The notes under the pieces were generated by a model. That model searched no databases, was not told the DNA's origin, and saw nothing but the letters and a program-made list of their open reading frames with translations. This document shows, one piece after another, positions 1-64,000 of a stretch of DNA of 64,000 nucleotides. The position numbers and the translations under genes were made by a program. How positions within the stretch are numbered: position 1 is the first letter of the stretch; each line of letters begins with the position of its first letter. Source of the stretch: Phoronis australis (Eukaryota > Animalia > Phoronida); the NCBI GenBank assembly GCA_002633005.1, contig NMRA01000750.1:62001-126000 (forward strand), read 5' to 3'.

Positions 1-164
1 TAACCTAATTATTACTTAGCAAAAGCCAAGTCTCTTACTTATTTATAAAGTTTGTTTCCTTTTGCATTTTTGTTGCTTTATTTGCGTATTACATGTGGCA
101 TTTCTGATGCGATCCCCAAGATATTTACATGCAAAACGTGTTTTGAGTAGCTTGAGGCCTATTG

Positions 165-775
165 TTTTTGGTTCAAATTGAACACAAAATGGTGCTGTGG
201 TGGCCATTTTTCACTTCGTTTAGCCTTAGCTCAGCTTTACTGGGAGGCATTTTTCTGAAGTTATGTATTTAGAATGTATCTCACCTAGGGCAGCACTATC
301 AGACGTAGGCCATCCATTTTTTCGCTATCGTTTTTAATTTTCTGATGATTGCTCTGTAATTTGTTGAGTTATTGTGTAGTGTCTCTTGTGTCTCTTGACG
401 AATTTATGTGAAATTTGGTTATTGGGTAGGTTCCGTCAAATGCTATCTGGTTGATGTTAACGGTTCCTTGCCCCGACCTAATATTACCAAGATATTCAAG
501 ATTTACTGGTCAGATGACTGTTCTTTTATTGACCTATTCCTTACTACACTTTTGTCGGTCTATCATATTCATGATAAAAATCTTACTGGTTGCATTTTTT
601 ATCTGATCTTATGAAGTTTATGCCGAACATTTGGCTTGTGAATGACTTGTTGTTTTTTGGTTGAAATCGGCACAAGTTGGCGCTGTGGCAGCCATTTTTG
701 GTTTTAGAGACCCATAGCTCTGCTCTTCCTGGAGAGATTTTTCTGAAAAATGGTATGTAGGTAGATCTCATATTT
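165..775. repeat. Degenerate internal direct repeat of a non-autonomous (HINE/Helitron-like) element
   Basis: About 165-285 and 655-775 share TTTTGGTT.AAAT..CACAA..TGG.GCTGTGG..GCCATTTTT...TAGCTC.GC...ATTTTTCTGAA. Confidence 0.4.
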
Positions 776-2505
776 TTTGGGTTTCCCATGTTTGGAGAAT
801 TTCATGATAGTTGTGTGTAAACAGGTAAAATCACAGAATATGAAACTTGAGTACGGTGGGAAATCTTACGAAAGTAGACACGTGAATCTAGATCTGCACG
901 TGTGTAAGTACACTATTTGAATAGAATCGACTGGATAGTGTGTTTACACTTCACAAAGTTGGAATCGGTTTACGTTAAATAGATTTGTAACCACCTCCAC
1001 GAGTAAGTTTAAGTTGAATCGATTTAAGCCAATCCTCTTGCATTTACACCCGCTTCCTAAATTGATTTGAATCTGAAACCCATTTTAAGTCGATGTAAAT
1101 CTTCAGTGTAAACGGGGTATAAGATTACAGTAACCATCAGTAGCAGTGCTCTCCAGTACATACCTTGTAAAGTGTCAAATCTTGACTCGAACATTCTCTG
1201 GGAAAGGATATCTTTCGACACCAGAGAAGTCCCATGGTCCTGTTAGTGAACGCATTTCTTGACGTCATTTCTTAGAGTTTAGAGTCGCAATTCATCGCTT
1301 TGAAGTCCGAAAAGCTGTGGATGTGGATTTGTGAGATGCGGTAAAACCTCACCAATTTTGTACAAATATAATTGGCTTTATTTTAATTGCCCTTATTTCA
1401 TTTGTAAAGTGATTCTATTGTTGTTCTGAAATGCTCACCTTTCTTTGAAAACATTCATTTGGTGGTAGTTTTGCTACAGAACATGAATATGGAAAAGCAT
1501 TTGGTGCGACGAACCTGTCTTGGAAAAATTGATGAAATAAAATTTCAGTTGTCAGACATACTGTATCATAAATTGGAGAGACTTTACTATAATTTTGTTT
1601 TGTAACTAATTCTCATATTTTCTGGTGTCATCAATGCACAATTGGTCACTGAACTGCGGTTATGATTAAGAAGATCTTATGTATTGGTATATGCCAGCTG
1701 CGTATTATGCTGGGTTTTACATCGTGTAATATTATGAAATAGTTATTAAGTTCTATCGGTAACGTCGGACAAATATGTCTGCATAGTGATGGAGGGTTTG
1801 GTTGACATGAGACATGTGGAGTGTCCAACAAGGTGGAAAACCGTCATTGATTAATTTTCATTTAGTGTTAAATTATCAGCTAATGACCTGCATGTTCAAG
1901 TTTAATGCATACAAGATCGATTTGATGGGCATGGCACAAATGTTTGGTTGTCAATGTATTAATTTGTTCTGAAATGTGTAATTATTAGGGGGCTTGATAA
2001 ATATTACTAACTAGTCTACTCGAGACTTTTTACTTTGAGCTGTAAATCACAATATGCAGTGCATACAAATGTTCATTCATTCATTTATTTGTTTCACATT
2101 AGCTAATATATAAAGTGCTGCTAGATCTAAATAATTTTAACGATGTTTTCCGTGAGTGCCCTCGACACATTCACACCACGTTACCACATTCTGTACCTCC
2201 CTTTCATTTACTCTAGAGTCAAATTATGAACGAGCACAATGAGGAGTCGAAACAAAGAGCATTTTGACAAATCATAAGAATGCTTGTAAAATTGAATATC
2301 TTCCATAATTACAAATGTTTCCTAACTTTAATCTATGGTGGTATAGTGCGTACTAAGGGAATCGTGAGAGAAATAGTGTCCAAATTAACATTCCTACTCC
2401 AAACGAGAAGGCCAGAGATGTGGCTGTAACGAGATCGTCCTTCAGTTATTGCAGTCATTACCATTGGATTATTTGTGTTTTATTCGCATGCCTATTCGTT
2501 TACAG

Positions 2506-5500
2506 CCTCAGCTACCTTCGAACCAAGACTTCCATACAACGTCTAACACCATGCCTACGCTATACCACGGAGCTTGGCCTATGGAGAATGGTAAGTCGTC
2601 ACGTACTGTAATGACGTGCCTGACTAGTGGACTGGGTCTGTTGCCAGGCTACTGTTCTACGCTTTCTATAGATATTTTGCTGCTTTTATTGTATGACTGT
2701 ATATTAACGGTGAGGGGAATAAAATGTGCACTCACGTGCACTGTCACGGAGCTTATTCAATAATTTAAATGGTATCTCCATGGGTTTGCGCTATTCAGGC
2801 AGACTTGTCTACGTTGTTCCAGATTCCTTGGTGCTGTCTTAAAAAACGTTTTTGTTTTGTTTTTGGGTCATCATAGGTTTTTACCCTTAACCAATGTTCA
2901 TTGTGTTCATACTCTGTAAAAAAGTCTTTGGTATGAATGAATGTCAGATGAAAGTCATGCAGGCAGGAAAATAATTAAGCAGATCGTACAAGCCGTAACA
3001 GCCGTGTCTAAGTCGTCTAATGCAATTTCCCGTGCCTAAGGCTCTGATCTTGCTCGATTCGTCCATTATAGCCATGAAAGTATGTAATGAATTGGTGCAA
3101 AAAATCGAACAGCTTACACTTTAATGGCAATTGATGGCATGCAATCAAAGCGTGTTTTCTTTTGAGGTGTTCAAGCAACCCCGGTCAACTTGACTTTACT
3201 CAAATCACTAAATTTCACAAACTTTCTGTTATCCTGATCAATTTTCAAGATAACACTCGGTCATTTGTTTACTGGCTGTAATCAGCCACAACCCTTATCT
3301 ACCTCCACGTTTGTCTTTTACATATTTTATTTTCATTAGGCCGATAGTTCGATAGTTCCGTGGATTCTCAAAAGCATCTATTTCACCGCTCAGGTGTTCA
3401 ATTCCTTTACCAAGGCGCTGTGTTGTGGCTCTTATCAACTTGAAACTCGTTAATTGATTACCAATGTGTTCAACACCTGGCCTGCCAGTGCTCTCTCCTT
3501 CAGATATGCTGTTACCTGGCTTGACATGGATTATTGACTAAATTGGTTCTAAGCCTTCAGGCTGTACTTTAACGTCTTGCATTATTCTCAACCTGTCTTT
3601 CGGCCAACCTTTTGGTGATGTGGATAGAACAGGCACTTGAAAAGATGTTAGATTAGTCGATGCTGAAGAATCTCAGCAATTTCGGACAAAAACAATTTTC
3701 AAAATCGTTTTTAATTTCCCAAAGGCTTCAACACTGTTGCGAGTGCCCACAGTTTTTCAAATCATTGTCTGTTGGTATCTATACAACAAAGACTCATTGT
3801 GCCGCTATTTATCATTCATGAAAAAGTAAGAAAATGTCACATGTCTGTCGTATTGTCTCCGTTGCATTTAGGCTTTGTTCTCGCTACTGAAAATTTCTGT
3901 TACTGAATCATGGTGTTGTTAATACATACACTGCATGCCAAAAAATAATCAAACAAAATGACCGAGAATTCCAGATCCCAATACCTGAACGCTACCGTAA
4001 TTCCAGTCAAGACGTCTGAGTGCAAGCATTATTTGCCATCATGATGAGTCATGACGGTCATTGTCCGTCATGATGGGAAAACAAACTTTTGACATGTATG
4101 GTAATGAGAAATCATATTTTCTAGCCTTTTCAGTTGATTTTTCGGAAAAACTCAATGTTCTGCTGGAGAAGCCAATTTTTACAATTAATTCATCGTTAAA
4201 AGTTATTTTACTCATCGTCTGTATTGATTTAGTTGCTGGCATGAGTTAATTTCAAATATTCATTGCTGCTAGGCTGATATCTGTGTATTTAGTAAGTGAG
4301 TGAATCCAATGAATATGAATGGCAAGAGACGAGTAAACGAATTAGATCTCAACTTCCTGTTAATTATGCATGTACATTAAATCACCGGCCATGTGCAAGG
4401 GAATTTGAATTATCTTGAGTGCATTTACTGGACTCTGACGTGACACCTGCAATTAGATAGCTTTAAGTGTCAATGCTCTGTGTTTCGGTTGATTGCGACG
4501 TTTTGTTCGAAGGGATGGGATGGATACAATAAGATCTCACAAATTTTGGACGCAACGTGAGTGTAATTTTATATTGTCATTTTTACATGAAACATGTGCA
4601 ACTCTAAGTGAAGTGCCTCTCCTTGTTCAAGTTTTTTTGCCACAGCTACTGTCAAACAAATTTTGGAAAGCTGTAGGCATTCATATCAACGTTTGAAGCC
4701 CTTGAAAAATGATAAGGGACATTTTGGCGATTATTTTTGACTGAAATAGATGAGATTTTCAGGGCATGGAATCTTCCTCTTTTTTGGTTTCGATTTCCTC
4801 TTATTTGATTTCCAGTTTTCTCTTTTTTGTCTATTTTTTATCTTTATTTTGACATGCAAAAACGCTTATTTCACTTTACTTATGCAACACAAACAATATT
4901 TTTATCACTCAAGCCTATTTATTTTGTGGAACGATATATCACCTGGAATATTTTCCTCTTTTTGTCATTGTTCATTCCAAGCCCTGGATTTTACTATACC
5001 AAAAATAGTGCCATTCAGCATCCATGTTTCAACCTAGCCCGACACAGACACATTACTGGGCATATGGGGAGCCCTGTGTGTCCCGAGTGTGGTACTGACG
5101 TAGAATCTCCTAAACACCTGGTAGAGTCTTGCCCAGCTTTTTATAGGCTAAGGAGCAACCTACTGGATGCCATTGTTACATGCCTACAACATATAGTGCA
5201 TGGCAACAAATGGAAACGTCTGTCCGTTTTCCTAAAGGAGACTGGCAGACTTGAAAACTTTCTTCACGAGGAGCCATAATTGGGGTCTCGTGCCTTTGCT
5301 CAGGTGTTTTGTGCTATAGGCCCAACCATGAGGCCTGTGCACATCTGATGCACCGCAAATGACATCAGACCACCTGCACTGTTTTTTTTTTTTAACCATG
5401 TTTCGGCGCTGTATTTTATTTGCGTAGTCGTTTATTGTTAGACCTTCTCAACAGAATACGTCATTTACAGGATAAATGAAAACAAAGAATTAAAATACGA

Positions 5501-8500
5501 TATTGTATAAGAACTAATGTCCTTTAGTCGGGAGCCTCAATTAATATAACTTGTTCATAAATGGATCGCTGATTTTTTTAATAGTTAGCATGTGCCTACT
5601 GGAATAAGCAATGCAACCTGTTTTTTAGCTTTGCGAGTCGGGGAGAGTAGAAAGCGCGTTTGAGTTTCAATTCTGTTCCTGTAATAGTCACACCAGAGTT
5701 TCAAGATCTCTTCGATAACATGTATCAAACTGGGAAAGTGAAGAAGCGTGCCAAGAATACTTTGTACTACTATCTGTTTTTGTTTCAGTCCCGATGCGAC
5801 ACTCTGCCCCTGGCCCTTATCAAGAGACCTCTAGTGTCATGAGCTTCAACTCCAGCACAGGCTCACTCGGTTCCCGTGGCAACAAACATGGGTCCCACCA
5901 CTACCCACAACAGCAGCTGGGCACAAAGGTGATTGACAGAAGAGTTTGATGTAATGTTGCGTAATTTCAGATTTAAAATACTCGAATTTACCAATGGAAA
6001 TTTAGTGTTTGAACTTTGGAATTATTTTCACGCACCTTGAAACTAAGCTGTTGTTGACTTAAGTTTTTTGACAACATTTGAAATGGGTCACCTGATCACC
6101 TTGGTCAAGATCGCATGTGTCATCTGCTCATAGAGAGCGGTACAATAAAAATTTAATTATTTTGCCCAAGGTTGGAGCTTGTACCAAATTCTACAAATAG
6201 GCAAGATTGGCCGTCCCAAAATTTGCGAACTACAATAAAAACGAATTTCGCATTGGCAGCTATTTTCGGCAGTTTTATCTCTGACTTCATTGACACTAAG
6301 CACAATGTCCGAGAAACATGGTAAACACTAACTTGCCTAAGACAAATGCGATCCAGACTTTTAAAATATAATTCTCGTTACATCGTATGGAAAGCGGTGT
6401 GTCGAATGTTTCTTAACCCATGATGTTTGTCTATGTTTCAGGTGGAGATGGTATACTCATTATTGTCCATGCTTGGTACGCATGATAAAGATGACATGAG
6501 TCGCACATTACTTGCCATGTCCAGCTCACAGGACAGTTGTATCGCTATGAGGCAGTCAGGTGAGATGATATGTGGTGCACTTATTTTTATGAATTTTCAA
6601 ATAATAAAATATCCTTCACCTATGGAAATGTGAGTTAGTTATTTTCAAACTTCTGCTAATGAAGGATGATGAAAAAATTTCAGACTGGGATCCCCTTATT
6701 GAATCTTTCTCGCTCTAGTTAGTCATTTACCTCGTATAGTTGCAGATTTATCGTTTTACTTATTTTATTGTGACTTTAGGAGCAACATTGTTGAAAAGAA
6801 GATCCGATAAATTCCCGCGGGAGTTAGAAGGCCCACGAAATTCAATAAGCTCATGTTGATGACACAGACTGTGTAAAAAGATGGAGCAGGCAGGGGTTTG
6901 ATGCAGCTGTGTCAACAGATGGATGTGTTTTGAACTAACATATTAATTTTAATATCTGATGGTCAAATGAAGAACACATACTTACGTGTTGTTTTGCTAT
7001 TCAGACATACTCGACCTTCACCTTTTGTAGGTTGTTTGCCGCTGTTGATCCAGCTGTTGCATGGCAATGATAAGGATTCTGGGTTGCTAGGCAACACGCG
7101 GGGAAGCAAGGCAGCGAGGGCTCGCGCAGCCGCAGCGCTGCACAACATCGTGCACTCTCATCCAGATGACAAAAGGGGGCGACGTGAGGCACGGGTGCTA
7201 CGACTGTTGGAGCAAATTCGTGCACATTGTGACAAGCTGCGGGAGCCTGATTCAGATGAAGAGGAAAATGACGTTGATGGCAAAAGGTCGCGACCTGGAT
7301 CAGCGAGTAAGTGAAATTTTAGAAAAAAAACAGCATTGTATTTTAAGCAGAGCTTTATGTTGTTGTGAAGTCGGTTCAGACTTGAAAAATTATGCCTTTG
7401 GGAACAGGTGTGGACTGTGGTGATTTTGAATGTATTCCAGTGACACGGTTCAATTTCCTTTAGAAAATATGCATAGTTAGACTGGCGTTTCAGCTAGTAA
7501 TTTTCTGACTTGGTGGCAGGACAATTTCCATACCGTCGAAGTTGCTTGTCACGGTTTCAGACGCCAAGGCAGTAGAGGCGTTGGTGGAATTCCCAGCGAT
7601 TTATTGTTATCAATTTCAATTCCAAAAACTATGGCGACGCAATGTCCTTGCTTTGGGATTCGAGCAAATATGCCTCGAATTAAGTTTGATATTTTTTATA
7701 TAACAGAGGTTATAATGGCTTTAATTTAAATGTAAATTTAATATCGCTGAAAGGGTTTCATTTTATTCATTTCAGCATCTAAATCTGGTGACATTGACCA
7801 CCATCCTGGGCCAGCCATTGCCGCTTTGATGAAACTGTCTTTTGATGAGGAACACAGGCATGCTATCTGCACCCTGGGTAAGTTGTCGTCAAGTGGGACC
7901 TCCAGTTTATTTTAAAGTAGTCATTAATTGGTAATCAAAAACTAATTATTGGAATATGTTTTGTGATTTGTTTTAGTAAATAGGTTATGATGCAATGGAG
8001 ATTAATTGTAACTAACATTTTAAGTCTGGTCTACATGAATTGTAAGTATATGGAAATGCTTCGTAAATAGAAATGTCAAAACTTTAATTTGATATTTTTG
8101 GGACACTTTTTAGTTCGCCAAATTCAGTTTGGAATGTCTTATTGCTGTAAATTAAGAAATTTTTACTTCTCCGATTCTCTTCAAAATGTACCATGTCGAA
8201 AATACTTTACAATTGTGTAGATTCCGTCTCGTATTTTGCCAAAAAAACCTTATTAGTTATTTATAAGTCACTGAGAACCAGCAGAGACCTCTTGTATGAT
8301 TTTATCATAAACTTTTGAACACAAGACAATTATTACATTCCTTTTGAATAAGGGGGCTAAATATTCTTAGATATGGGACAACAAATTTTCTAATTGCCAT
8401 GTTTCAGACGCTGCATTTCATCTGACACTTGCAGCTTCATTTAAGACGTTAAGTTTTTGTGGTTTCTTTACCCAGCATTCCCACTACTTCCTGTTTTGTT

Positions 8501-11500
8501 GTTTGTTCCAGGGGGCCTGCAAGCCATCGCTGAGCTGCTGCAAGTCGATACAGATTCCAATGGCAACACGACTGAACAATACAACGTGACTATGAGGCGG
8601 TACGCCTGCATGGCGCTCACTAATTTGACGTTTGGTGATGGTACCAACAAGGCTCTGCTGTGCTCCATGAAGCAGTGTCTGCGAGCCATAGTTCTCCAAT
8701 TACTGTCTCCCAATGAAGATTTGTGTCAGGTGGCAGCCAGCGTACTACGTAACCTCTCGTGGAGGGCCGACCTGGCCAGCAAGAAAATGTTGCGGGAGGT
8801 TGACACCGTCTCGGTGCTTATGGAGGCGGCCTTGGCTGTCAAAAAGGAGTCGACGTTGAAGAGCATACTCAGCGCGTTGTGGAATCTGTCAGCGCATTGC
8901 AGTGAAAACAAGGCTGATATTTGCGCTGTAGTCGGTGCACTTGCGTTCTTAGTCAGCACGCTGACTTATAAAAGCCCCTCAAAGACGCTAGCCATCATTG
9001 AGAATGGCGGAGGGATTCTACGCAATGTCTCCAGCCATATTGCCATACGGGAGGATTACCGCGACGTGCTACGTAGTCACAACTGTCTCCAGTTGCTGTT
9101 GAAACACCTGCGCTCCCCTAGCTTGACCATCGTTAGCAACGCGTGTGGAACGCTGTGGAATTTGTCAGCACGTTGCGCTGAGGATCAGCAAGCTCTCTGG
9201 GAGCTTGGTGCTGTCAGCATGCTGAGGAACCTCGTCCATTCGAAACACAAGATGATATCCATGGGTAGTGCGGCTGCCTTGAAGAACTTGCTGGCAGCCA
9301 AACCAAACATTTCCCTCGACGATAAACAAAAGGTGGGCATGCCTATGTTGCATGTGCGCAAGCAAAAGGCATTAGAAGCTGAGCTGGATCAAAACCTGTC
9401 AGAAACATGTGAAAATCTAGAAAGCCCTCAGCCAAGTCCAATAGAGACCCGGAAATCCGAAGCACCACGATACAATTACAGTAGCGAAACGAGCGGTGTT
9501 TATGCCGTAGGAGATACAGAGCGTCACCCGAGGTCAATGATGAGGTCTCTGTTATACAGACACACAATGAGTGGGGATAGCTCTCCGGTGATGGAGAATA
9601 AATTCAGGTCACCGATTCGGTCGGTATCGAGATCGGGTAGTCAAGACAGTGTTGGTAGTGTGCATTCGGACATTTCTCACGATCGCTCTCGTGTCAACAG
9701 CATGCTGGCCCGCAGCTCCAAGCTGCTGCAGTCAGCCAGTTTTGAGCGGCGGAGAGATGGTTCCTTCACCCGCTATGGAGATGGAGTGGAACGTAAACCC
9801 AGTAGGATCGAGCGCATAATGCAAGAAGTTGCAATGCATGCTGGTATAGACAGTTCTAGTGCGTTTGATTCCACTGGTGGCGAGGACAATGCAAAGCGTA
9901 GTGTGGGCCAGGAGAATAAAAATCTCAGTGTTGAAAAATACTCAAACTTACATCAGAAGATGGAGAGCCTTAACTTAAACCATGAAAGTGATGAACAGCC
10001 GTTGAACTATAGTTTGAAATATGCATCTGCAGAAAATAACATGCCAGCAAGTCAGAACAGTAATGTAAGTGGTGAAAATTCTAGGCCGGTTGCAAAAATC
10101 GGAAACTATGTTGGTGCTTCTGTGAACGGATCGTCTGCATTTGGAATGACACCGCAAGGATCTCCTATGATTCAAAGGAGTTTCGAGCGTAAAGAGTGCA
10201 ATATTAACGGAAACTCTAATGTTGGGGGCAACCCAGTGAAGTTCTCAAGCTACCGCGAGACAGACATTGACACAATGGATGAGCGTCCAACCAATTTTAG
10301 TCTTCAGTACAGTGAGGCCGATGAGTCGTCGGCGGCAATGGAGGAACCGACGAACTACAGCGTACGTTATCGCGAACCAGCCAGCAGCTGTGCCGACTGT
10401 AAAGTCGAGGGTCGTCATCAGCATGTTCAGCACTCTGTAAATGTTAACTTGTACAATGACCAAAATGACTTCTGTGGCGAGGACACTATGAAGACCTTTT
10501 GTACCGAGGGTACGCCACTCAATTTCATGTCAACGGCGACCTCTATTAGCGATCTGAGTGCCAAGCCCAATGGCAGCGATTCTCGTGCGGAAGAGAGGCT
10601 TGCACAGGTGAATGAGGACAACCATGGTGATGGCGCTGACGAGGTCAAGGACTTCTCGACGTGTTACTCAGAGAGTGAGAGACTGAGTGGATGTGGTAGC
10701 TTCCAGACGGGATCAACTGTTGTCAAAACTGAGAATAATGTTGAAAAGCAGGAGAAAAAACCCAAGAAAGAGGTGAGATTGCCTGTTCCAACTAAACAGG
10801 AGACTGCCCCTGTGGCCCCTGGCCCTCTGCATGGTTACACAGACAGTAGCCTGAGCAGTCCCAGGGATAAGCCTGTTGTTTATGGTGTTGAAGGGACACC
10901 GACATGCTTCTCACGAGTGAGCTCACTCAGTAGTCTGCACACAAATGATGCCGAGGAACCCAGTGAGGCTAGATCACAACTTGTTGGCCCAGCTGCAAGT
11001 GACACGTCTAATCCTAGCCACGAACCTTACATGTCTACCATCACAACAGGGGAAAAGTCTCCTACAGCTGACGTGGGCTATGACCGAGATCAAAAGACCG
11101 TCACGTTTGACGAGCTGGTGCAGGAGACGCCATTGATGTTCTCCCGCTGCAGTAGCTTAGGATCTCTTGCCAGCTGCGAGGAACACTCAATCCACAGTTC
11201 TATACCGAGCGAGTACAGCACACGACGCACCAGCGAAGTGGTCTCCCCCAGCGATCTGCCTGACTCTCCCAGCCAGACAATGCCACCAAGTCCGAAACGA
11301 AAAGAGGCACCAGTGAAATTTGAAGGTGGCCCTCTGGATTCACCCTTGCCGCCATCTTCCCAAGCGCCTGAAGACAAGACATTACCCATCAATCTTTCAC
11401 GAGCTCCCGTGGAAGCGAATGCGCTTTCTGACCTATTCCGTGACACACTAGTATCTTATGCTTTCGAAGGTTCGCAAGGCTCCGAAGTGAGTAGTCTCAG

Positions 11501-14500
11501 TGCCCTGACTATTGATGATGAACCAAAGATCAAGAAAGACATTGGACTAAAGCCACAAGCTAGTGCCATCAAGAACCAACCCAATGTGTCCTCGTCTATA
11601 ATAGAGGAGAATTCGTCACTGTCTGAAGGTGATGAAGACATGCTAATTGAGTGTATCAATTCGGGAATGCCTGCTTCGAGCAAGAAAAAGATGAAGCGTA
11701 GCCAATCGGATAACGTCATCAAGAAGAAGTCCTCGTCATCACAGTCCAAGCTCAACCAAATCGCTCGAGGGTCTCGCACATCATCGCGTATGAATAACAA
11801 AGCCGGATTTGGCTCTGCACCCACGAACTTTGCGCCGAGGCCATCCGGCATAGTGGCTCCTCAGTCACGCCTGTCAATGTCCAAACTGCCATCTCATGCT
11901 TCCAGTGCCCCATCACGTGTCGCTCATCTTGCTCACAGCCCACAGTCTCGCACACCACCACCACCTTCACACCTCCAACACATGAACCACCGCAGTGTGT
12001 CGCAGCCACATGCCACTTCCAGCAATCTCCCTCGTCCTAGCAGTACATCCAAACTGTCTGGTACGTTTGCAGCTTCACAAATACGTCGCCCAACCAGTGC
12101 GTCCAAGCTACGATCTCGTGACGATGATTATGCTCAAGATAGCCTCAAGAAGTACTCGACCGCCGAGACCCCATTCAGCCAGCAACAGGCCATTGGTCAA
12201 ATTGGCGTTAAGCAAGGGCAGGACTCTCAGCCTCCTATTCAGTCAGCTAGACCAGCTCCAAGATTTAATAACCTAGCCAAGGGTCTCTCCAGTGCAGTGG
12301 TGTCACCACAGAGGGCCCAGCGCAATGTTGGACGCCAACCAGCCCACACTAGACCAAACTTCTACTCCAATGATGATTATATGCCAGACACGGTCAAGAC
12401 ATTTGCCACTGAGGGTAAGTCAGTAGACTGCTGTTATGGGAGACTTGATATTCCGTGGGCGGTGCTAATGAAGAAATGATCCCTTTTTGTTGTATATTTA
12501 GCAGCATGAGGAATTCATGGGCTAAACATTTCATTTGATAACCCTGCATGCATGTATTGTGCAGGTCTTACTCATGTCACCTGAAGGAATTTGAGCTCTC
12601 TATTGGTAGTAAGTTAATGTTACAAATTGACATGCAGTGTGAAATTTAGGCTTGTACTTTATGTTTTGCAACTAATGCTAATATGCCAACACACAAACAT
12701 CAAAAAAGTGATAAATGAACAAAAGCTGCTTGTAGTTTTAAATATGAATCTAAACCTTTTTATCACTAAGTTTACTTGTCATCTTGTGGGTGAATAGACT
12801 TTTAGAGCTGATGGTTATTGATTTGGTTTTTTTCTTTCATCAGTTACCGCTAAGCAACTAACACATCTTTGTTTGCTTCATTCCCTTGGTTTTGTTGCAG
12901 GCACACCCCTTAATTTCTCCACCGCCACCTCCCTCAGTGACCTAAGCGCAATTGTTGATGACAACAAGCCCGAACTGTCTGGCCAGCTTCACAGCGGTGG
13001 TGATGGAAAGCCAGCTACTACGGCGCCGCTAGCAACGAATAATACAAAGGACAATGTTGCTTCTGACACCAGCTCCATCTCGGATGGAGAGGACTTGCTG
13101 TCAGAGGTAAATAATGTAGTTCCTGCATTAACCACTAGGTAGCGACCACCAGTGACCTCTGTCTGGTTGTGGCAGCAACTTCGCTTCGTGGAAAAACACC
13201 GAAAGTGTTGCTCTATTTGCCATGAGCGCTTTGAGTTAAAAGCCATTGCTCTGGAAGTTCTTCATTGGATACTTTGTTTTTGCATGACCTTCAGTACACT
13301 CCAGAAGTATTCAGACAAAATGATGTGCAATTCCCCATCACGACAGCTGGAAGCAAGACATTCTTTGTCTTAGTGGCCTTCTGTCGTGACCAGGCGAATG
13401 AAAGGGAATATACCAATAAGTTGGCACATTGGAAATGCTGCAGGGAATCGGTCATTGCCAGTTACTTTAGCTGCAAAGGCAAATGAGTATTTTGTCTTGT
13501 TAGTTTTGGATTGTACTGTTCTGTTACTGAGTGATATCAGTTGTGTTTGTAGATTCTGCCATCGGTATTCTTGATTGGAAAGGGATAGTACAGGTGCTAA
13601 ATGAATGCAATAAATGAAAATCTGTTTCTAATTTCAGGTCATTCAGTCTGCCATGCCTAAGAAGGTGGTTGCCAACAAGAGGCAGTCGGCAGATGGTTCT
13701 GAGAGAAAAGAGGCCAAGCCTGCACCACTCTCTGCAGTGTCACCTCTTGACGTGAAGCCATCGCCTGCTACAGTCGTGTCAGCCTGGCAGTTTCAGCCTC
13801 AGAGGACGTCTAGTGCCAAATGCCCCATCATCAACCAAGACACTGTGAAGACTTTCATGACTGAGGGAACACCAATCAATTTTTCAACAGCAACTTCCCT
13901 GAGTGATTTGACTGTTGACGATATGTGCGACATTGGGCCCAAGAACGGAAATGCTGTTTTGAAAGTATCTGGTAATCCAACAGCGTTGAAGCAAAATGAT
14001 AGTTTTAAAGAGCCTCTCGATGACTCTGTGTTCATCCAAAGTCATTCTTATGACTCGCCACGTGTTTACGCTGTGGAGGGTACGCCATATTCTGTCTCAC
14101 GCCATGATTCACTTAGCTCACTAAGTAATGACGAAGAAGGTGGCTTCGAAAAAGTCAAGCCTCTTGTTAAGAAATCCACTCCTAGTGTGGAGTTGAAGAC
14201 ATCAGCAACATCATCACCAAAGCAGCTTGCTGCCAAGAAACCTGAAAATCAAACTGTGGCACATCTTTCTGGTCATAACAAAAAGCGCACAGAATCGCAA
14301 CAGCAGCCGGCCAATGGAAATGCGGATTATGTAGAGCAAAAAAATCTTGATGATCAGCCTAGAAATTTCGCCATGGAAGGCACGCCCATGTGCTTCTCTC
14401 GTAACTCTTCACTCAGTTCTTTGAATAGCGATGACCATGAGGCCATGGCCACTTCAAACATTTCGAATATCGAGAGAAGCCAATCCGATCAAAAGGATCA

Positions 14501-17500
14501 ACGTGCCAAGTTCAAAGAAGAGGGTTCGCCTGCAACATTTTCGCGTAACAGCTCGTTGAGTTCTCTCAGCATCATTAGCATGGAGTCCATGAGCTATGAT
14601 CCCAGTCCTACAGAACAGGCTCTCTTAGATCAGTGCATCAGTTCAGCCATGCCTAGAAAGATGATCACACCAAAACCAGCCAAGAGCCAGCTAAGAAAGT
14701 CTGCATCGTCAGAAAGAAACAGAAGTTCTCTCCTGCCAAAACCGCAGTCACCGCTGGCTGGCCAAGTGGTGGTGAAAACAGAGCCAAAAGATTCTCTTCA
14801 AAGCAGAAGCAGTTCAGCTGAAAGTGCGAGCCCAAAGCGATTATTGAACGGTGTCGGAAAGAAGAGCCCTAGTCAGCTAGCAAAAAAGGGACTAACAGTC
14901 AAAACGGAGCGGGTTTGCAACAGTCCATCCGCAACTTCCTGTGTTGTTGCACCCGCTCCAAGTGTTGCACCTGACAACCAGGCATGTCCTGGTGCTAATA
15001 GCGACTCGAGCCAGATGGCGATGTGGCGTCGAACACCGCACAAATCATTTGACGAGACCAAGCCAAAAAACGATGAGGGGATGGGCCGGTTCGGGTGGAG
15101 ACGGGCCTATTCCCAAGACAGTGACGCTTTTGTGAAGCAGCGTAAAGATTCCACCAACAACGCCAAGGTCCTGGAGAAGCTAGCAAGTCCGGAAGATAAA
15201 CTTGAGTGGAGGAAAACATACACAGTACCCAAAGATGAAGCTTTCTTATCCAAAAACGATTTGACAGATAGGCCCAGTTCGTGTGCAGCTGACAATCGTC
15301 AGTTACGTGATCTACCCCACAGTCCTGAAACTCGGGAGAAAGGAGTGGTGGAAACCGACCGAGAGAAACCTCCGAGTCCAGAGGAAGAAGGAACCAGTGT
15401 TGTGAACACCATCGAGGATGGCTCCCGCTCAGAAACATCTGAAATGTCCACTGATGCTGAAAGCTTGCTAACTGTTCATGAAATGGTACCCCGAATTGTG
15501 GACGATTTTGAGTTGATTGAGAGTGACAGTGAAGTGGGTGACATTATGCAGGAGACGATGCCAGTACTATCTGGCTTTACTAGCATGGAGACGTCAGTGG
15601 CATCATCTCTGAGCAGGTCCATGCACTCCATGACAAAATCTGGAGAGCTTCTTGAGCAGTCAGAGAAGGTAGATTGCATAGAACTAGATAACGGCCCAAA
15701 AAACCCTGTGAAACAACAAGAAGGCGGTGAAGAACTTGACCTGGACATGTCTCTGGAGGAAGTCCAGGCTTTGGAAGAGGCAGCAAACATGGTGGTCAGG
15801 TCAATAAAACGGGACATGTCCAACTGTACACTAGATGAGGACTTGTTTATTGACAATGAGACATTGTCTCTTGTGTCGACGGAGTACGCATCGGACTCGT
15901 GTTCTGAAGTGTCCCTGACTTTGTCAACGAGCTCCAAAGCTTCAGAGCACCAGAGTGAAGTTTCTTGTACCTCGAATTCTGCTCGACGCGGACCACGTAT
16001 CCTGAAACCTGGTGAAAAGACAACCTCAGAAGTTAGGAACCAGGAGGAAACTGCAAAAGGCATCAGAGGTAAAAGGAAAGCACTTTACTCCTCCCGACCA
16101 GCCAACAAACCTGTAGTCGGCAAACCCAAAGACACGCCTACAAAAGAGACACTGGCAAAGGCAAGTCCTAGAGTTGCGAAAGCTAGAGCACCTGCTCAGA
16201 AGACTGCTTCACCTTCACCCACGGCTGCCAGTAAGAAACCAGCTGTTAAGCCAGTGTCTGCCACTGCTGTCGTCAATCCACTGAAAACTCCACCCAAAGC
16301 TGCTGCCAAACCGGCAGTTAAGAAACAAACGGAAGTGAAGAGTGTTGAAAAGAAACAGCCGCCACCATTAGGGTCAAGGTCAAATACAGTCATTCGCAGA
16401 AGTCCAACGGAGAAACCAGTCGTGCAGCCAAAGCCTCCCACTAAACAGGGGACTTTTGTGAAGGATGCGCCAACCAGTGACAATGCTCCAACAATTGATC
16501 TTGATTTGAACGGAAATAGGGCATCCCAAAGTACTACCAAGGACCAATCCAAGGCAACAGGAAAGTTTAGTGCATCATGTAGTGCATCCAAGAGCTCAGT
16601 GGAGCAAAGGCAAGATGCTTCAAAAACATGGACAAAGGCTCTAAGTAGATACAGTTTTGTTGTGGACACTTCTTCTGAGGATAGTGCGAAGCTGGACCAA
16701 AGAGGGCAGCAGCAAAAGTCCGCCTCGCAGATTGGCAGCACGGGAGCAAGGCGCCCAGGCAGTGGATCCCCCAGATCCCTCTCTGCAGCTGGTTCCAAGC
16801 AGGGTTCTAATAGCTCTCTTAGCAAAGCAGGTAGCAAATCGAACCTGAGCAAGACTGCTAGCGGCAGTTCACTGAACAAATGTGCCAGTAAGACACCACT
16901 GTCGAAGGTGGGCAGTGCTGGTAACCTGAAGAAGACTGGAAGCAGAAGTAGTCTGAAGCAGTCCGACAGCAATGCAAGTTTGAAGAAAAGTGGTAGTCGC
17001 TCGTCGACACCAAGTGGGCGTGACACGCCTCCTGGGGAAGGACGGCGGTCTTCAGCAGAGGGTACGCCCACTAAGAAAACGTCAACAGCTGGACTCGTTG
17101 GCAAGAAGCAAGTCGGTAGTAAAATTGCTGGTTTGTGGAAGAAGGATGACAGCGGTTCAAATGCATCGATTAAAACTTCGCCTCAGGGGGCCAGCAAGAA
17201 AGGTCCTGGCTCGCCCAGTACACCGCGAAGGTCGTCCACATCCAGCACCGTGGGCAAAACACCAAGGAACAGTTCACCATCTACTCGACCGCCGCCTGTT
17301 CCACCTGTACGGAAGAGTTCTCTGTCATCAAATTCAAGCTCCAGTAGTGTCGGCGGATCTGGGAGGAGTAAATCTCCACCTGGCGCAGATAAAAATGGAC
17401 AAAACTCCAAGCCTGAGAGCCTATCCAGGGGAAGGACGTTTGACAAGATCTCGCGTCCAGCTACTCTCACCAAAACTAACTCGCCTAATAAAAGTACTGG

Positions 17501-18155
17501 AAACTCATGGAGGAAAGAGAAACCAAGTGCTTCTGTAAAGAATCAGACGAAAGCTCAGTCTGATGTGTGGATGAAACAGGACTCGTCCTCGGATTCGCTG
17601 TCAAAAACTGCCAATTCAACATCCGTTGCTAGCACAGGCTCTGAGTCGTCATTGAGCACCAAGTCATTGGAAGGTGCCAGTAACAAACCAATTGAGAAAG
17701 TTGACGTGAAAACTGCGGAAAGCCACTCTTCAACTGGTAAACCACATTTGGGCAAAACACCTCCTGTGGTTAAAACGAAACCCAAACCAAGTGCCATTCC
17801 TAACGGACAGGTATCTAATGAAAATAATTCATGCAATCCACCTAAAACTGTGCGGAGCCCACCCTTAAGTCCTACTCATCAATCACGGAAAGTCCAATCG
17901 ACAGATAATCGTAGTACATCTGAACCATTGTCGGCCATTGTACAGCCATTCAACTACAATCCCAACCAAGGCAAAACACCAGATGTTGCTTTGAAGAATG
18001 CTGTCAACGCTGGTACGCAGCTTGAGTCGCCTAAACCAATGACAAAAACAGAAATGCTGCTTGCCCGCCGTAAACAAGCTTCTAAGAAAACGGATGAACT
18101 ACCAGGCGATGATGAGGAAGCTAAAAAAGCTGGTTGCTTAGTAACCACTGTGTAG
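2506..18155 (+). CDS. APC: Adenomatous polyposis coli protein (APC), 5'-partial; 8 exons in window, about 3115 aa
   Basis: Phase-compatible GT-AG exons: 2506-2590 (least certain), 5789-5928, 6442-6559, 7031-7306, 7776-7877, 8512-12414, 12901-13106, 13638-18155. Translation has LGTK|VEMVYSLLSMLGTHDKDDMSRTLLAMSSSQDSC, armadillo repeats (LRNLSWRAD, LWNLSAHC, LTIVSNACGTLWNLSAR), 15-aa repeats (QPLNYSLKY), 20-aa repeats (EGTPxxFSxxxSLSxL), three SAMP-type repeats, a Ser/Lys-rich basic region and a C-terminal PDZ-binding CLVTTV. Confidence 0.97.
4760..4986 (+). mobile_element. hAT-like MITE (family 1, copy 1) with 6-bp TSD
   Basis: TIRs CAGGGCATGGAAT / ATTCCAAGCCCTG, flanked by GATTTT on both sides; homologous copies at 42492-42710 and 53504-53754. 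Confidence 0.75.
5031..5395 (+). mobile_element. 5'-truncated non-LTR retrotransposon 3' end (CCHC knuckle) with TSD
   Basis: Reading frame SPVCPECGTDVESPKHLVESCP ends at 5279; T12 tail; direct repeat CCATGTTTC at 5022-5030 and 5396-5404; related fragment at about 22075-22170 on the minus strand. Confidence 0.7.
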
Positions 18156-19237
18156 TGCTGTTATGGTTCATTTGTAAACTGTGGTCTTTCGTGTAGATAT
18201 TATACACTTGCTTCGTAGTGTTCAAAATCTTTTTGAAGGGAGCAGTATTATTGCTTATGTATTTTTTTGTGAATGTTTAACATTCTGTTTTCTTGTGTTA
18301 GTTTTTTGGTCAGCGCCAAAACTGAATGTAGACTTGCTCGTATGTTTGTGTAATGTCACGCATTGATTTTTGTATTCACGTTTATATCAAGTGCAATTCT
18401 ATCTGGTCACAGAATGATCTTAATGTGCTTCTAGTCGTTCCATTATTGGACTAGTCTTTGGTACTTAACAGTGATTATTCTGTGAAGTTAGTGAACTTCT
18501 ACACCTCTTGTTGTTGTGTAAATGGCATTGATTTTTAGTCATTAAGCGCATTAGGAGTTAGTGGTAGAGGTATATTTTCCTTATGGAGAAGTCAGGGCGT
18601 TCATTGTTAGTTGTAACTATCGGTTACAGGTGGCGTGATAAGGCTGGAACGTAATCGCAAAACAAAATTGGGTGCAGTGCATAGTGTACCCAAATTAGTC
18701 TGTGTTGATAGTTTGTAAATATTTCGTCTTTGCATAAGCAAGCCATTACTTGGTGCTTCTTGTATATAGATGTGTTGCTGTTTATACTAATCAATGCAAG
18801 AGACAAAAGGAAACCGAGATTGCCAAATTGTGTTCGCAACTCCCAGTCACATGTTGTGTGGTCATTTCAAGTTTTGTCGTGGATATGCTCATAAATGATA
18901 GTCTTTGAACACTATCAATGTTCGTTTCCCTACAAAGTTCTGCTACGTGTTACGATGGCTTTTGAGATTGATGTTGATAACGTTTCGGTCGATGTCGAGT
19001 GATTGTAAATTTATCGTCTCATGAATGAAAACGTGTCAAGAGTGGTACATTTTGTATTCGTGTATAGTTAGTAATCATTGAGACACAATACGCTAAGATG
19101 AAACTAGAGACATTCGTTCTATGTCTTAACTTATTATTTATTTATATTTTTGTAAAGTTTACAAGTTTTACAATAATGACCTTGATCGGAAATGATGGAA
19201 ACTTAAAACGAGGGAAAGTGTCTCAACCATAATGTGT

Positions 19238-19243
19238 AATAAA
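19238..19243 (+). promoter_or_regulatory. Candidate APC polyadenylation signal AATAAA
   Basis: AATAAA about 1.08 kb after the APC stop, at the end of a GT/T-rich UTR-like stretch and followed by a T-rich downstream tract. Confidence 0.45.
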
Positions 19244-19775
19244 CTTTACAGTTAACTCTAAGTCTCGACTTTTCTTTCATTGTCTAGTGGAAAAATTTAA
19301 TTGGTTTTCAGTGAAAGTTCTACATTGCACAAGTTGCACAGAGCATAACTCAGAAAATCAAGAATAAGAATCAATTTGATACATTGAGTGCAGAAAGACA
19401 CCCTTGGGAATGAACCTATCGCCAAACTTGGCAGCTCCACCTTTAGAATTGAAGTTCGCGAAGAGTTTCAAGATATTTATGATACAAATGTTCTTCAGAC
19501 TGGTGCTATGTCTATAGAGTAGTTTTTACATAAGCACAAATTGCAGGAAGGGCCCTTAGTGGAGGCTGAAATCTTTGGACATCTTGCAATGTCACGCAAC
19601 TAATGTGAGCGACCATGTTTGACATGTAGAGCCATCAATTCTATGCAAGCTACAAGATGAACAAACATGTTCACTCCTCGCAGTTGGTGATGCTTTGGTG
19701 CACAGTTTAATTGATCACATAAGCAATTTAACTTTCACTTGGCGATGGGTCAGTTGAATCTAATTGAATTTGGTC

Positions 19776-20079
19776 ACTGAAAGCAATTGATATCCTCTGT
19801 GTATACTACTTATGGACGCCACACCAAGGAAGTTTGCATTACATTCTAACCTTTTCTTGAAGCAACAGGTTAAAACTGAAAGCAATTGATATCCTCTGTG
19901 TATACTACTTATGGACTCCACACCAAGGAAGTTTGCATTACATTCTAACCTTTTTTTGAAGCAACAGGTTAAAACTGAAAGCAACTGATATCCTCTGTGT
20001 ATACTACTTATGGACGCCACACCAAGGAAGTTTGCATTACATTTTAACCTTTTTTTGAAGCAACAGGTTAAAACTGAAA
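19776..20079. repeat. Tandem repeat, 99-bp unit x3
   Basis: Units start at 19776, 19875 and 19974 (ACTGAAAGCAA[T/C]TGATATCC...CAGGTTAAA) and differ by only a few substitutions. Confidence 0.95.
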
Positions 20080-20339
20080 ATGAGCCACCTACACCTAAGA
20101 GACACTCGTTGCAATATCAGTAAGAATTCCATCAACGACGTCACATTCCAGGAAAATTTTTGGCACAAGTTGCCTGCTTTATCAAGATCTTGGGACAGAC
20201 TAGAATGTAGTGTCAACTAATTTGGAGTGGCGGGACCATTAATATCAAGAAAAACTTAACCAGTAACCTGCAGCATTTTACAGTCCTACTTAATAAGAAA
20301 ACTCCATGTTCTCAACGTTTGCACACTAAACACTCAAAA

Positions 20340-23300
20340 TCAGCGACGGCCTTTCTTGTTTTTCTTTTGACCACCACCTCCAGCCTGAGTGTTCTGTTGA
20401 TTAGCGGCCGACGACTGGGCTTGTATTCTTGACTTAAGTTTTGGTATTGTCTCCCCAATGTAGGTATACACTGAGCGTCCTGAAAAAGGCACAGGGTTTC
20501 TCTTAAAACGACCCACTAGTCGATGGCTAAAATTAACCAACAGTTAATGAAAGAAATGTTCATGTTTTGTTTTAAAGGAGCCACACATCTGCGTCTCCGT
20601 CAGATTTTTAAATTATTACCTTGGTCTCATCTTGTTTGTTTCCCAGATTAGAAATAATTTCGAGGCTTGAGACAACTGAAAGGTCATAACTTCGGACCAG
20701 GCCTGCTAAGTTGCTTACCATGGCATTTAGTTTCAGACGCCACAGATGTCGGGGGTTATTCCAGATGAGATCTAATTGTAATCAATTTCAATTCAAACAA
20801 AGGTCAAGAATACCATTAAATTGCTGTGGAAGAGGATATATATCTGAGAAGGAAGTTGATGTCAACACCAGAACACGGTTTAAAAGTGGATTTACGCCAG
20901 CAGCATTATTTCCACGTTTTCATCACAGTTAACATAATGGGCATAAATTCAAATCTGAACATGTCACAAATCGACTAATAGTAGCGGTACACAATTACAG
21001 ATCATTTGCTATAAGTTTCTACAGTCAAAAAATGGCATACAGGTCACTTGGACGCGACCATATGAAGATGGTAATAAATCAACTGAGAGGTAACACAGTT
21101 TAGAAAGACAGATCAAAGTCTAGGCCATTATACGCACACCATTATAATTTTTTCACAGCAAGACAAAATGCACTTAGTCACAGACCAGAAAACACACACG
21201 CACAAGAATTGATGTCCACGCAAGTATGGGTGCATTTTTCCAGCACATGACTAAATGTAATTTGATATATTGGTCTTCAACAACTGGAAGACTGAAAACA
21301 TTGCATCAAAACGAGGTCATGGCTGCTAAAAGTTCTCACGAAATACACAATACCATTAGGTATGCAAAACCCGTGTCACAGGTATACTCGTTTATGCCAT
21401 GTATCACATGTGTTGTCACAGGGCACAATTCAGAAAGGTTGTTTGTCCCATGGAACATGGGTTTTTGAAAGGTAATTACTGACAGCTAATATTATAAAAT
21501 AACCAATTATATAATATATTGTAATTATTGTATTAGGTCAAAAAGAGTTTAAGACTCGAGAAATCTCGTTTCAAATGCGAATCAATGCACTTATGTTGAT
21601 CTTCAACAACTGAAAAAACACCTGCATCACTACGATGTCAAACTTAAGAAGTAAGCCCCCATGTACCACAAAAGGTCCTTCCGACATAAAAATATGGCAC
21701 GGTCCCGTTTCAACCACTGCACAACAGACGTACTAGGTTCTTAGCAGCATTGCAAATCATCAATCCTACGTGACAAACTAACCACCGCTTCCCAGAAAAT
21801 ACTAATTGTAAACTTTAATACCAATTTCAGACAAAAATAACGGTCATGATCGACTTTTCTCATTTTCCAAAGGACTCTAATGTTGCATGTTGTCGTAGAC
21901 ACACACAATTTTTTCGAAAGATTTTCTGATGACAAATATCACACAGAACGGAACCCGAGAATGGAGAAGACTTACTTTGCTCTGCATCTTTTATGGAAAC
22001 AAACGATAAAATGAAACTTCATAAGTTTGCTACAGTGTGTCTTAAGTTAGTGAGATAATACCAACAACTTGACGTAGGCTCTCCAAACACGTGTTTAGGG
22101 GTTTCAACATCAGTACCACATTCCGGTCACACTGGGCTCCCCATATGCCCAGTAATGTGTCAGTGTTGGGCGCATATGTGTTTACTTACTATCTGGAAAT
22201 TGTGGCAACATTGGTGAACCATCGTTCTTCTTGAGTTGTACTCGTATCCTGCCCCTGAAGCGATTGTCACGGGCATCCTGCTCACGTGGGTGAACTTTGT
22301 TCTGTGTGGACCAAGTTAATTTTTTAATTTTCAACCATAAAATGGAGAGTAACAGTTATACAGTGTAATCACATGACAAACACATCATGGAAACTACAGT
22401 TTGTACCATTTGAAGCCAAAAGAAAGTTTTCACACTTGTTTTTAAGTGTATCAGTTCAGGTGTTTTTTAAAACCAAACTAGGTGGCGCTTGCTACAAATT
22501 CAAATATTCACAGTTCTAATGAGACATAGCATCTTTAAACCTACGAAAAGATTTTTGATTTTACTAACAGTTTCATAATAAAAATACGATAATGCTTAAA
22601 ATTTAATATACAAAGGTGGAATACGAAGTAGACTCTGTATTCCCACCAAAGGAAAAGACATGTATTTCTCACACAACTGGTAAGTACATGTAGGCTGCAT
22701 ACCTCAACTCCTAGCACCATGCCTGCTGCGGCACATACATCTTTGATCTCCGTATAAGATGGATTTTCTACACACTGGAAAATAAATTTGCACAATGAAT
22801 ATTCTCAACTCACTGCATTCATCAGTCCCTCCTACCTTGCTAGAACTGCTATATATCTTTGAAGAAGCAGGCTTTGATATGTCAACAGATTTTTACTAGT
22901 AAGTACTATGGACATCTATTGAGAGATTTAAGGGAACTACAACAAAACAACAATTACCACTATTAAGACGTAGCTAAAGGTTCACATACGCCAAAGTGGC
23001 TATCAGAAACCTCACCTTGTCTTTGCAAATCTTTCTGCCTTGAGCAACAGTTTTCTTACTGTTGATGTAAGCTGGATAAACACATATCCATCTGAAAGTA
23101 AAATATTATTTTCAAGAGTGGGTTAATAGTAAATTTGTGTGCCTGTGCTTTTTGTTTTTCTACAGATTATAGGTTTTCATGAAAAAACACCTCATCTTTG
23201 TACACAACAGTGTGCGTACTTCCTAATCCCTCCGTACAAGGTTGAAACTTTTGAATGCTAACTCAGCCTCAGCTATCAAAGTCACACCCAGTTACATGCA

Positions 23301-24030
23301 TGTACCTGCTGTGCATGTAGAAAGAGAGGTAATTTAGCTTGGTGGTGGTGGATATTTCTATAGCAGAAATTAATGAATTCCGTTCAGTTTATGGTTATGA
23401 CAAATAATAAGCAAAGCTAACTCATTTTTAACACTGCTCGCGGCAGGTAGAATGACGTCATATCGCCGGGGAGTTACCGATTTTGGGAACTGAACGAGAG
23501 ACTGCTCGAAGAAAAAGTTTGATAACGGGAGTATTTGTTCGAGTTGGAAGGTATTAAATATATCAACGGCCTCCTAACCTAAGGCTAACGTGTCCCTCTA
23601 TGACTCTATGGCATGCACAAAAGGTATTTACACATATAAGAACGTGACATTGATGTTTCAGTCAGTGCGAGGCATAACTCGCTGAAAAGCTTGCAGCATA
23701 TGAAGTGACTATAGGCGCTCCACTGTCTCAACTGGCGGTCCCAGCTATAGTCTATGGTACCAGTAGAGACAGTAGTCACTGTCCAATGAAGTAGAGGAAG
23801 AGTACGACGCAACTTCACAACACAAGTCGGACAAAACCCGCATCAGCGACATCTGGTTAGTCAAATTTCCCAAAAGCAACTGAGAAGATGAATTGTTTGA
23901 GCTTTCAATGAAATAATAGTTCAGTGTGAATTTCCAAAATGATTCTTATCCACACAATACAGGACACGGCAAGTTCTGTATACCTTTCTCTGTCTTCGTG
24001 TGTAAAATTCGGGTTCCACGATCTGGCCAT
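20340..24030 (-). CDS. SRP19: Signal recognition particle 19 kDa protein, 5 exons, 148 aa
   Basis: Exons (minus) 24030-23984, 23091-23016, 22774-22703, 22301-22190, 20479-20340, all phases compatible. Translation MARSWNPNFTHEDRERWICVYPAYINSKKTVAQGRKICKDKCVENPSYTEIKDVC...NKVHPREQD...RGRIRVQLK...FPDRRSVYTYIGETIPKLKSR...KKNKKGRR matches the SRP19 signature. Confidence 0.96.
22075..22170 (-). mobile_element. Fragment of the same LINE 3' end as 5031-5395, in the last SRP19 intron
   Basis: Reverse complement contains GACACATTACTGGGCATATGGGGAGCCC.GTGTG..C.GA.TGTGGTACTGA, matching about 5047-5100. Confidence 0.75.
23425..23760. mobile_element. Arm of foldback-type element (family 2) in SRP19 intron 1
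   Basis: TTGGGAACTGAACGAG.GACTGCTC...TTTGATAAC...AGTATTTGTTC.AGTTGGAA...GTCAGTGCGAGGCATAA matches 47095-47290. Confidence 0.75.
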
Positions 24031-31174
<7,144 letters not shown>

Positions 31175-31956
31175 AGACTGAATCACTCATTGAAATTGTG
31201 TGGAAAGGTGGATGTCGCTAATATTAAGTGTTACACAGCGCTAGACTCAGCTCAGATGTTGAAGACGATGCCACTGTGACTTAAAACCTCTTGTTGATGA
31301 TATTGCGAATTGTTTGTAAGTGCAGGATTCACTGTTTAGGGATTTGTTAAACCTTTGTGTCTATATGACACCATGATAACTGAAGATTGCTATCTTCCAA
31401 AAGCACCATAGGGCTATAACTGGAAAATTCACAAGGTCTGATAAACCTTTTTGGGTTTCCAACTACCTAGCATGAGGATGTCATTTGAAGCATGGCAATA
31501 ATATCCAACGTGCTGCAGATGTGCACACGGTCTATTGCTGGCACAGAATAGGGCCGTTCCGGATTACACGGTGATAGAACTCTACTTTGTCCCTGAGATT
31601 AGAAAGGGAATGACCTGGTTTTGGAAATCGGGCACATTTTCGTGTATCTCATTGATGTCGGCAAGGCGAAGAATTTCAGATCACGCATCCATGGGTATTT
31701 GTCCAATTTATCAAACATTCTCACATCAGAGTTGCAGCCCACAGCACAGCAGTAATACTTTATTGGAAGGACGAACAGACCAAGAAAAACTTGTAAAGAT
31801 TAGAATCAGACAACTACAAATAACGTGTGAAACCAGTGGCGTGACAACAAGGCCGCAAATGTGCCTGACAGATATTTATGGCATTGTGGGTAAATACAGC
31901 GAGATTCGAGTGTCGCTGTGTAATCCGGGGCAGCCCCATTAGGTCTGAATTAAGAT

Positions 31957-32042
31957 GTTCACTGTGTTCCTCTAGTGTTGTTACAAGTAGTGTGACTGGT
32001 TCACTGTGTTCCTCTAGTGTTGTTACAAGTAATGCCACTGGT
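31957..32042. repeat. 42-bp tandem duplication downstream of the MNAT1 stop (probable 3' UTR)
   Basis: GTTCACTGTGTTCCTCTAGTGTTGTTACAAGTA at 31957 and 31999. Confidence 0.9.
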
Positions 32043-33399
32043 CGTTGCGTTTGGTAATTTACCAAAGTATGCGTCTGTTACCACAACTTGAAGGTGGCAT
32101 TTGTGCTTTCTAATTAACGCAAACACGAGCTCTTGTATTTCCACTGGGTCAAATGGAAAAACGAGTACCTGTGTTTCACCTCGTGCTCTTAAGAATAACC
32201 TAGTTTAGAAATTTAAGAGACTTAAATTTGGAAGACCGGCATTTCAGACAGTTATTATGTATTACAAATACACTTCACAAAAAGTGGCTGTTCTTCTAAG
32301 GATGCCCACCTGTTGAATTACTATTTAAACAAATATGACAATTTACTATGCAGATTCTTAGAGGATCACTTCTTTCATACAATTCCTTCATGTTAGTACA
32401 TTTTTCTCCCAGACTTCATTTGTTTCCATTAAGACGTTTTGGTGACAACACTAATTAAAGTTGCTAAATCCTTGTTTTTTACCTTTTTTATTGGTCTGCA
32501 TCGTTTGGAGTGACATTAGATTAGGTTATACAAGTTTTCACAAAGTTTATATTTTTTCAACAAGTCATAATGTTGAGGTCATTGGTGTTTGACTTTTCTG
32601 GGGATAGGGGTTATATTTTTCCGTGATTAGTGTTAGAGAATGGAAGGACATGCGACCTTGGTAACTTTTTGTACCGGGATCAAAGATCATGATCCATTTC
32701 CGTCGTTGAGTAAGGCACAAAAATTCCATTAATTTTGACCATATGGTACACCAGATTCCTATCCAGCAATTTTAATGTAAAGCGCAGTATGCAATAATAC
32801 CCGGCTTGTTTTTTTACTGTTACATTGTGTTGTGGCATTTTCTGTATTTTGATAATCTTTTGTAATAGTTGGGTTTTTCTTACCGTGTGATGTAAAATTA
32901 TCAAGTGGTGTGGAATGAACTGCGACTTGTTTATTACTGTACTGTGTTTGGTGCTAAATAAAGCATACTGTCCATGTATTCGCCTTGAGTTACAAGTCAA
33001 GGTTAGACCTTAAAAAAAGATTAGAAATCACTTTATATGTGTGTATGCATTGAATTAAACTGTGGAAAACGACAATGAATATCGTTTGCAAAGTTTATTA
33101 TGTTAATGAAACGGGTGTGCCTATTTTGTACAGGGAACCTAGAGCCACAGATATTATGAGTCATTATTTTCCATAAATGCTACATTTATGTAAAACGTGC
33201 ATTTGTTTGCAATGGGTCTAGGTCAACAGTCCAAAGGGCTATTGGTCTGAAAGGTCAATAGTCGGAAAAAGAAATTCTTTGTAATATTAGCCCTTTAGAT
33301 TAAAAAGCTGCAGTTTATCTTTCTATTATTTTAAAAGCACACTGAACCAGGTTTTGGCCTTTGAACAGGTACTAAAAAATCACAATAATCAAAATATTG

Positions 33400-33885
33400 C
33401 AGACGTAGTTGCAGGAAATAAGGAAAATTAAATTTCGCAATATGCGGGTGACACATCATTTACTTTGCATGGGTCGAATTTGTCATTGACTAGCACATTG
33501 ACTGTACTACATTTGTTTGCTGGTGTCTTGGGTCTCCAAATGAATGTATATAAAACAAATGCCGTATGGTTTGGAAGTAAAACTGGTAGTGATGACGTGA
33601 TTTCTACAAAACAAAGTCTGTCTTGGGCAGAAAATCGTTTAGATTTTTGAGGACGGATTTTGACACTTAGTTGAATAGTATGACGCATAAGAACTTCACT
33701 GCAAGAGTGACTAACATTAAGTCTTTATTAAAAAGTGGAGTCAACGAAATTTAATACCTTTTGATTGAGTAACTGTAATTCAAATGTTAGCTATTTGTAA
33801 ACTTACTTTTTGTTGTCAAGTTTACCAAATCCATCAGTAAAGGTCATAGATGAATTGAATACGATATGCTTTAGATTTGTATGAC
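33400..33885 (+). mobile_element. Decayed L1/Tx1-clade reverse transcriptase fragment
   Basis: ISQYAGDTSF (YADD-derived), GLQMNVYKTNAVWFG, WSQRNL, LSSLPNPS..VIDELN; stops and frameshifts present. Confidence 0.65.
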
Positions 33886-34039
33886 AGACTTTATTAGACA
33901 CTAATTTTCTATTTAACATTTTGCTATTACTAACCAAACACTATGATTTACAAGGAGAGATGTCACAAAATGTTCCTAATATTCGCAAGTTTGTTATATA
34001 TACTTGTGAGTTACTATAATGCTGAAAAATTAATTACAT

Positions 34040-35020
34040 ACAAAAAATTGTGTATGACAGCTTCTTTGGTAAATGGGAAATTTTTATTGTTCATGTTCAA
34101 ACTCCAGAGAATAGCACCGTTGTTACATCTGTGTATCGTAAGCCCAGTTTTTCTGGGCTTTTATCTTAAATTTGATATAGTTTTGTGCCTATCCAGTACA
34201 AGAGAGGTCTAGTCAATTGCTTGTTACACCGTGCCTGGAGAATCTGCTCCACCACTTTTAAACTTTTGATAGTAACATAGCTATGACTTTCCAGTTATTG
34301 CGTCCCAATGGTTACCCTCTGAATTTTCTGAATAGCTGTAAAAGGCACTTTCTTTCAAAATGAATGAGGCAGATAAGGTAGCTGTTATTGGACCCGAGAA
34401 AAAGAAAGTTTTCTTTCCTCTTGGTTACACCGAGCCAAGTAGTATAAAATTGAAACGTCAATTATCTCGCCTTATTCATTGCATAGACCCAACAGTTGAA
34501 CTGATAGTTGTTTTCAAACCCCTTCGGAAACTTTCCAATATGCTGTATGAACTGAAGTTACCCATCCCTTTATTGAACAAGAGCAATGTTGTGTTTTAGG
34601 TTGAATGTGACAACTGTAAGGAATTCTATATAGGACTCACACAGAGACGCCTCTGTGACCGGTTGAAAGAACATCACACCTCAGAGAAAAGTACGCAGGC
34701 ATTGTATTAGCTACAATCCCTAAGCCAACTCTGTTTGTATTATCTGCAGATAACCTAATAAGGAGTTACTGTACATTAAGAGTCACTGTCCATTCAGAAC
34801 CAGCATGCCACTAATTCTCTGAATAACATGCAGAGCTCAGTGACCCTGCAACTATGGTGATGACCAGCTACTCACCATATTCTATGTATCTCTCACTTCA
34901 CTCTATGGATGTTACTTGAGCTGCATGTTGGCACTTGTTGTCCTAAATTGTTGTAAATATGATCCTGGGGATGTCTAATGAAAAGACGAAACGTTGAATT
35001 GAACATGAACTTTTTTATTT
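34040..35020 (+). mobile_element. Decayed Penelope-like element (RT thumb, GIY-YIG endonuclease, 3' region)
   Basis: VTSVYRKPSFSG, PIQYKRGLVNCLLHRAWRICS, NGYP, then SNVVF*VECDNCKEFYIGLTQRRLCDRLKEH (PLE GIY-YIG); hammerhead-like motif at 34965-34996. Confidence 0.85.
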
Positions 35021-36414
35021 GTGCGGTGATCGTTCGGTTTTTAAACTAAAATCTTGCTAGAATCACGTGCTCATTGAAAATACACGCCAATATCTCGCGA
35101 AGTGTTGCTTTTTAACGATGTCCTAGCGTTACTGAACGGGAGGCTGGCCTCTAATAACCTGTATCATGGTGGAGTGCGGGCTAACTTAATGGGAGTTCGA
35201 TTTCCAGCTCAAACCCAGCAAATCACGTACTGAGAAAAGAACAGGTTCACGGCAATTTTACAGCGGTAAGTCATCAAAATCAATAATTTGCTTCTTGGAC
35301 GGGCAGCGGATTTAATGCCGCTTTAAACTAATTCAGTTGCCTGGTCCATCAATTCTACTTGGTGATTCTGGTAAAAGTCTTTTTATTCTGTTGTATTTCT
35401 GTCTTCAGCAGGGGCCATTAGGATGGACTAAAGTGAAAAGACGAAAAAACATTGTACTGTTGTAATTTGACTGGGAGATGCTGGACTGGTGAACAATCAC
35501 ACGCCTGCCATGGATTAAGTTTGAGATCCCGGCGGGGAGAGTGTGTGCTCCTGTATACTCGTGTACTATTTGTCTATTTAATTTCGACAAAATTTTGAAA
35601 TATTGGCAAAGGTGTCATGCAATCGAGGAACTCTGCATGATGACTTAGAGGGTTGGGACAAACAGGTCAGGAGACTCTTATAGCACGTTATCGCTTTTTA
35701 TGAGCTCCATCGAAATTTTGTTACCCAGATATGGCTATACGCCAATTCAGCGAGATTACCTTGCCTTATTAAAATACCTTACAGATTTGTTGTAAAATGT
35801 CCAACAAACAACTTTAAGCATAAACTGACGTCCTGAAATAACAAACATTTGTTTGCGGAGAAGTTGCCCTCTCAAGTTACAATACTTGTCATAGAGATCT
35901 AAAAATCTACCCGGCACGTGTCCGTTCACTTTGGTTGCCTTGCGTATTGTCAGTTGCACTGTTCAACGTGTCTTCACCACAGATGTGATTAGACTGCCGT
36001 AAATCTGCCCCAACTCTCATAAAGCGGCCATAATTAGGACTAGAACTCAAAAGGTTAGCGTCGCAAGCATACATGTATGTTTGTTTCTAACTTTCGAAAC
36101 TTGAAACAAAACTTTTCATGGGTTTAAAGCAAACAATTCGAACGCTGACAACACTTCTTGTGTTGCCGCACATCAGCATAATTACATGTCAAATCAGAGA
36201 GCAGCCATATGACGCCTGTAACACGACTCGGATACCATCACATGGGATATTTAAAAACTTTTGCATGTAACAGTAGTTGCCGCAGTATACATAGCGCAAT
36301 AAGTCAAATGTGAATGTATGTGAGCAGCGCGCGTTCACACTTGGCTGACTATGTTTGAAACTTCACGGCTGCCTCTTAAAGATGTGTTTGCGTGCTCCTA
36401 ACTATGCTAATATA

Positions 36415-38410
36415 TTCATTTATTGTACATCGTAGTCTTTACCTACACATACACAAATACATAAATTTAAATGTTTATCCAGAGTAGTTACACAGAGAAC
36501 AGTTCTCGTAAAGCCATAGCCTTCTGAATAAACAGTCCAAGGCGCTGGATAATGTCATGATTTTTATGTTGGAATAACCTAACAAGAGAAGAGTTAACAT
36601 TTACAAGCTCTGGTAGAAGATTTTTCCCAAGGTCTCCAAAACAGGGCACCGACACATGAAATGAGGCTCATCTTCAATTTCACCCAGACTGCATATACCG
36701 CATATTGTATAACTTCCAGGAATACCCATATGTCTACCTTTCTCTATTATTAAGTGAGTGACCTGAAAATCGAAATTGCGCAAGTATTCTCGAATAAGCG
36801 CTCAAACAATTCACATAATTATTGCTCGCTAACAAGATCACGTTTAATAAGACTATAAAATTCATATTTATTTGAACTACCTATTTCCAGTTGCCATTCC
36901 TGTACGCTGCAATCTAGTAGCCTCTGCGTGAATACCAGATAATAAATTCAACACTATTACCTGGGCCAAATAACCACACTTCTCCATAACCGAACCTATA
37001 CAAAATTTCTTTCACACGGTGTGCCCAGTTATAATTACAGTTTTCACCAGAAGTTCCCTAAGTGTACTATGGTACTTCACTGGGTACCTATGGTTTCCCA
37101 TATCAAGTAATTTTGTCCAATAGATAATTGGTTTACACATATATTTTGTAATAAACAAAATTGTCCTCCACATTCACCGCGAGCCACAGCATTCGGCGTT
37201 TTAATGCTCAGTCTCATAACTTAGTTACAGAAATCATTATGAACTTTTTCAATAGATTCATACATTCATGTGACCCCTATTTCTGCACCATATGTTAACA
37301 TGGGCATAATCATGGAGTCAAAGAGTTTAAAATGCACTGCGTAGGAGGTACAGTTAAATTTTGACAGAGTGGCTTTAATAACGCTCATTGCTTTTCGAGC
37401 TTGGTTTGCAAGTACTCTACAGCACTATGTCCATTTAACTCTACAGGAGAATGGGACTCCTAGTACTGTCTTGTAGTTGGCCCACGATTTGGTATCTATT
37501 TTTTTGGCCAGAAAACCACCTTTCAGTATTTGAAAAAATGCCCCCTCGTTAAATACCACAACATTTGTTTTGTCCAAATTAACTTGCAAGTTCTAATTTC
37601 GACAAAACTTTTCGAGGACATTGAGCTTCATCTGTAGCCCAGCAACAGTATTCGACACCAGCACCAAGTCTTCAGCAAAAAACAGAGAGCCTATATCACA
37701 ACCCGGGGAGACACGTATGCCTCTGCCTACATTTTCTCTAATATCAGACACTAGTGCGGTAATAAACACCGAGAACAGCCAGCGACTTAAAACACACCCT
37801 AGCCGAATACTAACTGCACAGTTATAATAGGGCGTGGTCTGTGACTTTACCATAACACACGACTGTAAAAAGTCGTACATACTGCGCAAAATGCAAACCT
37901 TTGGTTAAAAGGGCAAAAAATAAACGGAAATATCTACACTATCAAATGCCTTGCCGAATCCGCATTATACTTTCCCTTTCCGTTTAGTGACATGTTTCTG
38001 GATGATACTCTGTAGGTTAAACATGTTATCGATTGTAGAATACCCAGAACGAAAGCTTGTCTACTCTTCCGGAATACATTTCGTATTATTCGACCATTCA
38101 ACTGTACAAGTATAAAGAATAGTTGTAAAATTTTTATTAATGCTATCTATAACGGAGATTCCTCTATAATGATTTGGATGAGACTTATCTCCCTTTTTGT
38201 AACATGGCACAATAATACTTTTTGACCAGTGGGATGGATAATGCCCGGTATTGAAACTTCTATTAAAAAGTTCGCGGAAAAGTTTTACTAGGGCCTCAGG
38301 AAAGCACTTATAAAATTCAGCCAGTACACCGTCATCTCTGGGAGATTTATTATTCTTTTGTTTCTTAATGACCCTTTCTATTTCATCTGCGCTAATACTA
38401 TGCTAATGCA
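36415..38410 (-). mobile_element. Decayed LINE ORF2 (RTE-X-like), RT plus C-terminal CCHC
   Basis: KSPRDDGVLAEFYK, IVPCYKKGDKSHPNHYRGISV, GYSTIDNMF, RLGCVLS..LFSVFI, LFFAEDLVL, VNLDKTNVVVF, LFDSMIMPMLTYGAEIG, C..C..GEIEDEPHFMCRCP; AATAAA at the 3' end. Confidence 0.85.
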
Positions 38411-38857
38411 TAGCAGGAATTAAACGACAATGATATTTTAACATTATCTACGATAAACAAAGTGCAGTTGTATTCGTTGAGAGCTTATCAATGTGAAAAC
38501 AAAAAATCTGCAAATAGATCACCTTTGCACCAATGTACGCTTGGGGGCTCACATATCCCGCACCATGCAGTGTTATTCCTCAACACCACGTCACGATACT
38601 TATTGGACAATGTTGACTGATTTACGGCGGATCATTTTCGATACAAAACTCGTTCTTAAAAAACAGTTTTTCATTTTCAACCTACTACATATTCAAATCG
38701 TCACTATATGTTGTGTTTCCACCTAATTTGACCAAGCAATCACTGAGATAAGGAATTAGCGTGCAAGTTCCAATTAAGTTTTTGGTTAAGTGCTTCACAT
38801 TCCATTTGATGCAGATGAGCATTAGCGTGACTTCAGTATTCTAGGGACACATTTTAA

Positions 38858-39290
38858 AACAAGAGCAACGCGGAGCGTTGAAATGCGCCTACGACAGCAC
38901 CGCAAATAGTGTGATTTTAGGGGTGGTTATTTGTAAAAATGGCCATTAGAAGGCACAGAATACCCAATTGAACCATCCGAAAATGGGAAGGTGTCGTTGT
39001 CTCTCAGCCGTTTTTGCCAAATTTCATGAAAATCCGTCTCGAAACTCCAAAGATACAAAGTCGAAAGCAAAATAAATAAATAAATTGCCATTAGCAAACA
39101 CAGTGGTACTCGAAATGTTTTTGCCGAGGAGTTTCAAAGATACAGAGGACAACAAAAATTATAAAATTGCCAATAGCGTGACAGAGCAGTAGTCGGATCC
39201 ATCCACATAGTTGTCCATTGTCAACTTCATAAAAATATACTTGCCAAATTTAATAAAGATTCTGCACAGGGTTTGGCATAGACGCAAAAA
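38858..39290 (+). mobile_element. Non-autonomous HINE/Helentron-like element remnant
   Basis: Begins ACAAGAG after TTTTAAA, followed by a short hairpin (AACGC-GGA-GCGTT); internal CCAAATTTCATGAAAATCC and a repeated CAAAGATACA...AAATTGCCA block. Confidence 0.4.
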
Positions 39291-40646
39291 AACTGTCACT
39301 GGTAGGCGCCACAGTAGTCCAATGTCTTCGAAAATCATTGACGGTACTGTTCACAGTAGAAACATGAACGTCAATTTTCTAAATCGTCCTTAGGGTAGTT
39401 TGGTCGAAAGAGGCCGGGGCGGACGCCAAAAGCACATTACTAGAAAACAGAGCTGTCGACATTCCATCCTAACCTCGCATTTTACGTTTGCTTTTGCGGT
39501 GTATGTCCTTAGACAGATGCCTTCCATAGCAACCATCTGAAGTTATGCACAGAGTCTCTGCACGCGAACTTGGGCATCTATTGTGTCATTTGGTGAAGGC
39601 ACCCTTCGCCTACGATAGAAGTAGACACGAGCCCCATTCATTAATTGTTGGGACAACTCTGCTGCCGATTCAAAGGCAAGAAGACTGCACTGGCATAACA
39701 TTTTCTAGGGGTCGTCGTGGGTTGCATCAACCTCTGGAATGTTCGTTTCTTAGCGTATGGATGCTGCCAGTTTTCCCTTTCCAAAGAAATAAAACATCGT
39801 GTTGCAACCTAGCTGACGCTGTATGAATTTTGCGGAGAAGTTGGGTGCACTTTTTGGGGTCTAATCTCTAGACCTTTTTATTAATATCAAAAATATTACC
39901 TTTCCACCTCCGCATTTGAATCTTGGCGTCAACTGTCATCTAAGACATGTTCAACAAACCAAAAGCAGGGTGAAGTCAGTGCTGTCCTACCTACGAGGAT
40001 TCTGATGGTGTGGGCATCTTCATCCACCGCTTTCAACACGCGCCTATAAATTCTACCGCCTATAGTTGCCTCAGCACGGGTAACTACGAAGTGGTTTTTC
40101 TAACCGGCGTGACCTCGAATGGAAGGCGATAGCTGCATAGGTGAAAAAAGGTAATGGTTGAAAAGAGCCTTGTTTTTGGAATTGTTTAGTTGTTTCTCGG
40201 TAACGAACGGGCCTCTGGGGTTAACAGGATTTTCTTAGCCTTTTCTTGTTCTTGAACGATCCTTTGTACAGGGAGCTTTGACGGAGGCCATATCTTTCAA
40301 ACGGACAAATCCCTTGTAGTTCCAGAGATAGTCCAGACGACAGATGCTGGCCAGGACCAATATACAGCACGTCTGAAGCAAAACGATTTGTGACCGAGAC
40401 ACTGAGAGATTCGGCCGAAATGGTTTTGTCTACATTTCTCAGACAGCTCAGTGTATTCATCGATCGCGGCCCAGTGTAGGGATTGCGGGACAGTATCATC
40501 TCATGCTGAAAGATATCGGCTATGTCAATGTTACCTTGCTGCGCGCCATGCGACAAACAGGCCAACTGAACAGCGTCTCAGAGCCACAGGTGACCTTCGC
40601 CTTGATAGGGACAGGTCTACTCAGCAACTGCACTATTTTGACTTTT

Positions 40647-40951
40647 NNNNNNNNNNNNNNNNNNNNNNNNNNNNNNNNNNNNNNNNNNNNNNNNNNNNNN
40701 NNNNNNNNNNNNNNNNNNNNNNNNNNNNNNNNNNNNNNNNNNNNNNNNNNNNNNNNNNNNNNNNNNNNNNNNNNNNNNNNNNNNNNNNNNNNNNNNNNNN
40801 NNNNNNNNNNNNNNNNNNNNNNNNNNNNNNNNNNNNNNNNNNNNNNNNNNNNNNNNNNNNNNNNNNNNNNNNNNNNNNNNNNNNNNNNNNNNNNNNNNNN
40901 NNNNNNNNNNNNNNNNNNNNNNNNNNNNNNNNNNNNNNNNNNNNNNNNNNN
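40647..40951. other. Assembly gap (N run)
   Basis: 305 Ns. Confidence 1.
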
Positions 40952-42491
40952 CTTTGTTATTGTAACCTCGCTTTCAATTCACTTTGTTCCGGCCACATTG
41001 TCGTACGTCAAAAACTCATTCAATTTTCCCACCCTCTTCCTCCCAGTTTTCGTCATTCTCTCGTACATCCACGTGGCCGGCGCTTTTTATTGCCCATCTT
41101 ACCAGAGATTACCTATTATACTTATTTACCTGTATTCATTTTATTGTAATTGTACTAGTCATAATAAATGACCTTATATCGCTTACATCAGTCTCCTTTC
41201 ATCTCTGGTAACGAGCTTGCGACGCACGTATCATTTATCTATTATCCGGGACATATGTCGATCATAAACAACACGTCTGAAGCAAAACGATTTGTGACCG
41301 AGACACTGAGAGATTCGGCCGAAATGGTTTTGTCTACATTTCTCAGACAGTTCAGTGTATTCATCGATCGCGGCCCAGTGTAGGGATTGCGGGACAGTAT
41401 CATCTCATGCTGAAAGATATCGGCTATGTCAATGTTACCTTGCTGCGCGCCATGCGACAAACAGGCCAACTGAACAGCGTCTCAGAGCCACAGGTGACCT
41501 TCGCCTTGATAGGGACAGGTCTACTCAGCAACTGCACTATTTTGACTTTTCCTTATTGCCTGGTAACGTTTAATGCGCGCGAAACAAAAATCTGACTGTC
41601 TGCTCCCAATGACCAGTTCGGTCGTTTCGAACAGTCACGATGTCTAAAACTTGATCATTGCTGACGTTATGGACTAGATATGGCAGACGGTCAATGAGGG
41701 TATGTCAGTGCTTCTGTAACTCCCGAGCCGCGATCTTTCTCCATTCGTTCTTGTCTAGTCTCCTACTTCCCTCCCCTTTCTCCTTGTGCTTAGTCTTTTC
41801 CCTGTCTACTCAGAACTTGGCATTTTGGCTCTTCTCCACCTTCATTCTACACGTGTTCCATGGCGGTGGACATACCCTCTGATACAATTCACCCACACAG
41901 GCCACTTGCTCAGTTCTTGTTAAAATACCTTTCATGCTCCCAGAACCTTTTTATCCATTTGATATATCTGTCCGTTCCAATTCGAATTAATCAGCTTGTA
42001 CTGCAATCTTGTCTCTCGGGTGTCAACAACAAGCATGCGCAACTTTGAGTGGAACTTATATCTCAATAACATGGTGTTTCTGTCAAACCTTTTGGAGCTT
42101 GAGATGACGTTATTGTACCAAACCGCTAAGAATTGTTTATTTATCAGTTTTCAAATGGATTTACGCAGTAAATTGCCGAGATCAGTTACGGCAAAAGGCA
42201 TGAAGAAAGCTGGCGCACTGAAACGGATTACAGTTTATGACTTTCGACATTGTCCGGGTAAACTGCTCAACCACTGTACACATAATTGTGCTGACCTGCT
42301 GCGAAGAAATACGTTTTCTTCATGATACAGGGCCGTTGTAGCACGAAGGTAAACATGAGAGAAAACAGTGTTGGTTTAAAAAGGCGATCCACCATGCCTC
42401 CTGGTCAGGTAAACCATCAACTCTTCATAAATCTTGGCCCCATTAGAGTACAAGTTCAGTAGCAACACGGTTCTGGCAAGACTGCCTATCC

Positions 42492-42710
42492 CAGAGCTTG
42501 GAATGACCAAAGCCGGAAGAAGAAAATTTTCCAAGTGAAGTGTTCCACAGATAGACTTGGGTGACAGAAATATTGTTTGTGTGGTAAAATTCAACTAAAA
42601 TTAAGCTTTTTGCATGAACGAAGCCAAAATTATGAAAAAAAGACAAATAAGAGGGAACTGGAAATCAAAAATGAAGAAATCCTTTTAAAAAAGGAAAATT
42701 CCAAGCCCTG
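42492..42710 (-). mobile_element. hAT-like MITE family 1, copy 2, inserted in the Academ-like remnant
   Basis: CAGAGCTTGGAAT ... ATTCCAAGCCCTG termini; internal homology to 4760-4986. Confidence 0.75.
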
Positions 42711-43808
42711 ATGTCGAAAAAGAATTGGACAAAAAGCCTTCCCGTTCAGTATACTGGATGTTCCAGCAAATTCTGAACTGGTGAGCATTGCGACGCCAGA
42801 TACTTTCCTTAGTGTGCCCACGCCCGATACAACCCTGGAAACTCATGAGCGAAGTTGTTTGGCACACGATAACCTCCCATAATCAGTTAGAACATATCTT
42901 GCAGAGTTTTCCGAGGGACAATTGGGTTCGCAATTAGACTATTAGTTACCATGGAATCATTTCCACCCCTTGCAAGCATGCTATTAAATAATTAGATGAG
43001 CTGGACACTTACAAGAGGAAAATTTGAAGTACATCATGGTGTCACCTTAGTTTGCAATTAATTGCAATTGTTTGAATAATGTGCATAATCTGTAATTAAT
43101 TGCATCTAAGATTAAAGCCTTGCTGTGCCTTAGGAGAGTATTCGAAATAAATGACGTCGATGTTTATGTGCATAAATTGTCAAAACTGATCATGTAATGA
43201 CTTGCTTACCGATTTCATTACACTCGTTGACCACAAAACATGGGTGTATTTATCTACATGTACTAGCCCCTGTGAAAGTTACGAGCAGAAGTAGAATTTT
43301 GAATAGTGGCGGCCATGTCTTGCAAAAATTATGCTTGCAAAAGCGAGTAATTGATTTTATTAAATTAATTAACCACAGAAAAATTTAGAGATTGTCAAGA
43401 TTACAACACAGCCAAAATGCTCACATGAAACAATCACAAAAAATATATTACCAATATCTTTTAGGTCCCACATTGGTACCTCATGGTAACTAGTCTACCA
43501 TTTCGCTATTTCATAAACATCATTAAAGTTCTCCTTTTGATAAAATACAAGAGTGAATCAATTTAAAAAGAATCCCAACCAGCGTTTTGGTGAACAGTGC
43601 ATGAAGTATAGAACCTTGAGTTTCATATGAATCCATTAACCAGTTCTAAAGTACATGGGGTCAAATTTGAATATTTTTCTAGGCTCCTATATAACCTTTA
43701 CAAAGAACATTGGAACATCGTACATTTGGATTTCATTTCAATATTTTACTATGATTTTGCAGTTGAGTATTTGTTCAACATCAGTACAAGGATCTGGAAG
43801 CAATTCAG

Positions 43809-45010
43809 GGGCCCGTTCCAAGAAAACTGACTTGGCTAAGGCAAATCCTCAATCTCAATCAGTTTTAAAGTGTACGCAACATGACTCCAGTACCTCAAAA
43901 TAAATTTTATTATTATATCCTACTTGATTTCAGTGCCTTTAGTGCACAGCTCATAAAGAAACACGTAAAAATTGAAAAAAAAAATTATGTACAACGCCAT
44001 GGGTTGAACCCAAGTCGTTCGGCACACTGTTCGGATCAGCAACTGTATAGAGTGAAGTGAAAGTAAAGTATATTTAGCGTCGAGAAGGTTCGTAGAGGGA
44101 TGAAAAGAAGTGTTTGCGGAGGCTGCAGCAACAGCAGTCAGACGGAGAACGTCGCGGTGTTCCGAAGGACGCCAAAGTTGCGTAGTAGTGGCATCGCTTC
44201 GTGCGCCGAAAGAGAGTGTGGGACCTCAGCGTGGACCAAGCGATTCTGTCCGGGGCCACTCTGTGTTTTGCCCACTTTCTGAGGACTCGTGTTTCGACTC
44301 CAGTCACAGGAGATGTTACGATGAAGGCCTGGTTCAATAAAGGACAATATTTACTATTCAGAAACATCGTTTTTTTATTCAGGATCGTCTGTTGGATGAC
44401 TGGGTTGACTGGCCGAGGCCGAGGCCGCTTCTCTCGCGGGAGGATCCAGTTCGTAAGGCCTCAAAGTATAAAAGTACGCTGCTGAAAACATATCAAACTC
44501 GTTCTCGCTTTCGTGCAACCCCATTTCGTCATCCTGGCCACCATTCTCGTACGTTTCTTCATAGTATTTGTTCATTTCTTGCTCATAATCGTTGTCGCTT
44601 TCAAATTCCCTACTCTCCGCCGTTGTTCAATGCTAGTCGCCGAGCTCTTGTGTTCAACCCATGATGTCACATGGCGGGAAATGTGAAAATTGGCAAAATT
44701 GAAAGAGAAATCAAAATTTCGAGCTAATGACACAAAATAATCATGGATTTGGCTTAATTTTACGTCATACATTTAGTCTGTGGCCACCGGTAATTCGAAA
44801 TGTGCAAAAATCCATGGTGTGTACTGTTTAAGATAAAACTCAATTTGTCTCACAAATCCATTTCAAGAAAAGAAATTTTAAATTCAACCTACATTTTTGA
44901 CTTAGTTTCTCTTATTTTTGGCTAACTTACCAGATATGGAAGTTTGAAAGTTGAGATAAATCTTAGACTTAAGCAAAAAATTACCTTAAATCAGTTTCTA
45001 GGAATGGCCC
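43809..45010. mobile_element. PIF/Harbinger-like MITE (family 3) split by a nested insertion
   Basis: Termini GGGCCCGTTCCAAGAAA / TTTCTAGGAATGGCCC, flanked by CAG on both sides; uninterrupted relatives at 52193-52430 and 59375-59615. Confidence 0.7.
43869..44827 (+). mobile_element. Kolobok-like non-autonomous element with decayed THAP domain
   Basis: TTAA on both sides; imperfect 15-bp TIRs; MKRSVCGGCSN...PKDAKVA**WHRFVRRKRVW...LCFAHF at about 44100-44280. Confidence 0.7.
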
Positions 45011-45684
45011 CAGGACACCTCCTCTATAATTAATGAAAAATATAGAAGACTCTCCAGTGTTCAGATTCGACACAGTAGAGAAAGTATAGACTGTGAACTA
45101 TGGTTGAAACAATCTCCCAACTACAAATTGCTGCAACACACATCTTTACAATTTAAAGTTATATGAATATCAAACTGACACAGCTAATGTCAAATTTTAT
45201 TTTATTTTTAGAGAAGAACAGAATGACAACTGTAGCAAGTAAAATTAAAGGACCATACACAGATTCCACCTAAAACTGCTAATTTAAAACTTCATTGTAA
45301 CGAATGTAGCTGCAGATGCAATCACTCAGTCCATAGTGCATTACCCACATTCCGAATTTAGCTCTCCTTTGGTTGAGGTAGAAAAGCGCATAGCATTTGA
45401 TCTAGTTCTAGAAAGGTCAACTCCTAAAACACTTCGAGCAAAGTTGTAAATTAAAGTGAAGGAAGATTAATCACGCCTCATATTTTTATGTTTTTTTTGA
45501 AGTCTACATGGATGTAAGTCAAAAGCAAAATTTTAATGGCACCAGAACGACTACTGACACACTGACTTTAATTTAAAGTTATTAGCGTGCCAGCAGTGTA
45601 CAACTGTGGGGCAAATGCACGGGAGGGGAGAGAGGTGCTTGGTGAAACAAATATGTTACCTCGCTTCACTTTAATATGTATGGA

Positions 45685-47533
45685 TCACTGTTTTAAAGTG
45701 TCTTCTTCAACCGAGTTTATTGCTTGATGTTTTAGTTCTACAATGGACTCGTCTAGTTCTTGTCTCATTTTTTCTAAATATTTGAACTGTTCCTGTAACT
45801 TGTCCGGGGCCTGTTTTAATTTCTGGTGTAAGCTGATGAACTCCATGGCCTCTGTATAACAAATGTCAACACCACTCAGCTCACTTGGCAGCACACTTAA
45901 ATTTTCATCTTCAACTGAATCATCATACGAATCTGTCATTACGTCAGACGTTTTGTTAACAGCTCCTAAAATAATGAACACATGAGTACGGTTACAACAG
46001 AGTTGAGTGTGATTTGAAGCCTGCTCTACAAACCGAATATTGTTGAAATAGACATTCTAGGTACAAGATCTACAGGCTAACATAGCCCAGAACTGTTCCC
46101 AGAAACGTAGACTGCATAAGAATTAATCTGTTTTAACAGTTGATAACCATTCTTGTTCAGTTTAACACACACTGTAGTTAAATTGAGAAAGCCAAGTTCA
46201 GGGGCTGAACACAGGCGGCATTTGATTTAAAAATGAAAAAAATCATCCATGGGTAAGCGTTAGACAGTGACCACGGCCTCTAGCTGGCCAGTAGAGATGG
46301 TGAAGCTCATACAGAAGCTTCAAAGGCCGGGTCTAGAAGCTTTTCGGGGAATTATGCCTCACACTGATTAAAACATCAAAGTTATGTCGTAATAAGTACC
46401 TTTTGCACACAGAAGGACACCATAGGAGGCCGTCAATATCTTTAATTCCTTCGAACTCGAACAAATACTCCTGTTATAAAACTTTTTCTTCGAGTAGTCC
46501 TCCGTTCAGTTCCCAAAATCGAAAACTGGCCATTTTTAACATTGCGTGACGGATGGTATGACATCATATACCCTGGCGTGTGCTAGGTAAAAATGGCCAG
46601 TTTCCGAACTTGGAAACTGAATCAAGGACTGCTCACAGAAAAAGTTTGGAAAAGGAAGTACTTGTTTGCCAAAAAGCCTCTGCCGTATGAAGCTCCTATA
46701 CTAGGAGATTCATAGTCTCTGCTACTACTAGCAACTTAAGCTAGAGACGGTGTAGAGAATGACCAGCCAGCAGAGATGATGTAGCTCCTATAGGCGTTTC
46801 ATACGCTGGAAATTTTTCAGCGAATTATGCCTCGCACTGACCAAAACATCAAATTCACGTTGTTATAAATACCTTTTGCTCATAGATGGGCACCTTAGGA
46901 GGTCATTTATGTATTCAATTCCTTCAAACTCGGAACAAATACTCCTGTTATCAAACTTTTTCTTAGAGCAGTCCCTTGTTCAGTTCCCAAAATCTGTAAC
47001 ACACCATTTTTAACACTGTGCGCAGCAGGTGGCATATGCCGCATATGACGAATGCATCTTCTACCGTGCGCAGTGTGAAAATGGTGAGATATCGATGTTG
47101 GGAACTGAACGAGGGACTGCTCCTCCTAGACAAAGCTTGATAACGTCTAACAAGAGTATTTGTTCAAGTTGGAATTAAATACATCGACGACTTCCTGAGG
47201 TGTCAATCTATGCGCAAAAGGTATTTATAACAACGTAACTTTCATGTTTTAGTCAGTGCGAGGCATAATTCGCCGAAAAGCTTCCGGCCTATGAAGCTCC
47301 TAGTCCTAGTATAGGAGTCGAGCTCCATCTTCTCTACTCAGTCTCAGCAGAGATGGTCATTGTAAAAAGTTGAAAAAAACTCTGCTTGAGCGTTTACCAA
47401 CTCCATTCCCTTTCAAAAGAAACACCACATCGTCGCTCGATGTTTTTTTGATATCCTCGTGTATCTTGTCGACGGTAGGCGGCTTTGGTCGCGGTGTGAA
47501 TGACTGCAACTTTTTTCTCTTGCTCATCTTCAT
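45685..47533 (-). CDS. C19orf25: UPF0449 family protein (C19orf25 homolog), 2 exons, about 138 aa
   Basis: Exon 1 47533-47398 (MKMSKRKKLQSFTPRPKPPTVDKIHEDIKKTSSDDVVF) matches the UPF0449 motif P.RP.PPTV..I.ED......D.VF. Phase-1 join to exon 2 45965-45685, which has a coiled-coil C-terminus (YTEAMEFISLHQKLKQAPDKLQEQFKYLEKMRQEL). Confidence 0.85.
46278..47360. mobile_element. Two adjacent foldback elements (family 2) filling the C19orf25 intron
   Basis: 46278-46746 (CTCTAGCT/AGCTAGAG ends) and 46759-47360 (ATGACCA/TGGTCAT ends), each made of long inverted arms such as GTTCAGTTCCCAA / TTGGGAACTGAAC. Confidence 0.75.
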
Positions 47534-47897
47534 CAGGCAGTGTTGGCAGAAAAACTAGGTCAGTCGCTTATTAACATAATAAAAATTTCATGAGCTTTGT
47601 GTTACAGCATGCACGGTTGAGAAATGAAGATATTTATTGAAAAATATCGTTGCTGCATTTTTCAACGGAATTGAAATTGTAATTATATATACCAAACTGT
47701 CCCAAATTAACGGGGTCTAAATTTTTGGCAAGTAGCGTAAGCGGACACGGTAGGCCTAGTTATAATTGACCTATTTACGAGCCAGCGCGAAGAAGGAAGA
47801 GTTGCGTCATGGTCTATCATATTTAGCTTATTTCTTCTGAACACGGGTTACCGTGTGTTGGCTGAGACGTTATTTTAGGCCTTCTATTGTTCTAGCT
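47534..47897. promoter_or_regulatory. Compact bidirectional promoter C19orf25/SLC25 carrier with bZIP-type site TTGCGTCA (47802-47809)
   Basis: 364 bp between the divergent ATGs; locally CpG-richer sequence; CRE/C-EBP hybrid motif. Confidence 0.6.
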
Positions 47898-50800
47898 ATG
47901 GTAGAACGCACAAGGACGAGCCAATGGTCTGGATTTCAGGAAGATCTGGTGCGCTTCGTCCTGGCTGGAACTTCGAACATGTGCTCGGCCAGTGGTGGGT
48001 TAACAATTATGTTTTTATTGTAATGATACTCATACTAATACTAATACTCTAATTTAGTTTGAAATTATAATATATAACTTAAATACATAACTTCATAAAT
48101 TACCAGCGTCCGATGACAGATAATTCCTTATTTCGAACATTCTCATGGGCGGAGCNNNNNNNNNNNNNNNNNNNNNNNNNNNNNNNNNNNNNNNNNNNNN
48201 NNNNNNNNNNNNNNNNNNNNNNNNNNNNNNNNNNNNNNNNNNNNNNNNNNNNNNNNNNNNNNNNNNNNNNNNNNNNNNNNNNNNNNNNNNNNNNNNNNNN
48301 NNNNNNNNNNNNNNNNNNNNNNNNNNNNNNNNNNNNNNNNNNNNNNNNNNNNNNNNNNNNNNNNNNNNNNNNNNNNNNNNNNNNNNNNNNNNNNNNNNNN
48401 NNNNNNNNNNNNNNNNNNNNNNNNNNNNNNNNNNNNNNNNNNNNNNNNNNNNNNNNNNNNNNNNNNNNNNNNNNNNNNNNNNNNNNNNNNNNNNNNNNNN
48501 NNNNNNNNNNNNNNNNNNNNNNNNNNNNNNNNNNNNNNNNNNNNNNNNNNNNNNNNNNNNNNNNNNNNNNNNNNNNNNNNNNNNNNNNNNNNNNNNNNNN
48601 NNNNNNNNNNNNNNNNNNNNNNNNNNNNNNNNNNNNNNNNNNNNNNNNNNNNNNNNNNNNNNNNNNNNNNNNNNNNNNNNNNNNNNNNNNNNNNNNNNNN
48701 NNNNNNNNNNNNNNNNNNNNNNNNNNNNNNNNNNNNNNNNNNNNNNNNNNNNNNNNNNNNNNNNNNNNNNNNNNNNNNNNNNNNNNNNNNNNNNNNNNNN
48801 NNNNNNNNNNNNNNNNNNNNNNNNNNNNNNNNNNNNNNNNNNNNNNNNNNNNNNNNNNNNNNNNNNNNNNNNNNNNNNNNNNNNNNNNNNNNNNNNNNNN
48901 NNNNNNNNNNNNNNNNNNNNNNNNNNNNNNNNNNNNNNNNNNNNNNNNNNNNNNNNNNNNNNNNNNNNNNNNNNNNNNNNNNNNNNNNNNNNNNNNNNNN
49001 NNNNNNNNNNNNNNNNNNNNNNNNNNNNNNNNNNNNNNNNNNNNNNNNNNNNNNNNNTATGACCTTTGCACCAAACGACCTCTTCCGGTGCAATATGGAA
49101 TATGATTATATAACTAATCATAATTTATATACTGTCAAAAGTCATATGCTGAATATAAAGACCGTACCTGCACCCAATATGGAGTTATTAAGCCTCAAAG
49201 TTGGTCGGAAGAAGAATAAGAAGAATAAGAATAAGAATAAGAATAAAATTGAAGAAAACCCAGGAACAACAGTACTCTGCGCTTACACGCGCAGAGTAAT
49301 TAGGAATCACTGCATTTTAACTTATCACATGGAGCGCAAAATTTCGCAGTGTCTGGGTATTTCGTCGTGAAACTTAAAAGTTAACAACTGAACGGGCTGC
49401 ATGAGAGTCAACCGACACTAACATGGTCCATCATTTTAGTTGCAAAACAATCTAATAAATGTCTTTTTCATGTGTCATGCTCAGGCTTTGTGACAAAGAA
49501 AAGTTTATCGTCGATTTGAAAATAGCACGCACTAATTGCCTTATTTTTTCGACATCGTTTAGTAGTTGAGAACAACTTCGCCAAAGCAAAATTTGCTTAG
49601 AAATATGGTTTGCTGTAATAAAATACTAAAAACTTAAAGTGAATCGAATTCTGGCAATTTGTTACCAGCTGTACGCTGCGTGAAAGAAGAATGATTGATT
49701 GAAGAATCTGCAAAAAAGAAATTGGCCAATATGACATTCAATTTGGTCGTGCTGAAAGCCGACACCATATTATTGCTTCTCATGCTCAGATGAAGAATGG
49801 TAGAACTGTAATTTTTAGCGTCGGTAACTAATTTAGTTCACTCAAGGAGAATGTTTCTGTTGATGTTGATTTTGGGTCAGACTTTCTTTGGCCATTTTTG
49901 ACCCATAACTGTCCATTTATAGAGATTTGCGCCAGTACAAAGGTCAACATAAATACATCAGTGCTCAATTTGGTTACCTGCAGGTAACCTCAGATTGTGT
50001 TTGGCGACCTGAGAAAAATCCCAAGTTGCCATGATGTCGCCACTGCAAGTATCAAAGTTAGACAACAATTCGCTCGAAATTAATAAACAGTTTCCCTCAT
50101 TTAATACCTTTGGTCCATGATTTTTCCGTTGATTTCATGAAATCAGTGCATTTGGCACCACAGCAGTCAGCACACATGAAATCCGTGCTTAAATTACAAC
50201 AGCAAGTAAACAGATGGAAGTTGGAATTGTTTGGCAAAAATCTGACAAAATCGCCTCTAGTAGTTTATGAGATTGTCTGCATTCAGTTAGAGAATGAATC
50301 AATGTACATATTCGTTCATGGGGCGAAATTGAAGAGGTATGCACGCCGCGCTCTTTTTTCTGGTTTACAATTTCGTCAGTTTGGCAATCTCAGATTTCGT
50401 TTGGCGACCTGATATTTTTCGCCAAGTCACCAAATGCGACTTGGTATGAACCTAAGTGTCGAGCACTGTACATTATTACAGCAGTGGCAATGATCCATGG
50501 ATTGGAAGCTATCTATCCGACTAAAGCAGACTACAGCAACCTATGTTGTGGTCAAGAGATCTTGAATTTTACACTTCTTAGTTTTCTTCAGTGAATTTGG
50601 TATAATATTTGATTACAGTGGTGGATTTAACGAGGTGGGGGGGGCAAGGGGGCACGCCGCCCTCCCCTAGAGTTTTCCTAGATTCCATTTGGCAGTTTGG
50701 TGGTGCGAATGTCTGATAGGCAAAATCCTGACTAATACTCTGCTCTGTCCCCCAACTTGAAATCTTGGATCCGCCCCTTGATTAGAAAAGTGGCTGAAGA

Positions 50801-53800
50801 ATAAATTTTGTTTTACCTTTGAATTCATAAAGTGTGGCTTTACGAGATTTTCCAGAGCACTCTTCTTTCTCTTGTTACTCGCCTCCAGTTAATTGATGAT
50901 TGACAGGTAAGCATGGTGTCCTGAATCAAGCTAAAGTAACCAAGTTACATAACCGCTTCTCTGTTCCGCTGTTGTGTTTTAGCCAGTTTATATCCAGCGT
51001 TCGCCTACTCAAAAATTTAAATTGGTCATGTTTCCATCACTTTGAAAATTTAGACAGTGAACAGCCCCTTCATGTCATAGTGAACGCACATAAATGATAC
51101 TTTTTTGTTCAAAATAAAAAATTAAATAAATTATGTCGCGTCCTATTTTTAAAGTCACAGGCAATATCAAACAAATCCGTTTGCTAAAACAGGTCATGGA
51201 GAACACTGAAATGGCATGCAGAATCTCTTGATTCCGTTTGCTTTTATCGTTTGTTAGAATCATATATAAGCATGTTAAAGGAAGGAATTATGGGTTGATG
51301 ACTGAACCTTCAAGATCATCTTGGGGCAAGTCTCACCAGCAGTTACAGCTTTGTGACCCATATTTTCCCTCATCTGCTTTTCAACTTTTGACATGAACCA
51401 GTTTAAAAACTATGCGACAATCTTGACCATGTGCTATTTGCTTTTCTAGCTCCTGCAAGCGTGACCTTTTCAGTCAAAACATTAATGCAGATGAAGAATG
51501 ACTCCTGCATTTTGATTGGTGTAGAAATTATAAACTCTTCAATATTTGCCTTTCATTGGCTAAAATATGAGTCATGTTTATTGCTGAAAAAATCGCTTTG
51601 CTTTGGTGCCCATGAGTGGATTAGAGGAATTTGCATGTCGACATTTCACCATGACAACTGGAATGAAAGCGGCTGCTAGGCATCCCGGTAACTGTAAACT
51701 AATCTGCCAAGGTTCACACAGGGTCTGACCCTGTTCCTGGTTTCGCTGCTACTTGTGAGCATGCAGTTTTCCTTTTGCATATATTTTAAAATCTGTGGCC
51801 AGGCTATTGGTCTGAGTTGGAATGTAAAGGATCTAAGGATGTTTGGCTGTAAACCATAATGTTGTAAATGCAGGAGCCAGTCCATGAATGTTATAGCAAT
51901 TCTTTGTTAATTCAGATAGTGAACTGCAGATAAGGTCTGCGCGTGGGTTTGGTAGTACTGTACTCATCGGCTCTTTGTGTTAATTGCCACATAGATCGTA
52001 AACATGCAAGGCATGGTTTCTTCTGTAACAGATCTTTCGATTTATTTATTTTCTTCAGCTCCAAACAATAAAATTGTGATTTAACTTTCAATTTGATGGT
52101 AAAGCCTGATTAGAAGGTTACTAAACCCGGATTTTGACTGTTAACAGATATTAACGCAGACACAATCATAAAAATCTTTGAAACAAAGTAATGGGGTCTG
52201 TTCCAAGAAACTGACTAAAGTTAATTTTTGACTTAAGTCTAAGATTTGTCTTAACTTCGAAACTTTAACACTTCCACATTTTGTAAGTTAGTCAAAATTA
52301 AGACAAAACTTAGGTCAAACACTTAAGTCAAACTTAAGATCTCATTCTTGAATTGGTTTTGAGGCAAATTTAAGTAAACTTTTATTTTAAAAATTGTCTT
52401 AGCTAAGTCAGTTTTGTTGGAACGGACCCCATGGTCTGTAGACTTTTCCCAATCTTCAATTTTGGGTAAAATCACCAAAGCTTGCTTCAGTATTGGTTTA
52501 TGATAAAATTGGCTGAAGATCTTCTTATCAAAGTCCCATCATTGTGTTCATGTTTCTCAGCAATGATAATTCTGTTTAGTCGTAAGCCAGTAACAAATCT
52601 TGGCTTTTAAGTTGTTTGTAAATGGCTGCATTGCAGTGTACTAAATTTATTTAGTAAGTTTGCAAGTTTTGTTACACCGAACACCTACTGCTTTATTGGA
52701 AGTTTCTCAAGTTTTGACGTCACAGTTAGATCATGCATTGCACAAGTGTGTCTCGTTTTGTCTATACCTCACAAATGTTTTTTTTTTTAACTTCAGTAAC
52801 CAATCCAATCGATGTGGTGAAGATTCGCATGCAGCTTGACAATGAGCTGGCCTCACGCAGCGACAGTAAGAATGTGTTCAAGAACCGCTACTACAAGGGA
52901 TTCATCAAAGGTGGCAGTGTGATAGTCAGGGATGAGGGAATCCGTGGACTTTACAAAGGGTGAGTTACTTGACATTAATCAGTACAAAGGGTTTTAGATA
53001 TTGCCAGCTGGTGTAAAGTCCCAGTGTCTCTTGAATACTTCTAAAATGACAAAATTGTCATTGATTCCAAAGCTTTCATTGTGTGTTGTCACCTCAGACA
53101 GGAAAGTATTTTTTATGTTTGTCAAACAAGTAATGGCATCGTTAAAAGCTGGGGTTCAATTTCATAATGGCAGGCAGAAAAAGGTTTTCTAAATCTACGA
53201 ATCGTATTAAACATCAACTACTTTGTTTAAACTAGTGTTATTTTGGTTCATGTTGTATTTTCTTTGTTTACCAATGCCTCATATTCCTTACATTTAGACT
53301 ACTCCCATCTCTTATGAGAGAAGGCAGCTATAGTACAATTCGTCTTGGAGCCTATGAGCCATTAAAGAGACTGTTTGGTGCTGAAGATGTGAGGCACACA
53401 CCACTGTGGAAAAAGATCTGCTCTGGCGCCATCTCGGGTGATTATCCAATTGTTTTCTATAGTCAGTTGTCAAAACTAGAGTTTGACTGTTCATAGGTTA
53501 ATACAGGGCTTGGAATTTTCCTCTTTTAAGAGGATTTCCTCTTTTTTTGTTTCAATTTCGTCTTATTGATTCCAGTTTCTTTTTTTTTGGTCTGTTTATC
53601 ATTATTTTGACTTGACATGCAAAAACGTATATTTCAATTAAATTTTACAACACAAAAATTCTTTCTATCACGTAAGCCCATTTATTTGTGGAACGGTACC
53701 GTACATCACCTCGAAAATTTTCCTGTTTTTTGTCATTGGTCATTCCCAGCCCTGTTAATGGTGGTTCAATGCGTGCTTGTCTTTATTGAACATATGCACA

Positions 53801-56800
53801 TTTTTAAGTTTTTCGACATGAATGCTATACAGAATGAGTATGCTCACTATTTTTTCGGATCAGTATCTTGTGGGTCCAGCGTGTAGTAATGACCATTTCA
53901 ACCTATAGGTGCCATAGGTAGTGCCATAGCCACGCCCACTGACCTAATTAAAGTCAGGATGCAGGCCTGTCGACACAAACTTGGGGAGGTACCGCGATAC
54001 CGGAGCACATTTGCAGCATTTGGAGAGGTGGCACGGACTGAGGGCATTCGTGGTCTGTGGACTGGGGTTGGGCCCACTGTGAAGCGGGCGACTATATTGA
54101 CAGCAACGCAGGTGAATTATGATTATACATAAACCAATTTCTTCAAGTGGTCTTTGGGTGTTTTTGTTTTATATGAAAATAAATCTAGATCTAGTAGCCT
54201 CAGCATTAAAAACTGTGTCTCACTGCTGTTGATTGATATAAGACTTTGATGAGGAAATGTTACCTACTACAGAAATACTCTGTTATTGGGCATTTTTGTA
54301 CATACTCATTGAATATGTCAGCAGAGTTCAAATTTCAATAGCGTTTGCAATGATACACCAAATGTACGTACAAAATTATTTAAGTCATGCCTATCTGTGT
54401 GTTGTCGTACAAGTCACATGATTCCAGTCCATAAGTACTCATTAGTACATGACAACTTATTCTCACAAAGTGACCATGATTTCTCTGTGACAAGCATAAC
54501 CAGGACTCATTGTCATGACTACTGATTGCAAGTGGAATTTTCACTGAGAGTCGCTTGAATGACAAGTTGTTTCTAGTCATGACAGGGAAATGGAACTTAC
54601 CTGGATATTTTTGGTGTGAACTAATTTAAGGTACATATTTTTCCACCAAACTTGATCTCTGATGTCACGATGATTTTTAAAATAGTTAGCCACAGCTTGT
54701 ATTGAACCCATGTACCTTATCTTTCCCTGGCAGATCCCCGTTTATGACCATGCCAAGCACACCCTGCTCAACTATCAGGTACTTTCCGAGGGCATCCCTC
54801 TTCACATCACCAGCTCAATGATAGCGGGTTTCATGACCGCAGTGACGACATCCCCAGTGGATGTTATCAAAACCAGAATCATGAACCAGAAAAAATCAGG
54901 TTAGTGGGTTACATGTACTAGGCAGCTTGAAGGCATAGCACTAGGGCTTCCTACTGTAAATTTGTGTCGATAACACACAGTACTTTTTAAGTACGGGTTA
55001 AAAAATACTTTAGTACTGTATTAAAAGTACTAATAAGTACCATATTAGAAGCACATTGAGCCAAAAGCATTTCGTATATTTTACTAGGTTTTTCCTTTTT
55101 GCTCGTTTTACTGTTGTGCTAATATAAGTCAAGTTACAACTAAAATGAAAAACATTGTTAACATCTATGCCTAACGTAAGGATCCGTGAGAGCGCAGGTT
55201 TTCGCTTTTCACTGTACTAACAACTGGTCAAACTATCAATCCAAATGCGATAAAAAATGTTCAAAATGATATACAAAGTAAACGTCTCAGTGATTACTAT
55301 CAGGGCTAAGCGTGAGTGAACACTTGGAAAAGTACAGTATGAGTAGAAAATTGGCCCCACTCGTATGGACGCCTAGATGACGTCCGGTTCCTTTGGTCAT
55401 CACTTAGGAGCCCAAATCTGGAAATATGAGTGCAGAATGTGCCATCATTTGTATTTCCGAATGGGTATTTTCGCATGTGTCAGGCACTGACTATACAATT
55501 GCGGACGGAACTGAAGGACAATATATATAGATTATTACATGGCGAAGTCGTTATCCCCCGTATTCTAGAACCCGAGTGGATTTTGGAGAATTATCGCCCG
55601 AGGGGCATTAGCCTCGAGGATGATAATTCTCCAAAATCCCTTGAGGGCTCTAGTGAAGGGGGATAACGACTGAGAACATGCAATAGTCTATTTATACCAC
55701 ATACTGAACGAAAAACATTGCAATGAATCGATCTACCTTTCTCGACTCGCCTCTCTAACTACTTTCTGTCAGAGGCCCAGGGTCAGAGTGTTTGACCTTT
55801 TAAGAAAAGCCGAGCTATTTTTGTCAAATAATGCTTTTACTCAAAACCAATTGAAAATTTAAACAAAACAGAAATAAAGTGAATCTATAAATCAAGGTTT
55901 AGCAACTATTATTATAGCTTACTACACATTTTATCATGCTAAGCTTCAACTGAGAATATATCGTCTGATAAAGTAGGTTACCACTGGTAACTGAGTGTAA
56001 TGCTCAAGTCAAAGGATCCCGATGACACGATACCCGCATTCAAATTGTAAATCGGTGATTTACAAGTGAGAGAACATGAGAGAAAAATTTTACTGATTAC
56101 AGAATTAAAATATTGTTTTTATGGAAAGTATGCGTCTTAATATTTTTCATAACGTATAAATGTCGGTACAATGCCCATTGTTGAACATGCGATTGTTGTG
56201 CTTGCTCATTTAAGTATTCTATTTTCACGTTCGATGACGTCAGCCACTTAGTGGTGCAATGGTAAAGTCGACGACTGAAAACCCTTGCGGACCAAGTTCG
56301 AAACTGGCCTCGATTCCCGCCAAAATTTCATCTCACTTGTGAGATAACTAAATGGGTTATTACATGGTTGTATTGGTCATTCGAGGCTAATATTTTGGTA
56401 TAAGTAGTCTTATATGGAACAAGGGAGAGCAATGTTGCTGGAAGCCGAAGGTCAACTTTGCTCTCCTGCGAGATTGGTCTATATTTTTTGTGAATCCACT
56501 GTCTTATGCTCCTTTCTTCTGATTTCTTCATCTCTTTTTAGATTGCCATGCTTTTACCTGCTGCTTTGTGCCGTCGTCTGCTCGCTTTGACTACAGCGTG
56601 TGATTGGGCACTTCACTGATAGTGACCTCTGTAACATCAGTATCACTAGTCTTGTTAGGAACTTACATTTCATTGATTGTCGTGTACACTTCTTTGTCAT
56701 CTGCCTCACTTTGCAGGGCCACCCCTCTACAGAAGCTCCTGGCATTGCCTAACTGAGACAGTGAAGGTGGAAGGCCCTCTTGGTCTCTATAAAGGCTTTA

Positions 56801-56892
56801 TTCCAAACTGGATGAGGATAGGACCACACACAATTATCACTTTCTTCATATTCGAACAGTTGAGGAAAGCTGTTGGAATGAGACCTGTTTAA
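47898..56892 (+). CDS. Mitochondrial carrier (SLC25) of the UCP/ucpB-like subfamily, 6 exons, 314 aa
   Basis: Exons 47898-47994, 52797-52959, 53298-53437, 53909-54111, 54734-54899, 56717-56892. Three Px[DE]xx[KR]x[KR] signatures (PIDVVKIR, PTDLIKVR, PVDVIKTR), EG.RGL[YW].G motifs, and the arginine triad (LMREGSYSTIR, VKRATI, WMRIGP) typical of UCP/dicarboxylate-type carriers. The N-gap in intron 1 could hide sequence, but exons 1 and 2 already join in frame. Confidence 0.92.
48156..49057. other. Assembly gap (N run)
   Basis: 902 Ns. Confidence 1.
49058..49302 (+). mobile_element. 3' end of HINE/DINE-like element: microsatellite plus terminal hairpin
   Basis: (AAGAAT)n at about 49210-49245, then a perfect 10-bp stem TACTCTGCGC-ttacac-GCGCAGAGTA (49273-49298); the body of the element lies in the N-gap. 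Confidence 0.55.
49959..50468. mobile_element. hAT-like MITE with 5-bp TSD
   Basis: CAGTGCTC / GAGCACTG termini, TACAT on both sides, subterminal TTTGGCGACCTGA repeated near both ends. Confidence 0.7.
50616..50778. mobile_element. Small GC-rich MITE
   Basis: AGTGGTGGAT...ATCCGCCCCT inverted ends, G/C runs, TGATTA on both flanks. Confidence 0.6.
52193..52430. mobile_element. PIF/Harbinger-like MITE family 3
   Basis: GGGGTCTGTTCCAA / TTGGAACGGACCCC TIRs; interior rich in CTTAAG motifs. Confidence 0.75.
53504..53754 (+). mobile_element. hAT-like MITE family 1, copy 3
   Basis: CAGGGCTTGGAAT ... ATTCCCAGCCCTG; flanks TTAATA and TTAATG. Confidence 0.75.
55523..55696. repeat. Long imperfect palindrome (about 170 bp), probably the end of a non-autonomous element
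   Basis: TAGA.TATT.CATG..GTCGTTATCCCCC..GGATTTTGGAGAATTATC..CGAGG / CCTCG..GATAATTCTCCAAAATCC..GGGGGATAACGAC..CATG.AATA.TCTA. Confidence 0.85.
56243..56322 (+). pseudogene. tRNA-derived sequence (A box, GAA anticodon-like loop, B box); not an intact tRNA
   Basis: TGGTGCAATGG (A box), CTGAAAA loop, CCAAGTTCGAAACTGG (T arm/B box); acceptor and anticodon stems do not pair. Confidence 0.45.
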
Positions 56893-57166
56893 AAACCTAC
56901 AAATCTCATTGTCATTATCTCAAGATGTCAGTCGGTGTATGCAGCGTCGCCTGACGTGTACCTCAATATGACCGATAAAGGGGACATCGCGATGAAGCTA
57001 CAGATTGATATTCGCAAAGTTATATCCCATTTTCACTAATAACTTGCACCTGAACATATTCGTGGGCAAGTACAAAAACGTTTGCACTTTTGGTAACAAC
57101 TACTGTAGGTTTTGAAAAAAGGTAGAGTTTCAAGGAATTTATGGCCAAAACCTAGAAAGAAGTTAA

Positions 57167-57985
57167 GGGCTGTTCCAGCAAAATCTGTATGGGAGGGGGG
57201 GAAGGCACTTTTATTTTGTACCCACCGCCCATGTTTTTCATTTATTTCTCCAACCCATGACCCATAATTTTTTAATTATTTTTAATAGGTTAAAATATAA
57301 AATCCAACACTTGCAAACAAATTGCCTCCAGGAGGACCTGTTAAGAACTTAGATGATTGACAAACAAGAAGTAGTTGTCTTGTCCAATATTGTCAAAAAC
57401 TAAAGTAGCCTGTGAGCAATACTTTTGGCAGCCACCAGGTGTCTCTGTTAACCATGTGTCTATAATTTCAATGAACATTTTTTCAATTATAAGGATCTAT
57501 GAATCTCAAACTGTCTCCACGAACTCTTTTATACTTCTATGTCAAGTGAATATTGGAAATTGTTTATCTTACTCCTCATACTTTTTATTTAAAAATCATC
57601 AATTTTCTTGTATGTGTTAACACCAGTTTAGTGTTGCATAACTTTTCAATTCAATAGGACTGCAGACAAACAGTTGGCTCAAATCAAGTTGCCCATGACT
57701 TGATTAATGGCTTAGTGAACATATTGCACTCTGTTCACTGGCAATATGGGCTTTTTGTATTGGGATAAGTTAGGATATAGGCCAATTGCATTTTTTAGAG
57801 TTAAGATGGCTGAAGTAACCAACCTGTCAACATTAACAGGTCAAAAAATACCATCCATTTTTAATGCATCACTTCTTACAGGAACGACCACCCATAATTT
57901 GAGTTTTTTGCTGAAGACCACCACCCATGAATTTTTATTTCTACTGCCGTCCCCCCCTCCCACACGGATTTTACTGGAACAGCCC
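57167..57985. mobile_element. PIF/Harbinger-like MITE with TAA TSD
   Basis: TIRs of about 35 bp, GGGCTGTTCCAG.AAAATC.GT.TGGGAGGGGGG / CCCCCCTCCCA.AC.GATTTT.CTGGAACAGCCC, flanked by TAA. Confidence 0.85.
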
Positions 57986-59374
57986 TAAGACGCAAATTTT
58001 GTTCCAAAATTTTGTTGTCTTTTGATTTTGTCATTTTTGGATACTATTGTGTTGTTGTGGCAGGAAGACCAATCAATAAGTGACTATTGCGTTTGTTGAT
58101 CATGTTATTTATCAGTGTTGAATTTTTCAAAAAATTGTTGAAACATAGTAAGATGAAATTAACAGGACGTAGCGAGTAGTGTTCATTGGAAAGCATTCCT
58201 GGAAGATGTAGGAATTATCATGTCACAAAGGGATTACTCGGAGGAGTAACTGGATGATTATGTAATGATATATTAGCCAATTGCCGTGGGCATCTTGGCC
58301 TTTGCTGTCCCTTTTAATGTACAAGTGGAAACAAACAGCCAATCAACAAGTTCTTCATGGTTTTGAGTGTTTAAGTCCGATTGGTGCTTGTTAGTTTTGT
58401 AAAATTTGGAAGAGGAATTGCACTTGTAGGTCGACAATAGTCGCTGCGGGTTCGTATTCCCACATGGTATGGAAATGTGAAAATGAGTTTTTCAGACTTA
58501 CTTATGCACGTGTATGTTGGGATTTAGGAAATGGTTGATGTTTAGTTCGAGTGCCACACCAATTCATTTTCATGAAATGGATTTCCTTTTCTTTGATGTC
58601 TTGTGCTAGTTGGTTGATTGACACAGTGTTCTTTTTTTCTTGAATTTTTTCAAGTTATCGTTTTCTTCAGCAAAAGGGGTCAATTTTCTTGGTGCAAAGC
58701 TCGAATCTCTTGTATGTTTAGAAATAGTTTAAAAAACATACTTTTTATTATTGAACAGAATGGTTTTGGGAAGAGCCCTACCAGTCATTTGGTTTCTGTT
58801 GTGGAGGCTAATTGAAATCATTCTGTAGAGGGTACATCGCAGAATAGCTCTCAGTTGTGGCGGACTGGTGTTGTCCCTCAGCCGATGGATAGAATAGTAG
58901 TAGCAGTAGTAAATCGCGTAACACCTAGTAAATATGTTGAAATGGTGGTAACAAATAATTCAGTATGGGGAAAGTAATATTAAATATCATTTTTGCAACT
59001 TATTCCGGATGGTAGATACAATTAAAAAGTCATTCATCAGATTTAAGTGCTTTGAATATTTTTTACAAGTTAAGTTTGGATTTAATAAAATATCAGTTGT
59101 GTAATTTTAAAAAAATTAAAATAGTGGTGAATTAAAAAGCTTTCATTGAATATGGATCTGATTCGTGCAACTTGGTATGTTTTATCTGTTTTAAATTTGC
59201 AATTGACCATTTTTTCTGCTGAATCTCCAGCTTGAGTATACATTTTGTCTGTCCGTTTGTTTGCTTTCAACAAAGAGGTCACCGAGTGTATCTTCGGTTT
59301 CATCACCATGTTGATTGTGCCATAGTGCTTTACATGAGAATCAACTGCAATCAAACTGCGTTACAATGAACCTG

Positions 59375-59615
59375 GAGCCCATTCCAAGAAAACTAAGCAG
59401 AGACAAATTTTACGATTTGTTTGAAGTTTAAGAACTCAGTTTTGAGATAAAACTTAAATTTGTCCAAAGTCTGTTCGAAGAAAATTATTTTAAGTTTTTG
59501 ACTGAAGTTTTGTATTAAATTTGACTAACTTACCGGATGTGGAAATTTCAGAGTTTGGAGGTTGAGACAAATCTTGGTAAAAAACAAACTGAAGTTGGTT
59601 TCTTGGAACGGTCCC
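59375..59615. mobile_element. PIF/Harbinger-like MITE family 3
   Basis: GAGCCCATTCCAAGAAA / TTTCTTGGAACGGTCCC, CTG on both sides. Confidence 0.7.
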
Positions 59616-61162
59616 CTGAGTTAAACATTATCTATGTCTCAAGACAGTGCCATCTTTCGGCAGTTCATTCTAAGGTGCTGAATTATTACATTATTGCCTT
59701 GCCTCAAAATAAAATGGAAGAACACTGTAATCACTTAGGTAACCTTCACGTTTAGGCTTTGTAAATGCAGGTTGGAGGTCGGACCGTCTGTTCATATCTG
59801 CTGACTCCTGATTGCATAGAGAATACGCGAGCCCAACTAGTGGATCACAATTTTTACCAAACTGCAGCTTTCTTAGAAATTCAGGTATTAAGGTCCGTCC
59901 TCTTTGTTTGTGATAACTTCATGACTGGAAACTTTTAATGGTGTTGCTCATTATGGGAGAGATTCTTATTCTCTGTCAGTATTAGTGACAGAAATACATC
60001 ATGTTAAGCATTGTAACCATTTGTTATTAACAGTGGTAACGCAGTTGAAGTTTTCTTACTTATAATATACTGAATCGACTTACATAAAATAACAGAAGAC
60101 ACCTATGAAGTTGACTTATTTGCACTTACACAACAGACATGCCCACACAAAGTGCTGTCACTTTGGTTATCGATTGCATTTTGATTTTCAGCCGACTGAG
60201 ATAAATATCCGTGCCATGTGCGAAACATGAAAGCCAAAACTGCAAAAACTTTTGATGCAGTTTCAATTAGTAGAGTGTGCTTTTTACAGCGATACTCTGC
60301 CATAGTTGTGAAAAAGAACAACATGGCAGAAAACAAAAAACTCCACGAAGGGTACTTAATAAATTATTATTTTGTATCACAATGACACTACATTATTAAA
60401 AGGATACTAAAGCCGGTTTCGACGACTTCAATCAAGGCCTTGTTCTGCCACCTGCCAATGCACCACTGGTGCCACACATGGGTGATAAAAGCAGAATTCA
60501 TAACATTCATACTCTCCCAAGTCACAAATTGGGCATTATGGTTCTTGGTGCGTGGTCTTCCCTACAGTTGTACGAGTCGCCTAAAGTGTATGCCACGCTT
60601 GCCCATTGATCATAAATAGTAAGGGGTTTATAAATTTTGCTCCAATCTTTGAGAGGGTTACAGAGCAATATTTTGCTCAGAGAACTGGATGGGAAAGTTC
60701 TTTTCAATATCTGTTAACAGGACAAAAACGGATTTGGTATCCCTTTAACGGACAATGGAATATAAGCATGTAAGGTTGATGTATACAGGTTATCCTCTAT
60801 GTTATGCTGCACCTTATTCTACATCTTTCGGCTGAAACATTTTTCATGAAGTTTCTGATTTAAAATTTTGTACAGACACGACACTGAAAAATTGGTCACA
60901 TTAAGTTTAATTTCAGTATTGCAATGAGCTCAGATCAGCCAATTTTGACTGGTTTTGAATTAAACCACTCACTGGGTATAATAGAAATTACTGCTGGACT
61001 TGGGAAGCTTTTTCCTAAAGCCGATTCACTTTTAACGACAAAAATGTGACACGAAAAACACCAGAGCTGACAAATGGTAGCCATGTCACGCAGCGATTTG
61101 AAAACTGCTCTTGAACAATTTGAACTATTGAAAGTCTCTGAATAACCAGGTGAGTCTTCATA

Positions 61163-61228
61163 TTATGTCCGGACCTGGAATCTTCCAGCTTTTGTGACGT
61201 ACTTCACACCCTTGAAAGGTTTGTATTT
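61163..61228 (-). CDS. AP3M1: AP3M constitutive terminal coding exon
   Basis: gctttcag|AAATACAAACCTTTC...CGGACATAA; 21 aa plus stop, phase 0. Confidence 0.93.
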   Translation of the reverse strand, partial: KYKPFKGVKYVTKAGRFQVRT

Positions 61229-63471
61229 CTGAAAGCAAAATTGCACAAATCACCTTTGTAATATCTACTGTATATTGAGAAATGAATTCAATTGCTTTGA
61301 TTAGATCTCAAAATGACTGATGCAAAGCACAACTCTGAACTGGAATAACATTTGATTAACATGTAATTAGAACTCACACATGACCATAAGACCACGTGTA
61401 ATTTCCTTTTCTAACGTGTGCTGGCTTAGAAAATAAATTGAATTTTGTCAAAATTTATTTGGCTATGTTAAAGTCATGGTGAAAGTTCAGAAGCAAACCA
61501 AGCATTAAATTACACATGAATTGCAAAAACGAGCGGTAGTTAAATGAAATAATTTACTTAATGTAACATTAGTTTCGCGCACACGTGACTACCCCACGGC
61601 AAAAGTTTGAAAATTGCAAGTCATTTGCAGTAACAAATATTTAACTAATTCCAAATCGTAAGCCTTACCTCAACAAATAGGAAATGATTTTAGTAATTAT
61701 TTACTTTGAAGAGCAATGTAAGACCATTTTGCCGAAAACTGTAATTTCCCTTCACAAGAACACATGTTTTGTTGCCATGGAAACGTTGTCATACCTCGCC
61801 ATACATATCCACTCTATTCACTCTCAGGCCAGACACCGCCACACTATTAATATGATATTTAACCTAAAAGCAAACAAAACCAAACACATGGGGTTGGTGG
61901 AAACTCCTTTCCTGCAACACAGGGTTGTACAAAACAAAAACATATAGGGGTAACAAAAAACAGCAAAGCAGAGGGACATTAACATAAACAAAGGATCAGT
62001 GGGAGCCACTTTCCAGCATCCCCAGACATCCTCCTCAAGCAGCGTCAAGCATATTCAGACCAAAAGCTTACAAAACTTATAGCCGAAACCTCCTGAGCTG
62101 AAGGTGCTTCTAGATACCAATGCAACTTTGTAAAGGTCAAACTGGGAACAATTATAATGCGTATCTTCTCCAATGCTCAGCTTTTTAGTTGAAGTCATTC
62201 AATTTAATTCAAATGTATTGCCACTACTACACCAGTATTTGCACAAAATCTTGCCATTAATTGCAACTTGTTCATACATTTTGGAAAAAGCCACGCAAAG
62301 GAGCATTAGTACCTAGCTTGGCACAACATCTCAGCGGAAGACAAAAAACTACAGATGCCCAGATACTGCTGCAGAACATAAAGATGAGCTGCCACAGCAA
62401 TGCTACCTCAGCAAACATATCCATACGATTGACCTTCAGTCCTGACATGGCCGATACCAGCCCGTTGATGACAAAATTAACCTGCAATAGTACACTAAGC
62501 TGAATGAAGCTACAGCACGTGTATTGGATAACAAGCAATTTCCCAGGGGGGGGGGCACTCTCAACCAGTTGCGTAAAGAGATATGCAACAGGTTTTTCTC
62601 GGGCAGTTTCATTTTTCAGCCATACAACACAAGGGTATGTTTAAGGCACAAAATAAAACCAGTTTCCAGCAAAACGGACTTCCAGTAGCACAACGCCCAT
62701 TCAAAACAAGGTCAGATACCCCCGGTCGGCGAATGAGATGCTGCGTCAGACAACGGGGGTGATGAGTAAGGCATGCAGGTCACAGACTAAAAACCAAAAT
62801 AAAGTTAACAGCGAGCAGGCATGTAGAGATGCTTCTTCCGTCTTATTTAGTTGAAACTCTAATGTGGACAAACTTGACACACTGGGTAATTTTGCTCCAA
62901 AACTAGCGTTTGCACGAAATTTGTGTCATGTTATTCTAAAAATGAAAAGCACAAACTCAAAAACAGAGGATCTGTAGAGAACAGGAAATAAATCACAAGT
63001 TATAGTGAACAGTCAATGGCTGTGTGTTCATCACATATTAATTAATTAGCTTTCATGAGCACCGCTTCAGTAATATGAGGAGTAACTTGGTCCAACCAGT
63101 TTCACACAATGGTAAGCGTTCCTTGTTTTTATTTAGTATACGAAAAATGAATGGAGAAATTATAAAGGTGATTTAGCACTTCTTGCTCAGAATGGAGTAC
63201 ATTGGTGTTATCCTTGGCTTAATAAACAGCTTCATTCCTTACGCCGCCATTTTTGACTTGACAATGTTCACTCGATATAGCTTCAGCAACTCGTTCAACT
63301 AAACAAAACAAAAAAGCAGTCTCTGCATGGCAGCAAAGCCCTGAAATCACAATGGCAGACAAATTAAGTACAGGGCATTAAAATGTCATCATGCGGGAGT
63401 ACCTCTCCATACATATCGAGACGGTTGATTCGGTTCCCCGAGATGGCCACAGTAGTAATGTGGAAATACAG
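61163..63471 (-). CDS. AP3M1: AP-3 complex subunit mu, 3' end (terminal exon plus alternative penultimate exons); rest of gene beyond window
   Basis: Terminal exon 61228-61163 encodes KYKPFKGVKYVTKAGRFQVRT*, nearly identical to the mu3A C-terminus. It is preceded by three homologous exons ending in NRxDM(Y/F)xE. Confidence 0.93.
61795..61863 (-). CDS. AP3M1: AP3M alternative penultimate exon C (VKYHINSVAVSGLRVNRVDMYGE)
   Basis: 69 nt, cttttag acceptor, GAG|gtatga donor, phase 0-0, open frame. Confidence 0.85.
62407..62481 (-). CDS. AP3M1: AP3M alternative penultimate exon B (VNFVINGLVSAMSGLKVNRMDMFAE)
   Basis: 75 nt, ttgcag acceptor, GAG|gtagca donor, phase 0-0, two-codon insertion relative to exons A and C. 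Confidence 0.8.
63403..63471 (-). CDS. AP3M1: AP3M alternative penultimate exon A (LYFHITTVAISGNRINRLDMYGE)
   Basis: 69 nt, gttccag acceptor, GAG|gtactc donor, phase 0-0, open frame. Confidence 0.85.
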
Positions 63472-64000
63472 CTGGAACGGAATTACGTCATGAACAATTA
63501 ACACACAGTTTGACGATGTTAGTCATTCTTCTTAAAGGCAATTAAAGCACAGGACACTACCGCATACATCCAAGTTAATGCACAGGGTGTTTAAACTGAA
63601 AAAAAGACACATTTGGAATTCAGCCGAACATTCAATTTAAAGCTGCATTTCACCACGTTTAGCAGGTTGAAATCGAATTACGCATTTTACTCTCCAAAAA
63701 TTGATCTCTCGTAATTCCTTACCGCAACAGGATTCCATTTCTATAACCCACAAGAACATCAAAAACCATCAGCAACTAAAGAAAATTCTTAAGAATTTAT
63801 AGGCATTAGACAACCCTAAGATTAAGGATTTGAAAATGACGCATTTACGCATTGCATGCGAATTGAGTTACAAGCTCATTCAACAATAATTCAAGATTGG
63901 ATGAGTGTGGTAATGTTTTTAAACCCCAAAGTGGTTGGGTTAAGAATTCAACATTGACAGCTAACAGGGAGAAATGCAGTGGCAACAGTCGCCAGTCAAC

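Follow-up and report, generated by a model that had tools for sequence, protein, structure and literature searches.

Tandem-duplicated mutually exclusive exons are a well-known class of alternatively spliced exons. In the accessible text of the human, Drosophila and C. elegans catalogues (PMC9741552, PMC5740500), such exons are homologous, of equal phase and similar length, are chosen in a sample-dependent manner and differ mostly by conservative substitutions. For invertebrate NALCN, the accessible part of PMC9741552 describes an exon choice by which residues of a functional recognition site are exchanged, with a measured switch in ion selectivity. A different route to diversity is seen in the mu subunit of the AP-3 adaptor, which vertebrates encode in two genes with ubiquitous and tissue-restricted use, respectively (mu3A and mu3B, i.e., AP3M1 and AP3M2; available sections of PMC10235903). 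As far as the accessible portions of the literature go, the cargo site of mu3A resembles that of mu2 and lies in subdomain A (PMC3912200, PMC10235903), V401 and L404 of AP-2 mu2 line the Phi pocket (PMC5694535, PMC13577001), and the assembly of the AP-3 coat depends centrally on cargo binding by mu3 (PMC11185636, PMC13178560).

Here we describe an AP3M gene, located in a 64-kb window (i.e., the whole stretch of DNA that was analysed), whose cassette belongs to this class of exons. We consider it probable that three old tandem-duplicated exons are each spliced to a shared last exon in a sample-dependent manner, likely one per messenger, and so yield three forms of mu3, distinguished by a segment that is predicted to form part of the YxxPhi pocket.

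Three homologous exons precede the last exon of AP3M

The shared terminal coding exon (61163..61228, minus strand) encodes residues 398-418 and the stop codon, covers positions 239-259 of PF00928 and is followed on the same strand by a 3' UTR (60400..61162; end approximate) with a stranded RNA depth of 14-49 that drops near 60400. Upstream of it, also on the minus strand, are three versions of one protein segment: exon A (63403..63471; 23 codons, equivalent to AP3M1 375-397), exon B (62407..62481; 25 codons, including a two-residue insertion) and exon C (61795..61863; 23 codons). The initial annotation had proposed these three exons with the same coordinates and peptides, and both were reproduced here, as was its description of their borders: all three (69, 75 and 69 nt, respectively) are flanked by AG upstream and GT downstream, in phase 0-0 and free of stops. 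The donor borders read GAG/GTACTC in A, GAG/GTAGCA in B and GAG/GTATGA in C, and the introns measure 921 nt (A-B), 543 nt (B-C) and 566 nt (C to the terminal exon).

At the DNA level, no direct-repeat family in the region ranks above that formed by A, B and C (49 nt; 65-73% to C). A profile built from the three exons matched human and rodent AP3M1 at 374-397 with 38 bits (E 1e-8), the only PDB chains matched by exon C alone were those of AP-3 mu-1 (376-397), and the terminal exon aligned to AP3M1 398-418. Significant scores were restricted to AP-3 mu chains, which places the gene in AP3M and the exons in its C-terminal mu-homology domain. These alignments argue that the resemblance between A, B and C reflects homology, not chance; being adjacent, of similar length and of equal phase, with canonical splice sites, they qualify as tandem-duplicated exons. 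When only the three exons served as queries, a word-index search of proteins retained none of 78 candidates, and an ESM Atlas search gave unnamed matches only, all below 0.8.

Several other features were found in the window. On the plus strand there are an APC gene (6934-18152; two very large exons that encode Arm, 15-aa, 20-aa and SAMP repeats), a MNAT1/MAT1 gene (25774-31171, end approximate; RING and the start of the MAT1 domain) and a ucpB-like mitochondrial carrier gene (52793-56889), of which five exons were found and which lies tail to tail with AP3M; its nearest relative is from Lingula (77% identity, path 0.49; placement without support). The minus strand carries an open reading frame with a UPF0449 match above the Pfam cut-off (45688-46056) and degraded, LINE-like reverse-transcriptase fragments (37596-38402; weak RVT_1 match). 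A near-identical block flanking an N gap at 40377-41592 is either a tandem duplicate or an assembly artefact, and short interspersed repeats at 60520-60680 (inside the 3' UTR) and 63888-63962 show reads on both strands and many loose ends.

Each of the three exons is joined to the terminal exon in RNA

RNA data came from four runs under one species label: X1 consists of contigs (RNA by guess), and X2-X4 of raw RNA-seq reads. X2-X4 belong to one study and X1 to a second. Reads were placed on 60300-64000, with ~18-19% of each raw run (X2-X4) sampled, and a splice joint was listed when at least 3 reads from 2 starts supported it within one run. Five joints were listed, two of which fall in repeats. 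The remaining three, all CT..AC, enter acceptor 61228 from A, B and C. Specifically, the joint from C had a contig depth of 141 in X1 and 26, 15 and 9 reads in X2, X3 and X4; that from A had a contig depth of 54.7 in X1 and 2, 1 and 17 reads in the same three runs; and that from B was seen in X3 only, i.e., in one of four runs, by 6 reads from 6 starts. All three proposed donors (63403, 62407 and 61795) are thus in use, and the proposal that this gene makes three mu3 isoforms by exon choice gains support, with usage varying by run.

Overall usage is highest for C, while A predominates in X4 (17 reads vs 9 for C) and makes up ~28% of the summed contig depth in X1. The A:B:C ratio differed between runs whether reads (chi-square 44.7, p 5e-9) or distinct starts (25.4, p 4e-5) were counted, with small expected counts in both cases, and the ratio of A to C differed between X2 and X4 (Fisher p 9e-6 for reads, 0.013 for starts). 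Given that the alleles in X4 are nearer to the window (195 of 782 reads at least 99% identical), these ratios could reflect genotype and not tissue.

On the upstream side, the X1 contig at the acceptor of C (61864) runs on for 29 nt into an AP3M exon outside the window, and as these 29 nt translate to the residues that precede the segment in AP3M proteins (P0019), the upstream exon joins C directly. Over A and over C, depth in X1 equals contig depth x 70/124 (30.9 and 79.6, respectively), which corresponds to the exon and one shared base in each case; because both contigs end one base past the acceptor, like two arms of a bubble, A is probably joined to the same upstream exon. The upstream junction is therefore observed for C and indirect for A, and none was observed for B, which would presumably be spliced to the same upstream exon as C.

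We also looked for A-B and B-C junctions, which the initial annotation had named as a check on exclusivity. Whereas 76 raw junction reads in X2-X4 lead into the terminal exon, no A-B, A-C or B-C joint was listed. This absence holds at 3 or more reads per run and is bounded only by depth, such that rarer co-inclusion is compatible with it.

Trans factors are favoured over RNA pairing as the basis of exon choice

All combinations in which A, B and C are included together remain in frame and contain no stop. Since every combination stays open, nonsense-mediated decay does not fit as the cause of exclusivity. Steric clash does not fit either, because the introns between the copies are too long (921 and 543 nt) and the AG-free zones short (the nearest upstream AG lies 15 nt from the acceptor of B and 42 nt from that of C), with no sign of distant branch points as judged by sequence. 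Both mechanisms had already been discounted when the exons were first annotated, and the in-frame combinations and intron lengths bear this out.

Another explanation is that exclusivity is mainly enforced by docking-site/selector RNA pairings (as in Dscam, Mhc and 14-3-3zeta). Two candidate stems would each loop out B and C: S2, between 62660..62681 and 61720..61741 (62681-62660 with 61741-61720; -29.6), whose 3' arm lies 54 nt downstream of the C donor, and S3, between 63155..63188 and 61233..61266 (63188-63155 with 61266-61233; -25.3), whose 3' arm covers the pyrimidine tract of the terminal exon at its acceptor (all arms on the minus strand). In addition, 63334-63313 can pair with the B donor or with 62855-62820, and downstream docking sites are known in docking-site/selector clusters (accessible text of PMC6071210). 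Four stems at -25 arose in 15 of 450 shuffles and two at -29 in 4 of 450, with thresholds picked after seeing the data. However, at -20 the number of stems is ordinary (15 observed vs a mean of 14.6 over 867 shuffles), of 36 real tiles taken from the window itself, 9 and 5 equalled the respective stem counts, and the strongest stems use different arms and have no common docking arm. The long-range stems are not clearly above background, and pairing as the main cause of exclusivity is to us the leading alternative, possible but doubtful.

We favour regulation by trans factors acting on competing sites. In this proposal cell- or condition-specific factors would set the choice among three modest splice sites, with the proximal exon C as the default and with intronic pairings possibly assisting the choice of A by looping out B and C. 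By simple counts, the pyrimidine tract of C is richer (15 of 20 positions vs 13 and 12) and its donor closer to the expected pattern (6 of 9 vs 5 and 5).

The exons differ at positions that are nearly invariant in homologues

To place the differences between A, B and C, we compared them with 186 distinct homologous peptides, a set in which the proteins are biased to high scorers and the search pattern admits only hydrophobic residues at positions 389 and 392. Among these peptides position 387 is L, I or V in all, position 389 is V in 183 and position 392 is L in 179. Exon A departs from this conserved segment by N387 and I389, exon B by M392 and its two-residue insertion, and exon C by V392. 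Neither N387, M392 nor the insertion of B occurs among the 186 peptides, and I389 occurs once; V392 is present in 7 single-segment homologues and is thus apparently tolerated.

The segment aligns without gaps to the mu1 motif SG-x-x-V-x-x-L. By this motif, positions 389 and 392 of mu3 likely correspond to the Phi-pocket residues V401 and L404 of mu2. An AlphaFold model of chiton AP3M has pLDDT below 50 from residue 380 onwards, which makes the segment unusable there, and the accessible text of PMC4018625 contains no mention of V392 or L395.

If the correspondence holds, altered cargo preference among the mu3 isoforms is plausible. We suggest tentatively, and at somewhat less than even probability, that the changes at 389 and 392 would reshape the Phi pocket and hence shift the ranking of lysosomal cargo. 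The broader reading, that exon choice lets a single AP-3 mu gene form three different YxxPhi cargo pockets and that tissues thereby switch the proteins sent to lysosomes or lysosome-related organelles, we consider unlikely but worth stating: if true, the cargo specificity of a coat adaptor would be reprogrammed by splicing at residues that are nearly invariant elsewhere in animals. Few parts of mu3 are as conserved as the swapped segment, which probably helps to form the tyrosine-signal pocket; with three natural variants expressed against the same genetic background, the animal offers a ready test of pocket against cargo preference.

The cassette appears to be lineage-restricted

We assembled 318 AP3M proteins from the best 120 of 952 matches to an AP3M profile, 30 opened clusters and 75 of 77 representatives. 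They cover named molluscs, annelids, a brachiopod, a nemertean, echinoderms, hemichordates, tunicates, arthropods and vertebrates, with no close relative of the host, a slowly evolving bilaterian of marine type. The segment is carried by 302 of the 318. None of these 302 (the best 120 of 952 profile matches included) has two copies of it or a version resembling A, B or C, the closest being identical at 16-17 of 23 positions. Likewise, the 30 opened clusters held no substitution isoform at this exon and the 77 matches of the representative search no A-, B- or C-like peptide. Two matches of that search were dropped: the top-ranking P0214, an unrelated repeat protein that matched in six stretches, and P0274, which matched by chance. 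Re-scored on the same 44 positions, isoform A would rank 3rd, C 20th and B 141st of 199; given these ranks, absence from the listed proteins is fair evidence for A and C and weak evidence for B.

A scan with a terminal-exon pattern gave 115 metagenome loci, many of them redundant. In 56 an intron precedes the terminal exon, with one upstream copy of the segment in 31 and none in 25 (mostly with short flanks); 11 also show a weak match to the preceding exon, and a second copy was found in none of the 56. Five animal loci (L003, L019, L021, L054 and L077) have a strongly divergent exon (V392, C395) in one copy each, with no intron at its start. Both phase-0 boundaries flank a single exon in several animal loci, such as L022, L037, L039, L051 and L055, which suggests that the duplicated unit was a pre-existing exon. 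With no second copy in 302 proteins or 56 loci, the cassette appears, on present sequence sampling, to be restricted to a lineage.

The three copies carry signs of purifying selection

Amino-acid identity is 14 of 23 residues between A and C, 10 of 23 between A and B and 13 of 23 between B and C, with 9 residues invariant across all three, and pairwise nucleotide identity is 43, 40 and 46 of 69. Between pairs, raw pS is 0.69-0.78 against a pN of 0.23-0.33, based on ~15 synonymous sites per pair and with the two extra codons of B set aside in the alignment. The view that the DNA is highly diverged and the copies are old duplicates under selection, put forward in the initial annotation, is borne out in that pN is well below pS and the 9 residues are kept; i.e., A, B and C would be old copies under purifying selection, as estimated from few sites. 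Furthermore, among the 40 variants listed (there were 216 others), 32 fall in the 3' UTR and none in A, B, C or the terminal exon, which is a hint of constraint and suggestive only.

These values also bear on the idea that C is the working exon, while A and B are ageing spares, maintained by leaky splicing under drift and relaxed selection and with no distinct function. It draws on the fact that each copy is identical to the vertebrate type at only 13-14 of 23 positions, farther from the consensus than five orthologues from other phyla (17-20 of 23), on the absence of the polar N387 of A and the insertion of B from the 186 homologous peptides, and on the rarity of B in RNA. However, frame, splice sites and the core residues are intact in all three copies even though synonymous sites are near saturation, A dominates in X4 and contributes over a quarter of the summed depth in X1, and the pattern of variants points, if weakly, the same way; we therefore think this improbable.

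About equally improbable is that a fourth, consensus-like exon beyond base 64000 encodes a housekeeping isoform to which A-C are specialised extras. The near-consensus Q381 (152 of 186 peptides) is absent from A, B and C, and the upstream exon lies outside the window. Nevertheless, the listed junctions (28, 22 and 26 reads in X2-X4) cover most of the depth beside the terminal exon (36, 19 and 32 in the bin next to it), and the loose ends listed (there were 155 others) include none at 61229. Within the 64-kb window the three-exon profile detects no fourth copy (next best score 2.4 bits). A further copy considered at 63960-63880 (motif match at 63925) scored ~0 bits, lies inside a repeat with reads on both strands and was rejected.

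Finally, X4 shows sense coverage of 9-13x at 63524-63895 (minus strand), in the intron upstream of A, about as high as over exon A itself and compared with 0.7-6x in other introns; this may reflect retention, slow splicing or an unannotated feature, and part of the A signal in X4 may thus be incompletely spliced RNA. That the A RNA is mostly such a processing intermediate or retained-intron product, leaving one or two coding forms in effect, is nonetheless very unlikely, as the X1 contig of A stops one base past the A acceptor and the intron cover in X1 seems to be a 27-nt repeat match only. Three coding isoforms, probably with one exon per messenger, remain our preferred reading.

Discussion

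Some limits apply to the significance of this cassette: this kind of splicing is well known, the animal is a non-model species, and any functional effect is a prediction. No description of mutually exclusive exons in AP3M appeared in the titles and abstract openings that made up the literature searched. AP3M1 and AP3M2 are mentioned neither in the main text and one supplement of PMC9741552 nor in ten supplements of PMC5740500.

Alternative splicing in the same intron region also occurs in gastropod AP3M (Aplysia, Gigantopelta, Physella and Bradybaena), but there it adds a microexon-like insert of 4-6 residues after the segment and does not substitute homologous exons. In P0127, P0147, P0044 and P0112 the insert sits exactly between the segment exon and the terminal exon, which suggests a conserved microexon. 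Among cephalopods, AP3M proteins P0021, P0022 and P0023 are named isoform X12, X7 and X8, and their variation could include the segment region.

The vertebrate paralogues offered the initial annotation an analogy, which holds in part. As in vertebrates, there is more than one form of mu3, with different patterns of use, although these forms arise by exon choice in one gene and not from two genes. By contrast, a single one of the 23 segment positions distinguishes AP3M1 from the vertebrate-type P0279, P0280 and P0282, which we take to be mu3B. Because the segment is almost constant between the vertebrate paralogues, the parallel is a loose one.

In NALCN, as presented in the accessible part of its source (PMC9741552), exon choice likewise exchanges residues at a recognition site; the change of ion selectivity was measured there, whereas a change of cargo preference in AP3M is predicted. 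With the exclusive exons of the human, Drosophila and C. elegans catalogues the AP3M exons share homology, phase, length, sample-dependent use and a preponderance of conservative substitutions, and the cassette stands apart from them in having three copies, in a trafficking adaptor and in a non-model invertebrate.
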